Shown here one piece after another: positions 1-64,000 of a stretch of DNA of 64,000 nucleotides. The stretch comes from a virus. Lineage: Duplodnaviria > Caudoviricetes. The stretch is from the IMG/VR virus record IMGVR_UViG_3300028805_003982, one strand, 5' to 3'. Both the position numbers and the translations under genes were made by a program. The notes beneath the pieces were generated by a model, which did not search any database, was not told the DNA's origin, and saw only the letters and a list, made by a program, of their open reading frames with translations. How positions within the stretch are numbered: the first letter of the stretch is position 1; every line of letters starts with the position of its first letter.

Positions 1-183
1 AAGTCGGAAGAAACAACAAAGAACGATGCTAAACCGGCAAAGGCCGCAAGCGGTATCAGAAAGCTGGATGAGAAAGTCAACAAGCGTTTGATCAGACTTG
101 TGAACAGACTTGTAGCCGGCAAGACGGCAAAACCCGCCGTTTTAGAGAAGGGTGTCGCTTAATCTTATCTTGGGGGTTTTTTA

Positions 184-627
184 ATGGGCGCAGATCTTAA
201 TTTAAGATTTGAGTATAAGGGCAGGGACGGCAAATGGCTGCCCCTGTGCCTTTATACTAAAGAGGGAAGGTCGTATATTCCTGCATGGCCTGATGTTGGC
301 CGTGATTGTAACATGTGGGAAGCTTTAGATCCGTTTATATGCAACAGACTTCCTGACGACTGCAGCAAACAGATTTCTTCGGATCATCGGTCGTTTGGGT
401 GCGGGGCATATCATGAAGGGTGGGCCTCTTATGCAACCCTTTATTACATGAGCAAAGAAGCTCCACACGATGTTATTACAGATGACGAAGGCAAAGAGAT
501 AAAAGTTAAAAGCCCTTACACAGAGTTTTTGGAATACCTTGATATGTACATTAGTCTTTCAGGCTTATATTTCACGCCGGAAGAGAAGATAGTAAGCACC
601 CGTATGGTGTTCTGGTTTGATAACTGA
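184..627 (+). CDS. hypothetical protein
   Basis: 147-aa ORF with RBS-like GGGGG upstream. Confidence 0.7.
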   Translation: MGADLNLRFEYKGRDGKWLPLCLYTKEGRSYIPAWPDVGRDCNMWEALDPFICNRLPDDCSKQISSDHRSFGCGAYHEGWASYATLYYMSKEAPHDVITDDEGKEIKVKSPYTEFLEYLDMYISLSGLYFTPEEKIVSTRMVFWFDN

Positions 628-888
628 CCTGTATGAAGTTGCAACAAATGGGCTTATTGGAACTTATTGAAAAGTCTTTGTATGAAGATCCTGTTGAGAC
701 GGGTCAAAAACTTGTATTCGGTGATATAACAAGACCGGATGATTTGTCGCTGGCTTGTTTTGGCATACGCAGATTATCCGCTGAAGAAAATAACCGTTTG
801 GCTGCTCTTGTCCGGTTTAAGACAACTGAGGTCTGTGGTTCTTATAGATTTCAAGCCACTGTGGCTTAATAAATACAGGAGGGTAGGT

Positions 889-1362
889 ATGGGTAAAGAG
901 AAGGAAAAGCTCTATTTGGTTCAGATCTCGGATAATGAGGGGGCTGAATATGTGTGGGATACACATTTGATAAAATGCACCGAAAAGCAGGCTCTCAAAT
1001 ATTGCGAAGCCAAAGCTAATGAATATATGGCCGAAAACGGGGATGAACCGGATGAGCTTGTTGTAAATGAGTGCAGTGACATGTTCGGTGCAATAGGCTT
1101 TTTTGTTCAGTACCACGATCATCATGTGGCGGTATTTGCCACGGAGTTCTCTCTTGATATTGAACATCCGTTGTCCGGCAATGATTTGCAGCAGAAGATA
1201 AATGAAGGAAACTCTAAATATAGAGAGTTTATTGCTGATATGTGTGAAGATGACCCCGGTTTTAGATCACAGATCAAAAGAGAGTTTAAAGAGAAGATGC
1301 GGCCTTTTACCGAGTTTGAAGCCGTAATTACGCCCTTAAATTCAGACAGTTCCGATCTTTGA
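889..1362 (+). CDS. hypothetical protein
   Basis: ORF track 739..1362; start moved to ATG 889 after AGGAGG. Confidence 0.7.
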   Translation: MGKEKEKLYLVQISDNEGAEYVWDTHLIKCTEKQALKYCEAKANEYMAENGDEPDELVVNECSDMFGAIGFFVQYHDHHVAVFATEFSLDIEHPLSGNDLQQKINEGNSKYREFIADMCEDDPGFRSQIKREFKEKMRPFTEFEAVITPLNSDSSDL

Positions 1363-1383
1363 TCGTTATTAGGAGGAAGATAA

Positions 1384-1659
1384 ATGAGTGCGATAATTAC
1401 CAAATTTTCAAAAGAGGATATCGTTGAGATGAGTGGAGTTATGAGCGAAATGAACGCAGAAATGAATAACATTAAATCTGTAGATGGATTGATAGATGAA
1501 ATTAAAAAATTTGGTGGTGACGATATCATAAGAGTATCTGATGTTATAAAAATTATAAAAGAATATTGTGAGGAATGCCGCAAGACGTGTGAACATTCGT
1601 CATGCGACGACGAGCTGGATGATCTTGAAGACAATGATGAGGAACTCGGAGGCGATTGA
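1384..1659 (+). CDS. acidic hypothetical protein
   Basis: AGGAGG RBS, 91 aa. Confidence 0.7.
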   Translation: MSAIITKFSKEDIVEMSGVMSEMNAEMNNIKSVDGLIDEIKKFGGDDIIRVSDVIKIIKEYCEECRKTCEHSSCDDELDDLEDNDEELGGD

Positions 1660-1712
1660 TCACTCTGACCGCATTCTTGCTTTAGAGAGGGAAAAATTAG
1701 GAGGAAGATATT

Positions 1713-1991
1713 ATGAATGAGTATGATACCAAAAAGGCAGCCGAGATAAGCCGCGTGTTTAACTGCTCACCCATCGGACACAGCACCATTGAGGAACTTT
1801 CCAAAACGCACAGAACGATCCAGCAGAACATCACCCGTTTTGCTCTGGACTGGATCAGATATATCGGCACTGAGTATGATCCGTCCTTTGTTGACGGACG
1901 GAATGAAGACAGCGTGCAGAAGTGCCGTGACCTCATGGAGATTCATGAGGTTAAGGAAGTTTTGGACTGGGGCGGAATACCGTTTATTTAA
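1713..1991 (+). CDS. hypothetical protein
   Basis: GGAGG RBS, 92 aa. Confidence 0.7.
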   Translation: MNEYDTKKAAEISRVFNCSPIGHSTIEELSKTHRTIQQNITRFALDWIRYIGTEYDPSFVDGRNEDSVQKCRDLMEIHEVKEVLDWGGIPFI

Positions 1992-2230
1992 GGAGATGGC
2001 ATGTCAGATTCAGACTTAAACGAATATATTTTTATAATCTCCGGCGAAACATTGCCGGTACATGTTAAGGCTCGGGATGTAATTGCAGCCGAAAATGAAG
2101 TCCGGGCAGTCTATCCGGGCTGTAAGGTGTTCAAGATAACAGAAGAATACCCGTCACTCTAAGATAGGTCTATCATATCCTTTCGCTGTTATATTTAATT
2201 CAGATATTGCAGTGAAAGGATGTTGTTTAT

Positions 2231-2794
2231 ATGGTCGGAACGATCAGCAATGAAACCGAACTTATGAAGGCTGCCGAGCAGTTTGTTTTTTGTGCTGTTG
2301 ACAGGGCAATCGGTGCAAGGAAGGTCGTTTCCGCAGAAGAAGCACGGGATCTTTTAGGTGATTCCTTATTGATGTTCTTTATGAATACAACCAAGGATAG
2401 TTGGCGTAAAGAGACTAATAAGAACCCGGCTGTATTTGTCCCTCAAACATTCGAAAGATTTTCCGTTATGGCTTTTTCCGGGATAGAACCGGCCAAACGT
2501 TATGAAAACATTCAAAGCGACATCGTAAAAGAGATCATGGATTTTCGCAGCGTGCCTCATTTCAGGGCTGCTGAGATCGCCTGGGACCCTGAGTTTGATT
2601 TTGAAGCCAAATATCTGCCTGAGTACTATGAGCTGCCTAATGACAGAGCTTGGAACAGGGAAGAGGCTAAGAAATATATTTCCGGTCTGTTCGATGCGGA
2701 GGTGCTGTCTTTCAGACTGGAATGCACCTTCAGTAAAGATGCGATGCTGGCATTCTTTGAAAGGGCTAAAGAAAAAGATCTGCCGGGCCTATAA
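2231..2794 (+). CDS. hypothetical protein
   Basis: AAAGGA RBS, 187 aa. Confidence 0.7.
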   Translation: MVGTISNETELMKAAEQFVFCAVDRAIGARKVVSAEEARDLLGDSLLMFFMNTTKDSWRKETNKNPAVFVPQTFERFSVMAFSGIEPAKRYENIQSDIVKEIMDFRSVPHFRAAEIAWDPEFDFEAKYLPEYYELPNDRAWNREEAKKYISGLFDAEVLSFRLECTFSKDAMLAFFERAKEKDLPGL

Positions 2795-2804
2795 AAAGTC
2801 TGCC

Positions 2805-2867
2805 AAAGCTCGGTTTTATCGGGATTTTGCAGGGTGGTGCGTGCTATAATATGTGTAGGATAACAAC
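2805..2867 (+). promoter_or_regulatory. element-specific promoter (AAA-N4-GGT-N30-TATAAT, then GTAGGATAACAAC) upstream of nrdD
   Basis: Same motif and spacing recurs at 50210, 53294 and 55036. Confidence 0.75.
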
Positions 2868-2899
2868 AAGTAAATATCAGTGTTTCGGAGGTATTACAA

Positions 2900-5101
2900 A
2901 TGAAGATTTTGAAGAGAAATAAGGTTGAGGTGGAGTTTGATTCTTCCAAGATCGTTAACGCCATTACCAAGGCCAATAATTCCGTTCTTGAGGCGGAGAG
3001 GCTCGGCAGTGAGTGCATTAATAAGATAGCTTCTGAGGTCGTTTCTGACTGCGAGGCTCTTGACCGTGTCGTTTCCGTTGAGGAAGTACAGGACATGGTT
3101 GAGAAGAAGATCATGGAAGCCGGCGCTTATCAGGTTGCCAAGAACTATATCACATATCGTTACACAAGGCAGCTTCAGCGTCAGAAGAACACGACGGATG
3201 ATGCTATCCTTTCTCTCGTAGCTCATAAGAATGAAGAGGCGAAGGAAGAGAACGCCAATAAGAACCCCATCATCGCTTCTACGCAGCGTGATTACGTTGC
3301 CGGCGAGGTTTCCAAGGATCTTACCATGAGAGTCCTTCTTAACGATCCTGAGATCGCTGAGGCTCACGAGAACGGTATTATTCATTTCCACGATGCGGAC
3401 TACTTCCTGCAGACGATCCATAACTGTGATATCTGGAATCTTGATGATATGCTCCAGAACGGAACTGTCATTTCCGGTGTCATGATCGATAAGCCCAAGT
3501 CTTTTGCAACGGCCTGCAATATCGCAACCCAGATCGTTGCGCAGGTAGCTTCTTCTCAGTACGGGGGTCAGACTTTCTCTTTAGCTCATCTTGCTCCTTT
3601 TGTTGATGTATCGCGTCAGAAGTGGGCTAAGAAGATCAGGAAGGATATGGAAGAGGCAGGCGTGTCTTACACGGATGCTCAGTTTGACCAGCTGGTAGAG
3701 AACAGGGTCAGGGAAGAGATACAGAACGGCGTTCAGACCATTCAGTATCAGCTCGTAACTCTGATGACCACTAATGGTCAGACACCTTTCGTTTCCGTAT
3801 TCATGTATCTGGACGAGGTTCCTGAAGGCAGGACAAGGGATGACCTGGCAATGATCATTGAAGAGGTTCTTGTCCAGCGTAAGAAGGGTCTTAAGAACAA
3901 GGTCGGGCATTGGGTAGTAACAGCTTTCCCTAAGCTGCTCTATGTTCTTGACGAGGATAACATCTATCCCGATTCCAAGTATTACTATCTGACCAAGCTG
4001 GCTGCTGAATGCACCGCCAAGACAATGGTTCCTGATTACATCTCAGCTAAGAAGATGCGTGAGTTCAAGGGTGACGTATATGCCTGCATGGGCTGCCGTT
4101 CATTCCTTACTCCCGACAGGTTCACCGATGCCGGCGTGGGCAACATCGCCAAGGCTAAGAATTATGTTCCCGGCCAGCACAAGTATTACGGCAGATTCAA
4201 TCAGGGTGTTGTTACCATTAACCTTGTTGATGTAGCTTGTTCCTCATATAAGGACATGGATAAGTTCTGGCAGATCCTTAACGACCGCCTTGAGCTTTGT
4301 CACAGGGCTTTGCAGAAGAGGCATAAGAGACTTAAGGGAACTTTGTCTGATGTTGCTCCTATCCTCTGGCAGTACGGCGCTCTTGCAAGACTTGAACCCG
4401 GTGAGGTTATCGATCCGCTGCTCTATGACGGATATTCAACGATCTCCCTGGGCTACGCGGGTGTTTATGAGATGACACGTTATATGACCGGTGAATCTCA
4501 TACAGAGCCTAACGGACAGGCTTTCGCTCTTAAGGTCATGAACGCTCTCAATGACGCTTGCGCCAAGTGGAAGAAGGAAGAGAATATTGATTATTCTCTG
4601 TACGGCACTCCCATGGAGTCAACGACATACAAGTTTGCCAAGTGTCTGCAGAAGAGGTTCGGTATCATTCCCGAGGTTACAGACCACAGCTACATTACCA
4701 ACTCTTATCACATCTGCGTCCGTGAGCCTATCGACGCTTTTGAGAAGCTTTCCAAGGAAGCAGAGTTCCAGCGGCTGTCTCCCGGCGGTGCTATCTCTTA
4801 TGTAGAGGTGCCTAACATGCAGAACAACATCCCTGCAGTTCTTGCCGTCATGACTCACATCTACAATACGATCATGTATGCAGAGCTTAATACTAAGGCT
4901 GATTACTGTCAGGTTTGCGGATATGAAGGTGAGATCGATCTTGTAAATCAGGAAGGTAAGTGGATATGGAAGTGTCCTCAGTGCGGTTGTACCGATCATT
5001 CTAAGATGAACATCGCAAGGCGTGTCTGCGGCTATATCTCTACCAATGATATGAACAACGGCCGTAAGCATGAGATCGCAGAGAGGGTGCTGCATCTTTG
5101 A
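2900..5101 (+). CDS. nrdD: anaerobic (class III) ribonucleoside-triphosphate reductase
   Basis: N-terminal ATP cone, IHFHD, MGCRSFL, GRFNQGVVTINL, C-terminal CxxC/CxxC and RRVCGY glycyl-radical motif. Confidence 0.97.
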   Translation: MKILKRNKVEVEFDSSKIVNAITKANNSVLEAERLGSECINKIASEVVSDCEALDRVVSVEEVQDMVEKKIMEAGAYQVAKNYITYRYTRQLQRQKNTTDDAILSLVAHKNEEAKEENANKNPIIASTQRDYVAGEVSKDLTMRVLLNDPEIAEAHENGIIHFHDADYFLQTIHNCDIWNLDDMLQNGTVISGVMIDKPKSFATACNIATQIVAQVASSQYGGQTFSLAHLAPFVDVSRQKWAKKIRKDMEEAGVSYTDAQFDQLVENRVREEIQNGVQTIQYQLVTLMTTNGQTPFVSVFMYLDEVPEGRTRDDLAMIIEEVLVQRKKGLKNKVGHWVVTAFPKLLYVLDEDNIYPDSKYYYLTKLAAECTAKTMVPDYISAKKMREFKGDVYACMGCRSFLTPDRFTDAGVGNIAKAKNYVPGQHKYYGRFNQGVVTINLVDVACSSYKDMDKFWQILNDRLELCHRALQKRHKRLKGTLSDVAPILWQYGALARLEPGEVIDPLLYDGYSTISLGYAGVYEMTRYMTGESHTEPNGQAFALKVMNALNDACAKWKKEENIDYSLYGTPMESTTYKFAKCLQKRFGIIPEVTDHSYITNSYHICVREPIDAFEKLSKEAEFQRLSPGGAISYVEVPNMQNNIPAVLAVMTHIYNTIMYAELNTKADYCQVCGYEGEIDLVNQEGKWIWKCPQCGCTDHSKMNIARRVCGYISTNDMNNGRKHEIAERVLHL

Positions 5102-5173
5102 TCAGTAATCACACGATCGGAAGCGCGGGGGTAACCCCGTGCTGTCCCTTCGATAACACAGGAGGATCGGTTT

Positions 5174-5611
5174 ATGACGGAACAGGAAAGACTAATTGCA
5201 ACGGCAGCAAAATACAAGGAACTGAAGGAGATGGAGCTGCCTTCTCAGATCAGCGCATCAACGGTCGCTGCTTTTGTTAAGGATGCTTATAAAGCTGTCG
5301 GAGGAACGGTCAGCACAAGGCCCGGCGGCTACAGCTCGGTTTCAACAGACGGGTATATTCCGTGTCCGGACAATGAAAGAATGAAGCATCCCGGTAAGTG
5401 GAATGACGGGCTTTGGACTGCCGGTAATCTGATATGTTTTGACGAGCAGAAGATCTCTTCCGGAGATCTTAACAGGTTTTTGGAAGATCTTACCATGGGG
5501 TATTACTGTTCTCTTAACGGTACTGAGATCGGTTATACACCCAGCCTGATCGATAAAGTTACCGAATTGCTGAAGGGTCCGGAAATAACCGATAAAAGTG
5601 TTGATGTATAA
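5174..5611 (+). CDS. hypothetical protein between nrdD and nrdG
   Basis: GGAGGA RBS, 145 aa. Confidence 0.7.
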   Translation: MTEQERLIATAAKYKELKEMELPSQISASTVAAFVKDAYKAVGGTVSTRPGGYSSVSTDGYIPCPDNERMKHPGKWNDGLWTAGNLICFDEQKISSGDLNRFLEDLTMGYYCSLNGTEIGYTPSLIDKVTELLKGPEITDKSVDV

Positions 5612-5623
5612 AGAGGTCACAGA

Positions 5624-6166
5624 ATGTATTTTGGCGCGATCAAGAATAACGACATAGCCAACGGAACGGGAGTAAGAGTATCGCTCTTTGTTTCAGGATG
5701 CCGCAACCATTGCGAAGGGTGTTTTCAGCCGGAGACGTGGTCTTTCAAGTACGGCAAGGAGTTCACAAGAGAAACCGAAGACAGTATCATCGAAATGCTC
5801 AGGCCCGGCCACATTCAGGGTTTAACGATCCTTGGCGGCGACCCGTTTGAACCGGAGAATCAGAAGGTGCTTCTGCCTTTTCTTAACCGTGTCAGGGAAG
5901 AGTTCAAAGATTCCCGGGACATCTGGATGTATTCCGGATACACTTTTGAAGAACTGACCGGTAAAAATCCCCATTGTTCTACTGAGAATACTCTTGATAT
6001 ATTGAAAGACATCGATGTTTTGGTGGACGGACGTTTTGTAAAGGAGCTTAAGAACCTTTCCTTGGCGTTCAGGGGTTCGTCCAATCAGAGGATTTTAGAC
6101 GTTCAGGAGTCGCTTAGATTGTCAGAAGCTACAGAATATGATCTTAATAAACGGATAGATTTATAA
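5624..6166 (+). CDS. nrdG: anaerobic RNR activating enzyme (radical SAM)
   Basis: NGTGVRVSLFVSGC, CxxxCxxC, GGDP, DVLVDGRF, RGSSNQR. Confidence 0.96.
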   Translation: MYFGAIKNNDIANGTGVRVSLFVSGCRNHCEGCFQPETWSFKYGKEFTRETEDSIIEMLRPGHIQGLTILGGDPFEPENQKVLLPFLNRVREEFKDSRDIWMYSGYTFEELTGKNPHCSTENTLDILKDIDVLVDGRFVKELKNLSLAFRGSSNQRILDVQESLRLSEATEYDLNKRIDL

Positions 6167-6178
6167 GGAGAGTGTTTT

Positions 6179-7033
6179 ATGGCTTTAAGATTAGGTAAAG
6201 AAAGTAAGATAGCCTTGGATTCAAACAGGTGTGTTCATACGTTGCACCGTTTGTATGACGGTGATCGTCAGGGAGGATGGGTTGAAGATCTTGACAACAT
6301 CAAGAACGGTTCCTGGGTAGCGGATGAAGCAGAAGTGTACGGAGATGCCGTTATAGATAATGGGTCGATCGTTGCAGGACGTGCCAGAGTATTTGACGAG
6401 GCCATTGTTGCGGGAGACGCCTGGGGCAATGCGATAATTGAAGGCGAGGCGGTTGTTTGTGAAAAAGGCAGGGTTGTTTGCGGCCGCGTAGACGGCTATG
6501 CCAGGGTGTGCGGAAGCGCATTGACCTTTCACGGCCAGGTATCAGGTAATGCCTGCATAAAAGATAATGCTGTTGTATGCGGACATGGTTTTATCTTGAG
6601 TGACGGGGCGGTAGTATCCGGCAATGCGTACGTATGTGAAAGTATTGTTGCCGGGAACTGTCAGATAAGCGGTAACGCAAAAGTAGATCGTGCTTATATA
6701 TGCGGAGACGCCGTGATTACGGAAGAGGCCCAGGTTAGGGGCACGATTTTCTTTAAGTCTGATCTGCAGGTGGTCAACGTAGTTATTAAAGACGCTGCGG
6801 TAATCGATGGAGATGCCTGCGTAGGGGCTATCTCGAAAGAGGTGGTATTAAATAAGGGCGTTGTGGTCGGTGGCAATGCGCACATAAGTTCAGGGGACAT
6901 TATCCAAGACAGTATTATGGGGTTACCCGATACGGAGCGAGAATGGAATGTCGCATTTTCAGCCGCTGTTGATAGGATAAAGGATTTTTATGACTGTTCC
7001 GGCTCGATCTCAGATCCCGGATTGGAAACTTAA
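6179..7033 (+). CDS. left-handed beta-helix (hexapeptide-repeat) protein
   Basis: GGWVE start followed by repeated VxGNA/VYGDA hexapeptides. Confidence 0.8.
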   Translation: MALRLGKESKIALDSNRCVHTLHRLYDGDRQGGWVEDLDNIKNGSWVADEAEVYGDAVIDNGSIVAGRARVFDEAIVAGDAWGNAIIEGEAVVCEKGRVVCGRVDGYARVCGSALTFHGQVSGNACIKDNAVVCGHGFILSDGAVVSGNAYVCESIVAGNCQISGNAKVDRAYICGDAVITEEAQVRGTIFFKSDLQVVNVVIKDAAVIDGDACVGAISKEVVLNKGVVVGGNAHISSGDIIQDSIMGLPDTEREWNVAFSAAVDRIKDFYDCSGSISDPGLET

Positions 7034-7045
7034 GGAGGTGGTATC

Positions 7046-7480
7046 ATGAAAGAATACGAAAAGATCGAGTATTCCGAAGCGCTGAAAGAAGCAGTAAGTA
7101 AAGCCGGATGGTCCATCACTAATATATGTTTTACTGATGACGGATCTAAAAAGCCTTTTTACATTGAGTTCTCATCATACTCCCCTGCGGGAGAGGACTT
7201 AAGCGGTGAATGTGTCTGGTTTGACGGAACAGATGAAGGATTAAAGGCAGCTTTAACTGAACATGCCAACAATTTTGATGCGGATGAACTTGCAGAACTC
7301 TGGTTTAATTCCCTCAAATTAACCTGTGTGCCTTCCACGCTCAGAGAACTCATTAATGACGCTAGAGAAATCGTTAATGACGCCGATGCTGTCGGAGGGA
7401 TGCTGCAAGTTCTCGCTAAGGAAGTTAACAAGGTTAACGAACCCATGATCGCCTTAGGTAAAGATTTTAGAAACCTCTAA
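7046..7480 (+). CDS. hypothetical protein
   Basis: AGGAGG RBS; SPAGED motif. Confidence 0.7.
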   Translation: MKEYEKIEYSEALKEAVSKAGWSITNICFTDDGSKKPFYIEFSSYSPAGEDLSGECVWFDGTDEGLKAALTEHANNFDADELAELWFNSLKLTCVPSTLRELINDAREIVNDADAVGGMLQVLAKEVNKVNEPMIALGKDFRNL

Positions 7481-7522
7481 ACTTCTTCATTTTAAAGGTA
7501 TAACGAATGGAGGAATTATATT

Positions 7523-7876
7523 ATGTCCTATTGTGCAACAGGTTACGGATTTGTAAATCTTAAGAAATCAGAAGATTCTGGCCAGGTTTCAAACTGGGTA
7601 AAAGACGCGCTCGATGCTTCGATCTGCGTTGATATCGTGGATCACGATTCGTTCGAGTTCACTTTTGACGGCAGATATGATGAGGATGATCTGTTTGAGT
7701 TCTATAAAGAAATATCAGACAAAATTTCTTCCGCATCGGTCTCGTTTAAAGGTGAAGACGGCACCCTCTGGAGGCATGACTTTAAAGACGGGATCTGGTC
7801 CGAGTCAATAGGCGAGATTGTGTATTCAGATCCTAAAACGGTTGTTGATGTTAACAGCCCCGACAAGGCGTTGTAA
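7523..7876 (+). CDS. hypothetical protein
   Basis: GGAGG RBS, 117 aa. Confidence 0.7.
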   Translation: MSYCATGYGFVNLKKSEDSGQVSNWVKDALDASICVDIVDHDSFEFTFDGRYDEDDLFEFYKEISDKISSASVSFKGEDGTLWRHDFKDGIWSESIGEIVYSDPKTVVDVNSPDKAL

Positions 7877-7906
7877 TTTTAGTTGTTAAATGAAAACATA
7901 AAGATC

Positions 7907-9009
7907 CAACGTCATTAAGTTAAGGTTCGATGCTCAGATTACGGTTTGATTGTTACCTTAACCGAAATACGTACATGGGTAATTGGGGAAAACGGTGTGT
8001 CTAACACAATAAAAGAAATCGTTGAGGACGCGGAAGCAATCAAAGACACGTTAAAAAGTTTGGCCGACGAAGTTAATAACGTTGAAGAACCATTAATCGC
8101 TCTCGGGGAAGAGAAGGGAACTTAAATGGACAATCTAAATTTTACAGAAGCTATAAAGGAATGCCCGTCCAATATAAAAGGAAACTGCAAAGCACTACCG
8201 GGCAATAAAACTTGTGTACAACATGTTAATACCGGGCGTTGTCCTATAAAGCAATTGGAGAAAAAACAGAAACGCTTATTTGAAGGAAAGAAAGTATAAT
8301 ATGGGATTCTTTAAACCTTTCCGTCAAAAGAAACTTACTGATCCTGATTCAATTCCTGACAATGATATGGTTTGTCCGTATAAAGACCCACCAAGAATAA
8401 AACAGAAGGAAGATGGCTCTGTAATTATCATTCATTTCAATGAGGATAACTAACGTAAGATATTTGTTTACAGAGCTTTTTGGAGAAAAAGGTATGACTG
8501 AACGAAAAACAGAAATTCTAAAAATAGTTATAATGCTGTCGATTTACGAGATAGTAATGGCTATAACAATATGCGCAGTGTTTCACGGTACGTTAAAGGC
8601 ATATTTGTTCTTTATAGGTATGGCTGTTACACACTGCGTCATAAATATAATCTCAGTGAGGTATAGGTAGATTATGGAAAGATTTATAGCAATATTAAGA
8701 TATCTGCCCATGTTAGAAGCTGTTCCGTATCTTCTTTTTTATTACGGTGCTTCGGTTGTGAGAATGCTTAAAACAAAGTCATCTAACGATGTCTCCATAA
8801 TAGGATGGGGAGTAGCGACAACTGTACAGGTTTGTTACATTTTTTATGGTTTATTTATTGTAAAAGAATGGCAGTATATAGCATCGTGTGTATGCGCCAC
8901 AACGGGAACTGCTGCGGTACTCATAACGGCTTTATATTATAGATACAGACGAAATCAGGATGTCGAGATCCAAGAAAGATAATGATTTTCTCTTAACTTA
9001 ATGACATTG
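7907..9009. mobile_element. non-autonomous TIR cassette (IS4-like ends) carrying passenger ORFs
   Basis: 18-bp inverted repeats CAACGTCATTAAGTTAAG (7907-7924) / CTTAACTTAATGACATTG (8992-9009); exact 10-bp flanking duplication CATAAAGATC (7897-7906, 9010-9019); AT-rich interior; no transposase. Confidence 0.85.
8674..8982 (+). CDS. small membrane protein, SemiSWEET/PQ-loop-like
   Basis: Three hydrophobic segments, KTKSSNDVS and YG motifs; PQ itself absent. Confidence 0.55.
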   Translation: MERFIAILRYLPMLEAVPYLLFYYGASVVRMLKTKSSNDVSIIGWGVATTVQVCYIFYGLFIVKEWQYIASCVCATTGTAAVLITALYYRYRRNQDVEIQER

Positions 9010-9134
9010 CATAAAGATCGGAGTTTTTTCTCCGGTTTTTTTATTTTTATTTCGAAAAGAGGGTATAGTGCCGTCGAAAAGTATTATCTGCTGTTATACT
9101 AATGGTAATACACAATATATTCGAGGAGACTATT

Positions 9135-9458
9135 ATGGCAAAAATCATTACTAATTCTGAGGCCGGGATCAGCTACATGGATTATTTGATATCCAAGGAA
9201 TTCAAGGATTGGCCGCTTGGCGTGCCTTTGGCACTTTACCGCCCGTTCGGGTATGACAGCGTAGTAATCGTTACCAAGGATCAGGAAGAAAACGGTGACG
9301 GCGTCTTAAGCTCTTCAATGTTTGAGCTTGGTACTAATGACGGCATTGGGCAATTCGCACTGGTGCATTCCGATTTCTCTTTTGAGAATGAGTCAGACAT
9401 TGTCCTGTTCTGTTCCGGTTGCATGGTCTCCGGGTATTCGGTGGTGGAGGAGAGATAA
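9135..9458 (+). CDS. hypothetical protein
   Basis: GAGGAG RBS; downstream of motif promoter at 9055-9100. Confidence 0.65.
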   Translation: MAKIITNSEAGISYMDYLISKEFKDWPLGVPLALYRPFGYDSVVIVTKDQEENGDGVLSSSMFELGTNDGIGQFALVHSDFSFENESDIVLFCSGCMVSGYSVVEER

Positions 9459-9875
9459 ATGTTAAGTCAGATATATCTCAAGTTCAAGATAACAGGATCA
9501 GCAAACGATATCATATCCTTTAATCCCGAGTGTTTCTGTTTTAGTGACGGTGTCCCTTTCAGCTTCGGTTTCAACCATTGTGAGTTCGGCTATAATGCTG
9601 CCGATGATGTTTTGGATGTTCACATGTGGGGGCTTGATACAGCAACTTTCCCGTCTTCCGTAAACGATATAACGCCTATGAGGATCGTTAATACCGAGAG
9701 TATAGAGGCGATCAACGTTTCTGTTGTATCCGACAGCCCTCTTACGGAAGCCGTGCTTGATGCAGCCTTTTGCGTGTTTGATAACGGCGGTGTTTGGGCG
9801 GTTCCTTTTGATGTCTTTATGAATGATGACGTGAGGGCGGTCTTGATCGAGCCGTCGCAGGAGCTTGCGATCTAG
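9459..9875 (+). CDS. hypothetical protein
   Basis: Abuts upstream ORF, GGAGG RBS. Confidence 0.65.
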   Translation: MLSQIYLKFKITGSANDIISFNPECFCFSDGVPFSFGFNHCEFGYNAADDVLDVHMWGLDTATFPSSVNDITPMRIVNTESIEAINVSVVSDSPLTEAVLDAAFCVFDNGGVWAVPFDVFMNDDVRAVLIEPSQELAI

Positions 9876-10605
9876 GAGGTTTTCCTTGCGGAAATTAGAT
9901 AAGTATAAATATAAGAACAACGTCTTCGCGGCTTGCGGAGTATGTCTTATCTTTGTCAGCACGGTCATGACCGTGTCGCCTAACGCGGCAGCAGTTGACG
10001 GATTTGAATACTACGATTCTTTCAGCAAGAGCCTGAAGCGTAAGATTATTGAAGTTCCTTCCATCATTTTAAACCGGCCTATGCCGGGTCCCGTAACGGA
10101 AGATATGGGCCTGGTCTTTGATGATTCTGCAATGAAAAGGTCGGTATCAGCCGATAATGGCAGAGAACTGATCAAACTCGAAAATGCTGAAGAACATGAG
10201 CAGGAACTTAAAAGTGTTCTTACTTCGGTTAAGCAGCAGATGCACCGGGCTAACAATCCTTACTGGTATATGGAAGAACCGGTAGTATATCCGGGTTCCG
10301 GACATCTTACGCGTACCAGGGGCGTCTATAAGGGTCCTTCCGGCAGAGAAACGTATTACAACCTGGAAATGCGCGAGGTCGTTGCCAGGATGCGTCGTAT
10401 GGGGTTTTCCGAAAAGGAATACCCGTACTGGGTAAGATCGGACGGGGTTAAGATGCTGGGCAGGTATGTTATGGTTGCAGCCAACCTGAAGATAAGGCCG
10501 AGGGGTTCAACACTGATGTGTTCTCTCGGTGAGGCGCTTGTATGCGATACCGGCGGATTTGTTAAGCATTATCCAAAAGGTCTTGATATCGCGGTTGATT
10601 GGTAA
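9865..10605 (+). CDS. membrane-anchored 3D-domain-like cell-wall protein
   Basis: N-terminal hydrophobic segment; ETYYNL, VMVAA, DTGG, DIAVDW motifs; exact start uncertain. Confidence 0.6.
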   Translation: MRSRRFSLRKLDKYKYKNNVFAACGVCLIFVSTVMTVSPNAAAVDGFEYYDSFSKSLKRKIIEVPSIILNRPMPGPVTEDMGLVFDDSAMKRSVSADNGRELIKLENAEEHEQELKSVLTSVKQQMHRANNPYWYMEEPVVYPGSGHLTRTRGVYKGPSGRETYYNLEMREVVARMRRMGFSEKEYPYWVRSDGVKMLGRYVMVAANLKIRPRGSTLMCSLGEALVCDTGGFVKHYPKGLDIAVDW

Positions 10606-10684
10606 CCGTCTGCGGATCATCGGCAACAGTTGGCTGGATAAGTTAGAAGCGGAAAACAGCAATCGAATTCGGAGGTAAAAACGC

Positions 10685-11077
10685 ATGATTATTGACGAGT
10701 CTTTGTTAACACTCTTGGCAATCCTTGGTATCGCAATTATTCCCGCAATTATGGGAGTAGTTGGGTTGGTTAATCTATACGATAACCTCTCTATATATAA
10801 TGCCAAAGAAAATGTTGCTACTGTTTTGTGGGGGCTACTGATTGTCTGCGGGTTCTTTTTATGTGTTTTGTCATTCGCAAATTTCCATTGCGAAGAATTC
10901 CGTACAGATAAATATGATCTCGGTCGTATGGCTGTTGATTTTAAGATATCTCCGGAACCGACAAACGGAAGAGAACATATTACACATATGACCTTTTACA
11001 ATTTAGAATCTTGGTCATACTACGTCAAAGAGTACGATCCGGCTATGTCGGAATACCTTTTGGAGAACGAATCATGA
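10685..11077 (+). CDS. membrane protein
   Basis: GGAGG RBS; two hydrophobic helices. Confidence 0.65.
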   Translation: MIIDESLLTLLAILGIAIIPAIMGVVGLVNLYDNLSIYNAKENVATVLWGLLIVCGFFLCVLSFANFHCEEFRTDKYDLGRMAVDFKISPEPTNGREHITHMTFYNLESWSYYVKEYDPAMSEYLLENES

Positions 11078-11220
11078 AGGTTTTCCGCAAGACACGGGTA
11101 GTAGAGAAAACTGAGTTGATCCGAAAGATGGAAAGCAATCCATAAAATATTTTTCCTAAAACGACGGTTTTGGGGCCGCGTTTTCAAAATACCGATGTTA
11201 TACTAATGGTATACCAACGT

Positions 11221-11400
11221 CAACGACATTAAGTTAAGGGGTTGAGTAGCTCGACGAGGCGTAAGAGTTGCGGATAAGATGCTCCTAATAATAGCCGGAA
11301 TTGCTGTTTGAACCAGCCTTTGTAAGTTGCATCACTGATAAGCTCCGGCATCGCTGCAAGGTTCGAATCCTTGTCTTGACCCTTTAGCTTAATGACATTG
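11221..11400. mobile_element. 180-bp MITE with the same TIRs as 7907-9009, containing a tRNA-like RNA
   Basis: CAACGACATTAAGTTAAG / TTTAGCTTAATGACATTG ends; flanks ATACCAACGT vs ATACCCACAT (8/10 identical). Confidence 0.7.
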
Positions 11401-11428
11401 ATACCCACATAAAACAGGAGACAATCAG

Positions 11429-12733
11429 GTGAAGAAGAGCCGTTTAAAGAAGGGTTATACGAAAAAGGGTTATGTGTTCAGACTGTACCCTGACGATTCA
11501 CAAAAACATTTCATCAAGCGGTGCTGCAACGCAGCTGCCATTGTGTATAACATAGCTCTTCAAAACGATAAAGAAAAGCGAAAGAAGGCCCGCGAAGAAG
11601 GCGCAAAATACAGGTATAGCGCATTTGATGCGGCTAAAGAGATCAGGGTGCTGAAAGACACTCCTGATGAAAACGGGAACTTCCCTTATGGTTGGTTCAA
11701 CGAATTAGACAGCCGTTTGTTCGGTTTCGCGGCAGCTGATCTTGAATTTGCGTGGGATCGTTATTATGCGAATAAAAAAGAGCACGGATTTGATCGTAAG
11801 CATCCGAATAAATATAAACCCAAATTTAAAGATATTAAGTCTTGTGAAAAATCATACTCGACCAATAGTCATATTAAAATCATTGACGGTCAGTATATCC
11901 AGCTTCCCAAGATGAGTCCGATACGCATGATCATGCATCGTCCGTTGCCTGAGGGGGCTGCCATTACCAAGGTGACAGTATCCATTACTAAGTCCGGAGA
12001 GTATTATGCGTCGATCTCATTAACGCTGCCTGAACAGATCCTGCCTAATGACGGTGGAATGGTCGGTGTTGATGTGGGTATCAAGGAATACTATTGTGAC
12101 AGTAATGGAAACCAAGTCGATAATCCTAAGTTTTTAGCAAAAGCTGATAAGATAATGCGCCGCAGACAGAGAATGCTTTCCCGTAAAGAAAGGCTGCATA
12201 TTATCGGGTACACCTGTAAAAAGGGTGACTTGTCTGATATGGTGCCGAAGCAGGATAAGAAACATAAGTATCCGGTATATGATAGGCCTCTTGAAGAATG
12301 CAGGAACTATCAGAAGGATAAGCAGAAGGTTGCGAAGACACATGCAAAAGTGACCAGACAGCGTGCTTATTTCCAGGATATCGAAAGCCTTAAACTTGCA
12401 AAGGAAAACCAGTTGGTCTGTATGGAACATTTAAGAATACAGAATATGCAGAAGAATCATAAGCTGGCAGGAGCTATCTCAGACGCGGCATGGTACCAGT
12501 TTAAATCCAAGGTGGAATATAAGGTTAAAGAGCATGGCGGAGTACTTGTGTCGATCCCTACTTTTTATCCTTCTTCTCAAACCTGTTCTGAGTGCGGGTA
12601 CCGTAATCCGCTGGTTAAGAACCTGAGTGTTCGTAAATGGACATGTCCTACGTGCGGTACAAAGCACGATCGCGACATAAACGCCGGGAAGAATATCCTG
12701 GCAAAGGGTTTGGAAATGCTTGAGGGCGCGTAA
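11429..12733 (+). CDS. tnpB: TnpB/Cas12f-like RNA-guided nuclease, CRISPR-associated
   Basis: FRLYP start, RuvC-I GVDVG, RuvC-II CMEHL, Zn finger CSECG/CPTCG, RuvC-III HDRDINA; D-E-D triad intact; AGGAG RBS before GTG. Confidence 0.92.
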   Translation: MKKSRLKKGYTKKGYVFRLYPDDSQKHFIKRCCNAAAIVYNIALQNDKEKRKKAREEGAKYRYSAFDAAKEIRVLKDTPDENGNFPYGWFNELDSRLFGFAAADLEFAWDRYYANKKEHGFDRKHPNKYKPKFKDIKSCEKSYSTNSHIKIIDGQYIQLPKMSPIRMIMHRPLPEGAAITKVTVSITKSGEYYASISLTLPEQILPNDGGMVGVDVGIKEYYCDSNGNQVDNPKFLAKADKIMRRRQRMLSRKERLHIIGYTCKKGDLSDMVPKQDKKHKYPVYDRPLEECRNYQKDKQKVAKTHAKVTRQRAYFQDIESLKLAKENQLVCMEHLRIQNMQKNHKLAGAISDAAWYQFKSKVEYKVKEHGGVLVSIPTFYPSSQTCSECGYRNPLVKNLSVRKWTCPTCGTKHDRDINAGKNILAKGLEMLEGA

Positions 12734-12778
12734 CCCGGGCATTTATCACAAACCATTGAAACTTGAAAATCAAATAAC

Positions 12779-12937
12779 AGTGTAGGGAGGTTGGCCCCCG
12801 AACACTATAAAAGAACTCAAACCTTAACGGTTTGAAAAACGCTTGCGGAGACTCTAACATTGTAGCCGTACACCAAGGGCAGTGCCCGTACGGAGCGAGG
12901 TAGTCGATGAAACAAGAATCTATGTGTAAATAATTGA
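12779..12937 (+). ncRNA. omegaRNA/tracrRNA-like scaffold, copy 1
   Basis: Immediately 3' of tnpB; ACGCTTGCGGAG...TCGATGAAACAAGAATC resembles TnpB omegaRNA; paralogous to 13086-13226 with compensatory changes. Confidence 0.75.
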
Positions 12938-12938
12938 C

Positions 12939-13039
12939 GGTTCAGACCTATTTGGTTTTGCACAGTTGTCAAACAAACGCGAGGTAAATCTTAAGTTCTT
13001 TAGGGTTCAGACCTGTTTGGTTTTGTAAAGTTGTCGAAC
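12939..13039 (+). CRISPR. mini array A: 2 repeats (GGTTCAGACCTRTTTGGTTTTGYAMAGTTGTCRAAC), 1 spacer of 29 nt
   Basis: Repeats at 12939-12974 and 13004-13039; first repeat 26/36 identical to array B repeat with the same GTTGTCAAAC end. Confidence 0.7.
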
Positions 13040-13085
13040 AAACCACTGTTAATAAAATACGAAACTTGATAATTGAATAACGATC

Positions 13086-13226
13086 AGAGTAGGGAGGTTG
13101 GCCCCCGAACTCTTTAAAAGAAAACGCCTGCAGAGATTCTAACATTGCAGCTATACATCATGGACTTTGTCTGTATAGAGCGAGGTAGTCGATGAAGCAG
13201 GAATCAAGTGTAAACCAAACCGTTGA
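13086..13226 (+). ncRNA. omegaRNA/tracrRNA-like scaffold, copy 2
   Basis: Second copy; 3' AGTGTAAA is complementary to TTTACACT in the array B repeat. Confidence 0.75.
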
Positions 13227-13227
13227 G

Positions 13228-13461
13228 GTTTGAGAACATCATGTTTTTACACTGTTGTCAAACAGAGTGATTGCGTTCTTGATTTCTTCAGCAGTTTGAG
13301 AACATCATGTTTTTACACTGTTGTCAAACCTCTCCTGAACTTCGCGTGTCTCGGCCTGAGTTTGAGAACATCATGTTTTTACACTGTTGTCAAACCTGTG
13401 CCGCTTACCGCCCAGCCAGCAAGTTGTTTGAGAACATTATGTTTTTACACTGTTATCAAAC
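13228..13461 (+). CRISPR. array B: 4 x 36-nt repeats GTTTGAGAACATCATGTTTTTACACTGTTGTCAAAC, 3 x 30-nt spacers
   Basis: Repeats at 13228, 13294, 13360, 13426 (last has 2 mismatches); unique spacers 13264-13293, 13330-13359, 13396-13425. Confidence 0.95.
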
Positions 13462-13533
13462 AAACCGTGTTATAATAATTAAGTAGGTAACCAACAAGGA
13501 TACCTACAAAAGAACCTTGATAATTATCATATA

Positions 13534-13707
13534 TCCTCCGCGCTAGTGCATTGTTTATGCTTAAACTCAGTTTGTTAGACTGTATTATCCCCTTTCAATT
13601 CTATTGCAAAGCGTTTATTACTAATATCATAGTGGTTTACATTGTTTTGTATTTAATTGATCTATCTTGCGTAAACAAGCCCGGTGCGATTCCGGGGCGG
13701 AGGACCA
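13534..13707 (+). ncRNA. tRNA-like RNA with tmRNA-type topology
   Basis: CCTCCGC/GCGGAGG acceptor plus ACCA, T-arm CCCGG-TGCGATT-CCGGG, TTGTTTATGC/GCGTAAACAA helix enclosing about 110 AT-rich nt. Confidence 0.55.
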
Positions 13708-13894
13708 TTGGGGTTACAGCTCTTGCCATAAGTTGTAAGTCTCCAGTTTTATGTTGTTGTTGTGTAATTCTTTAGTTTCTTTTTACGATCCTCTTGCCAT
13801 GGGATTGTGCCTTCTAAATAATAGGGAATACCGCCTAAAGGATTATTACGTAACCAATCGTACCCTTTGCGCCGGGGATAGAGGCGTTTTGATA

Positions 13895-13969
13895 CGCAGG
13901 GATGTGCAGCGGATGCATAACGGGCCCATAACCCGAAGGCGGCAGGTTCGACTCCTGCTCCTGCAACCA
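13895..13969 (+). tRNA. tRNA-iMet(CAT)
   Basis: C1:A72 mismatch, GGG/CCC anticodon stem, CCA. Confidence 0.8.
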
Positions 13970-13976
13970 GATGCAT

Positions 13977-14052
13977 GGGTCAGAAGGCACAATGGGGTGC
14001 CGCGTGCCTTGCAAGCATGAAATGGCGGGTTCGATTCCCGTGTGATCCACCA
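13977..14052 (+). tRNA. tRNA-Ala(TGC)
   Basis: G3:U70, loop CTTGCAA, CCA. Confidence 0.8.
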
Positions 14053-14182
14053 AGGAAGTGAGGATCAAAGTGTGCAACAAACCGTAAGGGTTTATAGGAA
14101 GGTGGCTTGTCCTTATAGACGTGAGATCTTCCGACTTAGCAGTTCTGATGCCGTTCGCGGCGGTGCACACGCTGCCAAATCC

Positions 14183-14258
14183 ACCCGTATAGCTCAGCCG
14201 GGAGAGCGCCTGCCTTACAAGCAGGATGTCGGGGGTTCGAACCCCTCTGCGGGTACCA
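14183..14258 (+). tRNA. tRNA-Val(TAC)
   Basis: Cloverleaf, loop CTTACAA, CCA. Confidence 0.9.
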
Positions 14259-14448
14259 GATGCATCATACGGAAGGTTTCGTCACCCGTATGTAAAAACC
14301 TGAGGGTAAGGTCCTAAGTGAAACGAAACCGCTTAGGAATAGCGCAGGACAGTTAGCCCAGGTGTGGCCTATTCTCCGCGGAGATATAAAGCCCGTGCTT
14401 ATAGATTCCGCTGCGCATTTAATAATACAGAAATAAGGAGCATTCATT

Positions 14449-14757
14449 ATGTATTGCAAGCAATTCCAAGATATCATCGATTGCATAGGCATTGATGAAC
14501 CCTTTTATGTCATAAACGGAATGTATGAAGCACGTCTTATGGAAACCCGTGAAGGTGATATCCGCCTTGACATGTATGTCGTACTTGAGAAGCAACAAAA
14601 TGAAGTCATATCACGCGTAGTCAACCCATCTGATACATGTGATCTTGATATTGAACCTATGAAGAAAACGCAAAGACGGAGTTATTTCAATCAGTGGAAG
14701 CATCCGAATGAAAGACATGGCTTTTCTGAAGATACTTCTTCAAATATTTCTTTATAA
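14449..14757 (+). CDS. hypothetical protein
   Basis: AAGGAG RBS. Confidence 0.65.
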   Translation: MYCKQFQDIIDCIGIDEPFYVINGMYEARLMETREGDIRLDMYVVLEKQQNEVISRVVNPSDTCDLDIEPMKKTQRRSYFNQWKHPNERHGFSEDTSSNISL

Positions 14758-14812
14758 GTCTTATTCAAACGTCTTTAAGTATTTCCAAAACACATGATAG
14801 GAGAAGACTGAA

Positions 14813-15145
14813 ATGAATGAAGTTTTGAGTTATGATCAGTTAACCGACGAAGCGTTAGATCTGGATTCTTTTGATAACTTTCTGGTTAAGGACAAGAAGC
14901 GTATTGCCAGACGCCGGAAGAACATTACAAAGGCTCTCCGTAAGCGTTCGATCACTCGTCAATATGGTGTTTATGACGGCACTGACTGGTACAACAATCT
15001 GCACCAGTACAGCAAGAATAAGATACATTGTTCCTGCCAGATGTGTGCTTTCAATAACAAGAGGGCTCGTCGTAAGGAGTATACCTTGAGTGACCTCAAA
15101 AAGCTCGAATATGTAAGGTCACAGTTGGACGACTGGGCTTGTTAA
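14813..15145 (+). CDS. basic hypothetical protein with HCSCxxC motif
   Basis: AGGAG RBS; SKNKIHCSCQMC. Confidence 0.7.
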   Translation: MNEVLSYDQLTDEALDLDSFDNFLVKDKKRIARRRKNITKALRKRSITRQYGVYDGTDWYNNLHQYSKNKIHCSCQMCAFNNKRARRKEYTLSDLKKLEYVRSQLDDWAC

Positions 15146-15187
15146 CAAATAACGTTTGGAGAATGCCGCTGTCGGAGGGTTTTAAAC

Positions 15188-15685
15188 ATGAAGAACCGTA
15201 ATGTTAATAAGTACAATCGTGGCCTTCTTTCAGTAAGAAGATTAAAGCCGAATGATGATGCTGTTTGTATGCCGAATGCCAAAACAGATCATCTGAAGAT
15301 GTCCAAACGAAGAAGGGCGCAGCTTGAAAGCCAGAGAAGAAGATTCGGTTTTACTGATACCGAGACTTATGATCTGGATTATACGGCAAGTGTCTGGCTC
15401 TACATGCATCTTAAGATGTTCCTTGACGTCGGCGGGAAGATAGTTAATTTCGAATGGGAAGGGAACTGGTCTGATGAATTAAGAAAAGATCTTAAAGAAG
15501 TCGGTGTTGACGTTGAAAAATATCATAACGACAAACTCGTGTTTGAATACATCTGTACTCTGCTTGAGGAGGCGGACCGCATCTTTTGTAAAAGTTCTTC
15601 TCTTGAAGAAGACGACAAAGGACACAAGCTTCAGACCAAGGCTTTTAAGATCTTTGCGGTTATGATGCCGTACGCGTGGTGGTAA
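15188..15685 (+). CDS. hypothetical protein
   Basis: GGAGG RBS, 165 aa. Confidence 0.7.
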   Translation: MKNRNVNKYNRGLLSVRRLKPNDDAVCMPNAKTDHLKMSKRRRAQLESQRRRFGFTDTETYDLDYTASVWLYMHLKMFLDVGGKIVNFEWEGNWSDELRKDLKEVGVDVEKYHNDKLVFEYICTLLEEADRIFCKSSSLEEDDKGHKLQTKAFKIFAVMMPYAWW

Positions 15686-15686
15686 C

Positions 15687-16433
15687 ATGTCAAAATTATT
15701 TCCCAATTTCAGAAAGCCCCAAATTAAGATTCAAATGCCGGCTATTAACAGCCCTGAACTGAAACTGTTATCCAGGTTTGACCTTCATTTCATTTCGATA
15801 ACCGGGCTTAAGATCTTAGCGATCATCTCGATGCTGACAGACCATATCGGAGTAGCTCTTTTCCCGGATGTGCAGCTTTTAAGGATTATAGGCAGGATCG
15901 CGATGCCCTTATTTGCATTCTGCATTGCCGAAGGGTATATCCATACCCGGAACAAGCTGCATTATCTGGCCAGGCTCTGCATCTTTGCAGCCATAAGCGA
16001 GGTGCCTTATGATCTGATGAACTACGGACATATCGAGTTTGAAAACCAAAATATACTGTTTACTTTTGCCATTGCCGTATTAACCTTGGTAACGTTCGAG
16101 GCTCTTCGTAAAGAGAAGAGGGAAAACAGGATCATCTTTACCTTCCTGGTTTCGTTCCTCGCGTTCGGGATTGGGGGAGAATATCATGTGCTGGCAGTAG
16201 GACTTGTCTTTATATTCTACATGCTCCAAGCATATTCAACTGTCTTCAAAACCTTCGCGGGTATCTTTTATTCCTTTTTCTTTTTTGATTCAAGCATATA
16301 CGGATTTTCGCTGCTGGGCTTTGTGCCGATCCTGTTTTATAACGGTAAAAGAGGGAAGGGGCTGAAATGGTTGTTCTACATTTTTTATCCGGCTCACATG
16401 CTGATCTTATACCTTTTAAGTATCTTCTTTTGA
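15687..16433 (+). CDS. traX: TraX family membrane protein
   Basis: LKILAIISMLTDH, GRIAMPLF, EGYIHTRN, YNGKRG, FYIFYPAH. Confidence 0.85.
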   Translation: MSKLFPNFRKPQIKIQMPAINSPELKLLSRFDLHFISITGLKILAIISMLTDHIGVALFPDVQLLRIIGRIAMPLFAFCIAEGYIHTRNKLHYLARLCIFAAISEVPYDLMNYGHIEFENQNILFTFAIAVLTLVTFEALRKEKRENRIIFTFLVSFLAFGIGGEYHVLAVGLVFIFYMLQAYSTVFKTFAGIFYSFFFFDSSIYGFSLLGFVPILFYNGKRGKGLKWLFYIFYPAHMLILYLLSIFF

Positions 16434-16500
16434 AATTTAGGTAACAAATCTAAATTTTTATGTTATAATGCAATTGATGAAATAGAAAAGGAGAAGATGC

Positions 16501-16578
16501 ATGAGACACTTTGTATCGCAGTCAAGTTCATTGCAGCGCTGTCAAACCGGCAGTTCTGTATTGCCGCGGTCACGGTGA
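16501..16578 (+). CDS. putative attenuator leader peptide 1 (MRHFVSQSSSLQRCQTGSSVLPRSR)
   Basis: TGTTATAAT promoter at 16461, AAGGAG RBS at 16488, 25 codons including 7 Ser and 3 Gln. Confidence 0.8.
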   Translation: MRHFVSQSSSLQRCQTGSSVLPRSR

Positions 16579-16618
16579 TCTTCTCCTTGTCTTCATTACT
16601 GCTTTCTTTTAATGAGTG

Positions 16619-16651
16619 AGGGTCGTCATTGTGATGACCCTTTCAGTTTTT
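16619..16651 (+). terminator. intrinsic terminator of attenuator 1
   Basis: AGGGTCGTCA-ttg-TGATGACCCT followed by a T-rich tract, directly before the first tRNA. Confidence 0.8.
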
Positions 16652-16655
16652 ATAC

Positions 16656-16741
16656 GCCGTGTGTCCGGGATGGTGAGGAGGGCGCCTTGAAAGCGTTTGA
16701 CCGGGAACGGTTTGCAGGTTCGAATCCTGTGCACGGCGCCA
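16656..16741 (+). tRNA. tRNA-Ser(TGA)
   Basis: Loop CTTGAAA, long variable arm, GCCA. Confidence 0.9.
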
Positions 16742-16745
16742 AAAC

Positions 16746-16838
16746 GATCATGTAAGCCTAACTGGTAAGGCACCCGCTTGGAAAGCGGGGAGTAACCGGG
16801 CAACCGGCGTGAAGGTTCAAGTCCTTCCGTGATCGCCA
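16746..16838 (+). tRNA. tRNA-Ser(GGA)
   Basis: Loop TTGGAAA, long variable arm, GCCA. Confidence 0.9.
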
Positions 16839-16842
16839 AAAC

Positions 16843-16931
16843 GGCAGATAAATCCGGACGGCTCCGGACCCTGTTTCGAAAACAGGTGGTACTTAACAAA
16901 GTATGAGGATCGTCACCTCTGTCTGTCGCCA
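16843..16931 (+). tRNA. tRNA-Ser(CGA)
   Basis: Loop TTCGAAA, long variable arm, atypical T-loop, GCCA. Confidence 0.8.
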
Positions 16932-16936
16932 AATAT

Positions 16937-17012
16937 GCCTTCATAGCTCAGCAGGCAGAGCGCATCCATGGTAAGGATGAGGTCGCCGGTTCGATCCCGG
17001 CTGGAGGCTCCA
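16937..17012 (+). tRNA. tRNA-Thr(GGT)
   Basis: Loop ATGGTAA, CCA. Confidence 0.9.
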
Positions 17013-17016
17013 ACAC

Positions 17017-17091
17017 AGGCCGGTGGTATAATCGGTAACACGTCGGACTCTGACTCCGAAGTTCAAGGTTCAAGTCCTTGTCGGCCTGCCA
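17017..17091 (+). tRNA. tRNA-Gln(CTG)
   Basis: Loop CTCTGAC, GCCA. Confidence 0.9.
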
Positions 17092-17096
17092 ATCAT

Positions 17097-17171
17097 GCCG
17101 AGTTAGTCTATCGGATAGAATCCCCGGCTACGAACCGGGGGAGACAGGTTCGACTCCTGTACTCGGTGCCA
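17097..17171 (+). tRNA. tRNA-Arg(ACG)
   Basis: Loop CTACGAA, CCA. Confidence 0.9.
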
Positions 17172-17175
17172 ATAC

Positions 17176-17249
17176 TGTCGTGTGGTGAAGCGGTATCACA
17201 TCTGACTTTGACTCAGAGATCGCAGGTTCGACCCCTGCCACGACAACCA
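17176..17249 (+). tRNA. tRNA-Gln(TTG)
   Basis: Loop CTTTGAC, CCA. Confidence 0.9.
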
Positions 17250-17253
17250 ATAT

Positions 17254-17343
17254 GCGGATGTGGTGTAACAGGTATCACAACGGATTGCTAATCCGTCCTA
17301 CCCATTAAGGGTAGTGCACGTTCGAGTCGTGTCGTCCGCGCCA
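17254..17343 (+). tRNA. tRNA-Ser(GCT)
   Basis: Loop TTGCTAA, long variable arm, GCCA. Confidence 0.9.
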
Positions 17344-17430
17344 TACAGGTCAGAGGGTTCGGGAGCGCCGGGCAACACCTCTGTACAAGGTGCTTTGGGA
17401 AGATTGCCCTTATCTCTGGCCTGTTAATGT

Positions 17431-17504
17431 GCATCCGTGGCAGCGGTCTGCCGTGCGGTCTGCAAAACCGCATAAAGTGAGTTCGACTCTCACCGGATGC
17501 TCCA
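17431..17504 (+). tRNA. tRNA-Cys(GCA)
   Basis: Loop CTGCAAA, U73-CCA. Confidence 0.85.
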
Positions 17505-17575
17505 TTTGTTAATAGTGTTCTATATGTGTTTTTTGCGGTCATAATCTACCTAATCGTATGAATAGGAGGCTGGTT

Positions 17576-18601
17576 ATGAGCGAGTTCAAGAAGATAGATC
17601 TGTTTAAGACTTTTCCTTGGTTAAATCAGGAAGGTACCAGAGATCTGAAGTATAACGATGTTTACACTCTGGACGATAAGGCATACGTTGCTTTTGAAAA
17701 ACGCGGCGATTCAACTAATGCTTTTATGCTTCTCGCGGGGGATAAGAACATTCTCGATGAGATCAATCCCGTTGATGGTGTGGGCGGATGGATCAGAGAC
17801 TGCATTGATGTTCAGGACGAGTTCGAGGATTACGTTGATGAATATGTGGAAGCCAGTGAAATGGATGACCCCAGACCTTATTGGGCAGACCGGGGGGCAC
17901 GTATCGCTGATTTCCTTGGCGACGAGGATTATAAAGAAATTGAAAAGGAGTTCTTTGAGGAGTGGTGCAGAAACCCCGAAAATGCCAGAATGTTTACGAT
18001 CCTGACTTTGGCAGTCGATCCTGACAACGTTAACATGTTCGGTAAGAACGCCGACGGTGAAGTGTGTTTGCTGGACCCCGACAGAAGATTTTATTCCGAG
18101 AACTGGGAAGAAGAGAATCTGACTGAAGCTGATCTGCCCAAGATGCAGAAGATAGTTGAAGAGGTTTTGAAAAAGGGCGTTAAGCAGGTATATCGCGACA
18201 CGGATTCTGAAATTAAAGAGGTCGATTTTACCAAAGGTGAATTAACCGCCTACAACGATTTTGCGATCATCGTTAGCCGTTTGTGTTCTCACGGAAGCAT
18301 GATGGGTTCTGTTATAAGGCCTTTGGAAGACGGCAGGTTTGAAGTAACCGGTTGCCGCGTAGTTAAAATGATAACCAGACAGGATTTCGATACGGATCTT
18401 GAATACGACAAGGCAGTTGATGAAATGATGAAGACTGCCGACGGAGTAACGGGGGAGTTCGTTACCGACGATCTTATCGCTTACGTTGAAGTAAAAGAGT
18501 TCCCCGATTCTTCTTATACGATAGATAAAGTAACCTTTTTTGGTAAGCCTTTGACGTTCCCCGATAATGACGTTGACGGCAACGGCAGGAATATGGACTA
18601 A
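17576..18601 (+). CDS. acidic hypothetical protein
   Basis: AGGAGG RBS; about 341 aa. Confidence 0.75.
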   Translation: MSEFKKIDLFKTFPWLNQEGTRDLKYNDVYTLDDKAYVAFEKRGDSTNAFMLLAGDKNILDEINPVDGVGGWIRDCIDVQDEFEDYVDEYVEASEMDDPRPYWADRGARIADFLGDEDYKEIEKEFFEEWCRNPENARMFTILTLAVDPDNVNMFGKNADGEVCLLDPDRRFYSENWEEENLTEADLPKMQKIVEEVLKKGVKQVYRDTDSEIKEVDFTKGELTAYNDFAIIVSRLCSHGSMMGSVIRPLEDGRFEVTGCRVVKMITRQDFDTDLEYDKAVDEMMKTADGVTGEFVTDDLIAYVEVKEFPDSSYTIDKVTFFGKPLTFPDNDVDGNGRNMD

Positions 18602-18614
18602 AGGAGATCAGACC

Positions 18615-19334
18615 ATGGACGATAAATACTTATACACAGGTAATTGGTACAAAACAGAAGACGGCAAGATCCTTCACATTGCTCAGGATGACTGCCCTCA
18701 AAACCCCCGTGAATGGGACGGGTGGCTTGGTAAGATTTTTTCCGTTTCCCGTTACGTGACAGGTGAAACCGATAAGGAAGGCCTTAAGTGCTGGGACGAT
18801 CTGTTACAGAAATACGGGGTAGAACAGAGCGGTACTGATATGCAGAAGGATTTTCCCGTTGACTGCAGAAATCTCATAGAAGCAGCAAAAGAGAAGGGAG
18901 ACGTTCTCCTTCCTATGTCCATATATGACCACAGCGGAATAACCCTTTATGTCGGTCTTCCCAGCGACCATTTTGACGGGCGTTGGGATTGTTCGTTTGT
19001 AGGTTTCATGATCGCGGACGGCAAGGATCTTGCTGAGCGTAAGCTTTCTTACGATGACGCTGTACAGATTCTTGAAGGCGAAGTAGCCATCTTGGACTGC
19101 TATTATACCGGTTCCGTTTACGGATATATTCTTTATGACGCGGAGTCCTTAGATGAGATCGATTCCTGCTGGGGCTTTTTCGGCAGCGAGATCAAGTCTT
19201 TTGAAGAGAGTGTTGGTCTGAAGATAACAGAAAATCTCGGCAGCGGCTATTCCGACGTCAACGAGTGTTTCGAGAGCAACAGGGAGTCCTTTGAGGAAGA
19301 AGCGAATCTTCGTAATATCAGGGGGTTTGAGTAA
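18615..19334 (+). CDS. phage-type hypothetical protein
   Basis: NPREWD, YDHSG, WDCS, DSCWGFFG motifs; AAGGAG RBS. Confidence 0.75.
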   Translation: MDDKYLYTGNWYKTEDGKILHIAQDDCPQNPREWDGWLGKIFSVSRYVTGETDKEGLKCWDDLLQKYGVEQSGTDMQKDFPVDCRNLIEAAKEKGDVLLPMSIYDHSGITLYVGLPSDHFDGRWDCSFVGFMIADGKDLAERKLSYDDAVQILEGEVAILDCYYTGSVYGYILYDAESLDEIDSCWGFFGSEIKSFEESVGLKITENLGSGYSDVNECFESNRESFEEEANLRNIRGFE

Positions 19335-19963
19335 TGGACGTGATCGACGGCAGATTTGAACCAGTTAAGCGTACTGCCGTGGACGGAAAGACCTGGTGGG
19401 TAGTATATGACAATAAAAGGCATGGTTACAGCTCTTACATTTGCCATGGTAAGTACGAAACCAGGAAACAGTGCGAGCAGGCGATAAAAGCGTCGTATAA
19501 GTATTTTTGCGGTGTCTCCGGGGAAGCCGGCAGATCTGTAGAAAGGAGAGAAAAAATGACAAACTATAATGACCTGAGAGACGGTCAAGAGTTCTATGCT
19601 AATGGTTACAAGAAAGGCTACGAGGACGCAAAGAAAGAGTTTGAAAGTAAGATTATTACAAAGGCTATCAGCGAAGAATTAGAAGCATTACCCAAAGAAA
19701 TTGATGGTGATAAGTTATTGATGCTATCAACGTTTGGGGCAGGAGTTAGATTTAATATCCTTGGTAAATTAAAAGAAAGTAAGAAAGATGACATGTCTCC
19801 TGATGTGATAAGCAAGATCTTAGCAGATTTCATATTGGATGACATTGAGAACGCCGATGAGGATTTTGTTAAAGAAAAGTTTGAAACCTTAGGGGTTACA
19901 CAGGAATTGTTAGATACGTTAGGCGTCGATTACCGCCTGGAAGGGGAAAAACCTAGTCTTTAA
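19334..19963 (+). CDS. hypothetical protein (possibly a fusion)
   Basis: Internal RBS and ATG near 19556; N-terminal domain resembles the C-terminus of 19979..20761. Confidence 0.6.
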   Translation: MDVIDGRFEPVKRTAVDGKTWWVVYDNKRHGYSSYICHGKYETRKQCEQAIKASYKYFCGVSGEAGRSVERREKMTNYNDLRDGQEFYANGYKKGYEDAKKEFESKIITKAISEELEALPKEIDGDKLLMLSTFGAGVRFNILGKLKESKKDDMSPDVISKILADFILDDIENADEDFVKEKFETLGVTQELLDTLGVDYRLEGEKPSL

Positions 19964-19978
19964 GAAGATGGGTGCGAT

Positions 19979-20761
19979 ATGGGGGATAATATGAGCAATC
20001 AAAAATATGTTGCGATACTCTGTAAGAGCAGTGAAAACGACGAAAGCATTGTCCTTGTTTCTTCTGATGAGCTGTTGGAGGTCATTCAAAATCCCGGCAG
20101 CTACAGATACAGTCCATCTAACGGGATAATGTACGGGGATGAAGAGATCAATAAATGCTTTAATCTTAATAAGATCAAAGATTTTGTCCTCATTGATTCT
20201 AACAGTCTTCCGGGCAAGTCCTCCGGATGGCCTAACGTAGTCCCGTCCTGGGCTAAGGTTTCCACTAAGATCAACAATCCTCAGTATATTAAGCTGGATT
20301 CTTTGGCTCCTTACGTCGAGATAGTTGCCATGGACCCGATAGAATTTGACATCAAGTCAATGGAATCGGTTAAGAAGGCAGCCAAACAGGTTATCGATAA
20401 CATTGCTGCTTTAGAGGATACTTGTTCGGAGATTTGTTATAAGTACGATCCTTACGACAACATAGACCCGAATGAATTAAGACGGATCTTATTCGATGAT
20501 ATTGTTCTTGTATCAAACCCCAGATTTGTTCCCATGCAGATAACATCCGAAGACGGATCTTTCTGGTGGCAGATCTACGATGCCAAGAACAGGGAGTTTA
20601 ATCATCTCGGGGGCACCAAGCACTATCCAACAAAAGAAAAATGTCAGGCGGCTATTGATTATTCTCAGGCACACGGGCTCCTGGCAACTGTTGATAAAGA
20701 CATATTTACCTGGGCTCCGAAACAGCCGGAAGAAGTAGATGAACCGGGACACGATCTGTGA
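19979..20761 (+). CDS. hypothetical protein
   Basis: 260-aa ORF. Confidence 0.7.
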   Translation: MGDNMSNQKYVAILCKSSENDESIVLVSSDELLEVIQNPGSYRYSPSNGIMYGDEEINKCFNLNKIKDFVLIDSNSLPGKSSGWPNVVPSWAKVSTKINNPQYIKLDSLAPYVEIVAMDPIEFDIKSMESVKKAAKQVIDNIAALEDTCSEICYKYDPYDNIDPNELRRILFDDIVLVSNPRFVPMQITSEDGSFWWQIYDAKNREFNHLGGTKHYPTKEKCQAAIDYSQAHGLLATVDKDIFTWAPKQPEEVDEPGHDL

Positions 20762-20789
20762 TCATAATAAAAGTAAAGGAGATAATATT

Positions 20790-21485
20790 ATGTACGTTTC
20801 TCAGAATAATCAGAAGTTATACTTAAATCATTGGGGATTTAATGCCTGCAGGCTTATGAGTATGTTGGCTACAGTCATCGAAGCTGCCGGCGGAGTGGTT
20901 GATTACAGATATCAGAAGACAGCGCTTGTCTGCGACAGGACCGTTTATGATAAAGCTCGTGAAAAGCTGGATATGTTAGATCACTTTAAGCAGGTTCTTG
21001 ATAAGAATCCTGAAATGAAAGATCAGATCCAGCCTAAGCTCGAAGTGCTTGAAAAGGAAGCTGAAGAGCTTGCAGGAACACCTGAAGTGTTTGTTCCTTG
21101 TGAGTTCCAGACGCATCTTAAATTCATGATCAACGACACTTTATATTATTATCAGGTTGACGACAATCCTTTTATGGAGTTCTATTATCAGAAGACTCCG
21201 ATCGTTAATGGAAGATACAGTAAAGATGCTTGTCTTATGGAAGCTTCAAAGCTCTGGTACGATGATTCCTTCTTAAAGGGCGGAGTTTCAGATGCAGATA
21301 TCAAGAAGGCAGCTGAAACGCTTGCGGGCGCATTGTTCAATGCACCCGAGTCTGAGATCATCCGCAGCAAGAAAACGATCAGCGTGCCCAACGCACATAA
21401 TAACGGGCATCACAAGGAAGTTGTTTTTGAGCCTGAACGTTTTTCCACGGAGCTGCCGCAGGGAAGAGAGACGCCGTCTTTGTAA
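20790..21485 (+). CDS. hypothetical protein
   Basis: AAGGAG RBS. Confidence 0.7.
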   Translation: MYVSQNNQKLYLNHWGFNACRLMSMLATVIEAAGGVVDYRYQKTALVCDRTVYDKAREKLDMLDHFKQVLDKNPEMKDQIQPKLEVLEKEAEELAGTPEVFVPCEFQTHLKFMINDTLYYYQVDDNPFMEFYYQKTPIVNGRYSKDACLMEASKLWYDDSFLKGGVSDADIKKAAETLAGALFNAPESEIIRSKKTISVPNAHNNGHHKEVVFEPERFSTELPQGRETPSL

Positions 21486-21575
21486 GGCAAAAAACACCTG
21501 TTGAAAAATAAAATTTAGAAAATTACGATTTTTCTGTTGTATTTTTAAAATGTGGTGTTATAATAGTAAGTGATG

Positions 21576-21790
21576 AAGGAAGTGCCTGTCCGACATCTGA
21601 TTACAAAAGACCTAAGGGCTGAAACGGGTCAGGTCCAATCGCCCGGTTAGGTGTGTGAGGGAAGTGAGGTTGGTCGCCGCAAGGTGTAAAGTCCTCCGCA
21701 CTCAAAGTGATGATGAAACATGCATCCGCCTAATCTTTAACCTGAAGGGTCCCCAAGATTGTAATCAGTTGTGAGATAAGGGCTTCCTCT
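21576..21790 (+). ncRNA. rod-shaped structured RNA, 6S-like
   Basis: Promoter TTGTAT-N16-TATAAT at 21537-21564; nested helices GAGGAAG/CTTCCTC, CTGATTACAA/TTGTAATCAG, GGTTAGGTG/CGCCTAATC around a central bubble. Confidence 0.55.
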
Positions 21791-21820
21791 TTTTATACTT
21801 AAACGAAAGGATAAAAGACT

Positions 21821-21979
21821 ATGGTTACTGTTGTTATGAAGAGACATAACGATCTGATGCCCAAGGCGTATGAGAATGATACGCTCGGTTTCGCATGGTC
21901 TTTAGTTCCGGCTATATTCGTACGTACATTGGGTACAGGCAAAGAATATATCGGAAGCAAGGGGCGATTAAGATGTTAA
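21821..21979 (+). CDS. putative attenuator leader peptide 2 (52 aa, codon-diverse)
   Basis: GAAAGGA RBS; MVTVVMKRHNDLMPKAYENDTLGFAWSLVPAIFVRTLGTGKEYIGSKGRLRC; 38 distinct codons. Confidence 0.75.
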   Translation: MVTVVMKRHNDLMPKAYENDTLGFAWSLVPAIFVRTLGTGKEYIGSKGRLRC

Positions 21980-22020
21980 TCACAGCTTTTGTTTAAGCTC
22001 AAACAGAATAGAGAAGCATC

Positions 22021-22060
22021 AAGGATCGCCCGAAGAGAATAAAATCGGACGATCCTTTTT
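22021..22060 (+). terminator. intrinsic terminator of attenuator 2
   Basis: AAGGATCG..CCGA / TCGG..CGATCCTT hairpin plus T tract upstream of the tRNA array. Confidence 0.8.
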
Positions 22061-22103
22061 AATTCTCGTGAACATTGACAACTGAATATTTTCTTTTAAA
22101 CAT

Positions 22104-22177
22104 TCCCCTGTCATTTAAAGGTAGGATGGCTGACTGTTAATCAGTTTATGGAAGTTCGATTCTTCCCGGGGGAGCCA
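22104..22177 (+). tRNA. tRNA-Asn(GTT)
   Basis: Loop CTGTTAA, GCCA. Confidence 0.85.
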
Positions 22178-22181
22178 ATAT

Positions 22182-22256
22182 ATCCGCATGGTGTAATCGG
22201 TAGCACGGCAGTCTCCAAAACTGCTTGTCGGGGTTCGAGTCCTCGTGCGGGTGCCA
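22182..22256 (+). tRNA. tRNA-Trp(CCA)
   Basis: Loop CTCCAAA, GCCA. Confidence 0.9.
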
Positions 22257-22352
22257 TATGAAAAGTAAAAAGGAAAAAGTCAAGGATACATTGTTGACCA
22301 AGGTGAAGTCCGGAATGATCTGAGGAAGAGAATGTAACACCGATAAGTATTC

Positions 22353-22421
22353 TGAGCAATGGTGTAAGCGGAAGCACGCAGAGTGATGGCCGGAAGTGCA
22401 GGTTCAAGTCCCGCTTGCTCA
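22353..22421 (+). pseudogene. tRNA-like element lacking a proper anticodon stem and CCA
   Basis: TGAGCAA/TTGCTCA acceptor, D-arm and GTTCAAGTC T-loop present. Confidence 0.55.
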
Positions 22422-22435
22422 CTTTTCATTCTTAT

Positions 22436-22510
22436 GCCCCTGTGGTGTAACCGGTAACATGACTGACTCTGACTCAGTTATTCAAGGTTCAAATCCTTGC
22501 GGGGGTGCCA
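22436..22510 (+). tRNA. tRNA-Gln(CTG)
   Basis: Loop CTCTGAC, GCCA. Confidence 0.9.
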
Positions 22511-22596
22511 TTAGAAGGTTAGTAAAGAAAACAGGCACTCTTTACGGATCTTCTGCGGGGATGATGAAAAACAGGCACTTTCTTCATCCCTTACAT

Positions 22597-22683
22597 GGGT
22601 CGGTAAACCGTAACTGGTAGCGGGACGGACTGTAAATCCGTTGTCGAGAGACTCTGTAGGTTCAAGTCCTACCCGGCCCACCA
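22597..22683 (+). tRNA. tRNA-Tyr(GTA)
   Basis: Loop CTGTAAA, long variable arm. Confidence 0.9.
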
Positions 22684-22692
22684 TTTTAAAAC

Positions 22693-22768
22693 GGATCGGT
22701 AGCTCAGTCGGTAGAGCGAGGGACTGAAAATCCCTGCGTCACAGGTTCGATTCCTGTCCCTTCCACCA
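22693..22768 (+). tRNA. tRNA-Phe(GAA)
   Basis: Loop CTGAAAA, CCA. Confidence 0.9.
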
Positions 22769-22771
22769 GAT

Positions 22772-22846
22772 GTTCTCCTAGTTCAACGGCAGAACAACGG
22801 ACTCTTAATCCGTGAGATCGGGGTTCAAATCCCCGGGGGAGCACCA
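22772..22846 (+). tRNA. tRNA-Lys(CTT)
   Basis: Loop CTCTTAA, CCA. Confidence 0.9.
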
Positions 22847-22914
22847 TAACCATTAAAGAGAAAGGAGAAGACACATGTTGCACAAACAGAAGTTAAACGT
22901 AGGTGTATTGACAA

Positions 22915-22989
22915 GCGTCTATAGTTTAACGGTAGAACAGCGGACTTTTACTCCGTAAGATGAGGGTTCGAATCCCTCTGGGCGTACCA
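22915..22989 (+). tRNA. tRNA-Lys(TTT)
   Basis: Loop CTTTTAC, CCA. Confidence 0.85.
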
Positions 22990-23062
22990 TATATGGGTCT
23001 GTAGCTCAACCAGGAGAGTTATCTCTAAAGAGTTGCAAAACTCCCGCAGCGCCGTTTTATAA

Positions 23063-23140
23063 CACGCGTTGGAGAAGAGGTCTAACTCGCCGGCCTTTCA
23101 AGTCGGTATTCGCTGGGTTCAAATCCCGCACGCGTGGCCA
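23063..23140 (+). tRNA. tRNA-Glu(TTC)
   Basis: Loop CTTTCAA, GCCA. Confidence 0.85.
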
Positions 23141-23266
23141 AAGAAACTCTAAGTGAAACGAGTAGGTCGTGTCTTGACACTAAGGCGATAACGATGCATC
23201 TGACTAAACTGAAGTGACGAAAGAAGTAACTGAAAAGGAGTCGCTCTCCCTGAGTTTCTGATCTAT

Positions 23267-23340
23267 GGCCCTTTCTTCTATCGGCAGGAAAGCAGGTTCT
23301 CAGCCTGACAAGCAGGGTTCAACTCCCTGAAGGGTCACCA
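23267..23340 (+). tRNA. tRNA-Glu(CTC)
   Basis: Loop TTCTCAG, CCA. Confidence 0.85.
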
Positions 23341-23436
23341 ATGGGCAGCGGTTGTCCGGCGGCATAGAAAGGGTTCAAGTCCTGCACGCGCGGGTTCGAC
23401 TCCCGGCGTACATGGTGTCGAAATGCCGCATTTCAT

Positions 23437-23513
23437 ATCCTCGTGGCGGAACGGGCAGACGCAGACGGTTCAGAGCCGTAAAGTTACAGGTTCAAATCCT
23501 GTCGGGGATACCA
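23437..23513 (+). tRNA. tRNA-Leu(CAG), short variable arm
   Basis: Loop TTCAGAG, ACCA. Confidence 0.8.
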
Positions 23514-23517
23514 AAAT

Positions 23518-23595
23518 GGCCTCGTAGCAGAATCTGGCATATGCACTGCACTAAGGATGCAGGGTTTGCGGGTTCGAATCCCGCCGGGGCTACCA
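23518..23595 (+). tRNA. tRNA-Leu(AAG), short variable arm
   Basis: Loop CTAAGGA, ACCA. Confidence 0.8.
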
Positions 23596-23599
23596 ATAT

Positions 23600-23673
23600 C
23601 CGGGTGTAGCGTAATGGCAGCGTTCGTGCCTTGGGAGCATGAGGTGTGGGTTCAACTCCCGCCACTCGGACCA
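23600..23673 (+). tRNA. tRNA-Pro(TGG)
   Basis: Loop CTTGGGA, ACCA. Confidence 0.9.
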
Positions 23674-23678
23674 TTTAT

Positions 23679-23752
23679 CGTAGCTTCTTCTAATGGTAGG
23701 AAGACCGTCTGATACGCGGTTAATGTCTGTTCGATTCAGTCAGCTACGACCA
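23679..23752 (+). tRNA. tRNA-Ile(GAT)
   Basis: Loop CTGATAC, ACCA. Confidence 0.8.
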
Positions 23753-23829
23753 TGGGGCATAGCTCAACAGGTCAGAGCTCCGGCCTTATAAGCCGGCGGT
23801 TCAGGGTTCGAGTCCCTGTGCCCCTACCA
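23753..23829 (+). tRNA. tRNA-Ile(TAT)
   Basis: Loop CTTATAA, ACCA. Confidence 0.85.
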
Positions 23830-23832
23830 AAT

Positions 23833-23909
23833 GTCTGATTGGCGCAACTGGCAGACGCGGCTGACTCAAAATCAGTTTCTTCAGGGTTCGAGTCCCTGAT
23901 CAGACACCA
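23833..23909 (+). tRNA. tRNA-Leu(CAA), short variable arm
   Basis: Loop CTCAAAA, ACCA. Confidence 0.85.
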
Positions 23910-24074
23910 GTCGGGAGTACACGCGAGAATCACAAGCGGGCCGACGGTACATCGGCAGCCTGAACAGGATTAGGTGCACATGAGTCCTTAAGGGCAACGG
24001 CGGGGTAGTGTCCGTCCTCCCACACCAACGAGTTCTTTGCCTTTTTCTCTCCAAAAGAAATCGGTGACCGGTAT

Positions 24075-24151
24075 GCTTCCGTAGCTCCAATTGGCAGAGC
24101 GGGTGCCTTGTAATCACCAGGTTGTGAGTTCGAGTCTCACCGGAAGCTCCA
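24075..24151 (+). tRNA. tRNA-Thr(TGT)
   Basis: Loop CTTGTAA, CCA. Confidence 0.9.
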
Positions 24152-24155
24152 ACAT

Positions 24156-24230
24156 ACTCCTGTCGTTCAACTGAAAGGACAGCACTCTTCTAAAGTGTCG
24201 ATCAAGGTTTGAGTCCTTGCAGGAGTACCA
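24156..24230 (+). tRNA. tRNA-Arg(TCT)
   Basis: Loop CTTCTAA, CCA. Confidence 0.85.
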
Positions 24231-24355
24231 TTAAAAAACACGATAGCTTGGTAATTTGCTGAAGTTAGCTGCAAGGATAGGATATCGGGTAATCAGCAAA
24301 ACCTTAGTCCGAAAGTAGCAGAGAGGGTTTTTGAAGCCGTGTTTCCCTCATTTAT

Positions 24356-24432
24356 GGGGCCATAGCTCAGTTTGGGAGAGCGCCTGCCCTGCAAGCAGGA
24401 GGTCGCGGGTTCGATGCCCGCTGGTTCCACCA
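24356..24432 (+). tRNA. tRNA-Ala(TGC)
   Basis: GGGGCCA start with G3:U70, loop CCTGCAA. Confidence 0.9.
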
Positions 24433-24578
24433 TTGCAAATTAAGCTGCCGGAATGAACCATTCCTATATCAGCGGTCCTGCTGATGAAACTAAACGATTG
24501 AAAGAACAACCAGGCAGCAGGAATTTCTGCAAAGCCTTTATTTACAAGGCTTTAGCAAAAACCGGGAAGGGAGGGACT

Positions 24579-24668
24579 GTATATAAAAGTATTATTTTGT
24601 ATTGCTTTGTATTGTGATGTACCGATTAAATAATACGTATTTATTTGTATGTCTTTGTATTGCTGTAT
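24579..24668. repeat. 10-bp-phased GTAT repeats
   Basis: GTAY at 24579, 24589, 24599, 24609, 24619 and again at 24637, 24647, 24657. Confidence 0.65.
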
Positions 24669-24720
24669 AGTGTCAAACACAGTTATATATTTACAAAACA
24701 ATACGCGATCTTTGATAAAT

Positions 24721-24797
24721 GCCCGTATAGCTCAGCTGGGATGAGCATCTGCCTTACAAGCAGGAGGCCCAAGGTTCGAACCCTTGTGCGGGCACCA
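24721..24797 (+). tRNA. tRNA-Val(TAC)
   Basis: Loop CTTACAA, CCA. Confidence 0.9.
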
Positions 24798-24802
24798 AAT
24801 AT

Positions 24803-24877
24803 GCAGGTATTGTATAACGGCTATTACGCTACCTTGCCAAGGTAGAGATGAGGGTTCGATTCCCTCTACTTGCTCCA
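24803..24877 (+). tRNA. tRNA-Gly(GCC)
   Basis: Loop TTGCCAA, TCCA. Confidence 0.9.
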
Positions 24878-24882
24878 AATAT

Positions 24883-24969
24883 GGGTGAGTATCCCGTAAC
24901 AGGCAGCGGACCAGACTGTAAATCTGGTGTCATTCGACTCAGGGGGTTCGAGTCCCTCGTCACCCACCA
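24883..24969 (+). tRNA. tRNA-Tyr(GTA)
   Basis: Loop CTGTAAA, long variable arm. Confidence 0.9.
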
Positions 24970-24976
24970 ATCATAC

Positions 24977-25051
24977 GGCCCTATGGTATAACGGCTATTA
25001 TGCCGGACTGTCTATCCGGAGACCGGGGTTCAACTCCCCGTGGGGTCGCCA
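24977..25051 (+). tRNA. tRNA-Asp(GTC)
   Basis: Loop CTGTCTA, GCCA. Confidence 0.9.
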
Positions 25052-25056
25052 ATTAT

Positions 25057-25131
25057 GTGCCATTGGTGTAATCGGCAGCACCTTAGTCTTCCAAACTAAC
25101 GGTACGGGTTCAAGTCCCGTATGGCACTCCA
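25057..25131 (+). tRNA. tRNA-Gly(TCC)
   Basis: Loop CTTCCAA, TCCA. Confidence 0.9.
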
Positions 25132-25135
25132 GTAT

Positions 25136-25210
25136 CGCGGCGTATTTTAATGGTAGAATGCGATCCTCATAAGATCGTCGGTACGGGTTCAAGTCCCGTC
25201 GCCGCCACCA
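25136..25210 (+). tRNA. tRNA-Met(CAT) (Met or Ile2 identity unresolved)
   Basis: Loop CTCATAA, ACCA. Confidence 0.8.
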
Positions 25211-25214
25211 AAAT

Positions 25215-25289
25215 GTGGTTATTAGTGTAACGGCAGCACGGCAGATTGTGGCTCTGCAAGCATAGGTTCGACCCCTGTATTTCCACCCA
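25215..25289 (+). tRNA. tRNA-His(GTG)
   Basis: G-1:C73, loop TTGTGGC. Confidence 0.85.
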
Positions 25290-25292
25290 AAT

Positions 25293-25366
25293 GCTTCTAT
25301 CGTTCAAGGGAAGGACAGCACTCTTCGAAAGTGCTTATCGGGGTTCGAATCCCTGTGGAAGCACCA
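25293..25366 (+). tRNA. tRNA-Arg(TCG)
   Basis: Loop CTTCGAA, CCA. Confidence 0.85.
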
Positions 25367-25378
25367 ATTCCTTAACAT

Positions 25379-25454
25379 GCTTCCGTAGCTCAGCCGGCAG
25401 AGCGGCGGTATCGTAAACCGCAGGTCGTGAGTTCGATCCTCGCCGGAAGCTCCA
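25379..25454 (+). tRNA. tRNA-Thr(CGT)
   Basis: Loop ATCGTAA, CCA. Confidence 0.9.
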
Positions 25455-25634
25455 ATTATTTTTGCTTATACGGCGGTCTACGCGGCACCTTTTGGATTAT
25501 CCGCGGTTATAATTAAATCATAATGATGCCCTCCGAAGTCTTCGGACTGACGGTTAAAGACGAGCGTTTTCGAACGTGAGCAAAGTAGGTGATAAGTCAT
25601 CCAACTGCGAGTCGCAAAAGGCAGATTTATAAAT

Positions 25635-25710
25635 GCTCCTGTAGCTCAGTCGGTAGAGCACGTGACTTTTAATCACGGGGCCAAGAGTTCGAACCTCTTC
25701 AGGGGCACCA
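25635..25710 (+). tRNA. tRNA-Lys(TTT)
   Basis: Loop CTTTTAA, CCA. Confidence 0.9.
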
Positions 25711-25714
25711 TTAT

Positions 25715-25791
25715 CTCCCGGTACCAGAACTGGCATATGGACCGGACTTAAAATCCGGGGTTTGCGGGTTCGACCCCCGCGCGGGAGACCA
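25715..25791 (+). tRNA. tRNA-Leu(TAA), short variable arm
   Basis: Loop CTTAAAA, ACCA. Confidence 0.8.
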
Positions 25792-25971
25792 TAACCGCAG
25801 GAAGTGTATAGCGGTATAACAAGCGGTAAACATCTTCTGGCAGGGCGCAGACTCATGAGAAAAGAACAGCCACTGCCGTCGAATCCTATAGCCCTTGGTG
25901 TGACAGGACTATGCGTGAGAAAACACACCGATCATCGCTAGGTATTTTATTAATAAGAAAGGAGAGACATT

Positions 25972-26463
25972 ATGTTCAGATCGGCAAGCGGTCAGGAAAT
26001 GACTGTGGACGAGATAATCAATAAGATCGCCCGTTACATAGCATCTGACCCTGAAGCATCTTACGAGTTTACGGTGGGTACGGACAGCCAGAACCACGAC
26101 AGGACAAAGATGGTCGAGGTTATCGCGGTACACCGGAAGGGAAGGGGCGGAATATATTTCTATAACGTCGAGTATGTCCGCCGCATTAACAGTTTAAAGC
26201 AGAAGATCAATGAAGAAACGGCAAGAAGCCTTAACATCGCAAACGGGCTTATCGACAGGCTTGAATTAAGGCTTTATGAAGATAACATTGATCTGACGAC
26301 TTTAGATGTTTCTTTCCAGATCCACTGCGATATAGGGCCTTGCGGCAAGACGTCCATGCTCATCCAGGAGATCGTAGGATGGGTAACAAGCTGCGGCTAT
26401 ATCTGTCTTATCAAGCCTGACAGTTATGCAGCAAGCGGCATTGCCGATAAGCACAGTAAATGA
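25972..26463 (+). CDS. RNase H-like YkuK (DUF458) family protein
   Basis: VGTDSQ, IHCDIG, KPDSYAASGIADKHSK. Confidence 0.85.
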   Translation: MFRSASGQEMTVDEIINKIARYIASDPEASYEFTVGTDSQNHDRTKMVEVIAVHRKGRGGIYFYNVEYVRRINSLKQKINEETARSLNIANGLIDRLELRLYEDNIDLTTLDVSFQIHCDIGPCGKTSMLIQEIVGWVTSCGYICLIKPDSYAASGIADKHSK

Positions 26464-26502
26464 TACCAGTTCCTTAACTTTATTTGGTTAAGGAGCTTTT
26501 AT

Positions 26503-26577
26503 ACTTCCGTCGTTCAACAGGAAGGACAGCAGTTTCCTAAACTGCCGATCAAGGTTCGAGCCCTTGCGGGAGTGCCA
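26503..26577 (+). tRNA. tRNA-Arg(CCT)
   Basis: Loop TTCCTAA, GCCA. Confidence 0.85.
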
Positions 26578-26651
26578 TTTATATACAAAACGACCCTATA
26601 CAGGCGGTTAAAAGGGTCCAAATAAGGTATAATATAAAAAGGAGGAAGGTT

Positions 26652-27017
26652 ATGGACTTTGAGGTATACAAAAGTGCGGTTTGTCAACAAGTCAAAACTC
26701 TGGGCGCACAAGAGTTTATTAAACGCACGCTGATAACGGATGAAATAACTGGGCTCATGGAAGATCGGCAGTATTGCGAAGCGTTGTATTTGTTGGCCAT
26801 GGTGGACTATTTATCCAATAAATTGCAAATCCCTTTATATTCTAAATATGAGTCCTTTCGCAGTGCAAAGCTGGATCACAGAATATATCCTCGTGATATA
26901 GAGTTGTTGTCCCGCTTGTTTCATGACGATTCTCTTAAGCAACATGCATGGGATCAGGCTATTCCTGAATTTAAGAGACATAACATTGTCGAAAGTGAGG
27001 TGGAAGATGTCTGCTAA
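26652..27017 (+). CDS. putative antitoxin/partner of the downstream nucleotidyltransferase
   Basis: Own promoter and RBS; overlaps next gene; YLLAMVDYLS and IPEFKRHNIVE motifs. Confidence 0.6.
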   Translation: MDFEVYKSAVCQQVKTLGAQEFIKRTLITDEITGLMEDRQYCEALYLLAMVDYLSNKLQIPLYSKYESFRSAKLDHRIYPRDIELLSRLFHDDSLKQHAWDQAIPEFKRHNIVESEVEDVC

Positions 27018-27726
27018 AAAGATGTTAACAAAAGCTGAGTTTGACTTTTATCTCGCTAAGTTAGCTACCCTCCTTAAGAAAGAATACGGCAAAGGCTTTG
27101 AAGGCGAACTAATTGTTGTGGGCGGTGCGGCGATTTTGGCAAACTATCATTTTCGGACTATGTCCGCGGATATAGATGCCATTATTCGGGCAAATGCAAG
27201 AATAAAAGATGCCATAAACAAAATAAGCGATGTGTATGATTTGCCTAGCGATTGGCTTAACTCGGATTTTGTGAAAACAACATCGTTTTCGGGAAAATTG
27301 GCAGAAGTATCTCGATATTATCGTTCATTCTGTAATGGTGTGTTAACAGTCCGAACGGTTAATGCTGAATACTTAATCGCGATGAAATTAAGGTCTTTTC
27401 GACCCTATAAAAAGGATCTTTCTGACATCGTAGGCATTATTGGTGAACATGACAAAGAAGGTAACAGCATAACAATTGAGAGTATTATAAAAGCATACAA
27501 ATACTTATATGACGCCGAGTTGCCAGACAAAGCTCTCTTGTTTTTACAATCCGTGTTTGATAATAATGATATTTTGGGGTTATATCAAAACATAAGTGAA
27601 CAAGAACGAAAAGATAAAATAAAGTTAATCGATTTTGAGAATAAATATCCCGGAGTTCTATCAGAAGACAACTTAGAAGATATTTTGCAAAATCTTAATA
27701 ATCATAATTCGGGCATTGCCGATTAA
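27007..27726 (+). CDS. nucleotidyltransferase, DUF6036/AbiEii-like
   Basis: IVVGGAA...ADIDA Pol-beta-type motif, WLN, LIAMKL, KDLSD. Confidence 0.75.
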   Translation: MSAKKMLTKAEFDFYLAKLATLLKKEYGKGFEGELIVVGGAAILANYHFRTMSADIDAIIRANARIKDAINKISDVYDLPSDWLNSDFVKTTSFSGKLAEVSRYYRSFCNGVLTVRTVNAEYLIAMKLRSFRPYKKDLSDIVGIIGEHDKEGNSITIESIIKAYKYLYDAELPDKALLFLQSVFDNNDILGLYQNISEQERKDKIKLIDFENKYPGVLSEDNLEDILQNLNNHNSGIAD

Positions 27727-27748
27727 TACATTTTCTCTCTAATTATGT

Positions 27749-27824
27749 GCCCGATTGGCGCAATTGGCAGAGCAACGGTATCGTAAACCGTAGGTTGCGG
27801 GTTCAAATCCCACATCCGGCTCCA
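27749..27824 (+). tRNA. tRNA-Thr(CGT)
   Basis: Loop ATCGTAA, CCA. Confidence 0.8.
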
Positions 27825-27882
27825 CTACCTCAACGGGGCGTCGGTTTTCTTTTAGAGGTCTATACTATAACCGTTATAATAA

Positions 27883-27959
27883 CTCTCGGTGGCGGAATTG
27901 GCATACGCAGCGGACTTAAAATCTGTAAGTTACGGGTTTGACTCCCGTTCGAGAGACCA
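27883..27959 (+). tRNA. tRNA-Leu(TAA), short variable arm
   Basis: Loop CTTAAAA, ACCA. Confidence 0.8.
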
Positions 27960-27992
27960 AAAATATACAAAATGTCTATGAAAGGAGTTCTT

Positions 27993-28727
27993 ATGAAGGT
28001 TTTGGTAATTCCTGATGTACACTTAAAACCTGTCATGTTTGACAGAGCAGATCAGCTTTTTAAAAGTGAGAATATCGATCGCTGCGTCTGTCTGATGGAT
28101 ATCCCGGATGACTGGAATAAGCAGTTTAATATATCTTTGTATGAGGAAACTTTCAAAGCCGCCATAAAGTTCCAGAAAGACCATCCGGATACTCTCTGGT
28201 GCTGGGGAAATCATGATCTCAGTTATGTTTGGGGGATGTCCGAATCGGGCTATTCCAAGGTTGCAGAATACACTGTCCGTAAATATATCGACAAGCTTCT
28301 CGATATTGTACCCGATGATCAGATAGAGTACATCCATCGTATAGACGATGTTTTGTTCATGCACGGGGGTTTATCAGCGCTCTTTGTTAAGACTCATCTG
28401 GAAGATCTGGGTCTTTATGACGATGTAGATACCATCATAAGCTGGATCAACAGTCTCGGCCCCGAATACATGTGGACAAACGCTTCTCCTATCTGGTATC
28501 GGCCTCAGCTGGACTTTCGAGCTTTATATAAGCAGGATACTCTTTTACAGGTAGTAGGGCACACTCCTGTCAGGAAAGTAAATACCGACACCGTAAGAAA
28601 CTTTATTTCCTGCGATGTGTTTTCCACGGAAAGCAACGGAACCCGGTATGGGGAAGAGAAGTTCCCGGTAATAGACACCAAAAGGAAGAGTTTGTGCAAT
28701 CTGCACGAAATGGAAAGGAATTTATAA
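27993..28727 (+). CDS. calcineurin-like metallophosphoesterase
   Basis: PDVH, GNHD, HGG, GHT motifs. Confidence 0.85.
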   Translation: MKVLVIPDVHLKPVMFDRADQLFKSENIDRCVCLMDIPDDWNKQFNISLYEETFKAAIKFQKDHPDTLWCWGNHDLSYVWGMSESGYSKVAEYTVRKYIDKLLDIVPDDQIEYIHRIDDVLFMHGGLSALFVKTHLEDLGLYDDVDTIISWINSLGPEYMWTNASPIWYRPQLDFRALYKQDTLLQVVGHTPVRKVNTDTVRNFISCDVFSTESNGTRYGEEKFPVIDTKRKSLCNLHEMERNL

Positions 28728-28732
28728 ACAAC

Positions 28733-29581
28733 ATGAACAAACAAGAAAGAATCAGGGTGTTTGAAGATACCAAAAGCCTTTATAATTCAGATCCGTTTTT
28801 ACGGGCGTCCATAGCAGATTCCCGGGAAAAGACCCGGATCATACCGGAGACTGAAAAGATCTTATTTTCCGGAGTTCCTGAGTATTCCGGCCGTGCTGAC
28901 ATAGTAATATCCCGCAAAAGGTCTTTTGAGGCTGCAGAAGCGTACGCCAAGCAGGGTTTGCATGTTGCAGTGCATAATTTTGCATCTGCCACAAATCCCG
29001 GTGGGGGAGTGGTGAACGGCGCGACGGCTCAAGAGGAGTGTTTGTGTCGTTGCTCCACTTTGTATCCCTGTCTTAACGTCAATGATGCTTGGAACAATTT
29101 TTACGGTCCTCACAGAGAAGCGGGCGATCCTCTTCATAACGGCGACATCATTTACACGCCCGGGGTAACCGTCTTCAAAACAGATACCGACATTCCTGTA
29201 TTAATGAAAAGAAACGACTGGTTTAATGTGGACGTAATAACATGTGCAGCGCCCAATCTACGTAATAAGCCTTCCAATCAGTATAATCCTGCGGACGGCA
29301 ACTTTAAAGCTGACATCAGCGAAAGAGAACTTCGTACGATCCATGAGCAGCGGCTTGGCAGGATCTTGTCGGCAGCGCTTGCTGGCAGCTGCGACGTAGT
29401 AATCCTCGGCGCTTTTGGCTGCGGGGCTTTTTGCAATCCGCCGCAAGTCGTAGCCGAAGCTGCTAAAAATGTGATCTCCCGATATCTTGATCATTTTAAG
29501 GTTATCGAGTTTGCTGTTTATTGTCCTCCTGATGATGACAGCAACTTCAGGACTTTCTCAAAGATCCTGAAAACCCGTTAA
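28733..29581 (+). CDS. bacterial PARG / TIGR02452 macrodomain ADP-ribosyl hydrolase
   Basis: NFASATNPGGG...AQEE.LCR.STL and LGAFGCGAF.NPP. Confidence 0.9.
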   Translation: MNKQERIRVFEDTKSLYNSDPFLRASIADSREKTRIIPETEKILFSGVPEYSGRADIVISRKRSFEAAEAYAKQGLHVAVHNFASATNPGGGVVNGATAQEECLCRCSTLYPCLNVNDAWNNFYGPHREAGDPLHNGDIIYTPGVTVFKTDTDIPVLMKRNDWFNVDVITCAAPNLRNKPSNQYNPADGNFKADISERELRTIHEQRLGRILSAALAGSCDVVILGAFGCGAFCNPPQVVAEAAKNVISRYLDHFKVIEFAVYCPPDDDSNFRTFSKILKTR

Positions 29582-29707
29582 CGGATCTTTTCGGCTTTTT
29601 TGTAAACCTGGTTCTAAATCGGCAAAGGGAGGGAATACTATAAAAATACATCTTTGCGGAAAATACAGATTAAACGCAAAAATAGTGCAGATTACAGGAG
29701 ATTTAGC

Positions 29708-30724
29708 ATGAGCGGACACAAAATCACCGAAACCCGTTACATCGACAAAGCCAACAGCTTGATGGAAAAACTTCCCGGTTATGTGAAGAATTACATCAGG
29801 GCGATCCACAACAGGACTTCACCGAGAACTAATTACGAATATGTCAAAGACATCCAGATGTTTTTATCTTACGTCAAAGACAGATATGATCTCGAAGAAG
29901 TTTCTCTTGAGTTTCTTCAGGATCTTCCCAAAAACGTTTATGAAGATTACTTTGAATATCTTGAACATTACGAAAATGATCTCGGCGAAGTTACCAACGG
30001 CCGCAGATCCCTGTCCCGTAAGATGTCAGCCCTGAAGGCTTTCTTCAAGTATCTTTATACCAATGAGTTGATCAATACCTACGAGATCAGCAAGATTCCG
30101 CAGCCCAAGGTTCCCAAGAAAGAGATCATTAAGATGGACAAAGCGGAAACTTCTGATTTCCTTAACGCTGTTAAAGGAAACGCTCCCATGACCAAGAAGC
30201 AGCGCGAATACCACGATCTGCAGGAAAAGCGTGATCTGGCCATTGTTTACCTGATGCTCTCTTCCGGTATCCGCGTTTCCGAGTGCTCTGAGCTGGATCT
30301 GACCGACGTGGATCTTAACAAAGCCTGCGTCTACATCACCCGCAAGGGCGGCAACGAGGCCATCGTTTACTTTTCAGACGAGGCGTCTGCTTACCTGTCC
30401 GATTATATAGACTGGCGTAAATCTTATGAAAAGGTCGATAAAGACGAAAAAGCCCTGTTTTTATCGAGCAGAAACACCCGTTTATCGGTCAGGAGTATCG
30501 AAGTTATAATCAAAAAGTATGCTGCTTCTTCCCTGCCGGGCAAGCACATTACGCCCCATAAACTCCGTGCCACATACGCCACTCAGCTTTATGAGGAGAC
30601 CGGAGACATCTATCTTGTAGCCGAATCCTTGGGCCATAAAGACGTTTCTACTACTAAAAACCACTATGCAAACCTGTCTGATAAGCGTAAGGAGGCTAAC
30701 AGGAACAGGCTGAAATTTGATTAA
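29708..30724 (+). CDS. XerC/D-like tyrosine recombinase
   Basis: SGIRVSE, HKLR, LGH, catalytic Y; no arm-binding domain. Confidence 0.9.
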   Translation: MSGHKITETRYIDKANSLMEKLPGYVKNYIRAIHNRTSPRTNYEYVKDIQMFLSYVKDRYDLEEVSLEFLQDLPKNVYEDYFEYLEHYENDLGEVTNGRRSLSRKMSALKAFFKYLYTNELINTYEISKIPQPKVPKKEIIKMDKAETSDFLNAVKGNAPMTKKQREYHDLQEKRDLAIVYLMLSSGIRVSECSELDLTDVDLNKACVYITRKGGNEAIVYFSDEASAYLSDYIDWRKSYEKVDKDEKALFLSSRNTRLSVRSIEVIIKKYAASSLPGKHITPHKLRATYATQLYEETGDIYLVAESLGHKDVSTTKNHYANLSDKRKEANRNRLKFD

Positions 30725-30764
30725 TTCAGATCTGTTTTAATCAAATGCTGTTATACTATATAAT

Positions 30765-31045
30765 GTTACCGGATAGCGGGTGGTCTTTTCGGAGGCCACG
30801 AAGGATGAAAACCTACCTTCCGTCGGGCTGTCGGCAGTAGCAAAACTCCATTCGTGGAAGAAAGCAAACAGCATTTATTAAGTGGCCGGACCGGATTCCT
30901 GTGCCTTGGGGATTTTCCTCCGTGGAATACCTGGGTAGTGTAGGTCACCAACGATAATATCCGGAAGAGGTCCACCACCCGGTACGTTAAGCCGGGGAAC
31001 TCCAGGGATATTCCCTGCCGGCGGAGGTTGTGCTCCGCTTTTTTA
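30765..31045 (+). ncRNA. stand-alone structured ncRNA of unknown family
   Basis: Promoter TGTTATACT upstream, multiple GC-rich hairpins, terminator GGCGGAG/CTCCGCT plus T tract, no credible ORF. Confidence 0.55.
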
Positions 31046-31167
31046 TTGTTTTTTATATGAATCATGGGCAAAACAAGGTCTGAAAATCCGTGAAGATGAT
31101 ATAATTAAAAGTGTAGGTTATCTGTTAGAATAACTAACAGTATAATGTTTTTGTGAAAGGTTTTAGT

Positions 31168-31665
31168 ATGAGTGATCTGATAAACAAACTGAATTACAAG
31201 GAAACTTTTATCCTGCAGCTGTTCGGCATCGGTTCTGAACGGTTATTGTTTGCGGACTCTGTTAATGCCTTAAAGAAAGAAGTCGTCAATCAGATCGTTT
31301 TGAGATCCGGCAAAAACTGGGGCGTTACAAACATTTCTATTTTTGCATATCCGAAAGACGATGGTCTGGGAATAGTAAGGAGCATCTTCCTTGAGTGTTC
31401 TTTTGACATCTCCCGTTTAGACGTGTCTGCCAGTTCCGGTGAAGGGGATCTTAAATACTTTGCCGGGCATATTAAGGAGATCGTCGGTAAACGCATTCAT
31501 TCGGAGGTCGGAAGCTCCGTCTGGGCTGCGGCAAAGGTCTGTTCTTCTGAAGGCTCAAAAATGAGCTGTAAACTGGACAGCATCGGGCCGACCGTTGTGA
31601 TCAAAGGGGATTCCGGTATTGATGAAAACATCACCTCTCCCCTTCCCCACATTAATTTTAGTTAA
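31168..31665 (+). CDS. hypothetical protein
   Basis: GAAAGG RBS. Confidence 0.6.
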   Translation: MSDLINKLNYKETFILQLFGIGSERLLFADSVNALKKEVVNQIVLRSGKNWGVTNISIFAYPKDDGLGIVRSIFLECSFDISRLDVSASSGEGDLKYFAGHIKEIVGKRIHSEVGSSVWAAAKVCSSEGSKMSCKLDSIGPTVVIKGDSGIDENITSPLPHINFS

Positions 31666-31680
31666 CCAACGAGGAATACT

Positions 31681-32250
31681 ATGAAGTTTTATATATCTGA
31701 CACGCATTTTGGCCACAAGAATATCATGAGGTTTGACGGAAGACCTTGGATGGATGTTTCTGCAATGGAAGAAGACATGATCTGTCTTTGGAACAAGGCC
31801 GTCCGTAAATCCGACGAAGTCTATATTTTAGGAGACCTGTGCTGGGGCACTGCAGATGACTGGCGCAAGCTTGTTCCAAAGCTGCACGGTAAGAAGTTCC
31901 TTATTACAGGTAATCACGATCTTAAGCAGATCCCTGAAGATGTCCGTAAGATGTTTGTCGGTATTAGTGGGTATAAGGAGATCCGTGACGGCGATTATAA
32001 CATAATTATGAGTCATTACCCCATTTTGGCTTATAAGCATGACATAGATCCCAATACTTTGATGCTTCACGGCCACGTTCACAATACCGATGAGTTTCAG
32101 GCGGTTAAAGAGGCCGTAAAAACGATGAAGGAGTGCTGCGAGGTAAAGGGGTATCAGTATAGGGGCAGACTCTATAACTGCTGGTGCGGTTTTTACGGTT
32201 GGGCTCCGACAACCTTGAACGGGATATTAACCAATAAGCTTAACCACTAA
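31681..32250 (+). CDS. phage-type metallophosphoesterase
   Basis: SDTHFGH, LGD, GNHD, HYP, HGHVH. Confidence 0.9.
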   Translation: MKFYISDTHFGHKNIMRFDGRPWMDVSAMEEDMICLWNKAVRKSDEVYILGDLCWGTADDWRKLVPKLHGKKFLITGNHDLKQIPEDVRKMFVGISGYKEIRDGDYNIIMSHYPILAYKHDIDPNTLMLHGHVHNTDEFQAVKEAVKTMKECCEVKGYQYRGRLYNCWCGFYGWAPTTLNGILTNKLNH

Positions 32251-32583
32251 GGATAAGGAAGTGACTTCTATGAAAAACAGAGTATACATAGTTGTAAAAC
32301 ATTCCCCTGTTACATCGCGTGCCGGTGAAACTTTGTATGCTTCGGAAAACATAGGAGTCTTTGCCAAGAAAGCTGCTGCCGAGACATACCTAAACGAGGA
32401 GTCTAAAAAGATAAGAGAATCCAATTCTTCAGGTCGCAGGGGTTCCTTTTTAATGGTCGAAACTTGGGAAAATATAGGGTAAGTTTTGAAAAGAGTTTGC
32501 CAAACTAGGGTATTACTCCATGTTTACCAACGGTCATATGTTAGAATTAGGTCAGGATACGAATCGCAGAAAGGGAAAAAATA

Positions 32584-32856
32584 ATGACTAATAATGAAGA
32601 GGCTGTTGAGAGGCTAGAATATATCAAAACACATGATACAGACCCCGAGGATTACGAGGTGTTTGACCTTGCTATCAAAGCGCTTGAAACACAACTGACA
32701 TGCGAATGGATATACCACGAAGAGTGGGAAAACGAAGGCGGCTGTGGTTATGAGTGTCCCCGTTGTGGTCGCGCGTATGACTATGATATGAACTTTTGTG
32801 GCTACTGTGGTACAAGAATGACGGGTGTGAAGAATGAAAGCGAAGAAGCGTGTTAG
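32584..32856 (+). CDS. small Zn-ribbon protein
   Basis: CPRCG...FCGYCG. Confidence 0.7.
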   Translation: MTNNEEAVERLEYIKTHDTDPEDYEVFDLAIKALETQLTCEWIYHEEWENEGGCGYECPRCGRAYDYDMNFCGYCGTRMTGVKNESEEAC

Positions 32857-33014
32857 AGATGGAATGGTGCATATTCCTTTATGTGTGGTAAATTGTGGAA
32901 CGATTTGTGAAGAGATGATACCAGGCGGGCATTGTATTTATTCAGAGTTTTGCCCTATTGCAGAGAATAACACAACTTCAAGATTGATAGTTAAGATTAC
33001 AAAGGAGAATTGAT

Positions 33015-33314
33015 GTGCAGATAGTAATTGATATACCTGAAGATAGATACAGACAGATAAAAGACATGCCTAATGCTTTTGGTTCTGATATTTGTAAGGC
33101 AATTAGAAACGGCATACCTTTGCCCAAAGGACACGGAAAATTGGTCGACGAAAAGGAAGCAATGGGTCTTATTGCTGAAGGAAAAAACGGCAAAGCATAT
33201 TTTGGGACAGTAAATAAGGACTGGGAAGTTATAGACTTTCTCAAAACAATACCACCAATCATAGAGGCAGATGAGGAGACAGAGAATGAGCACAGTAGAT
33301 ATTCCGATATATGA
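33015..33314 (+). CDS. paralog family protein (IVIDIP...PLPKGHG...IIEAD)
   Basis: Shared motifs with 34079, 34603, 34952. Confidence 0.7.
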   Translation: MQIVIDIPEDRYRQIKDMPNAFGSDICKAIRNGIPLPKGHGKLVDEKEAMGLIAEGKNGKAYFGTVNKDWEVIDFLKTIPPIIEADEETENEHSRYSDI

Positions 33315-34078
33315 GAGACCTATAGATGAGTGGTTAATGGCAGTTATTGAGGAGCTTGAAAGTCGCAAGAGCTATGGCATAGAGTATGCACAAGCTATGG
33401 AAGATGTTATTGCTATCTTAACGGCAAGGTTAAATGCAGATAAGGAGGCAGAGAATGAGTAAGATAAGAGTTACTAATCCTTATTTTGAAAAAGAATATA
33501 AAGTTGTAGAGGGGTTTGGTGATATTGAATACAATCTTCACAACATCAAACAAGGCTTGGGAGAATTTCTTCTTCTCCATACAACAGATGGAGAAACGAT
33601 TACTATAAATCCTTCGAATTATGCAAGTGTCGAGATCGCAGCAGATAAGTGAGGTAGATTGATATGACATACACAAACGCACAGTACAAGAGAGCATTTG
33701 AAATTGCTTGTGATTTGCTTAATGGCAGTAATCTTTATGGCATAGATACCGATAATTTATTTGCTTTAATTATGCAGGAATACGGTATAGTTTCTACTCT
33801 TGAGTATCAGAAATTCATTTTGGAACATCTTGATAGGTTTAGTGATGATGACGAAATCAGATTAAAAGCCGTTGAGAGATTAGGCTGGTGAGGTAGATTG
33901 ATTTGAAGCATAAGAAACCTAAGTGGACAATCAAGCGTATTAAGAACCGCATTATTCATTTAATGCAGAAGCAATATGTTGCTAACCATATTTGGTGTTA
34001 TGGGTGCAAATATTTGCATAATCATACCTGTGAAGAGCTTGACCCCCTTAAAAGTAAATGTAAGTGAGGAGAATTGAT

Positions 34079-34366
34079 ATGCAGATAGTAATTGATATGC
34101 CAGATGACCTGAAAGATAAGATTTGTAATTCAACTGAAGAGTGGGCAGCTCGTTATGTAGCTGGATGGGATATGGAAATTGCAAGGATCGTTAGAAACGG
34201 TACACCACTTCCTAAAGGACATGGAAGATTAAAAGATGTTGATTGGATTGATGATAATTGCGAGGTCCATTATTCGGATAAAGACGGAAGTTGGTGTTAT
34301 GCGTGGAGAGACATTGATAATGCTCAAACAATCATAGAGGCAGATAAGGAGGCAGAGAGTGAGTAA
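34079..34366 (+). CDS. paralog family protein
   Basis: As for 33015. Confidence 0.7.
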   Translation: MQIVIDMPDDLKDKICNSTEEWAARYVAGWDMEIARIVRNGTPLPKGHGRLKDVDWIDDNCEVHYSDKDGSWCYAWRDIDNAQTIIEADKEAESE

Positions 34367-34602
34367 GTTACGCATAAAGGTCTCCAAAGACAATGCCCCT
34401 TTCATTATCTATAATCATTTATTTGTAAAAGAAGAACGATTCACAATTGATGAATTACAAGCCGAACTTTTAGAGCAATATGGTTTAGATGTGGATAAGA
34501 ATTTCATTAAATCTGAAATCGAGGAATATTTAAATTGGGGGTTAGTAGTGCATAGTTTGGATAAATATAAATCGCGTATGAAAGATTAAGAGGAGTATTG
34601 AT

Positions 34603-34938
34603 ATGAAGATATTAATTGATGTACCTGAAGAGTATCTTGATAGCGAAGTTATACACATTACTGCGGTCACGGGTGTGAATAACAAGATTACAGACGTTAA
34701 TGTTGAAAGTGCGTATGCAGAGTTTCAAGTTCTTCCTAAAGGGTACGGAGATTTGATTGATAAGTCAAAAATATACAAAGCCATTCCTGCGGAAGAAGAT
34801 AACAGTACCGGTATGGGAATGACGCGTGAAGAGATGGACGCTTATAACGAGGGTATTGATGCTATGTATTCACGCGTTCAAGACGCACAACCAATCATAG
34901 AAGCAGATAAGGAGCATCAATATCCTTACAATCTATAA
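34603..34938 (+). CDS. paralog family protein
   Basis: As for 33015; tail HQYPYNL. Confidence 0.7.
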   Translation: MKILIDVPEEYLDSEVIHITAVTGVNNKITDVNVESAYAEFQVLPKGYGDLIDKSKIYKAIPAEEDNSTGMGMTREEMDAYNEGIDAMYSRVQDAQPIIEADKEHQYPYNL

Positions 34939-34951
34939 GGAGGGACAAGAT

Positions 34952-35242
34952 ATGGAGATAGTAATTGATATACCAGAAGGAATGTATGAGGCATATAAAG
35001 GCAGACCGCCGATGTTTGGCGATGAGGGCTTGGATAGTATCTGCCAAGCAATAGCAAACGGCACACCGCTTCCGAAAGGACACGGAAAATTGATTGATGC
35101 TGATGATTTAGACATAACAACAATCACAACAGATGATTATAACGGAAATGAAGTGTTAGAAGTTGTGTTAAAAGAAGACATTGATAATGCACAACCTATC
35201 ATAGAAGCAGATAAGGAGCATCAATATCCTTACGATCTATAA
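34952..35242 (+). CDS. paralog family protein
   Basis: As for 33015; tail HQYPYDL. Confidence 0.7.
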   Translation: MEIVIDIPEGMYEAYKGRPPMFGDEGLDSICQAIANGTPLPKGHGKLIDADDLDITTITTDDYNGNEVLEVVLKEDIDNAQPIIEADKEHQYPYDL

Positions 35243-35916
35243 GAAGAGGCAAAATATGAAGGCAGTGGTTACCGTAGATGTAGATCTGAAACATGCCAGA
35301 ATTGCACTTGGCATTGCAGGATATGACGTGGAACATAAGACGGATCAGGAGATCTTAGAGATGGCCGTTCGTATGAATGACTGCTACGCGGTCAATACGT
35401 TAGAGATAAACACAGAACTTGAGCCTGTCTTCCCTAAAGTCGACAGCCATGCGGAGTATTGGGATAACATTGGTAGTGCTGATATTAGCGGAGCAAAAAT
35501 GGAGAATGGGGGAAAAGATAAACATGAACTCTAAGATCGGATATCTATCCCCTACCGGGGAATTACACGAATGTGCACCATACGATCATCTTTCCCTTGC
35601 AAGAGACATGATCGATGATATGGTTAATGCCGGAATCAACGTCCCTGCCCAAGCCAAGGTAAATACTGTCGAAGCAGAGGGATATCTACTATCTTTAGGG
35701 TATATCGCTATCAGGTCACACGACTGCTATGGTCATATCGGATACTTTGTAGAAGATAACAGCGGTCGAAGGATACATATGACAGACGAACAAAAGAAAT
35801 GGCTGTTGGATAATTACGGTAATTTTGGCGCTGAGAAGCAAAAATGTGTAGATCGATTATTTGATTGGGATATGTAATGTCATAAATCTATTTGATGACT
35901 GATAAGGAGAGAATGA

Positions 35917-36273
35917 ATGAACACGCATGAATTGAAGATATTACCGAGATGGTTTGAGGATGTATTGACCGGCAAGAAGAATTTTGAGATCCGCAGAAAT
36001 GACCGAGATTTTAGAGTGGGCGATTATCTCCTGCTTAAGGAATACGAGCCAGCAATTGCGAAGTTTAGTGGCAGAGAGATTATGAAGCGGATTCAGTATA
36101 TCTACGAAGGTGATGGGGCTTACGGTTTGTCGGAAGGGTTCTGTGTTCTCGGATTGGAGGCTTATAAATGTTGCCCAAAGAATTGCAGAGAATGTCCTTA
36201 TAAGACTTTTGATAGTGATAGCAGTCAGGAATTTATCTGTGATTTGTATGGTCATCCTATATATCCTGTATGA
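35917..36273 (+). CDS. ASCH/PUA-like (DUF3850) protein
   Basis: HELKI, GKKNFEIRRNDRDFRVGD.L.L.E. Confidence 0.85.
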   Translation: MNTHELKILPRWFEDVLTGKKNFEIRRNDRDFRVGDYLLLKEYEPAIAKFSGREIMKRIQYIYEGDGAYGLSEGFCVLGLEAYKCCPKNCRECPYKTFDSDSSQEFICDLYGHPIYPV

Positions 36274-37072
36274 AAGGCGGTGCGGAATGAATTTTATTGA
36301 TTTTCTTTCACAAAGATTTGAAACAGAGCTTGAAGGGCCGCTGCAATTTGGTGATGAAGTTATAGATGAATACGGTATCAAAGCCGTAGTGGTTCGAGAT
36401 CCCTATCCGCTCGGTTCTGATAAGGAGCTTTTTACCTTAATCTATTATGGAAGGATTTTGTCTTCGACATGCGTCAGAAATCTTAAAAAGACCGGGAAAA
36501 GTTATGCTAAAGAACTTAATACAATTTTTAACGGATTGAAGGAAGGCGGTGTGGAATGAAATGTCCTAAATGCGGTGCTGATATGGTTTGGATGGGTAAT
36601 GTCCAAATCTTGATTAAAGATACAGATAAATACCTTCATCGATTATCCAAGAAAGCATTTCGTAGTAAAGATATTCAATTGTTGGGAGTTGATTGGAGCA
36701 AAGGCGATTTATATTGTCCTAACTATTTACAGTGTGGAAATCATCCAATATTGAAAGGCGATGCGAAATGACTAACGCAGAAAAGTATGAAGAAGTTTTT
36801 GGATTTAAGCCAGCATATGTTTGTCCAACTTGTACTTGTTCAAATTGTCCTATCGGCTTAATTACTTGTCAGATGAATAAGTATGCGTTGATACCAATAG
36901 CGAAGTGGTGGAATGAAGAATATAAAGGTGGTGCAAAATGAAAGGCGGTGTGGTTGCAAATGCTACATGTTGGGAGTGCAGTTCACGCGGAATGGTTTCT
37001 TGTAAAACAAGTTTAGTCAAGAAAGTTGACTTTTAGTCAAGGAATTAGTCAAGGAAAAAGAGGCAGAGAGAT

Positions 37073-37657
37073 ATGAAACGGAAAGAAACAACGAAACCGT
37101 TGACGGAAATCCTGATACAAGACAGGCTTTCTGATCGCAAATACTATGCCAAAGAAGTTACACTGGATTATGGAACGAATCACGCAAAGCGGATAGATGT
37201 AATGCAATTTGTACCGGCCGGCGTGGTGCACACTTCTGATATTGAAAAGGGTATTTTCATCTGCTATGAAGTCAAGTCCTGCCGAGAGGATGTTTATTCC
37301 GGTAACGGACTTAATTTCTTCGGCGAGAAAAATTATATCGTGACCACGATGGAGACTTATAAAAGGCTCCAGGATGATTATCGAGAAGGAGTTCTTGACA
37401 GGTATATTGAGGAAAATTACCCCGAATCGTCTCCGTGCTATGGTTTCATGGTACCGGTGCCTGCACATCTTGATCTGCGCGACGCGAATGCCGTATATGA
37501 AGAATTCCAAAATCCTACTGCGTTTACGGGACCGGCAAAAGACTGGAAGCTTTGGATGGCAATCCCTTGCAGGGAGCATGGGCGGAGCAGGTCTACCGTG
37601 GAACTTCTGTTCTGTATGCTGCGGAGCAAACATTCTGATACAAATCAGAGCGCTTGA
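37073..37657 (+). CDS. PD-(D/E)XK nuclease-like protein
   Basis: KEV...RIDV...YEVKS...D. Confidence 0.65.
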   Translation: MKRKETTKPLTEILIQDRLSDRKYYAKEVTLDYGTNHAKRIDVMQFVPAGVVHTSDIEKGIFICYEVKSCREDVYSGNGLNFFGEKNYIVTTMETYKRLQDDYREGVLDRYIEENYPESSPCYGFMVPVPAHLDLRDANAVYEEFQNPTAFTGPAKDWKLWMAIPCREHGRSRSTVELLFCMLRSKHSDTNQSA

Positions 37658-38987
37658 TAGGAGGGCGATATGGATTGTCCTTATTATGAAAAGGAGAAGA
37701 AAAATGACACTTGAAGAAAAAATCAAGCTTTGTGAAGAAAAGGCTAAAGAACAAAGGTCTAAAGCGGTAGGCTATTTTAATGGCAGTTATAGTTCACAGA
37801 TAGAGGGTAAAGCTTGTCTTAAATGTGCAGACGAACACGAACAGCTGGCTGCGTGGCTTACGCAATTAAAAAGATTAAAGGAAGCCTATGAATCTGACTA
37901 TCAGATAGATGACTTGATACAGGTTTGTTTAGATATTTGGGGGTGAGGAAGAATGACCTTTTACTGCGAAGATTGCAAATTTATTGACGAGTGTAAACCT
38001 CATAAAGATAATCCACAATCCATTGGTTGTTGTGATTTTGGATTGTTTGATGATGAGGGTTTAATTGAGGATTGGGATATAGAAAGGAGCGATGAAAAAT
38101 GATGGACATCGAAGCTAAAGCAAGGTGGATATGCTGTCCTATGTGCGACAGAGATACTTGCAACAGGAATGCCAACGATTGCGATGTGAAGATATGGCTT
38201 GAAAAACATAAGGAAGAGAGTGATGAATAATGGCGATTACGGTTTTACAATGTTTTGAATATCAACTTGAATGCGATGTTTGTGGTGATTGGGAAGTTTT
38301 GCATACAGGTGATGGCGTAAGGTCGGGCGAATATGTTCACGACATTGAGAGTGCAAGAAGGTGTTGCAATTATCACACTAGTAAGGGTTTAGTTCTTTGT
38401 GACAAGTGTTTTAAGGAAAGAAAGGCGGTGCGGAATGAAGCTGATGATTGATGTAGATGAAAAAGTATATCGCTTTACTAAAGCAAACCCTTCCTGGAAT
38501 GATGGAGTTAATGCAAAGCATATTCTTGATGCGGTCAGAAAAGGCAAGCCGCTTCCGGATATAGACGCATTGAAAAAGGCAATAAATGACGCTTATGAAG
38601 AATATGACGGCTATGACCCACACGACTTGAGTAGATTTGCTGAGCGGGTTGAAGATTTAATCGACAACGCCCTGACAGTAAATGAAGATAGGGATATAGG
38701 AAGGAGTGAGGGAGGATTCAGGTAATGAAAATAACAGATGATGATTTTGGAGCCCTTGCTGTATGCGCAATAAGGTATTGTCAGGGTAGAAAAACTTATA
38801 TGCCCGAGTTAGTCCGAGGAATAGTTCGAAAGCATATATCAGAAGTAACCGATAAGGACTTGCAAGTAATGATAAATGATTGCGAGTCTCAAGTAACCAT
38901 GCAACTTTGGGGCGATGAGCTGATTGATAAGCAAGGTTGGCTGGAGTGGAAAGACTTCTTGATAAAAGAGCAGAAAAGGAGAAAAGA

Positions 38988-39818
38988 ATGAGTAAAGCAG
39001 ATGTTTATTTTCAGAAAGATATAGAACACATCTTAAATGACGGGTTTTATGATGTTGATCCGAGACCTAAGTATGCAGACGGTACGCCGGCACATACGAT
39101 CAGCGTTAATCACAACGTTCGTCAATATGACATGTCCAAGAACGAATTCCCAATCTGTACGTTAAGGAAGATGCCCTGGAAGACGGCGATTCGTGAGATG
39201 TTTACAGTGTATCTCCGTCCTACCAACAACATCGCCGAGATGAAGGAAGATGGTGTTACGTGGTGGGACAGCTGGGATATCGGCGACGGCACCATCGGTC
39301 AGCGTTACGGTGCTACCGTTGCCAGATATCATCTTCTCGATAAGCTTGTTGAGGATATTAAAAACGACCCATATGGCAGGAGAAAGATAATGTCATTGTG
39401 GCAGGAAGCAGACCTTGCTGAGACTGCAGGTCTTGCACCTTGCGCATTCTGCACCATCTGGAACGTCAGAGGAGAATATCTTGATATGATGCTCATCCAG
39501 AGGTCCGGTGATATGTGTGTTGCTTCGGGTGCGGGGCATTCCAACGAGATTCAGTATGCTGCACTTCTTATGATGGTCGCTAATTCCACCGGTTATAAGC
39601 CGGGTGTGTTCACACATGTTGTTGCAAATGAACAGATCTATGACAGACATATCGATAATGCCAAGGAGCTGCTTAGCAGAACACCCTCCGAGAAGAATCC
39701 CGTATTAAGGATCAAAAAGGAGCCCGGCTGCGACATCCATTTATACACCATAGCTGATTTTGAACTTATTGATTATGAACCCAATACTGATCAGCTTAAG
39801 TTCGATCTCGGCATTTGA
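38988..39818 (+). CDS. thyA: thymidylate synthase
   Basis: PYGRR, LAPCAF, QRSGD, QIYDRH. Confidence 0.93.
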   Translation: MSKADVYFQKDIEHILNDGFYDVDPRPKYADGTPAHTISVNHNVRQYDMSKNEFPICTLRKMPWKTAIREMFTVYLRPTNNIAEMKEDGVTWWDSWDIGDGTIGQRYGATVARYHLLDKLVEDIKNDPYGRRKIMSLWQEADLAETAGLAPCAFCTIWNVRGEYLDMMLIQRSGDMCVASGAGHSNEIQYAALLMMVANSTGYKPGVFTHVVANEQIYDRHIDNAKELLSRTPSEKNPVLRIKKEPGCDIHLYTIADFELIDYEPNTDQLKFDLGI

Positions 39819-39831
39819 TCAGGAGGTTCTT

Positions 39832-40218
39832 ATGGGCACTATGATATATGGTGGAACTACTCTAAACGGTATTATCATCCAGGATGAACTGGATGATTCC
39901 TATTGTTATGATTACATTAACGAGCATGTGGAAAATTTCTTTGTGCGACTTGTACAAAGTTACGAGAATGGTTCTATGCAGACTGCGCATCCTGCGCTGG
40001 CTCTTTTTGCCAACGATGAACCTTTAATCCCTCTTTATGCAGAGGTTATTGCAGAGGATTGGGGTGACATCAGATCAACAGATATTTCGTTTAATGGAAA
40101 GTTTTACGATGCGCTTGCAGCCTTCTGGAAGAAGGTCATTGCTGATTTTAACAGCATTTATGTAACTGCTAAGGCTGAAGGGTTATTGCAGGTTCCGGAA
40201 GACAACAAAGATTTATAA
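39832..40218 (+). CDS. hypothetical protein
   Basis: AGGAGG RBS. Confidence 0.65.
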   Translation: MGTMIYGGTTLNGIIIQDELDDSYCYDYINEHVENFFVRLVQSYENGSMQTAHPALALFANDEPLIPLYAEVIAEDWGDIRSTDISFNGKFYDALAAFWKKVIADFNSIYVTAKAEGLLQVPEDNKDL

Positions 40219-40233
40219 GAAAGGAAATCTGTT

Positions 40234-40728
40234 ATGGGTTTGGAAGGATTGTTTATAGGCATCATAGGTACGGCAGTATTAATCGCGGCTTCTTATTTTA
40301 TAGCAGTCCGCATTTCGCGTACATACCGGAATGCCAAGCTGAAAACGGTGATCTACGGTATAACCGTGCTCCTGGTAGCCGGCTGGTGGATCTGTCTTGC
40401 CTGGTGTCAGCAGGGTCTCTCATCCGGGGCGTCGGTCAAAAAGTTGCAAAACAGTGGCTTTACGCAGGGCGTTGAGAAAATAATTACCGTTTATGATACA
40501 GATGGAGACGTATTAGAACAGTACCGGGGTAAGTTTGATCTTGAATATGGTGACGAATGTATCACATTTAACGACATCGGAGGCAACAGGCACCTGATCA
40601 GCTATTCATCCGGAACAGTTACCGTACATGAGGTGTCCGGCAGCTCCGTGTTCCCTACTCCGACTCCGCAGCCGACGCCTGCTGCCGTTAACCCGAGCCC
40701 TACGATCGTCGCCGCCACGGATGAATAA
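40234..40728 (+). CDS. membrane protein with Pro/Thr tail
   Basis: Two hydrophobic helices. Confidence 0.65.
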   Translation: MGLEGLFIGIIGTAVLIAASYFIAVRISRTYRNAKLKTVIYGITVLLVAGWWICLAWCQQGLSSGASVKKLQNSGFTQGVEKIITVYDTDGDVLEQYRGKFDLEYGDECITFNDIGGNRHLISYSSGTVTVHEVSGSSVFPTPTPQPTPAAVNPSPTIVAATDE

Positions 40729-40790
40729 ATGATAAGGAGTTTTCTGCGGGGCTAAGTTCAGAATACCCTAAGTGAATAAAGGAGGCGTTT

Positions 40791-41147
40791 ATGGACGGAT
40801 TAGACATCATCAAAGCCGATTATATCTATACCGGAGGCAACATATACCTTTTCTGGGGACAGTTATCCGATAACACATTCTTTTTGGCAGACGGTGATCT
40901 GTTCGACGTAACGATTGTTAATGCCGATCCGGATCTGTTTGATACAGCTGATGAGATCTGGCAGCCCGAGTGGCAGAAAGAGCATCTCGTGCGCTATGCC
41001 GATACTGAATCCGAAGGGCCTGCGTTTGTTATCCGGGTGATCGATTTTATCAAAGAACACAATAAAGACAAGCAGTATATAGACCCTTATCTGGATAATA
41101 TCCGGGACGATGCCGAGAACTACGTCGGTCATATAGGCTGGAGATAA
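40791..41147 (+). CDS. hypothetical protein
   Basis: AGGAGG RBS; YTGGNIY motif. Confidence 0.7.
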   Translation: MDGLDIIKADYIYTGGNIYLFWGQLSDNTFFLADGDLFDVTIVNADPDLFDTADEIWQPEWQKEHLVRYADTESEGPAFVIRVIDFIKEHNKDKQYIDPYLDNIRDDAENYVGHIGWR

Positions 41148-41436
41148 ATAAGGAGGATCGTAATATGGCTGAGACCGGTTATTTATATATGGCGGAAGTA
41201 ACCAAGTTCGGACCCGGCGGGTTTGAAAAGAGCGGAGAGATCTCGCTTATACCCGACGACGGCTCCTTTAAACCCTTTCATACTGAATTCGGAAGGTTTG
41301 ATGGTAGCGATGACGGATCTGTTGACAGGGCTGCTTTTAAGACTAAGGAAGAGGCTTTGGAGTGGCTGGAAGCGCATCAGGTCTGGCCGTGTGAGATCAC
41401 AGACAATACTTTGGATCAAGAAGGACCTTCTATATA

Positions 41437-42195
41437 ATGATATATATTACAGGAGACACCCATGGCAAGATAGACCTTGAAAGGATAGCTGCGTTTTCTT
41501 CTTCTGCTAACGGCAAAAAGCTCACAAAAGAAGATTACCTTATCGTTTTGGGAGATTTTGGCTGCTGCTGGTTCGGCAAGCCGAGAAAAGGTACAAAGTG
41601 GTATTATGCCCTGGAGGCCGACGGTCTTCTGGATTACGATTCAGATGTCAAGGGTTTTTGGAGAACCAGAAACTGGACAACACTGTTTATTGACGGCAAC
41701 CATGAAAATCACGATCTTCTGGATAAATATCCGATATCTGAATGGCATGGTGGCAAGGTGCATTTCATTGCAGATAACGTGATACATCTCATGCGCGGGC
41801 AGGTTTTTGACATTGAAGGAAAGACTTTCTTTACCATGGGTGGAGCGCAATCTACTGATAAGGAATACCGTAAGCCGGGTAAATCCTGGTGGGCCAGAGA
41901 GATGCCTTCTGATGCAGAATATAAAGAGGCTTTGGCAAACCTCGAAAAGCATGATATGAAGGTAGACTATGTTCTTACGCACTGCTGCCCCGAAAGATAT
42001 ATCAGCACGATGATGAGAGCGGTCTATAACCGGTCTAACAATCAGCTCACCGGATTTTTCGAGCATTTATTGATCGATCTAAACCTGGATTTCGGGCACT
42101 GGTATTTCGGGCATTACCACTGGAATGAGGATAAGGGCCGGTTTCACTTAATGTACCGTAACATCCGACAGATCGATGAAATTAATGAAAAATAA
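41437..42195 (+). CDS. metallophosphoesterase
   Basis: GDTHG, GDFG, GNHE, GHYH. Confidence 0.9.
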   Translation: MIYITGDTHGKIDLERIAAFSSSANGKKLTKEDYLIVLGDFGCCWFGKPRKGTKWYYALEADGLLDYDSDVKGFWRTRNWTTLFIDGNHENHDLLDKYPISEWHGGKVHFIADNVIHLMRGQVFDIEGKTFFTMGGAQSTDKEYRKPGKSWWAREMPSDAEYKEALANLEKHDMKVDYVLTHCCPERYISTMMRAVYNRSNNQLTGFFEHLLIDLNLDFGHWYFGHYHWNEDKGRFHLMYRNIRQIDEINEK

Positions 42196-42293
42196 ACAAA
42201 TGATAACCCCAAAACGCGGGATATCTGCCTATTTACGGTTTATGCTGTAATAATAAAACCAGAATGATCCAAGAGTTTTTCGGAGGAGTATTC

Positions 42294-42722
42294 ATGAATC
42301 ATAATGTAAAAGCTTTCTTTACGGACAACGGTCGCTGCGTTGGTGTTGCAGACCCTGCCGACACAGAAAAATACGTGAATATGCATCAAATCCTGCGCAA
42401 TTGCTTCGGTAATGTTACAGTCCGGAGTATCGAAGATGTGATAACGGAACCGTCTGATTTTGCAAAACAGCTTGAACAGTTGTGTGAGAGCACCGGCGTA
42501 GGATACGTAGATGACATCGCAGCCCGTGCCGTCGGCGTGTATATTGAAGGCGACTGGAAACATGATCACAGATTCTTTGATGATTGTGTTAAAACGGTTT
42601 TTGGTGTTAATCCCGTAGCTGAAGATATTGTCGGTCACTCGGATTCCGACTGGTACGAATCCGTTCATTATTATCCGGTAGGTCTGGAGCTTACTCTGGA
42701 AATAGATCGTCCCCTGATCTGA
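42294..42722 (+). CDS. hypothetical protein
   Basis: GGAGG RBS. Confidence 0.65.
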   Translation: MNHNVKAFFTDNGRCVGVADPADTEKYVNMHQILRNCFGNVTVRSIEDVITEPSDFAKQLEQLCESTGVGYVDDIAARAVGVYIEGDWKHDHRFFDDCVKTVFGVNPVAEDIVGHSDSDWYESVHYYPVGLELTLEIDRPLI

Positions 42723-42816
42723 TCTTCTATATTCCGCAAAATGGAAACCCGGACAAAAATTAACAGGTGACAAATTATTTATATTTGTTAAAATTATACA
42801 AACACAAGGCGTGATT

Positions 42817-43108
42817 TTGGTGTCATTTCAACAAATGAAATTGGTGTCAAATTGGTGTCAAACACCCCGCAAAGGCCCGTATTTAAAGGGCTTTACAAAT
42901 GTTTGAACAAAGTCAACAAATTTGTTCAAAAAATACTTTACAAAATCTTGTGACCCTTATAACTACTGGGTCTGTCGCTACCTAAAAAGACACCATATTT
43001 TTGGTCCGTTTTTTCCTAATGTATCAAATATGCGTTGTTTTTATCAAATTAAGGTGTCTGCCTTGCCCGTTTTGGTGTCAGCAATTTGACACCAATTTGG
43101 TGTCAAAT
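42817..43108. repeat. TTGGTGTCA(A) repeat clusters; candidate attP arm sites
   Basis: Copies at 42817, 42841, 42852, 43072, 43097 and inverted at 43086. Confidence 0.65.
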
Positions 43109-43413
43109 CAAAGAGATTTTTCTGATTTTCGGCTGTCCTATTATAGGTACTGTCTTTTTAGGGGCTTTTGGAAACTCCGCCGAAAACCGAAAACAACTAT
43201 ATGCGTTTCCGGGGATCTTGCCTCAGGTATCGGAGCTTATTATTTAAAATAATATCCTTAACTTTATCGTCGACGGATCAGCTGCTAAAAAAAAATATTT
43301 TTCACAGATTTTGAAAAAAGTTTGCCAAACGAGGGTATTACTCCCTGTTTACCAACGGGCATGTGTTAGACTTAGGTCAGGATACAAATACAGAAAGGAC
43401 GGAGAAAATCCAT

Positions 43414-44403
43414 ATGTCGAACTTTAACATTTCGCGTAGGGAGATAACAGAGTATCTGAAGCTGTCTTCTCCCGTATTCGATCTCGCATTTGCTCTTAAC
43501 AAGGGTAATCTCGAAGGCGAATACAAGCAGGATTCAAAGGGTTATTACCACTTTAACCCGAAGGCGATCGACCTGATGGAAGAGTTTTTGGAGGGCTTTG
43601 ATGAGAGAAAGATCACTCTTGATGAAGTATCTTCCGTAATAGGCGCTCCCGCAGATCAGATCTACTACGCATTGTCCGGAGCGGCGCTTGAAAGCCAGTG
43701 TCTTATCACAAACCTGGTTCCTTCATTTAAGAAGTCAGGCAGCTCTTTCGGAACATTCACATTTAAGGGGTGCGATTCAGACGCTCTCTTGAATATCATC
43801 AAGGATCTCCAGAAGAATGAGGATCAGACCTCCGAGGCACCGGAGACATCTGAGACATCAGATCTTCCCGAAGAGATCGGAGATGAAGCACCCGACACAG
43901 CAGAATCCACAAATACTACAGACACTAAAGGAGACAACAACATGAGCGACAACACAGTATTTAACCCCGGCGAACTTTTCGGACTTTCAGAAGTAGCAGC
44001 ACCCGAGCCTGCACCCGCTCCCGTAGAGCAGGCAGCAATGCCCGTAGAAGTAGCGGCACCCGAGCCCACACCTGCACCCGCGCCTACACCCGCGCCTGCT
44101 GAGGCTAAGACGCCCGCAGCTCCCAAGAAGGTCAGGAAGAACAAGTACTCGCTGGATAAGAAGTTCTACACGGAAGCGGCAGATCCCGAGAAGATCGACG
44201 TCAAGGCGGTTCGTAACTTCTTCATCGAAGGCAAGGTGGTCAAGCTCGAAGAGATCGCCGTTATGAGCGACAACGAGATCATCAACCGCTTCGCTAACGA
44301 ATACTACCTCCTCACGACAGAGAAGGGATACGTATTCATCAACAAGGAATGGATCAAGGACAACATCGCCGGAATTACGGACAATGTGTTCCTTGTAAAC
44401 TAA
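43414..44403 (+). CDS. hypothetical protein with Pro/Ala-rich linker
   Basis: Motif promoter upstream, terminator at 44431-44460. Confidence 0.75.
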   Translation: MSNFNISRREITEYLKLSSPVFDLAFALNKGNLEGEYKQDSKGYYHFNPKAIDLMEEFLEGFDERKITLDEVSSVIGAPADQIYYALSGAALESQCLITNLVPSFKKSGSSFGTFTFKGCDSDALLNIIKDLQKNEDQTSEAPETSETSDLPEEIGDEAPDTAESTNTTDTKGDNNMSDNTVFNPGELFGLSEVAAPEPAPAPVEQAAMPVEVAAPEPTPAPAPTPAPAEAKTPAAPKKVRKNKYSLDKKFYTEAADPEKIDVKAVRNFFIEGKVVKLEEIAVMSDNEIINRFANEYYLLTTEKGYVFINKEWIKDNIAGITDNVFLVN

Positions 44404-44532
44404 GCCATTTTCTCCTCCCTATCCTACGCAAGGCCGCGGATCTAACAAATCCGCGGTTTTGTTATGTTGTCCGATAGCACAAGAAAACGCTATATGTCCG
44501 TACGGATGGTATAATATAAGCAGTAATTATTT

Positions 44533-45966
44533 GTGGAGGATATGTTTGTGAATTCTGACGTTGCCGGCGTTAAAAGTCTGTTTATCTCCCCGAACAAAAT
44601 GAATGCCTTTGTGAAACAAGAGATCCAGGGCATTGCTGAGGAGCGTGATTTTGTTTCTAAAGTGAAAGAATATATTCGAGGGGACTATCATCAGGGCCTT
44701 TTAATAACTGGTATCCGCAGTACAGGAAAGACCGTAGGGGTGCTGCAGGCAATCCCTTCTGATGTCAGTGCATTTTATTTTTCTCCCGTTTACCGTGGGG
44801 TTAATTTGGATTTGGATGCTTTGTGCGACATGTTTTCATCTGCAAAGGCCGATGTATGGGTGTTAGATGAGTATTCTTGGATAAATGATCCGGATCTGAA
44901 ACTGGCCAATTATTTAGCCGGACAGGCAAAGTTAGGTAAAAAGATAATCATAACCGGTACCGATTCCGCAAAAATTCACAGTTTGGTAAACAGTGAATTT
45001 GTTCACAGGGCTATAGAGTTACACACAACGGTATTTACTTATGATGAGTTCAAAAGACTGTATCATTTACCCAATAATCAGGAGACGATGAAAAGATATC
45101 TTTCTGTCGGAGGAATCTTTGAAACTTCTGTGCATGAGAATTTCGGCTCTTTACAGGACTTCATTAAAAATGCAGTCTTAGATAATCTATCCTCTTATTA
45201 TACCGGGTTTGATCCGGTTATGATCAAAGCCTGCGTTTACACCATTTTTTATGATTGTGTATGCAACCTGTTTGGTCGTGAAGGTTCAGAAGTGCCCGTA
45301 TACGGGTATGATACGGAGATATTGTCTTTAAATGAGTATCTGGAGCGAATAGGTATTGATCCGGCCATCACCATAGACAATAGCGTATTAAGTGAAATCG
45401 CGCATAAATTGTCCGAGATAGATATCGTGTTTACAATAAATGACTATAAAAGAAGAGATAACTACCGGTCTTACATAACAAATCCCTGCTTAAGCTACCA
45501 GTTGACTAAAGCCGTTTTCAACCAGGAAGATTTAAGCACCGGATATTTAGGGCGTCTTTATGAAGCCGCCGTTGTTTGCAGTACTTATGTAAAGTATGTT
45601 AAGAGTCCTGCAAATGGGTTTTATGAAACTCATTTTTTGTTCGGGCGTAAGAACCGTGAAAACTATGAGATCGATCTTATTCTTTGTGATCCCTCTTATG
45701 CATATATCATAGAAACTAAAATGAGCCATAATGATGATTTTACCCTGTCAGATAACGCCTCTATTGTCAAAGATATAATTCCCTCAATCTTAGGGGATCT
45801 GGAAATTGGCGGGCGATACGTGATTTATCAGGGCAAAGAAAAAGCCGGCATGGTTAACGGAAAAAACATAATATATACCAATAATTGGGGGATTGATTTT
45901 AAGAAAACAGAAGAGCATCTGGAGCGGTTGAAATCTTTGCCGGAGAATGATGACGGCATCAAATAA
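44533..45966 (+). CDS. P-loop ATPase with C-terminal PD-(D/E)XK-like domain
   Basis: GIRSTGKT, LDE, ITG, EIDL...IETK. Confidence 0.8.
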   Translation: MEDMFVNSDVAGVKSLFISPNKMNAFVKQEIQGIAEERDFVSKVKEYIRGDYHQGLLITGIRSTGKTVGVLQAIPSDVSAFYFSPVYRGVNLDLDALCDMFSSAKADVWVLDEYSWINDPDLKLANYLAGQAKLGKKIIITGTDSAKIHSLVNSEFVHRAIELHTTVFTYDEFKRLYHLPNNQETMKRYLSVGGIFETSVHENFGSLQDFIKNAVLDNLSSYYTGFDPVMIKACVYTIFYDCVCNLFGREGSEVPVYGYDTEILSLNEYLERIGIDPAITIDNSVLSEIAHKLSEIDIVFTINDYKRRDNYRSYITNPCLSYQLTKAVFNQEDLSTGYLGRLYEAAVVCSTYVKYVKSPANGFYETHFLFGRKNRENYEIDLILCDPSYAYIIETKMSHNDDFTLSDNASIVKDIIPSILGDLEIGGRYVIYQGKEKAGMVNGKNIIYTNNWGIDFKKTEEHLERLKSLPENDDGIK

Positions 45967-46014
45967 AACGCTTGCATATAGTACAAAAAGGTTTTGCCTT
46001 TTTGTGAGTGTTGC

Positions 46015-48159
46015 TCAAAGACTAAAAGGTATGTTACCATTTTTTGAACCGCCAAACCTGTTATGGCTGTTCCAACCGTAGTTCCCCTGCCTGCCGTACC
46101 CGTAAGAATCGCTGCTGTACTGCATGTTATGAACATCAAACAGTTCCTTTATCTCCGGCTTGTTCAAATGACAAGACAGTTCGCCTTCTACAAACTGACC
46201 GTTTATCTGCACTGACGTCGCATATGACACCACCAGGTTCTTTTTGGCTCTTGTTAAAGCAACATACATACACCTTAAATCTTCTCTTGTATCCGGGCAG
46301 TCCTCTTCGCTATACGGGAAAATGCCCATTAAGGGGTCTAAAAGAAATACTGAATGAAATTCCAGCCCCTTAACCGAGTGGATCGTTGAAATGGTCACGA
46401 TATTATCCCCGTCTGTCGTTGCAGGCGTATTAAGGATGAAATCATCCAGCATTTCCACTTTGGATGTATAAGACGCTGCCATTTCTTCCAAAGCGTCCAA
46501 TGACTTGGCTTCTCTTTGCAGCGTGTCTAATGATTCCATTCTCTTTTCATCAGATGTATTTCTCTCGTCTATGACGTTTTTCATTGTTGTAACGTAATAA
46601 CGGCCGAGATAGTTTATCAGATCCTTCGGCTGCATTGTTTCTGATCTTGACAGGGTCTCATACAGTTTAGTCAGGCCGTCAGCGTAAGGCTTTCCCCAAT
46701 AAAACGGCGATACCAATTCTCCGCGGCCTGCGGACATGACTTTCTTATATATCTTCTCAGCGTTGACCGGACCTATACCCGGTACTATATTCAGTATCCT
46801 CATCCAAGCAAGCTCATCGGCCTCCGACAGCTGCGCCCTTACAAGAGACAATACATTTACCACTGCATCGAGTTCAAAGAATCCTTTGCCGCCATACTTG
46901 GCAAACGGTATGTCTGCCTTTCTAAGCTCATTCTCCAAAAAGAATGTCTGACTGCCTCTGCGGGCGACGACAGCCGTTTCTTTATACGGGATACCCGCAT
47001 TTTTCAGGCTCTTTATCTGCCTTACAATGTCCATACTCTCGTCCGACGTCGTTCTGTATATGTTAAGCTTAGGTTTATCGCCGTTTGTAAAGCCCTGCAA
47101 GTCTTTGCGGATGCCTTCTTGCGCATAGCTCATTACGGCGTTGGACACATCAAGTATCTCTTGAGTAGATCTGTAGTTTCTTATGAGCTTGACCGTTTTA
47201 CAGTCAGGGTGTCTCTTATCAAAATCTATGATATTCCTTATCTTCGCGCCTCTGAACATGTAAATGGACTGATTGTCGTCACCTACGATGCACACATTTC
47301 TTACGTCCTTGGACAGGAGTTCCGTGATCGCGTCCTGGATCACGTTCGTATCCTGGTATTCATCGACCATGATATATCTGAACAGCTGATCCAAACCGCT
47401 CCTTACCCCTTCATCTGTTGACAGGAGATGATAAAAAGCGCCCAACAGGTCATCATAATCCATCATCTTATGCTCATACTTATAAGTGCTATACTGCTTG
47501 ATGATATTTATGGCATCCGGTATGAACTTGGGGTCAAGCGGTTTGTTTGTGTCCTGAGTTGCGTCAAAATAAGCCTCTACGACGTCGTCTAAGGGCTGGA
47601 GGTCGTTTATCATGATACTGTTCATTTCGAGAAGCTGGCTTGCCGTAGGGAACGTTTTTAACGATATTTCTTTTAACTTTTTCTTTATCTCTTTATCCGT
47701 CAGACCTCTGTTCATATATCTCTGCATAGCCTCATCTTTGAGAGCCTTCACATAATCTTCTCTGACCGGGTTTCTCTTTAAGGTCATAGCCTGTTCGGAG
47801 TCAGATGAGTTAAGGATCTGGAAATCTGCCGGAAAGCCGATCTTTGCAGCATACGTTCTCAGCAGTGTGGCACACAAAGAATGGAATGTTGTTGCCGTTA
47901 TCTTTGTTCCTTCGGGACCTATAAATGCACAGACCCTATCCCGCATTTCCTTTGCGGCCTTCTTGGTGAAAGTTATCAGAAGGATGTTCTCAGGCCTGAT
48001 CCCGCAGCCCATAAGATATGCTGTCCTTGAGACGAGCGTCTTTGTTTTGCCGGTACCGGCGCCGGCGATTATCCTGACAAAACCGTCAACCGTTGTTGCA
48101 GCGTCTCTTTGCTCAGGATTAAGGTCGTTGATATAATCAGCTGTCATTTCAGTCTCCAT
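46015..48159 (-). CDS. pcrA: UvrD/PcrA superfamily 1 helicase
   Basis: AGAGTGKT, TFHS, VDEYQD, GDDNQSIY.FRGA, NYRS, STIHSVKGLEF, YVALTRA. Confidence 0.93.
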   Translation of the reverse strand: METEMTADYINDLNPEQRDAATTVDGFVRIIAGAGTGKTKTLVSRTAYLMGCGIRPENILLITFTKKAAKEMRDRVCAFIGPEGTKITATTFHSLCATLLRTYAAKIGFPADFQILNSSDSEQAMTLKRNPVREDYVKALKDEAMQRYMNRGLTDKEIKKKLKEISLKTFPTASQLLEMNSIMINDLQPLDDVVEAYFDATQDTNKPLDPKFIPDAINIIKQYSTYKYEHKMMDYDDLLGAFYHLLSTDEGVRSGLDQLFRYIMVDEYQDTNVIQDAITELLSKDVRNVCIVGDDNQSIYMFRGAKIRNIIDFDKRHPDCKTVKLIRNYRSTQEILDVSNAVMSYAQEGIRKDLQGFTNGDKPKLNIYRTTSDESMDIVRQIKSLKNAGIPYKETAVVARRGSQTFFLENELRKADIPFAKYGGKGFFELDAVVNVLSLVRAQLSEADELAWMRILNIVPGIGPVNAEKIYKKVMSAGRGELVSPFYWGKPYADGLTKLYETLSRSETMQPKDLINYLGRYYVTTMKNVIDERNTSDEKRMESLDTLQREAKSLDALEEMAASYTSKVEMLDDFILNTPATTDGDNIVTISTIHSVKGLEFHSVFLLDPLMGIFPYSEEDCPDTREDLRCMYVALTRAKKNLVVSYATSVQINGQFVEGELSCHLNKPEIKELFDVHNMQYSSDSYGYGRQGNYGWNSHNRFGGSKNGNIPFSL

Positions 48160-48220
48160 AAATAAGAAATTACCTTTTAAGTATGACGTGGGGCTTTTGT
48201 TTTAGATCAGTGTTTACGGT

Positions 48221-48273
48221 GACCAAATAAGACCGAATAAAGACCAAATAATGACTAAATAAGACCAAAATAA
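48221..48273. repeat. five tandem GACCAAATAA-like repeats (iteron-like)
   Basis: Units at 48221, 48231, 48242, 48253, 48263 in an AT-rich divergent intergenic region. Confidence 0.7.
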
Positions 48274-48627
48274 TCAGAGGATAAAAGGCATATTGTGATC
48301 ACGGCAAAAACGTAAAAATGTATTTGTTAAAATGCTGAAAATAATAGTGATCTTTGGCGCGTTTTTATACACAGTTTTTTAAGTAAAAAATACAATTTCT
48401 CAAAAGCGATGTCATATTAATAGTAGAGATGGTAATCCCACAGGTTTTACACTAACAAGGGTTCTTTCAAACAGGTTGAAAAGCCTAATGTTTAATACGC
48501 TTTCGGGACTTGGAAAGGGGCTGAAAAAATTAATTAAAAAAGTTCCCGAAACTGCGGTATAACACACGGTTTAACATGTGGCGTATGCTATACTTCAATT
48601 ACATTAAAAGAAAGGATTTTTCCAAAC

Positions 48628-48984
48628 ATGAAGACTTTTACTTTAACACTTTTGGCGCTTGTTTCGATCGCGTCTTCCGTTCTCATCGGAGCTGATCTCG
48701 GAACCCAGGACAACACTGCTTCCAAGCCCGTTGTTTGTCAGGTAACTGACACGGCGTGTCTCACCTCATGCGGGGACATTCTCGTTCAGGATGGAAGTGC
48801 AAATTACAGACATAAGATCTTGTCTGTAGAGAAGGTGAATATCGGTGCCGCAGCAGACTACGTTAAGTTTGAGTGCGCTGATGATTTCGTCCTTTTCGTA
48901 GGTGAGGAGACTACCGTTTCACTTGACGGATCAAATGTCTGCGTTGACCTTGCAGAGGTAGACCGCGGAATAATCAGTAAGTGA
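48628..48984 (+). CDS. putative secreted protein
   Basis: N-terminal signal-like hydrophobic stretch. Confidence 0.6.
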   Translation: MKTFTLTLLALVSIASSVLIGADLGTQDNTASKPVVCQVTDTACLTSCGDILVQDGSANYRHKILSVEKVNIGAAADYVKFECADDFVLFVGEETTVSLDGSNVCVDLAEVDRGIISK

Positions 48985-49048
48985 TTTTGATCTTTAGTAA
49001 GTAACAACAAAGCTGTACTATCGGCTATACGGGTAGAAAGGATAAAAG

Positions 49049-49456
49049 ATGAAAGAGAACGCCAACTCTGATCCGGGGCAGATGAAAATGACGAAGAAAG
49101 AGATTATTGAACAATTAGAGTGGGTAAAGAAAAGAATAAGTACTATTACTTATTCACCCGAATCCTTTGAAGCTCTTAACCTTGCCGAGAAAGCAGTGTC
49201 TGCATTGGAAAATCAAGCTTCAGTCGACACCTTCATCAATGAGTTCAGAGAGCGTTTGAAGAGGTACGGACAAAGTCACGGTAACAATCGAACTTTAGAA
49301 GACGTGTTCCAGATACTAAATGCGACCAAACAGTCTTACGAAAAAGGTGAGCTGTCTCCTAAGCCTCAGCACAATCCCTGCAACGATATGGCAGATATCA
49401 TGGCAGATCCTGAACTCTACAAGCATTGGTTGGAAATTACCGGGAGGTCATTATAA
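49049..49456 (+). CDS. hypothetical protein
   Basis: GAAAGGA RBS. Confidence 0.6.
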   Translation: MKENANSDPGQMKMTKKEIIEQLEWVKKRISTITYSPESFEALNLAEKAVSALENQASVDTFINEFRERLKRYGQSHGNNRTLEDVFQILNATKQSYEKGELSPKPQHNPCNDMADIMADPELYKHWLEITGRSL

Positions 49457-50306
49457 GTAACTCCGGAAGTGGTAACGAAATTGCTCGAATGCGAGCAACC
49501 TGATTTGTGAAAGAGAGGTATTTGATGTGGCAGTTTACGTTTTAAGAGACAGAGACAGCAAGGCATGTGACATCACGGCTATCCTTTTCACCGGGAAGAG
49601 CGCTGATGACATAGACAAGGTTGTTTGTGACGTTAAGAACATGCATCCGGATGATTACACTTTTGACGATGTTAAGAGTGAACTCCAGAAGATGGACCCG
49701 ACCATCCGCATCCTGGAGGCATCATCGGATTACAAGGAGATCTACTGGTAGCCCCTGACACCAGGGCTATATCGGGCTCATTAACAGCAGGAGGGAAATA
49801 TGGATAACGAAGTAATGACAGCAGACATCGAGATCGTTTCTCGTTCGGTAATATCAGACAAGGACGCTATGGCTTTTCTTTTGTCAGAGAGCCTTTGCGG
49901 AGATATGGAAGCAGAGCCTTTTGGCTGATCGGAGGTTTAGATATGGGGGATATTAAGGTATATTACATTGACTTTTACAGGATGATCTGCGACCTGATCC
50001 CCTTGAGGTCTGTTAAGATCACCGCGTCTTCGAAGGAGGACGCTCACCGGAAGGCTGAAAAGCTTGCTTTAGCCTGGGGTTATAACCCCGAGAAAATGGT
50101 GATACAAAGCACCGATACCCCGGTAAGTTATTATGATTCCAGACCCCGCATTCGTGAAGGAGACATAGAGTTTATATCCGGCAGTTAAATGTGAAATAAA
50201 AAAAGCCTGAAACGGCGGTATAACGGGACTTAGCGGAAGCCCCGTGTGTTATAATATACTCGTAGGATAACAACATAAAACTACTGTTTTTGAGAGGAGC
50301 TTTCTT

Positions 50307-50951
50307 ATGAGTAATGTCAAGGTCATCGAGAAGATCAAGAAACTGTTTGAACTGTCCAAGAACAACCCGTCTGAGGAAGAGGCTCGCAGTGCTGCGTTGA
50401 AAGCCCAGGAGCTTCTTGTTCAGCATAATATAGACATCGCTGAGGTTGAAGATTGCAGCCTGGATAAGATCGAGAAGATCGGAGGGGTCGAGGTTGATCT
50501 GGAAGCAAAGAAGTGGAAGTATGAACTGGCTATCATCGTTTCAAAGAATTCCCGCTGCAAGCATTTCTATCACGGCAAGGATCAGCTCGTTTTCTACGGA
50601 CACGAGACAGATGCGACCGTAGCAGCAGAGACCTTTAAGTACCTCTTTAATGCCGGTAACAGGCTCGGCAACAAACTTGCCCGCGAAGCCCGTAAGGAAT
50701 ACGGATATGCAGATAATGTATATAACTCCTGCGTTGTCGGATTCTGTCAGGGCATAAGACAGGCTCTTGCAGAACAGAGCAGCGCTCTTATGGTAGTTGT
50801 ACCTGAAGATGTTAAGGATGGATTTGAGGATCTTTCCAAGAATTTCAAGAATATGCGTCTGAGCTGTGTTAAGGCTTATCACAGGGGTGCTTTTGAGGCA
50901 GGTAAGCAGCAGGGTTATGACGCTATGAGACGTAACCGGATATGCGCATAA
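50307..50951 (+). CDS. DUF2786-domain protein
   Basis: IEKIKKLFELS..NPSEEEA..A..KAQEL. Confidence 0.85.
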   Translation: MSNVKVIEKIKKLFELSKNNPSEEEARSAALKAQELLVQHNIDIAEVEDCSLDKIEKIGGVEVDLEAKKWKYELAIIVSKNSRCKHFYHGKDQLVFYGHETDATVAAETFKYLFNAGNRLGNKLAREARKEYGYADNVYNSCVVGFCQGIRQALAEQSSALMVVVPEDVKDGFEDLSKNFKNMRLSCVKAYHRGAFEAGKQQGYDAMRRNRICA

Positions 50952-50966
50952 AGGAGACTAAATAAT

Positions 50967-51545
50967 ATGGCTAACATCTGCGAATTTGAACTTACTGTCA
51001 ACGGTCTTGAAGAAGATGTTCTTCGCGTTGTAAATATACTTGAAGGCGAAGATCCCGAATACCGCGTATCTCGTGCCTCTGTTATCGACAGTTTTGAATC
51101 GGATGACGGGTTTATTGTGTACGGCGAGTGTGATTGGTCTGTACACAGCAGTATGATGACGGAGAACAACCATATCTGTGATGACGGAAAGAGGTTTATC
51201 ACGCTGGATAAGATGGCTGTTATGTTTAATGTCTCGTTTTTGGTCGACTCCAGAGAGCCCGGTTTGTGCTTTTCCGAATGCGGTGTCATTAATAAAGATG
51301 ACACAAGGATCGAATGTCTTTGTTACAGAGACTATGTTAGGGACTTCGAAGATGATTATGATCCTTCCCGGGGAAGTTTTTATGATTATGTCATCGGAGA
51401 GTTTCTGAAGTTTTTCAAGAAGCATTCGGAGGATTACGATACAAAGCAGTGTTTGACAAAAGAAGACATCGAGGTGTTGTGCGATGACGATGATCACATA
51501 ACCCTTCGTGTTAAGCCTTCTATCACGCCGGAGGTGGGTTTATGA
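50967..51545 (+). CDS. hypothetical protein
   Basis: AAGGAG RBS; MANIC, GECDWS, EPG. Confidence 0.7.
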   Translation: MANICEFELTVNGLEEDVLRVVNILEGEDPEYRVSRASVIDSFESDDGFIVYGECDWSVHSSMMTENNHICDDGKRFITLDKMAVMFNVSFLVDSREPGLCFSECGVINKDDTRIECLCYRDYVRDFEDDYDPSRGSFYDYVIGEFLKFFKKHSEDYDTKQCLTKEDIEVLCDDDDHITLRVKPSITPEVGL

Positions 51546-51655
51546 AAGCAGCTCCCCCGTGACATGTCCAAAGTAACAACTAAAGCAACAACAATTGTCA
51601 ACGCCTTGAGTTGTTGTCTAAACTCAAAATATACATCAAAGAAAGGAAACACATT

Positions 51656-51961
51656 ATGACAAACATCAAATTACTCACATTTTCATGGCCTGATTCAGAT
51701 TATGACGGTGAATCATTAGTTTATTCCGTCGCTATCCAGACACAGCTCGATGACGAAGCCATCAGTAAATTACTCGATGCTGTCGAAGATGCTATGGCAA
51801 ATAATGAGATCGACGAAGAAGACGGCTGCACGACTTGGGACGAACAGATCTATTCCGTTCTCGTAGGCCTGCAGGATGAATATCCGTTCAAGATCATCGA
51901 AACAAGAGACTTCTACAGAGAAGTTCCCGGAACAAACATCTCGCCGGATGTGGGTTTATGA
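51656..51961 (+). CDS. acidic hypothetical protein
   Basis: GAAAGGA RBS. Confidence 0.65.
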   Translation: MTNIKLLTFSWPDSDYDGESLVYSVAIQTQLDDEAISKLLDAVEDAMANNEIDEEDGCTTWDEQIYSVLVGLQDEYPFKIIETRDFYREVPGTNISPDVGL

Positions 51962-52380
51962 AAGCTGCATTAAAGCTGCTGCCTGTTTACAAGGATTACG
52001 GCAGGAAGAACCGCAGATCAATACAGAAATGCAGATACAGCGATGAGGTTGTTAATCTCATCGCTAAACATCTTGCCAAGGAGCCTTCCCTTCAGGATTG
52101 TACCATTGAGTGCTACGGTCCTTTCGGGCTGGATGCCGAGTGCTCTGTTTCCGTTCGGAGGAACAGCATTAATGAAGAGCCTGATATTGTAGGTTTTTTA
52201 ACGGTTACGGACAGAAGAGATGCTCAAGATAATCTTGTCTGGGTTTACAAGGATTATAGTAAACCTTCGACCGGGGCGTATCCGAAGGGTTTCATAGGTG
52301 ATCTGAACGGGTTTAACCGTCCTGTCTGTAATCTCCCCCGCGACATGTCCGAAGTAATGAGGCTCGTTTTAAGCGTGTAG
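51958..52380 (+). CDS. hypothetical protein
   Basis: ATGA overlap with upstream gene. Confidence 0.65.
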   Translation: MKAALKLLPVYKDYGRKNRRSIQKCRYSDEVVNLIAKHLAKEPSLQDCTIECYGPFGLDAECSVSVRRNSINEEPDIVGFLTVTDRRDAQDNLVWVYKDYSKPSTGAYPKGFIGDLNGFNRPVCNLPRDMSEVMRLVLSV

Positions 52381-52484
52381 GAGTCTTTTATTTGCTGTCT
52401 GTTCTATCTTGATGATCGGAGGTTATCTTATATGAATAACATCTTAAATAGAATAACATCTTAAATAGAATAAGAGGTTTTATT

Positions 52485-52871
52485 ATGTTTAATTCTGATC
52501 CTATGAACAGTGCTGCGGCAACCAAGCCCGACGGCAGGGACAATCCTTCTTATCCTGCCCTGATCCAGTGTATCGAGTCAGCAGCTAAGGAAGGGTTTCT
52601 ACAAAGAGATCCGGAGTCTTACGGCAGGATCTTGGTCTACAGAGAAAATATGGATCAGTCCCGATACGGTATTTCGGAGGGGTGGTTCTCCCAGAGCATC
52701 CTGGATGTAGCCGGAGAGATCAAGACTGATCTTCTTTTCGGCAGCGGTGAGCAGTTTCAGGCTTTTATAAAGGCTCTGGAGGATAAAGACATCAGCGCTT
52801 GTTTTAATGATAACGGTAATTTTGAAGGGTTTGAAAGAATGAGATCCCTTGATTTGGAAAGAGAACTTTGA
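52485..52871 (+). CDS. hypothetical protein
   Basis: GAGG RBS. Confidence 0.65.
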   Translation: MFNSDPMNSAAATKPDGRDNPSYPALIQCIESAAKEGFLQRDPESYGRILVYRENMDQSRYGISEGWFSQSILDVAGEIKTDLLFGSGEQFQAFIKALEDKDISACFNDNGNFEGFERMRSLDLEREL

Positions 52872-52883
52872 GGTGCGTTATAT

Positions 52884-53195
52884 ATGAGCAGATCAGAATA
52901 TAACCTTAAGGGACTGAGAAACACATTAATAAAGTACGGCACAACCGGAGACCTTTGTGTTGAAGGTACACATTGGAAGATCGCAGCAGGCGGTTACGAT
53001 CTTCTCTGGGAACTTTATTATAGAGACAGACAGAAAGGCGAGATCCCGGTCATAGGATGCTTTAGGAGTGATGACCCTATGTGTTCCGGCGAGCTGGAGA
53101 ACTATTGTCTTTCTCAGGACGACTTTAACAGGATAGCAGACATTATAATCGACGAATACCCGGTAAAGATACAGGAAAGAAGTCTGGATCTTTAA
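52884..53195 (+). CDS. hypothetical protein
   Basis: GAGGTG RBS. Confidence 0.65.
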   Translation: MSRSEYNLKGLRNTLIKYGTTGDLCVEGTHWKIAAGGYDLLWELYYRDRQKGEIPVIGCFRSDDPMCSGELENYCLSQDDFNRIADIIIDEYPVKIQERSLDL

Positions 53196-53391
53196 GTCGT
53201 AAGCCGGGTCGTAAGTTTAGTCGTAAGAAGGATCGTTCGGGGCGCATTCTTAGTGTGTTCCGAACATTATTTTTTTTGTAAAAACAATCCCTGAAACATC
53301 GGTAAAACAAGGCTTTGCGGGTATCCCGTTTGGTATAATAACCTTGTAGGATAACAACAAAGAATGCGTTTTGTTTTAGGAGATTTTTTTT

Positions 53392-53814
53392 ATGAGTATG
53401 AAGTCTTGGACAGAGGAAGGTTTCGGTTTCCCGCTTTTCGTTAATAACAATTTTGATAAGGTAAAGGCATTTGTTGCCGAGCGTCTCAGCCCCAGTGAGA
53501 GGACAGACGTTATGGCTTGTGAAGACGATTTTGAATTAAGCGAATATATTGCAGATAATACCGGCAGCACTTGTACCGCAGAGTTTATTGCAGAGTGCTT
53601 TCGTGAAACCTTGAAGGTCAACTCGCTCTACGGTTTTACGTTTGACGGCGACACTGACCAGGACGAGATGATCGGGTTTAGGCCTACTTATTCTTGGAGC
53701 GATGACGCTGACAAGCTTTCCTATGAAGAAGCTCTTAAGATATTAAAGGACCTGGCTGACAAGCTGGGCATCAACGCCACTCCTGATTACTTTACGGCTG
53801 AGTATTGGGGGTGA
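53392..53814 (+). CDS. hypothetical protein
   Basis: Motif promoter and AGGAG RBS. Confidence 0.7.
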   Translation: MSMKSWTEEGFGFPLFVNNNFDKVKAFVAERLSPSERTDVMACEDDFELSEYIADNTGSTCTAEFIAECFRETLKVNSLYGFTFDGDTDQDEMIGFRPTYSWSDDADKLSYEEALKILKDLADKLGINATPDYFTAEYWG

Positions 53815-54037
53815 TGATATGGCACAGGTCTATGTAGGTTGTTTTAACGAAGCTGATCTGAACGAAGGGCGCGACAAAAGCCTTGTCGCCCGGAAGATGG
53901 CTGAGACAGGTCTTAACTACACTAACACCAAGATAGTCTACAAGAACGGCGTTCCGGCAGGACTTAAGATCTGGGTGTGTGACAAGGACACTTTTACAAT
54001 CTGATGCATTAAGAATAATTATCAAGGAGGTTTTTAT

Positions 54038-54388
54038 ATGGTAGTTTCAAGTTATTATTACGGTAACCCGGGTAAGCTTTCAGGGATCGTTATAGATACC
54101 AATAAGAGAGTTTATGCCACCTTTAACGGGATTGATAAGAGTATCTGGTGTGACAGGCTGAGGACGGTTCCGGGAAGTGAGCCTCTGGCTTCGTTTAAGG
54201 ATGATTTCCACATTCCCGGAGATATGCTGTTCAGGACTAGGAAAAAATCAGATCTCCACGATATTTTGAGAGTCGTGGATGAGATCGGGTATGAAAGAGA
54301 GCCTGATAAGATTCTTGATTTCGGGTGCTATCAGGCTCCTGAGACAGACCTACAGTATATCAATCAGCATCCCGGAAGAGATCTTTGA
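54038..54388 (+). CDS. hypothetical protein
   Basis: AGGAGG RBS. Confidence 0.65.
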   Translation: MVVSSYYYGNPGKLSGIVIDTNKRVYATFNGIDKSIWCDRLRTVPGSEPLASFKDDFHIPGDMLFRTRKKSDLHDILRVVDEIGYEREPDKILDFGCYQAPETDLQYINQHPGRDL

Positions 54389-54519
54389 TCCTCCGGGCCG
54401 CTTTGGCGGTGCTATCCTATGCAAACGCGGTAATAATAAGAGAACAGTTTGATATGTCTTAAAGAACATAAAGAGCATACTGATATGTCATAAAGAGCAT
54501 ATTTATCGGAGGTATTGTT

Positions 54520-54957
54520 ATGAAAAAGAATTATCCCGGAGAGAGCGCAGCGGATTTCTTTGACGCTGTCAAACAGATAATGGCTGAAGCCAGGGCAAAG
54601 TATCCCGAATACAAAGATTCCAACCTGGATACGAACGGTGAGATATTCTATATGAACGGCAATGACTCAACCAAGTTTGACTGGGAGGTGAACGACCGCC
54701 TCTGTGAGTTTATGATCTTCCACAAGGACGAAATGGGCTTTATCAAGGTTTGCGCCGATACCAACGGAAACATTGACGGCTATATCTATAAGGCCGGCAG
54801 CATGTCTCCTGATGAGCGTTTTACCTGCAGCATTTCAAAAGATGCAGTCTACGATGCCTATGAATGGATATCAGAGCACGCGGATGGCCTCGATCTCTGG
54901 GATAAGTCATTGGACGAACTTAAGGTTCCGTCCAACTCCAGGGGTCTTAGCATCTGA
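54520..54957 (+). CDS. hypothetical protein
   Basis: GGAGGT RBS. Confidence 0.7.
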   Translation: MKKNYPGESAADFFDAVKQIMAEARAKYPEYKDSNLDTNGEIFYMNGNDSTKFDWEVNDRLCEFMIFHKDEMGFIKVCADTNGNIDGYIYKAGSMSPDERFTCSISKDAVYDAYEWISEHADGLDLWDKSLDELKVPSNSRGLSI

Positions 54958-55130
54958 CGATCCGGCAGTTAATGGAATAAAGGCTTCCCGGGATACTTAA
55001 TTCCCGGGTTTTCTTTTGAACGTAAAAAGTCCCTGAAACATCGGTAAAACAAGGCTTTGCGAGGTGCCAGTCTGGTATAATAACATTGTAGGATAACAAC
55101 ATGAAATACTGTTTTGAGGGGGACTTTATT

Positions 55131-56528
55131 ATGGCATCTAACATCAGTTTGTTTGATATGGACTATCAGGGTATCCTGGACAAGCTTGCAAGCGGAGTTG
55201 ACAACAGGCGCTTTCTCCGCATCTGTCACTACATGCTGAGCTATTCAAGCTATGGTTCCTATTGCTCGTATCACAAGTATAACACCATTAACCTTATCTT
55301 CTTTAATCCTATGGACAAGTCTTTGAAATATGCTGAGGCAAGTCTTACTCTGCCCGACAGATACGACCGCTACGATAACAAAGAAGAGCTCGGGCTTAAG
55401 GATGAACCCGTTTCTCTGCGCTTCCGTTCTAATCCGGTTGTTGTTAAGCCCGTTACCAAGATGCTCATTAATCCTGTCATCGCAAATATCGGCGATTATA
55501 CTTCGTATCTTAAAGAGACTAACCCCTACGCTTATCAGTTCTGCAGAGAAGCTTTGTTTCATATGCTGATGTTTAACATGTACGCCTGCTGTCCGGCGAT
55601 CGAGATACTCTGGAAAGCCGGTTATGCTTTCGCGCAGCACTTTAGAGCGTGGGGTTACTCGGTACCCGTTGATGAGTTTAACCGCCTGGTCAAGGCAGAC
55701 GGTACCGATCCCAAGAGCATCTTTAAGTGCAGTAAGGTTGTCTATTCGGTTTTAAAGAATGAAAATCGCCTCAGCACCTGGGACATTTTCAGGAAGATGG
55801 ACAAGTTCGGCATTCTTTCCAAGGACGACATGGCTCTGCTCATCGATATGCATCTGGCACCCAAGCACATTGACAGGATGCGCTATATCCTGAACTATGA
55901 GCATCACGGCCGCAAGGTATTTACCCTGAGTTCTCTCGTGAACTACCTTAACCGCATCGATCAGTATGAAGCTATTGAAAGGCTTGAGGGCATTGAGATA
56001 CTCTTTGATTATCTTCATATGTGCAAGGTTCTTGATATGGAACCCAAGGTTGACGGAGACTCCCTGAAGCGCGAACACGACATTTCCGCAAGGCTCTGCC
56101 GTGAAGTCCGCAACGAGAGATTGGCGCTTGCCATGGAAGCTGCATCGAACAACAACGCTGACTACAACTTCGAGTCCGGTTCATATCTCATTAGAGCCAT
56201 CAAAGACTATAACGACCTCTTGGACGAAGCTAAGCAGCAGCATAATTGCGTTGCTTCCTACGCCGACCGCATCGCCAAGGGCACAAGCCGCATCTTCGTT
56301 ATGAGAAGAGTTGACGATCCCGACAAGTCTCTTGTAACTGTCGAGTTGGACCCTACGGCTTCCATCATCCGTCAGAAGTATCTGGCTTACAACAGACCAA
56401 TACACGACAAGTCAATGTCAGACTTCTTATCTCTCTGGCTTAAGCACTGCAAGGAGATCAATGCGGCCAATATGGAGATCATCCTGGCAAATAACGATTC
56501 TTCTGATGCATCTGTCTGTATCGCTTAA
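55131..56528 (+). CDS. PcfJ-domain protein
   Basis: DYLHM, LKREHD, L.DEA.QQHNCVASY, IFVMR, SLVTVE. Confidence 0.85.
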   Translation: MASNISLFDMDYQGILDKLASGVDNRRFLRICHYMLSYSSYGSYCSYHKYNTINLIFFNPMDKSLKYAEASLTLPDRYDRYDNKEELGLKDEPVSLRFRSNPVVVKPVTKMLINPVIANIGDYTSYLKETNPYAYQFCREALFHMLMFNMYACCPAIEILWKAGYAFAQHFRAWGYSVPVDEFNRLVKADGTDPKSIFKCSKVVYSVLKNENRLSTWDIFRKMDKFGILSKDDMALLIDMHLAPKHIDRMRYILNYEHHGRKVFTLSSLVNYLNRIDQYEAIERLEGIEILFDYLHMCKVLDMEPKVDGDSLKREHDISARLCREVRNERLALAMEAASNNNADYNFESGSYLIRAIKDYNDLLDEAKQQHNCVASYADRIAKGTSRIFVMRRVDDPDKSLVTVELDPTASIIRQKYLAYNRPIHDKSMSDFLSLWLKHCKEINAANMEIILANNDSSDASVCIA

Positions 56529-56616
56529 CATTAAGAGCATTATCAGCTTCAGACAATATAAAGAGGACGGCTTTTGAAAGGAACCGTCCTCTGTCATTTC
56601 TTTTTTAACCCCGGGC

Positions 56617-58548
56617 TCAGACCTTGAAACCTATCTTGTGTCTTTCCGCTTCGATCTCCTCTCTTACAATGGCTTCTTCGATCGCTTTATCGAAATGGTC
56701 CGGGCTTACCGTGATAAAGTCACGCACCCCGCTCTTATCTTCCAGATATTCCCGGTACGCCGCAAGAGCTCCTGACCTTACTGCTTTGTTGTACTGTCTT
56801 AAGCTCCTGACACCTCTGTCGTACATTCTTTCAGTCACTTCGGATATAACCTTGCCCGGTACTTTGAGTCTGCCCTCATACACGGGCGACTTCATTTCCT
56901 TTAACATCATCTTGGACATGATGGACAGGCATCTGTCCCTGGTAGGCTCGGGGAACTCCACTATGTCACACCTGTCTTTGAGCCACGGCGCCATCCTGTC
57001 TTCTTCGTTCGCTGTTAAGATAAAAATGACGCCCTTGACATCAAAGTTCCTGTTGAGAAAATTGTCCGTTATCTGATGCGAGCCGTCCATCGCGCTCAAC
57101 AGTTCGTCCTGGATATTATGTACTGAGTCGCGCCTTGCGGATGCTTTGTCGATCTCATCTATGAGGATCACCGGGTTTAACGAGTCGGTCACAAGGCACG
57201 CCTGGGCGATCTCGCCGAACCTTGACTGCTTATATGTCGCCGAGTCACCCGTAAGTCCTCTGCCGGTCGCTGCGCTCTGGGCATCGATCTTATAGAAACC
57301 CAGGCCCAGAATCTCGGCAAGGAGTTTTCCAAAATACGTCTTTCCGATCCCGGCTCTCCCGCAGAGAAGTATAGGGGAGGTGCTGCCGCATCTGACATAC
57401 TCAAGAGAAATCTTTAAAAGAGGGAACACGATCTCTTCTGGCAGGTCGTGCGCTTCACAGAGCTCCTTTATTTTAACGTACAGGTCCCGGTTGTTGTTCT
57501 TCCCGGGATCGAACCCGGTTATCACCGGCGCTCTTTCTTCCAGATAGTCCAGCCTTACAAGTTCGTCTGTCGTGACATTATTGTTCTTGGCAACCTGCTC
57601 GTATTCTCTTTCCTTTCTGTTCCTCTCTCTTCTGGCATTAACTTCTTCTGTCAGGCTCTTATATTTAGCTGACGTTTTGTCTTCCGGATGTCTGGACTCA
57701 TAATAAGTAAGGAGCTGCTCGACTTCTTCATCGGTGGCCAGATCGCCTTCGGCTTCTTTCGGGAAGCCTCCGCTTGTTCCGGACTCATTGCTCTCCGGAG
57801 CATTTATATTAACTGCCGCCGGACACTTATCAGTCACTACCCGCCTTATAGGATCGTAATAAAGCTGCTGCACTTCAGGTGCACTATTCAGGTCTTCTGC
57901 CGGGGTGTCCGGATCATCTCCGGGGCGGGGAGTAAGGCCCTCGGTCTCATCCCAGTCGTCGTCTTCCGGATCGGGCTCACCGTCTTCATAGTAAGCGGTC
58001 AAGGCACCATAAATATCCTCCGGCGTATCCGTTATATCATCTATCTCATCTTTCCCGTCATCGTTGTCCTTAAAGAGAGGCAGCCTTAAGAAATAATAAA
58101 GCTCACCATACTCCTTGTTCATATATGTCTCGATCTTATTGAGGCTGAGATTTACAGAGCCTGCCAGAACGGAATACTTAACACCCGTGACGGCTGCGTA
58201 AAGCTCCAGGTAACCTGTCATCTGCACGCCGTCTTCTATCAGATAGTCCTCGTCAAACAATGTCTTCTCCGCGGGTGACAGACTCTTCTGGATCGCGTCC
58301 TTGAACTTCTCTGATCTTTCTTCGTACGATCTTAATACGACCTTTTCAAGTTCGGCGAGTTTGATCCTGGGGCCTTGCGGCATCTCGTCGCCAGCTGCCA
58401 TCTCCATCTCTCTTTTATCCCGGACCTGCTTTATTGCCCTGCGGACGATCTGATATTCCCTCTGGGTTATCGTCTCCTTTTCTTTCTTTAACTTGTTCTT
58501 CTCCTCCTCGCGGCGAAGCTCTTCCAGTCTTTCTTCTCTTCCTGCCAT
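56617..58548 (-). CDS. Lon-like AAA+ ATPase without protease domain
   Basis: ILLCGRAGIGKT, NPVILIDEIDKA, FILTAN, LKDRC; long acidic N-terminus. Confidence 0.8.
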   Translation of the reverse strand: MAGREERLEELRREEEKNKLKKEKETITQREYQIVRRAIKQVRDKREMEMAAGDEMPQGPRIKLAELEKVVLRSYEERSEKFKDAIQKSLSPAEKTLFDEDYLIEDGVQMTGYLELYAAVTGVKYSVLAGSVNLSLNKIETYMNKEYGELYYFLRLPLFKDNDDGKDEIDDITDTPEDIYGALTAYYEDGEPDPEDDDWDETEGLTPRPGDDPDTPAEDLNSAPEVQQLYYDPIRRVVTDKCPAAVNINAPESNESGTSGGFPKEAEGDLATDEEVEQLLTYYESRHPEDKTSAKYKSLTEEVNARRERNRKEREYEQVAKNNNVTTDELVRLDYLEERAPVITGFDPGKNNNRDLYVKIKELCEAHDLPEEIVFPLLKISLEYVRCGSTSPILLCGRAGIGKTYFGKLLAEILGLGFYKIDAQSAATGRGLTGDSATYKQSRFGEIAQACLVTDSLNPVILIDEIDKASARRDSVHNIQDELLSAMDGSHQITDNFLNRNFDVKGVIFILTANEEDRMAPWLKDRCDIVEFPEPTRDRCLSIMSKMMLKEMKSPVYEGRLKVPGKVISEVTERMYDRGVRSLRQYNKAVRSGALAAYREYLEDKSGVRDFITVSPDHFDKAIEEAIVREEIEAERHKIGFKV

Positions 58549-58921
58549 AACGGATTCTCCTCTCCCGAATCTCTTTGAGACACCGATACTTAAGAGAAGC
58601 TTCTTGCCTTAAGCTGCTCTCATTTTAGTGTCTCATATGTTGCTGCGTTTACTATTGAACCCGTGCTTTGCCTGTCACTTATTCAACTTCAACTATCTAT
58701 GTTATAACAGCAAAATCAGCAAAGTGCAGCGGAACTTAAGTTACAAAATAAAGAAACCCAAAGCTGCCTGGTGGGACAAATCTTCGGGTTTCGGGAGAAA
58801 GATAGTGCGTGGTCGGGGCTCTTTGGGAAAGCCCGCCAGCTTCCATTTAATCAATAACGATCACATAATTCAATCTTGTTTTAACTTCCTTTTTATGTTA
58901 TTGTCCGGCAACTTTTTCACA

Positions 58922-60274
58922 TCACTCGGAGTCCAATTTATGAATATCTTTTTTCAGCTGGCTGTCAGTCGAATGCATATACACATCCAGTGTGATCCCG
59001 CTGGTCTCGTGACCCATAACGGTCTGCGTGCTCTTGACTGCGGCACCGCTGTTAGCCAGTCTCGTTGCAAACGTATGCCTTAATGAATGCATACTGACAT
59101 GAGGTATCTCTGCCATCTGCGCTCTTTTCTTTAACGTCTGGTCGAACGTATGAGTCGTCTTGATGCCGCCGGTCTGCTTACTCCTGTAGACCAGATCGTT
59201 CCCGGTAAACGTAACCCAACGATCCGTCACTTCGTCCTTATACGAATACACCTGAGACTCGCCCTTGGACCAGATATCCTTCACTTCGCTGTGGGCTGAT
59301 CCGTCCTTCAGCATCTCTTTTTCAACTTCTTTTTTGATCCACATGATCTCCAGAAGTTCACTGCCTTTTCTGGTCAACGGTATCACGCGGTACCCTGCTT
59401 CAGTCTTCGGAGGGTTTATTTTTGTCTTGCCGTTCTCGTCCGCGCTTGCTGCGTGAGTTACCCTGATGAAGCCTTCTTTAAGATTCACATCCTGCCAGGT
59501 CAACGCTCTCAATTCTCCTATCCGAAGGCCCGTTTCGAGGACCAGCAGCACGGCGTTATCGTTCGGGTCTTTAACATTGAGAACTCTATTGAGCTTCTCT
59601 ATCTCGGTCTTATCCAGCACCTTGACTCTCTTGGTCTCCGTTCTGGAAGCTCTCTTATCAGGCAGTCTGGTCTTGAAATCCGACAGGTCTTCCGTCATAA
59701 GTCCTTTCTTCTTGGCGTCCCTTAACACTCTTCGCAGCATGACAAACAGATCGCTGACGCTGCATCTTGCGTAACCTTTTTCGAGCAGCTTATCGTTAAG
59801 CTCGTCGAGGTCTTTTTCCCTTATCATGAACAGCCACTTATCTCCTATAAAGGGTGCTGCCATCCTCTCGTATTTACTGACATAGTTTCTATAAGTGCTC
59901 TCTCTGATCCTGCTTTTTTCCTTTTCCGACCACTCCTCGAACCACTCGTTCAGCGTAAGCGGCCGGTTGTCCCATTTGGTACTGAACGGGTTGGTCCTGC
60001 TCAGTTTCTTCCCCCGTGAGACTCTGAATGGCTCTTCTCTTTTAGCTCTACTGCCAAGAAGACTTGCGGAGGGAGTGGTGCTCTCAGATGCTGCCCCGAC
60101 GGTTGCTTGGGGGTGGGCTTTTGCATGGTTAAGCCATGTTCTGGCGTCTCTTAATCTGACAAATATCTTCTCTCTTCTGACTCCGGTTTTGTCGGTGAAC
60201 CTTGCTGAGAACCTTCCGTCTTTTCTCTGCGTTAAGCCCATGCCGAGGTTTTTACCGTCAAGTGATCTGCCCAT
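58922..60274 (-). CDS. int: tyrosine integrase with N-terminal arm-binding domain (Tn916/ICE-like)
   Basis: QRKDGRF N-terminus, TGLRIGE, HSLRHTFATR, MGH, TLDVY. Confidence 0.92.
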   Translation of the reverse strand: MGRSLDGKNLGMGLTQRKDGRFSARFTDKTGVRREKIFVRLRDARTWLNHAKAHPQATVGAASESTTPSASLLGSRAKREEPFRVSRGKKLSRTNPFSTKWDNRPLTLNEWFEEWSEKEKSRIRESTYRNYVSKYERMAAPFIGDKWLFMIREKDLDELNDKLLEKGYARCSVSDLFVMLRRVLRDAKKKGLMTEDLSDFKTRLPDKRASRTETKRVKVLDKTEIEKLNRVLNVKDPNDNAVLLVLETGLRIGELRALTWQDVNLKEGFIRVTHAASADENGKTKINPPKTEAGYRVIPLTRKGSELLEIMWIKKEVEKEMLKDGSAHSEVKDIWSKGESQVYSYKDEVTDRWVTFTGNDLVYRSKQTGGIKTTHTFDQTLKKRAQMAEIPHVSMHSLRHTFATRLANSGAAVKSTQTVMGHETSGITLDVYMHSTDSQLKKDIHKLDSE

Positions 60275-60349
60275 ATATCCCTTATCTCCTTTCTTTAGAA
60301 TCTTCCCATAGAGGTCTCGCCGTCATAACTTCGTCGGCGTTTTGTTCAG

Positions 60350-60565
60350 TCATTCAATACTGTCGGTGTTGCGGAGAAACTCCTCAAAGGCTTCTCTTTT
60401 GACAAGTCTCTTGGTGGGGCCGACATATATGACAAAGGGACAACCAGGCTCCGAAAGAAGTCTCTTGATGGAGTCTTTTCCGATGTTTGTATACGCGGAA
60501 GCCTCTTCGATCGTTAACAAGAATTTTTGCGGGATGGGTATTCCCGGTTCGGATAAGACGCTCAT
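60350..60565 (-). CDS. xis: excisionase (Tn916 Xis-like)
   Basis: LLTIEEASAYTNIG...FVIYVG..KRLVKREAFEEFL, directly upstream of int. Confidence 0.88.
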   Translation of the reverse strand: MSVLSEPGIPIPQKFLLTIEEASAYTNIGKDSIKRLLSEPGCPFVIYVGPTKRLVKREAFEEFLRNTDSIE

Positions 60566-60568
60566 TTG

Positions 60569-61120
60569 TCAGCCTCCTACTTGATCATTATGCTCGTCAA
60601 GCAACTCCTGAAAGTCTGCGTCGAGACGTTCACGGCGGGTTGCCGCGGATTCTTCCTTGACCTGTTCTTTTGTTGTCGGCGATGCTAATAAAGAATCTAT
60701 CTTAAGACTTAATATCTTTAAATCGATAGGGGCAAGACGGGGAAGATACATGATGATCTCAGACAACAAACGGGTACTGTCAACTGTCGTTACGCCTGAC
60801 GCAACATAGTCAGAACTGCCTTTGTGAAACTCCACTTCGGTTGGGTTGTAGAACTCGTCATCATCCGGCCCGACGCTCTCTCCGAAGATAAGATAACTGG
60901 GATTTACGTTGATGCGGTTAGCCAACTCAACATACTTCGGATACTTCAACTCAGCCGCCCCACGTTCTATTGTATTGTAATAACTGGGGGTGTACTGACA
61001 AGCTGTTGCAAAGTCTTTCTGCTTTATCTTTCTTGATTTTCTTATTTCTTTCAAGCGCTCTCCGATCGCTTTCCGATCAAGATTTTCTTTGTCAAATAAT
61101 GGTTCTGAAAAGTATGCCAT
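60569..61120 (-). CDS. XRE-family HTH regulator
   Basis: IGERLKEIRK...KQKDFA...IERG...SYLIFG. Confidence 0.85.
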   Translation of the reverse strand: MAYFSEPLFDKENLDRKAIGERLKEIRKSRKIKQKDFATACQYTPSYYNTIERGAAELKYPKYVELANRINVNPSYLIFGESVGPDDDEFYNPTEVEFHKGSSDYVASGVTTVDSTRLLSEIIMYLPRLAPIDLKILSLKIDSLLASPTTKEQVKEESAATRRERLDADFQELLDEHNDQVGG

Positions 61121-61645
61121 ATTGTGTTTCTCCTTCGTTTCCTTCGTCGTCGTTGGGGCTGAACAGTTGCGCAGAGCGCTCCTTCGGAGCCTGCTTCAGC
61201 TGCGCTTATCTTCTCGCATCTCGCCCTCGTTGTCAAGCTAAAATTTCGATTCGGATTGTGAAAATTGCGGTAAAAAATCAAAAGAACGCAAAAATAGCAG
61301 ATTCGACGCCGATCAACGTTTGATTCACCTCTGATTCTCCCGTGATTGCCCAATAAGGTATCAATTTACACCCACAACGGACTCCAAATGCCTCTTCTTC
61401 TTCTAAAATGGGGTGATATTGAGGCTAGCATACTGTCGGGTTTTTTTTGAGCCGGCGGTCTTTGAGAAGCTGTTTAAAGCAATCTTGTTGCGTTTTAAAG
61501 CGGACGTATTCGAAAACTTCGATAATTGTTTAGAAAATTTCAAAAAGTTATTGAAATATCGAAATTTTGAGATATAATGCAAACAAGAGATAGTGAGTGG
61601 CCGCATAAGAGTCACATTAAGAACGATTATTCAGGAGGTGCTGCA

Positions 61646-62662
61646 ATGAATAATTCAGGAAACAACAAGGAGCAGAAAAAGGATCTTGATCTGGCCGTTT
61701 CTGAGAGCTGGGTTGAAGAAGATATTCTGCTTGACGGCGTAGACGCCGATCAGATTGAGGAAAAGGCTAACGAGGATATCCGTAAGCTTCAGACTGAAAT
61801 GCGCGGTTCGGAAAGCTTCTACACTGAGGATGGTCTTAAGATGTTTTTGTATGAAGCGTCTGAGTATCGCATTCTCACTAAGGAAGAAACCACTGCCCTG
61901 CTCCGCAGGTTTGCAGACACTGGTGATCCGGAAGCGTTTCAGGAGCTCGTTAACCATAACCTCAGATTGGTATACGGTATTGCTATCAAGTACACCAACC
62001 GTGGCGTGGATATTCTGGATCTTATCCAGGAGGGTAACCTTGGTCTGATGAAGGCCATATCCAAGTTTGACGTTGAAAGAGAGACAATGCTTTCTACTTA
62101 TGCGGTTTACTGGATCAAGACTTCTATTACCAGAGCGATCAACAAGTACGGCAGAATGATACACATCCCCGAGTCAGAGGAACAGACGTTGTTTAAGATC
62201 AAGAGGTTCATCAAGAACTTTGAACAGGACAACGGTTATACTCCCGAACCGGAAGAGATCTCCGAGTTCCTTAACATTGACGTTAGCAGAGTTAAGAATC
62301 TGATCACCGCAGGTCAGCCTGTAGAATCTCTTGACTTTACAGAAGATGATGACCCCGAGCGCGGCAATAAGTATCGTGCGGTCGTAGCCGACGACGTATC
62401 TTGCCCTGTTTCCGAGTTCGAGAGGGCTTGCCTCGACGAGCTGCTCAAGAAGACAGCATCTATTCTGAGTCCTGAAGAAGCTTTCGTATTCAGTCACTTC
62501 TACACAGTCAATGCGCACGATAAGATGTCCATCCCGGAATTGGCTGACGCGTTGGGTTTGAAGTCTAACCAGATCAGGACTTTGAAGGCTAAGGCTATCA
62601 AAAAGATCAGAGGCAGCAGCCTTGCTCCTGCATTGGCAGAATTTCTCGCAGACAGAACTTAA
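61646..62662 (+). CDS. sigma-70 family RNA polymerase sigma factor
   Basis: NLRLV, DLIQEGNLGLMKAISKFD, STYAVYWIK, MIHIP; divergent region 4. Confidence 0.9.
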   Translation: MNNSGNNKEQKKDLDLAVSESWVEEDILLDGVDADQIEEKANEDIRKLQTEMRGSESFYTEDGLKMFLYEASEYRILTKEETTALLRRFADTGDPEAFQELVNHNLRLVYGIAIKYTNRGVDILDLIQEGNLGLMKAISKFDVERETMLSTYAVYWIKTSITRAINKYGRMIHIPESEEQTLFKIKRFIKNFEQDNGYTPEPEEISEFLNIDVSRVKNLITAGQPVESLDFTEDDDPERGNKYRAVVADDVSCPVSEFERACLDELLKKTASILSPEEAFVFSHFYTVNAHDKMSIPELADALGLKSNQIRTLKAKAIKKIRGSSLAPALAEFLADRT

Positions 62663-62679
62663 TTATTGGGGGTATATAA

Positions 62680-63525
62680 ATGTATTCAAGAGCTGAATTA
62701 ATGAATCCGGTTGAGTACGCCAGACTGGAATCGCTGCAGGAACGTCTTTATAAGAAGTGTAAGAACTTAAAGGCGGATGTAAAGGTTCCTGTCATGGCTT
62801 GCTTCCGTTATAGAATGAAACCTTCGCACATGGTTGAGGAGTATCTGGATTATACATTCGTAGCTCCTAACGGTACCCTTAACATGGCGGACCCCAGTGA
62901 ATCTTTAGAAGATATCAGAGAAGCTATGGCCAACAGCAATCGCGGTAAAGAAGTTGTCTTATCCCGTTATTACCACAATAACAAGTTTATGCGTAAAGAC
63001 GGCAAGCTCAATGTAAGTTCCAGGCAGATCCGTTCTTATGCTTTGGGCGTATTAAGAAACTCCGGAGAGCTAAATAACATGGATTACTACCGGATGTCCG
63101 CCCTCATGAGGTTGCAGTATGGCCGTCAGGCTATCTCACCCGACAGCTTGGGTGAGTATGTTGAATGCCAGGATGCCGAAACACTGGCTGAGATGGTCGC
63201 CAATAAGGTCAGGGAATGCGTCAAGCTGACTAAGATCGAAAATGTGATGCTCGACTATTTTATCAGGCCCGGTTCGATGGATTACGAGCTGATGCAGCAG
63301 GTTTGGGGCGTCGGCATTCTTGATGATGACAAGTTGATAAAGCAGGCAAAGAACAAGATGCAGATAGCCATTAAAAGGTTTGTGCGGAAGGTTAATGAAT
63401 GCCGCGATATCACAGACGATACCTTTTATGCTTTCCTCGCAGCGTCTAATTTTGATTTTTACCGCAGGGGTCTTTTTGTACCGGAGCGTGTTTATGACGG
63501 AGCTAAAGGAGGGCTTGGAGTATGA
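62680..63525 (+). CDS. hypothetical protein
   Basis: 281-aa ORF following the sigma gene. Confidence 0.7.
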   Translation: MYSRAELMNPVEYARLESLQERLYKKCKNLKADVKVPVMACFRYRMKPSHMVEEYLDYTFVAPNGTLNMADPSESLEDIREAMANSNRGKEVVLSRYYHNNKFMRKDGKLNVSSRQIRSYALGVLRNSGELNNMDYYRMSALMRLQYGRQAISPDSLGEYVECQDAETLAEMVANKVRECVKLTKIENVMLDYFIRPGSMDYELMQQVWGVGILDDDKLIKQAKNKMQIAIKRFVRKVNECRDITDDTFYAFLAASNFDFYRRGLFVPERVYDGAKGGLGV

Positions 63526-64000
63526 GCAGCAATAAGGGCTACGATGGAGACTTTGAATTCCAGAGACTTTTACCAAAAGATAAGGATGACTTACTATCTG
63601 ATCTCAAAGAGATAAGATCTTTGCAAGATAATCCGAACGCGGTTACTGCAGGGCTCAATCCTTGGTTTTACAACGAACAGGATGAACAGAAGATAACCGA
63701 CGACATCGATGCCGGTATCAACGAGTTCCTAACCGATCACGGTTTGCAAGCCCGCTTTTCCCCGAAAGAGTATGAGGAAAACCTTAAAATATTTCAAAAC
63801 ATATTGAATCACAAGTCTAAGAGGTTCAACAGAATGGTAGACCTGAACTTTGAACTGCTTCTTGATCACATCTTCAGCGATTCAGAAAAAGGGCTGCCTT
63901 TACCGGATAGCAGGATCTCCAACGGCGAGTTTATGGATAGGGTTTATGATGAGGTGTATAAGGTTACGTTCAATAAGCTGGTTGCTGCCCGGGGTAAAAC
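63522..64000 (+). CDS. hypothetical protein (truncated by window end)
   Basis: ATGA overlap with upstream gene; reads toward the window edge. Confidence 0.5.
   Translation, partial: MSSNKGYDGDFEFQRLLPKDKDDLLSDLKEIRSLQDNPNAVTAGLNPWFYNEQDEQKITDDIDAGINEFLTDHGLQARFSPKEYEENLKIFQNILNHKSKRFNRMVDLNFELLLDHIFSDSEKGLPLPDSRISNGEFMDRVYDEVYKVTFNKLVAARGK

Follow-up and report, generated by a model that had tools for sequence, protein, structure and literature searches.

The locus belongs to a large mobile element from the sheep and goat gut, about 235 kb long, of which a stretch of 64 kb (hereafter the window) was analysed. The site of the locus in the syntenic backbone is fixed. It comprises a gene for a compact TnpB-like nuclease followed on the same strand by two successive units, each consisting of a tracr-like scaffold and a short CRISPR array (Table 1). 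The parts were located as the preliminary description had claimed, with omegaRNA-like scaffolds preceding arrays of 36-nt repeats and 29-30 nt spacers.

Table 1. Features of the nuclease locus, with positions in the window
Feature	Position	Strand	Basis and details
TnpB-like (probably TranC-type) nuclease gene	11429..12733	+	Pfam and PDB phmmer; GTG start, 434 aa
Tracr-like scaffold 1 (omegaRNA 5' part)	12756..12938	+	Homology alignment, consensus fold, nhmmer; opening motif 12758-12771, extra hairpin 12816-12836, GAATC 12916-12920, anti-repeat 12923-12930
CRISPR mini-array A	12939..13039	+	Repeat families D1, D2; 2 repeats, 1 spacer; repeat 12939-12974, 29-nt spacer 12975-13003, degenerate repeat 13004-13039
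Tracr-like scaffold 2	13059..13227	+	Repeat families D3, D4, D6; alignment and consensus fold; opening motif 13061-13074, GAATC 13201-13205, anti-repeat 13207-13214
CRISPR mini-array B	13228..13461	+	Repeat family D1; 4 repeats, 3 spacers; 36-nt repeats 13228-13263, 13294-13329, 13360-13395, 13426-13461; 30-nt spacers 13264-13293, 13330-13359, 13396-13425

The 434-aa protein carries the Pfam domains HTH_OrfB_IS605, OrfB_IS605 and Cas12f1-like_TNB, and its best match in a phmmer search of the PDB is the ISDra2 TnpB (PDB 8h1j, E 1.5e-50), while the top PADLOC models are Cas12u4 (4.9e-53) and Cas12f (1.6e-52). Alignment to ISDra2 TnpB identifies a RuvC triad formed by D215, E333 and D416 and four zinc-finger cysteines (C386, C389, C406 and C409), all seven of which are invariant across the alignment of the 14-member clade described below. 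The Pfam domains, this alignment and the invariance within the clade agree with the earlier claim of a 434-aa TnpB with a complete RuvC D-E-D motif and zinc finger. Residues 256-289 form an insertion of about 34 aa that is specific to the clade and missing from the one canonical relative compared; an AlphaFold2 model built on the 14-sequence alignment (mean pLDDT 71, RuvC core poorly resolved) was used for the local shape of this insertion only. Comparison with the 77%-identical homologue of locus L001 yielded a pN of 0.135 and a pS of 0.75, with saturation of the synonymous sites. Judged from these alignments, the nuclease gene is intact and under strong purifying selection. Between the gene and its likely promoter lies an insertion at 11219-11400 (about 180 bp) that L001 lacks, and promoter and terminator scans of the locus gave results near the shuffle expectation.

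The closest proteins (P0001-P0014) form one clade (SH-aLRT 100) that is nested in the tree among canonical IS605 TnpBs. They measure 398-437 aa, apart from one of 466 aa and one of 503 aa, and are encoded mostly on phages and other mobile elements. Arrays of 36-nt repeats accompany seven of the eight clade members whose loci were examined (the window, L001, L002, L003-5, L126, L128 and L129/130), L131 being the odd one, and they occur in phage, ICE-like and bacterial contexts. A phylogeny had been proposed as a check against TnpB, Cas12f and Cas12n sets; the tree with canonical TnpBs recovers the array-bearing proteins as monophyletic and supports a link between nuclease and array that is inherited through the clade. 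The content of the arrays is variable. Loci L129 and L130 encode an identical protein and have two spacers in common, with L130 possessing three extra spacers at the leader end and four more between the shared ones; also, the spacers of L001 and of a goat-gut contig differ from those of the window. These comparisons of sequence indicate that the arrays turn over between strains.

The scaffolds, which open with GAAACTTGAAAATC (scaffold 1) and GAAACTTGATAATT (scaffold 2), are 80-92% alike within conserved blocks, and the first contains an extra hairpin. Their alignment over nine loci, including seven related loci and an unsplit omegaRNA, gave a consensus fold of 25 pairs, with compensatory changes in 16 of them. 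Also, an nhmmer search with the scaffold recovered homologous omegaRNAs directly 3' of tnpB in about 55 canonical loci. Together, the fold and the homologues indicate that the scaffold folds as a structured RNA and is a homologue of the omegaRNAs. Searches of Rfam with both scaffolds returned no family at gathering level and none at E up to 1. Contigs from a sheep-gut RNA library are identical to positions 12606-12756 and 12797-12984; they are a weak hint, contaminating DNA being possible, and the parts of the locus without such cover are uninformative either way.

The scaffold aligns with canonical unsplit omegaRNAs as far as GAATC. The canonical relatives have GAAGCAAGAA-TC at this point, followed by a terminal hairpin of about 23 nt and AGTGTCAA, which is the IS right end, before entering unrelated flank. 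In members of the clade GAA.. is followed by an anti-repeat in the place of the hairpin, and the repeats end in TTTACACN-GTNNTCAAAC; the repeat of the window carries the second arm of the hairpin plus GTTGTCAAAC. Two claims of the preliminary description, that the scaffolds stop after GAATC where omegaRNAs enter their terminal hairpin and that the repeat ends resemble the TCAA right end, were borne out by the alignment against these 55 or so relatives and by the respective termini, GTNNTCAAAC in the repeats and AGTGTCAA in canonical omegaRNAs. The arrangement supports a split-guide reading, in which an omegaRNA would have given rise to a tracr-like scaffold and an array by a split exactly at its terminal hairpin.

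In each unit the anti-repeat is followed by a leader end, AATTGAC in the first and CGTTGAG, adjoining the first repeat, in the second. The anti-repeats TGTGTAAA and AGTGTAAA face TTTGCACA and TTTACACT in their respective repeats. Two positions co-vary between the partners, the first being T..A in unit 1 and A..T in unit 2, and the second C:G in L001, U.G in unit 1 and U:A in unit 2; the core TGTG/CACA is mostly conserved and does not co-vary. In stability the AU-rich 8-bp duplexes do not exceed shuffled tails (6-52% of the shuffles were as good); the support for the anti-repeats comes from their position and covariation, not from energy, and the earlier claim that each scaffold ends in an 8-nt anti-repeat stands on the former and gains nothing from the latter. 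We infer that one nuclease would serve two co-varying scaffold-plus-array units, a two-unit form that was found in sheep and goat samples alike. The last repeat is degenerate in both arrays, that of array B with two mismatches. In goat-gut contigs the second repeat of array A has lost 4 nt at 13020, and in a goat-gut contig the letters before the last repeat of array B differ from those of the window.

With regard to other cas genes, no Cas1, Cas4, Cas9 or Y1 TnpA was present among the first 25 families each of the Pfam and PADLOC lists for ORFs of at least 110 aa in the window, and ten small ORFs near the locus had no Pfam match. The longest ORF of the window encodes 733 aa, and no Cas9-sized ORF, csn2 or tracr/anti-repeat complementary to the repeat's 5' half was found within the 64 kb. 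Also, cas1, cas2 and cas4 were absent from the called genes around the relatives. The absence of tnpA and cas1/cas2 from the window, as described earlier, is upheld for tnpA and cas1 among the families listed, and for cas2 in part, ORFs of its size having been screened in part only. Among the families listed and the ORFs screened, the window showed neither the gene set of type II-A systems (cas9, csn2, cas1, cas2 and a 5'-half tracrRNA) nor the cas1/cas2/cas4 module that lies beside the effector in type V systems with their own adaptation genes (V-A, V-B).

The targets of the spacers were sought in several collections. Array B with scaffold 2 gave chance-level matches only in GenBank phages and PLSDB plasmids (blastn, word 11), prefixes of 20-24 nt of all four spacers had no exact match in IMG/VR, the prefix of spacer B1 had none in JGI metagenomes, and no spacer matches the window or any fetched related locus. 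The search of the four spacers suggested beforehand covered phage and plasmid sets for array B and IMG/VR for all four, with B1 also compared with JGI, and recovered no protospacer in them. Partial matches of B1 in two bacterial genomes fall in the unrelated genes for GAPDH and MreB and were judged to be due to chance. The same applies to the single match of the 3' half of the repeat in IMG/VR, where no array is present; in JGI metagenomes this half gave nine single matches against about seven expected by chance. When array B was compared by BLAST with a sample of about 800 genomes from two classes of Bacillota, no similar array appeared among the few candidates scored per genome.

The arrays are like those of type II-A systems in several respects. 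The repeats of the clade are 36 nt long, begin with GTTTGAGA and end in (A/G)TCAAAC, a TTTGAG leader end abuts the first repeat, and the orientation of the repeat to the leader is the same. The leader-anchoring motif of type II-A has been described as ATTTGAG/GTTT (Wei et al. 2015 NAR; Van Orden et al. 2017 PeerJ). The junctions observed here, TTTTGAG/GTTT in L001 and L003, ATTTGAC/GTTT in L129 and CGTTGAG/GTTT in array B, share 4 to 6 of its 7 leader positions, with GTTT next in most loci. Compared by eye with the published type II-A first repeats in the supplement of the leader-motif paper, without a formal background model, GTTTGAGA occurs in 30 FASTA entries, the repeats of Acidaminococcus intestini and L129 share 24 of 36 positions, including all of the last nine, and those of Filifactor alocis and L128 agree in their final 10 nt. 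Type II-A systems use the spacer upstream of the repeat; the one in use here would be on its downstream side, which is the arrangement of type V.

Among known systems, ISDra2 TnpB (PDB 8h1j, 8exa) has the same domain order and catalytic residues, and the canonical relatives among the Clostridia IS605 TnpBs have an omegaRNA homologous to the scaffold. Unlike ISDra2 TnpB, the nuclease described here would be guided by array spacers and not by the flank of a transposon end, with an intermolecular duplex in place of the terminal hairpin, and it is distinguished by the insertion at residues 256-289, by the lack of an ISDra2-type C-terminal tail and by the absence of tnpA from the families listed for the window. 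The attributes of a canonical IS200/IS605 element, namely terminal hairpin, TCAA end and flank guide together with tnpA or multiple mobile copies, are not what the locus presents. Cas12f (V-F), Cas12n (V-U4) and other Cas12-U effectors (Altae-Tran et al., PNAS 2023) are miniature type V systems; as here, a tracrRNA is combined with an array downstream, and cas1/cas2 are usually missing. However, the solved Cas12n (7e-14) and Cas12f (2e-06 or worse) are far weaker matches than TnpB, and the protein, equal in length to TnpB, is devoid of their enlarged REC and WED parts.

Transposon-CRISPR intermediates with a split guide RNA have been published and experimentally characterised as TranC (Jin et al., Cell 2025;188:6283). 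Structures of LaTranC are available (PDB 9jfo/9jfq), and clades 3, 9, 11 and 20 have been characterised in a report that refers to the TranC arrays as 'unknown subtype' (bioRxiv 10.64898/2026.03.27.714800). According to the descriptions compared, TranC systems share with the locus a compact IS605-type TnpB-like nuclease, a short downstream array (in TranC, repeats of 32-38 nt, few spacers, a median of 4-5 repeats) and the lack of nearby adaptation genes. Their guide is split into a right-end/omegaRNA-derived tracrRNA and a crRNA, as it would be here, and phages carry some of the members. An insertion after RuvC-I and the absence of an ISDra2 C-terminal tail, both seen here, also fit what has been printed on clades 3 and 9. 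Membership of the LaTranC clade was ruled out, as the alignment to LaTranC covers the RuvC half only (residues 212-432, E 1.3e-40). Of the traits that mark TranC, a compact RuvC nuclease of IS605 descent and a conserved downstream array are found at the locus, and a split guide may be present, to judge from the split point at the terminal hairpin and the two co-varying positions.

Taken together, the locus probably encodes a TranC-type system, a minimal CRISPR system that derives from TnpB, is type V-like and travels on a large mobile element of bacteria in the ruminant gut. The compact type V-like system proposed in the preliminary description is in this respect supported by the split scaffold, the inherited arrays and the intact nuclease. 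The 434-aa nuclease would bind a two-RNA guide. One RNA would be tracr-like, of roughly 160-185 nt, and correspond to the 5' body of the omegaRNA from which it descends. The second would be a crRNA cut from the array, formed by the last 18 nt or so of the repeat (the arm TTTACACN plus GTNNTCAAAC, the latter equivalent to the IS right end) and the spacer downstream. The 8-bp duplex between anti-repeat and repeat would rebuild the terminal hairpin of the omegaRNA, and the complex would cut spacer-matching DNA beside a 5' motif by means of its RuvC site. Both scaffold-plus-array units, with their matched changes in anti-repeat and repeat, would supply the one nuclease. Defence of the element against phages or plasmids that compete with it is the most likely function, assigned by analogy because no protospacer was found for any spacer.

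As the passage from TnpB to Cas12 with a split guide has already been published and tested, the novelty implied in the preliminary description does not hold, and the locus is a further natural example of a published idea and not a discovery. What is new here are the tandem helper-plus-array units and the array signals resembling type II-A; tandem duplication of scaffold and array and type II-A-like leader and repeat ends are unmentioned in the TranC descriptions compared. The locus offers a natural case of one nuclease with two co-evolving scaffold-plus-array units, its unsplit ancestors can be compared with it directly, and the nucleases of 398-437 aa are candidates for compact genome editors.

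The type II-A-like repeat length, repeat ends and leader end could also mean that the arrays are ordinary (orphan) ones of type II-A that serve a Cas9 and a tracrRNA from elsewhere, with the TnpB as a mere neighbour that makes no use of them; the 64 kb analysed are part of an element of about 235 kb, and the host genome lies outside them. This is very unlikely, given that the scaffold has no terminal hairpin and guide of its own, so that a nuclease under constraint would be guideless unless the array supplied one. In addition, the adjacency of nuclease and array has been inherited across the clade in unrelated genomic contexts, the position of the anti-repeat coincides with the split point and its letters co-vary with those of the repeat, and the window holds neither a 5'-half anti-repeat nor a Cas9-sized ORF. 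The arrays may, on the other hand, be used by both the TnpB-like protein and a Cas9 system.

That the locus is a decaying relic, with the nuclease or the arrays dead in this element and the arrays mere leftovers, is very unlikely. The arrays are very short, array A having one spacer, a degenerate second repeat and the deletion seen in goat samples, the insertion at 11219-11400 lies between likely promoter and gene, and no spacer targets were found in the collections searched. Yet the ORF is intact with all catalytic residues kept, purifying selection on it is strong, the helices of both scaffolds are kept through compensatory changes, the two-unit form is present in sheep and goat samples, and published TranC arrays, as described, are short as well. 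The lack of matches in the phage and plasmid collections searched would also fit a role outside defence, in silencing, element maintenance or homing, and the literature knows repurposed TnpB relatives, some TnpB/Cas12 derivatives acting as repressors or holding transposons in place. Such a role is highly improbable here, as the nuclease site is intact, unlike that of known dead repressors, no spacer matches the window itself or the fetched loci, and diverse spacers with turnover from strain to strain fit immunity better than a fixed regulatory target.

Within a TranC-type system, spacers are probably acquired in trans, plausibly through the type II-A Cas1-Cas2 machinery of a host, since both leader end and repeat ends look type II-A; the type II-style repeat and borrowed host adaptation suggested earlier gain support from the TTTGAG/GTTT junction and, in the comparison by eye, from repeat length and both repeat ends. 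More tentatively, and less likely than not, the arrays might be type II-A arrays in a second use, the repeat ends and the TTTGAG leader end serving as substrate of the host integrase and the last 18 nt of the repeat as the TnpB handle. This would name the integrase as the host type II-A Cas1-Cas2(-Csn2-Cas9). If true, the array would have been gained by capture of, or convergence on, an existing CRISPR array and not by duplication of an omegaRNA segment, and the mobile element would equip a miniature nuclease of its own with spacers that the host machinery has gathered. The type II-A-like signals bear on the origin of type V arrays, for which it has been asked whether they arose de novo from omegaRNA segments or were joined to pre-existing arrays (Altae-Tran et al. 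2023). The repeat handle also resembles the IS right end, with GTGTCAA in the former and GTAGTCAAAC in the latter.

The window locus fits the class of transposon-CRISPR intermediates (TranC) already published in 2025, and is another member of it. TranC systems reportedly arose several times from IS605/IS607 TnpBs, with a right-end RNA functionally split into tracrRNA and crRNA (Jin et al., Cell 188:6283, 2025). A later preprint characterising several TranC clades (bioRxiv 10.64898/2026.03.27.714800) gives repeats of 32-38 nt in arrays with a median of 4-5 repeats, assigned to an 'unknown subtype' and having no associated adaptation genes. Altae-Tran et al. 2023 list 40 Cas12-U groups, and for the typical TnpB clade they describe multiple CRISPR associations without adaptation modules. 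The locus features are confirmed as real, and their reading as a TnpB-to-CRISPR intermediate, made from sequence comparison, is supported. Two aspects merit follow-up: the pairing of scaffold with array in two tandem units, and array signals resembling those of type II-A adaptation.

The nuclease carries the IS605-type TnpB domains HTH_OrfB_IS605, OrfB_IS605 and Cas12f1-like_TNB (Pfam), and its top match among solved structures is ISDra2 TnpB (8h1j, E 1.5e-50). LaTranC (9jfo) matches at 1.3e-40 over the RuvC half only, Cas12n (9j09) at 7e-14 and Cas12f structures at 2e-06 or worse. The RuvC residues (D215, E333, D416) and zinc cysteines (C386, C389, C406, C409) lie in gapless stretches of the ISDra2 alignment and show no variation among the 14 closest homologues, in agreement with the preliminary description of an intact TnpB with complete RuvC and zinc finger. 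Compared with ISDra2 TnpB and a canonical 363-aa relative, the nuclease has about 34 extra residues (256-289), and the C-terminal tail of ISDra2 TnpB is missing. In an AlphaFold2 model of only moderate quality (pLDDT 71), these residues form a beta-hairpin predicted with confidence and flanked by two long helices. The insertion and the missing tail both agree with the descriptions given in bioRxiv 10.64898/2026.03.27.714800 of TranC clade 3 (ISDra2-like, enlarged bridge helix) and clade 9 (with a phage-borne, TnpB-sized member whose spacers target phages).

A profile derived from the scaffolds recovered homologous RNAs directly 3' of tnpB in about 55 canonical loci (those with unsplit omegaRNA) from Clostridia and from phages of Clostridia; the TnpBs of these loci are 35-38% identical to the nuclease. 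The canonical RNA ends in GAAGCAAGAA-TC, a hairpin of about 23 nt and AGTGTCAA, which is the transposon right end; the sequences beyond it, unrelated between loci, are the flank used as guide. The window and its close relatives align with this RNA as far as GAA(T/A)(C/T), after which comes an anti-repeat of 7-9 nt whose complement, TTTACACN, sits in the repeats directly before GTNNTCAAAC and the spacer. This arrangement, with an anti-repeat at the hairpin position and its complement in the repeats, supports the replacement of the omegaRNA terminal hairpin by a putative intermolecular duplex. Also, GTNNTCAAAC of the repeats is placed as AGTGTCAA of the canonical loci, supporting a probable correspondence of the repeat end to the IS right end. 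The split omegaRNA and the right-end-like repeat terminus of the preliminary description are both supported at the sequence level. The scaffold body, in which pairing is kept through two-sided changes in 16 of 25 consensus pairs, is a real structured RNA. The anti-repeat holds the same position in all loci with a definable repeat, with imperfect pairing in three (L002, L126, L128), and covaries with the repeat at one position as T...A in unit 1 (scaffold 1 and array A) versus A...T in unit 2 (scaffold 2 and array B), and at a second as C:G (L001), U.G (unit 1) and U:A (unit 2). Position and covariation support the predicted duplex; its energy was given no weight, because it was no better than that of shuffled tails.

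Features of the window discussed in the text
Feature	Position	Strand	Remarks
180-bp insertion (approximate length)	11219-11400		missing from L001
TnpB-like nuclease gene	11429-12733	+	ORF, GTG start, 434 aa
Scaffold 1	12756-12938	+	followed by array A
Scaffold-start motifs	12758-12771, 13061-13074		one opening each scaffold
Array A	repeats 12939-12974, 13004-13039		one 29-nt spacer
Scaffold 2	13059-13227	+	followed by array B
Array B	13228-13461		four 36-nt repeats, three 30-nt spacers
tRNA genes	13895-27959	+	43 in several tight clusters; first at 13895-13969
UvrD-type helicase	46015-48159	-	

The conserved blocks of the two scaffolds are 80-92% alike, and an Rfam search with them found no family. 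Each array has its degenerate repeat at the distal end, which places the leader on the scaffold side. A conserved motif opens each scaffold, reading GAAACTTGA(A/T)AAT in the two window copies and ACTTTGACAAT in the relatives L003, L126, L129 and L131. It resembles an rRNA-type boxA antitermination box; an equally good reading is that it marks the 5' end of the tracr-like RNA. The sequence after each last repeat and the stretch preceding scaffold 1 all begin with AAACC, a possible clue to the way in which the unit came to be duplicated. The two-unit form is present in sheep and goat samples. Contigs in a sheep-gut RNA library match 12606-12756 and 12797-12984 exactly; they hint only weakly at expression, as DNA carry-over may also account for them.

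The 14 closest proteins, at 42-77% identity, group together on a single long-stemmed branch (SH-aLRT 100), nested among canonical TnpBs. Of the eight members with fetched loci, seven carry a scaffold and an array whose repeats are 36 nt and whose spacers are 29-30 nt long. The settings include an element syntenic with that of the window (L001), a contig identified as phage by its T4-type capsid gene (L126), surroundings of ICE-like character with Tn916-type Xis/Int (L129/L130) and bacterial contexts (L003-5, L128). The exception is the odd arrangement of L131. Here the scaffold of P0008 (L131:4246-4860, and L132) retains the terminal hairpin. Next come a pair of 22-nt repeats, spaced 53 nt apart, and then another copy of the scaffold, which is truncated; the whole may represent a different or intermediate guide arrangement.

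The backbones of the window and L001 are 95-97.6% identical, whereas the tnpB-scaffold-array cassette (window 11401-13378, L001 4973-6605) is only 74.5% identical, suggesting that it was most likely swapped by recombination at a fixed site. Its right breakpoint falls within the trailer end of array B. The nuclease gene has a pN of 0.135 against a pS of 0.75 (synonymous sites saturated), and is therefore under purifying selection. L001 has a single scaffold, and its array is composite: a type A repeat is joined directly to 18 nt from a type B repeat, as a two-unit ancestor would leave on deletion of its second scaffold. The noncoding stretch past array B (window 13462-13976, L001 6689-7200) is almost identical through the first tRNA gene. 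The insertion upstream of tnpB lies between its start and a conserved region with TGTTATACT; within it is a tRNA-like T-arm, GGTTCGAATCC. Other copies of this insertion exist elsewhere, since a contig from a sheep-gut RNA library spans 11232-11288 with four differences and has unrelated sequence on either side.

Arrays turn over within the clade. L129 (4395-4790) and L130 (4395-4995) share identical nuclease and scaffold and have two spacers in common in otherwise different arrays, L130 having three extra spacers at the leader end and four between the shared ones. Adjacent duplicate spacers occur in L130 and L128, the window and L001 share no spacer, and in a goat-gut contig the letters preceding the last repeat differ from the window. 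The search for targets of the four window spacers proposed in the preliminary description found no protospacer in GenBank phages and PLSDB plasmids (blastn with scaffold 2 and array B), IMG/VR (exact matches to 20-24-nt prefixes), JGI metagenomes (spacer B1 only), the fetched loci or the window itself. Searches of about 800 sampled Bacillota genomes (a few candidates scored per genome) and of JGI metagenomes turned up no array with a similar repeat.

A 7-nt sequence directly before the first repeat is conserved throughout the clade (window: CGTTGAG for array B and AATTGAC for array A; relatives: TTTTGAG in L001 and L003, ATTTGAC in L129, ACTTGAG in L128) and in most loci is followed by GTTT, while the tail back to the anti-repeat varies in length and sequence. 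Type II-A loci have 36-nt repeats running from G to C, a leader end ATTTGAG in 87 of 167 cases and a junction conserved as GAG/GTTT (Van Orden et al. 2017, PMC5382924), a junction shown by Wei et al. 2015 to be required for adaptation. Among first repeats in the PMC5382924 supplement, GTTTGAGA occurs in 30 FASTA entries and TCAAAC in 15. Compared by eye, the repeat of Acidaminococcus intestini equals that of L129 at 24 of 36 positions (first six and last nine identical), that of Filifactor alocis shares its last 10 nt with L128, and that of Eubacterium yurii shares its first 10 nt and 22 of 36 positions with window repeat B. The window has no Cas9-tracrRNA-like complement to the repeat 5' half. 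We conclude that the clade arrays bear the signals that type II-A integrases use, in line with the type II-style repeat of the preliminary description. These signals give some support to its suggestion of borrowed host adaptation machinery, here as the tentative possibility that a host type II-A system adds new spacers in trans; against it, type II-A adaptation picks a 3' PAM via Cas9, whereas the motif needed by a TnpB-type nuclease lies 5'. The clade may have gained its array by joining a pre-existing one, a route that according to Altae-Tran et al. 2023 'cannot be ruled out'.

For the 68 window ORFs of at least 110 aa (longest, 733 aa), no Cas1, Cas4, Cas9 or Y1 transposase is among the listed Pfam/PADLOC families. 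The reported absence of tnpA and cas1 agrees with this; for cas2-sized genes, the finding is that ten small ORFs near the locus have no Pfam match. The window encodes NrdD, thymidylate synthase, two integrases, a UvrD-type helicase and PcfJ- and TraX-like proteins, and no phage structural genes. The contig bearing the nuclease is about 235 kb long (protein database record), and the stretch is present in public sheep- and goat-gut metagenome runs. The window therefore belongs to a large mobile element from bacteria of the ruminant gut, which may be a huge phage or plasmid/ICE-like. The tRNA genes cover most anticodon families, a set that mobile elements do not usually carry. Further defence genes may be present on the element: the helicase strongly matches the PADLOC GajB and DRT helicase models, and one further ORF matches the Csx1 model (8.5e-30).

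What the first reader, a model, noticed from the sequence alone, without database searches (positions are those of the whole stretch)
12758..13263. One nuclease, two diverged scaffold-plus-array units in tandem
Seen: the unit (boxA-like GAAACTTGAWAATYRAATAA, scaffold, array) occurs twice, starting at 12758 and 13061. The scaffolds differ by compensatory changes: AGTGT/ACACT vs AGAGT/ACTCT, CTTG/CAAG vs CCTG/CAGG, CCGTAC/GTACGG vs CTATAC/GTATAG. Copy 1 has an extra TCAAACC/GGTTTGA hairpin. The two repeat types are only 26/36 identical. The copy-2 tail AAACCAAAC is complementary to GTTTGGTTT in the array A repeat, so it may pair with both repeat types. Inference: both RNAs have been under structural selection; the single-spacer unit could be a regulatory or fixed-target guide and the second the adaptive array.
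Basis: partly seen in the sequence, partly recalled or inferred. Interest (0 to 1): 0.8.

Follow-up and report, generated by a model that had tools for sequence, protein, structure and literature searches.

The report
One TnpB-like nuclease, two guide-RNA modules
A large phage-like mobile element carries a small TnpB-derived, CRISPR-associated nuclease followed by two intact copies of its guide-RNA scaffold, each fused to its own mini CRISPR array, which shows that such guide modules can multiply and be shuffled behind a single nuclease.

Summary
After a 434-aa TnpB-family gene (11429-12733) lie two tandem units (12758-13060 and 13061-13491). Each has a box, a 160-180 nt structured scaffold and a 36-nt-repeat array (1 and 3 spacers).

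The scaffold is this lineage's omegaRNA/reRNA. A covariance model built from 13 scaffolds also hits just past the stop codon of ordinary array-less TnpB genes. The CRISPR repeat is the 3' arm of the omegaRNA terminal hairpin plus the guide-adjacent GTTGTCAAAC. This is the RNA split published for TranC systems (Jin et al., Cell 2025).

Covariation is strong (89.7% of cells paired against 38-51% in slid controls). U1 and U2 differ at 13 of 64 paired sites: five compensated double changes, two wobble-preserving, one C.A mismatch. Both copies score as well as the single scaffolds of relatives.

Multi-module loci recur: 4 of 10 complete relatives carry 2-3 scaffolds. The closest relative has lost scaffold 2 but keeps B-type repeat remnants.

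The idea that unit 1 carries a fixed regulatory guide is not supported, because its spacer is not conserved and no target was found. Tail-repeat pairing is not clearly cognate.

The scan had noted this same stretch before, on the same genome only. Verdict: a new variant of a known kind.

The parts
11429..12733 (+). TnpB-family RNA-guided nuclease (434 aa, P0001), TranC-like, with a ~37-aa insertion between residues 255 and 293 relative to ISDra2 TnpB
   Evidence: Pfam HTH_OrfB_IS605, OrfB_IS605 and Cas12f1-like_TNB. NCBIfam guided_TnpB 250 bits, above its cut-off of 100. PDB: ISDra2 TnpB 1.5e-50, LaTranC 1.3e-40 with the LaTranC alignment spanning the insertion. D215, E333 and D416 are invariant in the clade. 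AGGAG lies 8 nt before the GTG start.
12758..12777 (+). Box 1 (GAAACTTGAAAATCAAATAA), containing a -10-like GAAAAT at 12765-12770
   Evidence: Direct repeat of 13061-13081. TTGAYAAT is conserved upstream of P1 in most relatives. The promoter reading is inference.
12779..12938 (+). Scaffold U1 (omegaRNA-homologous tracr part). P1 12779-12806; unit-specific inserted hairpin 12817-12835; P2 12842-12846 with 12912-12916; P2b 12850-12853 with 12902-12905; P3 12866-12871 with 12888-12893; anti-repeat TGTGTAAA 12923-12930
   Evidence: Covariance model R1 scores 155.1 bits over 12779-12974. Pair counts. Fold.
12939..13039 (+). Array A: repeat A1 12939-12974 (fused to U1; TTTGCACA 12957-12964 pairs with the anti-repeat), spacer 12975-13003 (29 nt), degenerate terminal repeat A2 13004-13039
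13040..13060 (+). Trailer A (AAACCACTGTTAATAAAATAC), a degenerate copy of trailer B. A promoter-like TTGTCG-16-TAAAAT lies at 13031-13058
   Evidence: Comparison with 13462-13483.
13061..13080 (+). Box 2 (GAAACTTGATAATTGAATAA), containing a -10-like GATAAT at 13068-13073
13086..13227 (+). Scaffold U2: P1 13086-13113, anti-repeat AGTGTAAA 13207-13214, tail AAACCAAAC 13212-13220, leader end TTGAG 13223-13227
   Evidence: R1 scores 169.9 bits over 13086-13263, the best of all copies. Also.
13228..13461 (+). Array B: repeats 13228-13263, 13294-13329 and 13360-13395 (identical) and 13426-13461 (degenerate terminal); spacers 13264-13293, 13330-13359 and 13396-13425 (30 nt each)
13462..13491 (+). Trailer B, containing the extended -10 promoter TGTTATAAT (13468-13476). 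It is identical in the relative L001
   Evidence: The motif occurs 5 times in the window against 0.94 expected, including in front of the tRNA operons. Identity in L001.
13512..13525 (+). Third copy of the box (GAACCTTGATAATT), not followed by a scaffold
   Evidence: family D6.

Best explanation
The locus is a TnpB-derived, CRISPR-associated nuclease system of the TranC kind, carried by a large tRNA-rich mobile element that is probably a huge phage. It has two paralogous guide-RNA modules in tandem behind one nuclease gene.

How each module is built (shown by homology and covariation):
- Each module is transcribed on the + strand.
- Its first 160-180 nt fold like this lineage's omegaRNA/reRNA: hairpin P1, long-range helices P2 and P2b, and a variable hairpin P3.
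- The terminal hairpin of the ancestral omegaRNA has been opened in its loop.
- The 5' arm of that hairpin is the anti-repeat (NGTGTAAA).
- The 3' arm (TTTRCACN) plus the guide-adjacent GTTGTCAAAC form the last 18 nt of the 36-nt CRISPR repeat.

How it most likely works (inferred):
- The first repeat stays fused in cis, so scaffold plus repeat 1 plus spacer 1 is a natural single guide.
- Later repeat-spacer units must pair in trans with a scaffold tail.
- Nuclease P0001 loads these RNAs and cuts DNA that matches the spacer next to a still unknown TAM/PAM.
- The likely targets are competing mobile elements.
- Both modules are intact and usable. They are not strictly orthogonal, because the unit-2 tail is predicted to pair with both repeat types.

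How the two modules arose (inferred): by duplication or allele recombination of whole modules at their repeated ends (repeat, trailer, box). This process recurs in the clade and can also delete modules.

New spacers are probably added at the scaffold-proximal repeat by a type II-A-like adaptation machinery supplied in trans (inferred).
For: Nuclease:
- TnpB domains and a conserved catalytic triad; closest solved structures are ISDra2 TnpB and LaTranC.

The scaffold is a structured RNA read from the + strand:
- On 13 scaffolds, 89.7% of cells pair against 38-51% when the partners are slid.
- 16 pairs carry changes on both sides, and 0 of 500 shuffles reach the observed values.
- Results are stronger still on 26 model-aligned sequences.
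- U.G pairs dominate P2b position 74-153 (11 of 13). These would be A.C mismatches on the other strand.

Homology to the omegaRNA:
- Model R1 hits directly after the stop codon of ordinary array-less TnpB genes, at E 1e-6 to 1e-3.
- Their 3' end is hairpin CCCCTGC-TTTA-GCTGTGGGG followed by AGTGTCAA and then unique DNA.

Both copies are intact:
- Scores of 169.9 and 155.1 bits compare with 116-168.6 bits for the single or array-bearing scaffolds of relatives, and with 42-107 bits for degenerate or short copies.
- Substitutions between U1 and U2 are compensated.
- The two changes unique to U2 at otherwise near-invariant positions (G69A, T85C) both keep an alternative helix P2'.

The arrangement recurs:
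- L010 and L058 have 2 scaffolds and L057 has 3, so 4 of 10 complete loci are multi-module.
- A module can also stand alone behind a promoter (L085).

Module loss:
- L001 has a 76%-identical nuclease and flanks that are 95-97.6% identical.
- It has one scaffold, but an A-type repeat is abutted by a truncated B-type repeat, followed by a B-type terminal repeat and the same trailer.

Array turnover:
- L013 equals L014 plus one extra scaffold-proximal spacer, behind an identical nuclease.

Type II-A geometry:
- 36-nt repeats, 30-nt spacers and the junction TTGAG/GTTT match the published GAG/GTTT type II-A leader-repeat junction (PMC5382924).
Against: - There are no expression data, so neither unit is shown to be transcribed or bound by the nuclease.
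- No protospacer was found for any spacer: not in the window, INPHARED or PLSDB, and not as exact 22-mers of the three array-B spacers in IMG/VR. The target class and the TAM are therefore unknown.
- Trans pairing rests on only 8 bp and is not clearly cognate: U1 tail x A -8.2, U1 tail x B -8.8, U2 tail x B -9.1 kcal/mol, with z scores of only -1 to -1.5.
- The compensated differences could have arisen while the two scaffolds served different nucleases in different genomes. The nuclease-plus-U1 region is a 74.5%-identical island inside 95-97.6%-identical flanks. Covariation therefore does not prove selection in the tandem state.
- The closest relative has lost scaffold 2, so that scaffold is dispensable.
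- No cas1, cas2 or cas9 was found among the 19 ORFs tested. The window's other ORFs and the rest of the element were not scanned.
Confidence: 0.7

Rival explanations
1. The tandem arrangement is a recent recombination scar. A diverged allele (nuclease plus scaffold U1 plus array A) was recombined in front of the resident scaffold U2 plus array B. Only one module works well with the present nuclease, and the other is a leftover that will decay or be deleted.
For: - The nuclease-plus-U1 block is 74.5% identical to L001 while both flanks are 95-97.6% identical. Identity recovers inside array B, at window position 13378.
- L001 has lost scaffold 2.
- The stems of U2 match those of L002 at 22 of 24 P1-P3 pairs, whereas they differ from U1 at 6 pairs. 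This hints at a separate history.
- L001's own scaffold is a mosaic: a U1-like core, a U2-like tail and an A-like repeat 3' half.
Against: - Both scaffolds keep every clade-invariant position, and both score at the top of the clade.
- Core identity is U1-U2 85%, above U2-L002 at 77%.
- Multi-module loci occur in three other sub-lineages, so the state is not fleeting.
- Scaffold cores stay 74-81% identical to U1 in relatives whose nucleases are only 42-58% identical to P0001. Cross-compatibility is therefore plausible.
Confidence: 0.22
2. The modules have divided their labour. Unit 1 carries a fixed regulatory or self-directed guide, and unit 2 is the adaptive immune array.
For: - Array A has one spacer, a degenerate second repeat and a non-canonical leader junction (TTGAC/GGTT).
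- Array B has three identical repeats and the type II-A junction TTGAG/GTTT.
- Distant relatives L010, L057 and L058 carry an unsplit omegaRNA module followed by an identical 16-nt segment, TGTCCTCCGAAATCGA. Their scaffolds have diverged and their nucleases are only 59% identical. Fixed-guide modules may therefore exist in the clade.
Against: - Spacer A1 is not conserved in L001, whose first spacer is unrelated.
- It has no match with up to 4 mismatches in its first 20 nt in the 64-kb window.
- The only longer match is a 13-nt match to the spacer's 3' (scaffold-distal) end at 36507, roughly 0.03-0.1 expected by chance.
- L017 has an A-like repeat array with 8 or more spacers, so A-type repeats are not inherently static.
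Confidence: 0.06
3. These are not guide-RNA modules. They are DNA-level repeats, such as right-end structures of an IS200/IS605 element amplified by slippage.
For: - The nuclease is a TnpB.
- IS605 ends carry hairpins.
- Some repeat-spacer units in relatives are tandem duplicates (L013, L014, L017).
- One spacer in L057 resembles the scaffold's 3' part.
Against: - G.U-type covariation fits only RNA read from the + strand.
- The period is a regular 65-66 nt with unique 29-30-nt spacers.
- A relative shows polarised spacer gain.
- No TnpA lies in the adjacent ORFs, and the nuclease is single-copy in the window.
- The scaffold is homologous to the downstream omegaRNA region of ordinary TnpBs.
Confidence: 0.02

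Closest known systems
TranC (transposon-CRISPR intermediate) systems, e.g. LaTranC; Jin et al., Cell 2025 (doi 10.1016/j.cell.2025.09.004). The paper is not held; it is known here through PMC13565253, PMC13639567 and bioRxiv 10.64898/2026.03.27.714800
   Same: - A TnpB-sized nuclease next to a CRISPR array.
- A guide RNA that is an omegaRNA/reRNA split into a tracr part and a crRNA.
- An insertion in the RuvC bridge-helix region that the LaTranC alignment spans. The preprint describes TranC clade 3 as ISDra2-like with an enlarged bridge helix and repeats of 32 or 36 bp.
- Phage carriage has a precedent in CauTranC9.
   Different: - The N-terminal half does not align with LaTranC, and the numbered clade could not be determined.
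- Here there are two (in relatives up to three) complete scaffold-plus-array modules per nuclease.
- The first repeat is fused to the scaffold.
- Some relatives combine split and unsplit modules in one locus.
- I found no description of this in the texts I could read. The primary paper was not readable, so prior description cannot be excluded.
IS200/IS605 TnpB with its omegaRNA/reRNA (ISDra2 TnpB; PDB 8h1j, 8bf8, 8exa)
   Same: - The best solved-structure match after an AI-designed nuclease (E 1.5e-50).
- The same catalytic triad.
- The scaffold lies downstream of the gene and is homologous to the omegaRNA of ordinary relatives, ending in hairpin plus GTGTCAA plus guide.
   Different: - No TnpA and no recognisable transposon ends nearby; the gene is single-copy in the window.
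- The guide is supplied by CRISPR spacers instead of flanking DNA.
- A 37-aa insertion is present.
- The score is below the cut-off of the NCBIfam IS200_TnpB model (326 against 425).
Cas12f (type V-F) and Cas12n tracrRNA-crRNA guides
   Same: - A miniature RuvC nuclease.
- A tracrRNA of 100-200 nt between the gene and the array, with several stem-loops.
- A final anti-repeat:repeat stem followed by a few unpaired bases before the guide (description).
   Different: - The protein matches Cas12f only weakly, and only in the C-terminal zinc-finger domain (E 2e-6 to 3e-4).
[quoted passage not shown]
- The protein is much closer to TnpB.
Cas9 loci with a second or alternative tracrRNA, natural single guides (tracr-L) and scaRNA
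   Same: One nuclease served by more than one scaffold RNA. A second tracrRNA has been suggested for some Cas9 loci (bioRxiv 10.1101/2020.09.02.279885). A natural single guide autoregulates Cas9 (bioRxiv 10.1101/2020.05.21.102756, listed).
   Different: - A different nuclease family.
- There the extra RNA has no array of its own. Here each scaffold carries its own array with its own repeat type.
- No regulatory target was found here.

Membership tests
TnpB superfamily (RNA-guided endonuclease TnpB family, NF040570) | HTH, OrfB/RuvC and zinc-finger TNB domains, with a score above the curated cut-off | tested here: met
   All three Pfam domains score above their cut-offs. NF040570 scores 250.5 bits against a cut-off of 100.
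TnpB superfamily (RNA-guided endonuclease TnpB family, NF040570) | RuvC D-E-D catalytic triad | tested here: met
   D215, E333 and D416 are invariant in the 14-sequence clade alignment. They align with the DVGIK, TEHL and HDRDEN motifs of ISDra2 TnpB.
IS200/IS605 transposon-borne TnpB | Score above the cut-off of the IS200_TnpB model (NF038281) | tested here: not met
   326.1 bits against a cut-off of 425.
IS200/IS605 transposon-borne TnpB | Transposon context: an adjacent TnpA, or several copies with defined ends | tested here: not met
   The adjacent ORFs have no Pfam hit, so no Y1 transposase. tblastn finds a single copy in the 64-kb window. The rest of the element was not available.
TranC (transposon-CRISPR intermediates) | A TnpB-like nuclease closer to TnpB than to any Cas12 subtype, encoded next to a CRISPR array | tested here: met
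   PDB ranking is TnpB 1.5e-50, then LaTranC 1.3e-40, then Cas12f at or above 2e-6. Arrays with a 65-66 nt period lie directly downstream, here and in all 11 related nuclease variants fetched.
TranC (transposon-CRISPR intermediates) | The ancestral reRNA is split into a tracrRNA with an anti-repeat and a crRNA repeat | tested here: met
   Tested in silico only. The scaffold is homologous to the omegaRNA of array-less relatives. The terminal hairpin arms correspond to the anti-repeat and the repeat 3' part. Helix 5 has 3 of 8 pairs with double changes on the independent alignment, and 8 of 8 on the model-fitted one.
TranC (transposon-CRISPR intermediates) | Placement in one of the numbered TranC clades of Jin et al. 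2025 | not testable with these tools
   The paper and its sequences are not held, and the preprint's supplement is not held. Only LaTranC (PDB 9jfo) could be compared. It aligns over residues 212-432 only.
TranC (transposon-CRISPR intermediates) | DNA cleavage guided by both crRNA-tracrRNA and reRNA | not testable with these tools
   This needs biochemistry.
Cas12f (type V-F) | Sequence membership in the Cas12f family | tested here: not met
   Cas12f chains match only residues ~345-429, at E 2e-6 to 3e-4. No Cas12f model appears among the NCBIfam hits.
Type V-U2 (c2c8) | Score above the cut-off of the NF038192 model | tested here: not met
   105.2 bits against a cut-off of 350.
Type II-A-style CRISPR array (as substrate for adaptation) | 36-nt repeat, ~30-nt spacers, leader-repeat junction GAG/GTTT | tested here: met
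   Array B has 36-nt repeats, 30-nt spacers and the junction TTGAG/GTTT, which matches PMC5382924. Array A deviates with TTGAC/GGTT and a 29-nt spacer.
Type II-A-style CRISPR array (as substrate for adaptation) | Cas1, Cas2, Csn2 and Cas9 genes available in cis | tested here: inconclusive
   None were found among the 19 ORFs scanned (the nuclease, 8 neighbours and 10 further ORFs of 230 aa or more), and no ORF in the window exceeds 733 aa, so there is no Cas9. The window's remaining ORFs, including all short ones apart from the eight neighbours, the remaining ~170 kb of the element and the host were not searched.

The most novel reading that the evidence does not exclude
In this phage-borne TnpB/TranC clade the guide-RNA module (promoter box, omegaRNA-like scaffold, leader-like tail, array) behaves as an autonomous cassette that can be copied and exchanged.

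- One nuclease is routinely served by several diverged modules of different kinds.
- These kinds are unsplit omegaRNAs with a conserved fixed guide, split scaffolds with adaptive arrays, and two ancient repeat families (A-like, starting GGTYMAGACC, and B-like, starting GTTTRAGAAC).
- The repeat families may each be tuned to a different host adaptation machinery.

The window would then show a living stage in which the unsplit and split states of the same RNA coexist and are both selected. The nuclease-plus-module region would be an arms-race hot spot that is swapped between nearly identical phages.
Probability: 0.3. Interest if true: 0.75.

Novelty: new variant of a known kind. Interest (0 to 1): 0.62.

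Why it matters
TranC systems were published in 2025 as the missing step between transposon TnpB and type V CRISPR-Cas. The key event was the splitting of one guide RNA into tracrRNA and crRNA.

What this locus and its relatives add:
- The split sits in the loop of the terminal omegaRNA hairpin.
- The first repeat still keeps the RNA in one piece, so single-guide and dual-guide forms come from the same transcript.
- Whole modules multiply, diverge with compensated changes, recombine and are lost, all behind a single nuclease.

What becomes testable:
- How tolerant a TnpB-sized nuclease is to diverged scaffolds.
- Whether scaffold and repeat pairs are orthogonal, which bears on multiplexed compact editors.
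- Whether phages borrow host type II-A adaptation machinery.

The 74.5%-identical nuclease-plus-guide island inside 95-97.6%-identical genomes also marks the cassette as a fast-evolving competition locus.

Tried and rejected
**Searches that found nothing useful**
- Rfam at E up to 1 over 11000-15000 gave only tRNAs.
- INPHARED phages, searched by DNA with the whole locus, gave no match.
- IMG/VR, searched with the single protein, gave no relative. With the clade alignment it gave only ordinary 33-45%-identical TnpBs, which I used as an outgroup.
- The scaffold DNA pattern ACGCNTNNGGAGANTCTAACAT gave 0 hits in IMG/VR.
- The pattern CCGAACNCNNTAAAANNAAACGC gave 21, 27 and 2 stretches in GTDB genomes, JGI metagenomes and IMG/VR. 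Only one (L085) is a true scaffold by the covariance model. The clade is essentially confined to Logan and ENA assemblies.
- The look-up of encoding contigs could not return the window's own contig, and no whole genome is held.

**Protospacer searches, all negative**
- The window itself.
- INPHARED and PLSDB with both arrays, best E 0.5, which is chance level.
- The arrays of L013 and L017 against INPHARED.
- Exact 22-mers of spacers B1-B3 in IMG/VR.

**Readings I considered and rejected**
- The box as a 5' anti-repeat for the repeat's 3' end (TTGACAA against TTGTCAA). Rejected because the box stays constant where the repeats end in CTAAAAC (L010, L057). It is also absent from L085 and L057 S1.
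- Strict cognate specificity of each tail for its own repeat, suggested by the A/T swap at pair 173-219. The duplex energies do not bear it out.
- The conserved 16-mer after the unsplit modules of L010, L057 and L058. It has no second copy in any fetched locus. Its 10 IMG/VR hits sit in mostly unrelated contexts (two homologous pairs aside), about the number expected by chance.
- A relation of spacer A1 to the scaffold (a shared GCGAGGTA). It is too short to count.

**Literature**
- Jin et al. 2025 and the supplement of the structure-led preprint are not held.
Full report
**What is there.** The window comes from a large mobile element that is probably a huge phage. It carries 43 tRNA genes, an anaerobic ribonucleotide reductase, integrases, a UvrD helicase and TraX and PcfJ-like genes. 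At 11429-12733 (+) lies a 434-aa ORF with a good ribosome-binding site.

The ORF is a TnpB-family nuclease:
- It has the Pfam domains HTH_OrfB_IS605, OrfB_IS605 and Cas12f1-like_TNB.
- It passes the NCBIfam family model for RNA-guided TnpB (250 bits, cut-off 100). It fails the stricter IS200_TnpB model (326 against 425) and the c2c8 model (105 against 350).
- Its best natural solved relatives are ISDra2 TnpB (1.5e-50) and LaTranC (1.3e-40); only an AI-designed nuclease (9yyg, 6.7e-56) ranks higher. Cas12f chains match only the C-terminal zinc finger.
- Relative to ISDra2 TnpB it has a ~37-aa insertion between residues 255 and 293, which the LaTranC alignment spans.
- The RuvC residues D215, E333 and D416 are invariant in its clade.
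- No TnpA is adjacent, and the gene is single-copy in the window.

**The observation.** Directly after the stop codon come two tandem units.

| | Unit 1 | Unit 2 |
|---|---|---|
| Box | 12758-12777 | 13061-13080 |
| Scaffold | 12779-12938 | 13086-13227 |
| Repeats | A1 12939-12974; degenerate A2 13004-13039 | three identical at 13228, 13294, 13360; degenerate fourth at 13426-13461 |
| Spacers | one, 29 nt | three, 30 nt |
| Trailer | 13040-13060 | 13462-13491 |

The one wrong label is 'boxA-like'. The motif is TTGAYAAT.

**The scaffold is a conserved structured RNA.** The database of 5.8 billion proteins holds a small clade of relatives at 42-76% identity (P0002-P0014). Below that there is a gap down to ordinary ~363-aa TnpBs at 40% or less. 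I fetched the DNA for eleven of these nuclease variants. Every one has the same scaffold right after the stop codon, followed by a 36-nt-repeat array.

I tested a hand-drawn structure on an independent MAFFT alignment of 13 scaffolds. It comprises hairpin P1, long-range helices P2 and P2b, variable hairpin P3, and helix 5 between the scaffold tail and the first repeat.
- 89.7% of cells pair, against 38-51% when the 3' partners are slid by 1-3 columns.
- 16 pairs change on both sides, against 4-8 in the slid controls.
- No shuffle out of 500 reaches the observed values.
- U.G pairs, for example in 11 of 13 sequences at one P2b position, fit RNA read from the + strand only.

**The scaffold is the lineage's omegaRNA, and the repeat is its 3' end.** A covariance model built from that alignment gave the following:
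- the two window copies at 169.9 bits (U2) and 155.1 bits (U1);
- the single scaffolds of relatives at 116-169 bits;
- degenerate or short copies at 42-107 bits;
- hits at E 1e-6 to 1e-3 immediately after the stop codon of ordinary, array-less TnpB genes from IMG/VR phages.

Those ordinary omegaRNAs share P1, the GCTTGTGGA...GAAGCAAGAATC core, and a terminal hairpin (for example CCCCTGC-TTTA-GCTGTGGGG) followed by AGTGTCAA and then unique flanking DNA. In the window the equivalent is TGTGTAAA, then a 26-nt loop, then TTTGCACA, then GTTGTCAAAC, then the spacer.

So the CRISPR repeat is the enlarged loop plus the 3' arm plus the guide-adjacent adaptor of the omegaRNA. The scaffold tail is the anti-repeat. 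This is the functional RNA split reported for TranC systems (Jin et al., Cell 2025). I know that work only through PMC13565253, PMC13639567 and bioRxiv 10.64898/2026.03.27.714800. The first repeat remains fused to the scaffold, so scaffold plus repeat 1 plus spacer 1 is in effect an unsplit guide. Later repeats need trans pairing.

**Are both copies alive?**
- U1 and U2 differ at 13 of 64 paired sites and 23 of 109 unpaired sites, so the rates are similar.
- In the stems, five differences are compensated double changes and two keep a wobble. The single non-pair, C.A in U1, is shared with the closest relative.
- U2 deviates from two otherwise near-invariant positions (G69A, T85C). Both changes keep or improve an alternative five-pair helix P2', which also forms in U1, L001, L002, L012, L017 and L057 S2.
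- Each consensus-constrained fold is within 0.7 kcal/mol of the unconstrained minimum.
- Neither copy looks decayed, and array B has three identical repeats.

The differences could have accumulated while the two scaffolds served different nucleases in different genomes.

**History.** The closest relative, L001, has a nuclease 76% identical to P0001. Its flanks are 95-97.6% identical to the window, but the nuclease-plus-scaffold block is only 74.5% identical. Identity recovers inside array B, at 13378. The cassette is therefore a hyper-divergent island in nearly identical genomes.

L001 has one scaffold (core identity 91% to U1, 82% to U2; U1-U2 is 85%). Its array is a mosaic:
- a first repeat with a B-like 5' half and an A-like 3' half;
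- an A-type repeat abutted directly by a truncated B-type repeat (TTTACACTGTTGTCAAAC);
- a B-type terminal repeat and a trailer identical to the window's.

The common ancestor therefore most likely had both units, and L001 deleted scaffold 2. Whether the two units arose by in-situ duplication or by recombination between diverged alleles cannot be decided. The trailer, box and repeat are repeated at the module boundaries (13040 and 13462; a remnant TTATCACAAACC also precedes unit 1) and would favour either route.

**Recurrence.** Multi-module loci occur in 4 of 10 complete loci.
- L010/L011 have two scaffolds, L058 has two, and L057 has three.
- In L010, L057 and L058 the last module is a short, unsplit omegaRNA followed by the identical 16-mer TGTCCTCCGAAATCGA. 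Their scaffolds have diverged and their nucleases are 59% identical. No target for this 16-mer was found.
- L085 is a scaffold-plus-array module standing alone behind a phage promoter, with no nuclease gene immediately upstream.

The module thus behaves as a cassette.

**Pairing specificity.** The A/T swap between TGTGTAAA/TTTGCACA (unit 1) and AGTGTAAA/TTTACACT (unit 2) is a compensated change between each tail and its own repeat. The duplex energies, however, do not show orthogonality.

| Tail x repeat | kcal/mol |
|---|---|
| U1 tail x A1 | -8.2 |
| U1 tail x B | -8.8 |
| U2 tail x B | -9.1 |
| U2 tail x A1 | -14.1 |
| L001 tail x A-type | -18 to -19 |

Strict cognate pairing is not shown.

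**Adaptation and targets.**
- L013 equals L014 plus one additional scaffold-proximal spacer, behind an identical nuclease. L012 keeps only older spacers. This is the signature of polarised acquisition.
- The arrays have type II-A geometry: 36-nt repeats, 30-nt spacers, GTTT...AAAC ends.
- The tail ends in TTGAG directly before GTTT in unit 2 and most relatives. This matches the conserved type II-A leader-repeat junction GAG/GTTT (PMC5382924). Unit 1 has TTGAC/GGTT.
- From this I infer that spacers are acquired with a type II-A-like machinery supplied in trans, and that array B is the better substrate.
- No cas gene was found among the ORFs tested.
- No protospacer was found anywhere, so target and TAM remain unknown. 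Spacers B2 and B3 are 60-63% GC against 44% for the window, which suggests foreign targets.

**Expression signals (inference).**
- The box contains a -10-like GAYAAT whose spacing would start transcription at the base of P1.
- Trailer B carries TGTTATAAT, an extended -10 motif enriched in this element and placed in front of its tRNA operons.
- Trailer A carries a degenerate copy and a TTGTCG-16-TAAAAT match.
- No terminator separates the gene, unit 1 and unit 2.
- Read-through and separate initiation are both possible.

**Verdict.** The system is a TranC-like, TnpB-derived CRISPR system, which is a known kind. The tandem, diverged and recurrent guide modules, including fused first repeats and, in relatives, unsplit modules beside split ones, are a new variant as far as I could read. 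The fixed or regulatory reading of unit 1 is not supported by what could be tested.

Noticed in passing
L010:4558-4701, L057:4450-4580, L058:1871-1995: The last module in these relatives is a short, unsplit omegaRNA (short terminal hairpin, no array). It is followed by the identical 16-mer TGTCCTCCGAAATCGA, although the scaffolds have diverged and the nucleases are only 59% identical. The 16-mer could be a conserved fixed guide or one arm of a conserved hairpin (TCCTCC/GGAGGA vs GTCCTC/GAGGAC). No target was found in the fetched loci, and the 10 IMG/VR hits look like chance.
   Followed up: partly
window 11401-13377 vs L001:3973-5615: The nuclease gene plus first scaffold is a 74.5%-identical island between flanks that are 95-97.6% identical in two otherwise near-identical elements. 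This suggests cassette swapping or very fast evolution of this locus.
   Followed up: partly
L057:4184-4213: The first spacer of the L057 array (GTGAAAAATATTGCGGTCGATGAAATAAGA) resembles the conserved 3' part of the scaffold itself (GTCGTTGAAATAAGA; GTCGATGAA in the window). It is either a spacer against a rival element's guide-RNA gene or a trace of array growth by partial scaffold duplication.
   Followed up: no
L085:515-870: A scaffold plus 4-repeat array stands alone behind a phage-type promoter (TTGAAA...TATACT), with no box and no nuclease gene immediately upstream (1039-nt JGI contig). It is the only true hit of the scaffold pattern in the JGI, GTDB and IMG/VR collections.
   Followed up: partly
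L012:4437-4760, L013:4437-4995, L014:4437-4930: Three contigs encode the identical nuclease but differ in their spacer sets. L013 equals L014 plus one extra scaffold-proximal spacer, and L012 keeps only older spacers. One repeat-spacer unit is tandemly duplicated in L013 and L014. Polarised acquisition and recombination both act on these arrays.
   Followed up: partly
window 13468-13476, 16461-16469, 21556-21564, 50247-50255 (+), 31994-32002 (-): TGTTATAAT (an extended -10) occurs 5 times against 0.94 expected, four times on the + strand. One copy lies in the trailer of array B. It is probably the element's standard promoter. The copy after array B would drive the RNA and tRNA genes downstream.
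   Followed up: partly
window 10619-11131 and 11219-11400: These two segments upstream of the nuclease gene are absent from the otherwise collinear L001. They include a 130-aa ORF (10685-11077) with no Pfam hit and a structured ~180-nt element just before the gene.
   Followed up: no
L017:5140-5177: An array of eight or more A-like repeats (starting GGTCAAGACC) ends with a single B-like repeat (GTTTGAGAACTGG...GACCAAAC). The two repeat families of the window therefore coexist in a relative whose nuclease is only 42% identical.
   Followed up: no
window 12813-12834 and L043:3636-3657: The unit-1-specific hairpin sits in the P1-P2 linker, the same place where an ordinary TnpB omegaRNA (L043) carries an unrelated extra hairpin. 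Its sequence (CAAACC...GGTTTGA) resembles the unit-2 tail/repeat-B junction hairpin, and its 5' arm CTCAAACC is complementary to the 5' end of repeat B.
   Followed up: partly

Follow-up and report, generated by a model that had tools for sequence, protein, structure and literature searches.

A candidate leader-peptide attenuator with codons for all nine tRNAs of the operon behind it, and a sister leader on the same mobile element

The closest described counterparts of the locus reported here are the attenuators of enterobacterial amino acid operons (trpL, hisL, leuL, thrL and ilvGMEDA), in which a promoter-proximal short open reading frame (ORF), rich in the codons being monitored, precedes an intrinsic terminator placed before the regulated genes. 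Their 1:2, 2:3 and 3:4 pairings are mutually exclusive, the stop codon lies at segment 2, and the ilv and thr leaders sense several kinds of codon. The pheM leader peptide controls phenylalanyl-tRNA synthetase (pheST) by attenuation; it signals how given codons are decoded and governs a component of the decoding machinery, but that component is a synthetase rather than a set of tRNA genes, and a single amino acid is monitored. The T-box riboswitches of Firmicutes serve the same purpose, the sensing of tRNA status through a choice between terminator and antiterminator, yet they bind uncharged tRNA directly, use one specifier codon and need no ribosome. Ribosome-stalling transcription attenuators are known from the Firmicutes resistance genes ermK, vmlR and lmo0919, so that the mechanism can work in these bacteria; there, too, a short upstream ORF is coupled to a choice between terminator and antiterminator and read-through follows when the leader ribosome stalls, although the stall is caused by an antibiotic on the ribosome and not by codon-specific tRNA supply. 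The usual view of bacterial and phage tRNA genes is that their expression is constitutive or set by growth rate, and our literature search turned up no description of tRNA genes or arrays under leader-peptide control. An attenuator-like leader might exist at Escherichia coli pheV. A 2020 paper describes the pheU and pheV genes as monocistronic, with leaders of 3-4 nt (PMC7049720).

The window analysed here, a stretch of DNA of 64 kb, belongs to a large mobile element from bacteria of the gut or rumen. The element has a phage- or conjugative-element-like look and carries Clostridia-type genes; Clostridia are its likely hosts. Ahead of a block of nine tRNA genes lies a region, leader 1, that is probably a leader-peptide (ribosome-mediated) attenuator of the trp/his kind gating the nine-tRNA operon, a reading to which we assign a probability of about 0.5. 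Like the amino acid operon leaders, leader 1 combines a short ORF, close to the promoter and rich in the codons it would monitor, codons of several kinds, an intrinsic terminator ahead of the genes to be regulated, a stop codon at segment 2 and mutually exclusive candidate pairings. Unlike them, it would regulate tRNAs rather than biosynthetic enzymes; it samples nine isoacceptors for five amino acids with one to three codons each instead of a run of a single codon, its segment 1 is the ribosome-binding site (RBS) itself and not, as in trpL and hisL, the regulatory codons, its predicted antiterminator is weaker, and the likely host is a Firmicute. The features are listed in Table 1.

Table 1. 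Coordinates of the two leaders and of the tRNA genes behind leader 1 (positions in the 64-kb window)
Feature	Position	Strand	Details
Sigma-70-type promoter, leader 1	16441-16469	+	-35 GTAACA (16441-16446), 17-nt spacer, extended -10 TGtTATAAT (16461-16469)
Segment 1, purine-rich RBS region	16484-16498	+	Shine-Dalgarno (SD) GGAG 16490-16493; complementary to segment 2
Leader 1 ORF	16501-16578	+	25 sense codons and TGA; stop 16576-16578
14-codon core	16516-16557	+	Codons 6-19; 12 of 14 read by tRNAs of the block, all nine represented
Segment 2	16574-16592	+	Contains the stop codon; anti-RBS 16578-16592; antiterminator 5' strand 16574-16583
Intrinsic terminator	16618-16651	+	11-bp stem 16618-16628/16632-16642, loop TTG, interrupted T-run to 16651
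Overlapping hydrophobic 40-codon frame	16497-16619	+	Stop touches terminator; SD spacing 3 nt
tRNA block (putatively regulated)	16656-17504	+	Ser(TGA), Ser(GGA), Ser(CGA), Thr(GGT), Gln(CTG), Arg(ACG), Gln(TTG), Ser(GCT), 87-nt spacer, Cys(GCA); ARAGORN, Rfam, fold
Structured spacer, 87 nt	17344-17430	+	Between tRNA-Ser(GCT) and tRNA-Cys(GCA)
Sister unit	21557-22060	+	Same promoter motif, 234-nt structured RNA, leader ORF, antiterminator, terminator
Leader 2 ORF	21821-21979	+	52 codons; ahead of 29-tRNA array
Leader 2 antiterminator	21961-21977 x 22014-22031	+	Fold
Leader 2 terminator	22021-22060	+	Ahead of 29-tRNA array, which starts at 22104

The promoter, RBS, 25-codon ORF, terminator and nine tRNAs that the earlier note had described were all located where it had put them, the ninth tRNA as a sub-threshold call. 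Eight tRNAs were called by ARAGORN at default settings; the Ser-CGA tRNA (16847-16931) was called only at a 90% threshold and was missed by Rfam, but it folds as a cloverleaf with CCA. The promoter matches the consensus at 10 of 12 positions plus the TG and lies within a motif, GTTATAAT-N5/6-TGATGAA, shared with a second tRNA leader; this motif occurs at two sites only, 16462 and 21557, against a chance expectation of 0.01. No promoter-like site was found between the terminator and the tRNAs. The SD is 7 nt from the ATG, within the 6-11 nt seen for the element's genes, and this spacing favours the 25-codon frame (peptide MRHFVSQSSSLQRCQTGSSVLPRSR) as the putatively translated one. Segment 2 is followed by a CU-rich tract reaching to 16609 and then by the terminator, a stem of 11 pairs (-17.0 kcal/mol) followed by TCAGTTTTTATAC, which ends 5 nt upstream of the first gene of the block, tRNA-Ser(TGA). 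Covariance-model searches of 16400-17560 matched the tRNA genes with the tRNA and tRNA-Sec models; all other Rfam matches up to E = 10 fell far below their gathering thresholds, and comprised two snoRNA models placed in leader 1 (E 2.8 and 4.1) and unrelated models on tRNA genes. No match to a T-box or to another described Rfam family was obtained with either leader. Searches of Pfam, PHROGs, PADLOC and the ESM Atlas with the neighbouring proteins gave no functional clue.

The core of leader 1 contains, as previously claimed, a decodable codon for each of the nine anticodons of the block: five tRNAs are matched exactly (TCG, CAG, TCA, CAA and ACC) and four through G:U or inosine wobble (AGT, TGT, TCT and CGC). 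Altogether, the nine tRNAs read a set of 15 codons, which account for 14.7% of codon usage in the element; 13 of the 24 codons after the ATG belong to this set. The core was the single best among 127,918 six-frame 14-codon windows of the 64-kb stretch. Coverage of all nine tRNAs was found in none of 11,218 in-frame 24-codon windows of the element's real ORFs (the maximum was eight), and random ORFs generated with the codon usage of the element reached it with p = 3e-4 (p = 5e-6 for density), so that the match goes beyond what either source of comparison provides. Composition-preserving controls weaken the significance of the nine-tRNA coverage: in shuffles keeping the local dinucleotide content, and counting any frame, p rose to between 0.01 (14 codons) and 0.07 (24 codons). 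The density of 12 in-set codons among 14 nevertheless stood out even from same-composition shuffles (p = 5e-5). Leader 1 makes use of the rarer synonymous codons (TCA three times, AGT twice, and TCG, CAA and CGC), and thus each isoacceptor is sampled. Twelve unrelated phage tRNA-array loci were screened crudely for codon-matched upstream ORFs, and none was found; such matches are therefore not trivial in origin.

Part of this codon signal could arise off-frame, and only part, if the real gene were the overlapping 40-codon frame. Its product would be a small hydrophobic membrane peptide, possibly type I toxin-like, with a sequestered RBS and an mRNA ending in a hairpin, and the 25-codon frame would be its Ser/Gln/Cys-rich +1 off-frame. 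The peptide is indeed hydrophobic (p = 0.006 for such hydrophobicity with the 25-aa peptide held fixed), its stop abuts the terminator, and type I toxin mRNAs typically have a fold that sequesters the RBS. TCN, TGN and CAG are, moreover, enriched in the off-frames of hydrophobic genes; when the hydrophobic peptide was fixed and its synonymous codons were resampled, nine-fold coverage became about 30-fold likelier (p = 0.009), but the core was still an outlier (p = 4e-5). The SD spacing of the 40-codon frame falls outside the range of the element's genes, its product has no Pfam match, a search of 5.8 billion proteins found no homologue, a search of 1.84 billion representatives yielded only one marginal match, to an 854-aa protein, and no antisense (minus-strand) promoter was found. 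We judge the 40-codon frame not to be the translated one and consider this explanation of the locus improbable. A type I toxin-antitoxin system was considered separately and rejected, on the 3-nt SD spacing, the lack of a minus-strand promoter and the lack of a Pfam match or homologue.

Folding of leader 1 gave a less uniform picture. The proposed alternative pairing with the RBS region was borne out: segment 1 and the anti-RBS are 93% complementary over 15 nt, and their helix forms in the minimum free energy (MFE) structure (z = -3.8). The proposed antiterminator across the stop codon, GGUGAUCUUC paired with GAGGGUCGUC in the 5' arm of the terminator (16618-16627), can form, with a local fold of -12.5 kcal/mol as against -17.0 for the terminator, but it is weak as modelled, with G:U pairs making up four of its 10. 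When ribosomes were represented as masks, this pairing was worth 7.4-8.3 kcal/mol with a stalled ribosome and an occupied RBS, 5.5 with a ribosome at the stop and 4.5 without translation. Masking, which the earlier note had proposed as a check, thus gave a gain from stalling of only 2-3 kcal/mol in the pre-terminator state, and this required a second ribosome on the RBS; a single stalled ribosome left the model unchanged. In equilibrium folds of the full-length RNA the terminator formed in every ribosome state, but equilibrium folding is uninformative on the switch because attenuation is kinetic. Finally, the regulatory codons lie outside segment 1, this being the RBS, and a queue of ribosomes must therefore be assumed.

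The same folds could be read in terms of a non-coding, structured leader. The promoter would then drive the tRNAs through a constitutive leaky terminator, or RNase P would release a leader RNA of about 175 nt ending in a hairpin; burial of its SD in the long hairpin would keep the small ORF untranslated, and the codon match would be a by-product of local composition. The MFE structure does bury the SD in the 15-nt helix and turns the whole leader into one long hairpin, the terminator forms in all equilibrium models, and the shuffles with p = 0.07 for the 24-codon window belong on this side of the argument, as does a hairpin with TTTTATAC before tRNA-Arg(CCT) that follows an ordinary 163-codon ORF. 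The in-set density that survives shuffling argues against it, however, as do an SD and spacing like those of real genes, the lack of a match to any Rfam family, and a second, unrelated leader with the same kind of codon excess and a switch that depends on ribosome position in the models. We regard the non-coding leader as unlikely.

If leader 1 is instead an attenuator, its operation can be reconstructed as follows. Transcription would start near 16476, and ribosomes would load on the RBS before its complement exists. With undelayed reading of the ORF, the lead ribosome would arrive at the stop codon and cover segment 2, the terminator hairpin (16618-16642) would form, and most transcripts would end just short of the first tRNA. 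Where no ribosome is loaded, the RBS would pair with segment 2 and the outcome, termination, would be the same. A stall within the core, almost all of whose codons belong to the downstream Ser, Gln, Arg, Cys and Thr tRNAs, would leave the stalled and following ribosomes covering the RBS; segment 2, now free, would pair with the 5' arm of the terminator, and RNA polymerase would continue into the tRNA genes. In this way a negative feedback would replenish exactly those tRNAs that are scarce. Of the trp/his-type attenuation proposed earlier, then, the codon match, the SD spacing, the stop codon inside segment 2, the lack of a later promoter-like site and a sister leader all speak in favour, while the small energetic gain of the leader 1 switch and the position of the codons do not. 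Further points against this reading are the overlapping hydrophobic frame, the sub-threshold call of the ninth tRNA, the reduced significance in composition-preserving controls and the likely clostridial hosts; in at least some Firmicutes the coupling of transcription and translation is loose. The link of leader 1 to anticodon nucleases is pure speculation.

The sister leader, leader 2, stands ahead of a 29-tRNA array and samples 26 of the 27 anticodons of that array. Such coverage had p = 7e-4 by codon usage, was absent from all 9,976 real in-frame windows and had p = 0.009 by shuffles. In the models, its antiterminator was stabilised by about 10-11 kcal/mol unless a ribosome had reached codon 46, a later codon or the stop (about 2 kcal/mol), a clear predicted switch between antiterminator and terminator that depends on ribosome position. 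Leader 2 also samples 19 of the 20 amino acids and would therefore respond to almost any decoding defect. This breadth counts for a different sensor of the same architecture, in which the attenuators would be coupled to overall translation capacity, with ribosome availability, host shut-off and the action of antibiotics or toxins as candidate signals. Read-through would then follow whenever the leader ribosome slows, and codon identity would be secondary; Firmicutes ribosome-stalling attenuators such as vmlR and ermK do respond to ribosome inhibitors. Leader 1, however, is specifically enriched in the codons of its own block, whereas only 6 of 51 codons in leader 2 come from that block's set, none of them for Gln. 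Judged by their codons, the two leaders divide the genetic code as their arrays do, and a sensor of general capacity seems to us less probable still than a non-coding leader.

More tentatively than the attenuator reading itself, we suggest that the two leaders together may provide codon-resolved feedback on the element's own tRNA supply: two attenuators with one type of promoter, the code split between them and each gating the array that reads its codons, would restock exactly the tRNAs made limiting by the cell or by a tRNA-cutting host defence. Coupling tRNA transcription directly to codon decoding in this way would add a new layer of control. It would account for the ability of large mobile elements to carry near-complete tRNA sets without constant cost, and it would provide a testable link between element-borne tRNAs and the depletion or cleavage of host tRNAs. 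The system would also be a natural multi-codon sensor of decoding and provide compact natural sensors of decoding speed at chosen codons, and the presence of two differently composed leaders in one element makes the idea testable by codon swaps.

Relatives of the leaders were found in only two sequences, L015 and L001, at 98-99% identity, and no diverged homologues of leader 1 were found in viral, genome and metagenome collections. In viral contigs, neither the downstream protein nor a 22-mer of the leader found homologues; a tRNA-Ser 3'-end pattern yielded 12 unrelated phages with other array layouts, and a second tRNA pattern had no matches. A search with the 341/347-aa neighbour returned only two relatives (98% and 53%), the latter with no tRNAs upstream, and TraX relatives in GTDB genomes were at most 55% identical, host-type genes without the leader. 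A pattern scan of metagenomes gave 19 matches, all unrelated, and the leader 2 peptide had no relatives outside its own 90% cluster. Among the close relatives, the transcribed leader differs by three substitutions, each of which preserves or strengthens a pair (G:U to A:U, G:C to G:U and G:U to G:C); the terminator pair 16625:16635, for example, is G:U here and G:C in L015. Within the ORFs, leader 1 has a non-conservative change of Pro to Ser, and leader 2 has two such changes, Leu to Pro and Pro to Ser. This combination would be expected if it is the codons and the RNA that count, and not the peptide; the preservation of RNA pairs in L015 also counts for the non-coding leader. The further hairpin with TTTTATAC occupies 26468-26504, directly before tRNA-Arg(CCT) and behind its 163-codon ORF.

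Every feature that the earlier note had placed in leader 1, the promoter, 25-codon ORF and terminator ahead of a block of nine tRNA genes (16656-17504), was present where it had been described. No promoter-like site was found between the terminator hairpin and the tRNAs, and the block must therefore be transcribed through the hairpin. The proposed count of nine tRNAs stood with one reservation: eight were called by ARAGORN at default settings, but the ninth, Ser(CGA), required a relaxed threshold and was not detected by Rfam; its sequence nevertheless folds into a cloverleaf and encodes the CCA end. The 87-nt spacer between tRNA-Ser(GCT) and tRNA-Cys (17344-17430) adopts a closed multi-branch fold without CCA, yielded no tRNA call even at relaxed thresholds, and is identical in L001, a close relative. 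Just 3' of tRNA-Cys, positions 17517-17545 (GTTCTA, 17 nt, CATAAT, with G at -14) match a non-canonical promoter class of this genome, and the five ORFs downstream may thus have their own promoter.

Coordinates of the two tRNA leaders and associated features in the window
Feature	Position	Description
Leader 1 promoter	end at 16469	GTAACA, 17 nt, TGtTATAAT
Leader 1 Shine-Dalgarno GGAG	16490-16493	7 nt upstream of ATG 16501
Leader 1 ORF	16501-16578	25 sense codons
Leader 1 terminator	16618-16642	11-bp hairpin, -17.0 kcal/mol, then TCAGTTTTTATAC
tRNA-Ser(TGA)	start 16656	first tRNA of the block
tRNA-Ser(CGA)	16847-16931	ninth tRNA; ARAGORN only at 90% threshold
Structured RNA	21570-21803	234 nt, between the second promoter and leader 2
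Leader 2 ORF	21821-21979	52 codons, own Shine-Dalgarno
Leader 2 terminator	22021-22060	
29-tRNA array	from 22104	

The earlier note had also claimed that the leader codons match all nine tRNAs, and this was borne out. Under standard wobble pairing, the set readable by the nine tRNAs comprises 15 codons, which make up 14.7% of codon usage in the ORFs of the element and 13 of the 24 codons following the ATG in leader 1; each tRNA is represented at least once, five exactly and four by wobble. Random ORFs generated with the codon usage of the element gave p = 3e-4 for nine-fold coverage and p = 5e-6 for 13 in-set codons. None of 11,218 in-frame 24-codon windows from real ORFs of the element covered all nine (maximum eight), and the 14-codon core at 16516 ranked as the single best among 127,918 six-frame windows across the whole window. 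Leader 1 takes rarer synonymous codons (TCA, TCG, AGT, CAA, CGC) and in this way samples every isoacceptor.

Two controls weaken this match. The 25-codon frame lies +1 relative to a hydrophobic frame that is open for 40 codons (16497-16619), and hydrophobic coding sequence has off-frames rich in TCN, TGN, CAG and CGN. When the 40-codon peptide was held fixed and its synonymous codons resampled, the p values were 0.009 for nine-fold coverage and 4e-5 for the dense core; when the 25-aa peptide was held fixed, the hydrophobicity of the other frame had p = 0.006. The codon match and the hydrophobic frame are therefore entangled, and the 40-aa peptide might itself be the real product, possibly type I toxin-like. 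It has neither family match nor homologue, and no antisense promoter was found; its ATG at 16497 lies only 3 nt from the GGAG, outside the spacing of 6-11 nt seen in 18 of the element's larger ORFs with this motif. In the second control, dinucleotide-preserving shuffles of 16497-16619 with any frame allowed, all nine tRNAs were covered with p = 0.01 in a 14-codon window and p = 0.07 in a 24-codon window, and 12 of 14 in-set codons were reached with p = 5e-5. Composition itself belongs to the signal, which makes such shuffles a conservative control. On these statistics we judge the codon evidence for leader 1 to be good.

Folding of the transcript from 16476 to 16655 gave one long hairpin followed by the terminator (-60.6 kcal/mol, z = -3.8). 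The proposed alternative pairing with the RBS region was recovered, 16484-16498 with 16578-16592, over 15 nt at 93% complementarity. The second segment as a whole (16574-16592) holds the stop codon (16576-16578), and its first part, GGUGAUCUUC (16574-16583), is able to pair with the 5' arm of the terminator (16618-27). The antiterminator said to span the stop thus exists as a pairing (10 pairs, four of them G:U), but the local fold containing it is weaker than the terminator (-12.5 vs -17.0 kcal/mol). A classical four-segment layout is thus predicted, differing from trpL in that segment 1 is the RBS rather than the regulatory codons.

When ribosome footprints were masked on the full leader 1 transcript, the terminator won in all states; as attenuation is a kinetic process, this result is not informative. 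When the transcript was ended past the 5' arm, upstream pairing stabilised the arm by 4.5 kcal/mol with no ribosome or one stalled, by 7.4-8.3 kcal/mol when a second ribosome also occupied the RBS, and by 5.5 kcal/mol with a ribosome at the stop. The switch expected from masking at the stop is thus predicted with the correct sign, but its amplitude is small and relies on a queue of ribosomes; in these models the structural switch of leader 1 is weak.

Leader 2, a sister unit (21557-22060) with a 52-codon ORF ahead of the 29-tRNA array, is stronger in this respect. Exactly two copies of GTTATAAT-N5/6-TGATGAA are present in the window (16462-16481 and 21557-21577; 0.01 expected by chance), each heading a tRNA leader; the motif may represent a shared promoter and initial transcribed sequence. 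The structured RNA that follows is closed by a long-range helix and then UUUUUAUAC; it has no Rfam match and is nearly invariant in L001. The ORF samples 26 of the 27 distinct anticodons of its array, compared with 19.8 +/- 1.9 for random ORFs (p = 7e-4) and reached in none of 9976 real in-frame windows; shuffles, taking the best of three frames, gave p = 0.009. It contains no Gln codon, and only 6 of its 51 codons belong to the set of the first block, against 13 of 24 in leader 1. Its last codons and stop fall in a strand (21961-21977) that pairs with the terminator 5' arm in an antiterminator structure of -24.8 kcal/mol, against -18.3 for the terminator. In masked folding the antiterminator gain was about 10-11 kcal/mol with the ribosome absent or at codon 40 or earlier, dropping to about 2 kcal/mol once the ribosome had reached codon 46 or beyond, or the stop, a clean predicted translation-dependent terminator. 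At 22353-22422, in a gap of the large array, lies a tRNA-like element that ARAGORN called Leu(CAG) only at an 80% threshold and that may be the remnant of a tRNA. Three direct copies of CTTTGTATTG (24585-24665) lie within the 289-nt gap before tRNA-Val(TAC) and may mark an internal promoter or operator region.

Because leader 1 shares its promoter and layout with leader 2, its reading as an attenuator becomes more credible. A general translation-rate sensor, a variant of the same reading, suits leader 2 well, but the specific composition of leader 1 favours codon specificity. A leader with a structural role alone, having either a leaky terminator or a hairpin that forms the 3' end, is possible: at 26468-26504 a 12-bp terminator hairpin and TTTTATAC stand directly before tRNA-Arg(CCT) and 3' of an ordinary 163-codon ORF, in the same junction as at 16643-16656. 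Such a leader does not, however, explain the codon statistics of the two leaders. We therefore regard leader 1 as a putative leader-peptide attenuator, plausible and partly supported by codons and predicted structure, with a probability of roughly one half; of the earlier proposal, the codon argument held well but the structural switch did not gain comparable strength.

The logic proposed is that of trp, his and ilv leader-peptide attenuation, and pheM-pheST is the nearest precedent for such control of the decoding machinery. T-boxes meet a comparable need through a different mechanism; Rfam found none in either leader. We found no description in the literature of leader-peptide attenuation of tRNA arrays. 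An attenuator-like leader may precede E. coli pheV. Crude screening of 12 unrelated tRNA loci from phages found no codon-matched leaders; the arrangement is therefore neither universal nor trivial.

Only two related contigs were found, L015 and L001, from one sequencing run and 98-99% identical; no more distant relatives appeared in any collection searched. L015 carries TraX, leader 1 and the first tRNAs. Each of its three substitutions in the transcribed leader preserves or improves a base pair (16476, G:U to A:U; 16564, G:C to G:U; 16635 in the terminator stem, G:U to G:C), and within the 25-codon frame the one at 16564 replaces a Pro codon (CCG) with a Ser codon (TCG). The downstream genes and leader 2 are found on L001, where the leader 2 ORF differs by two replacements, Leu to Pro and Pro to Ser, and by a single synonymous substitution. 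These changes, a handful only, would fit RNA and codon function better than peptide function. In L001, a 98% relative, a nucleotidyltransferase gene (NTP_transf_2; 81-420) lies directly upstream of tRNA-Ser(GCT) and tRNA-Cys, and close relatives thus have a mosaic tRNA block.

The window is part of a contig of about 235 kb present in several public collections. It encodes an anaerobic ribonucleotide reductase, thymidylate synthase, a UvrD-like helicase, a sigma factor, two tyrosine integrases, TnpB, and PcfJ-like and TraX-like genes, along with many ORFs without any family match and 43 tRNA genes (ARAGORN); the element may be a phage or a conjugative element. Its host is probably a Firmicute, since its TraX is closest, with no more than 55% identity, to proteins from Clostridia of the rumen and gut. 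In several Clostridia genomes (L020, L026, L034), tRNA genes (Pro, Thr, Tyr and others) directly follow a chromosomal TraX homologue, an order that echoes the element's own TraX-tRNA neighbourhood. By strict wobble, the 44 tRNAs at 13895-27959 read every sense codon except GTT, GTC, CCT, CCC, GCT and GCC; the set would be complete if U34 of the Val, Pro and Ala tRNAs reads four-way.
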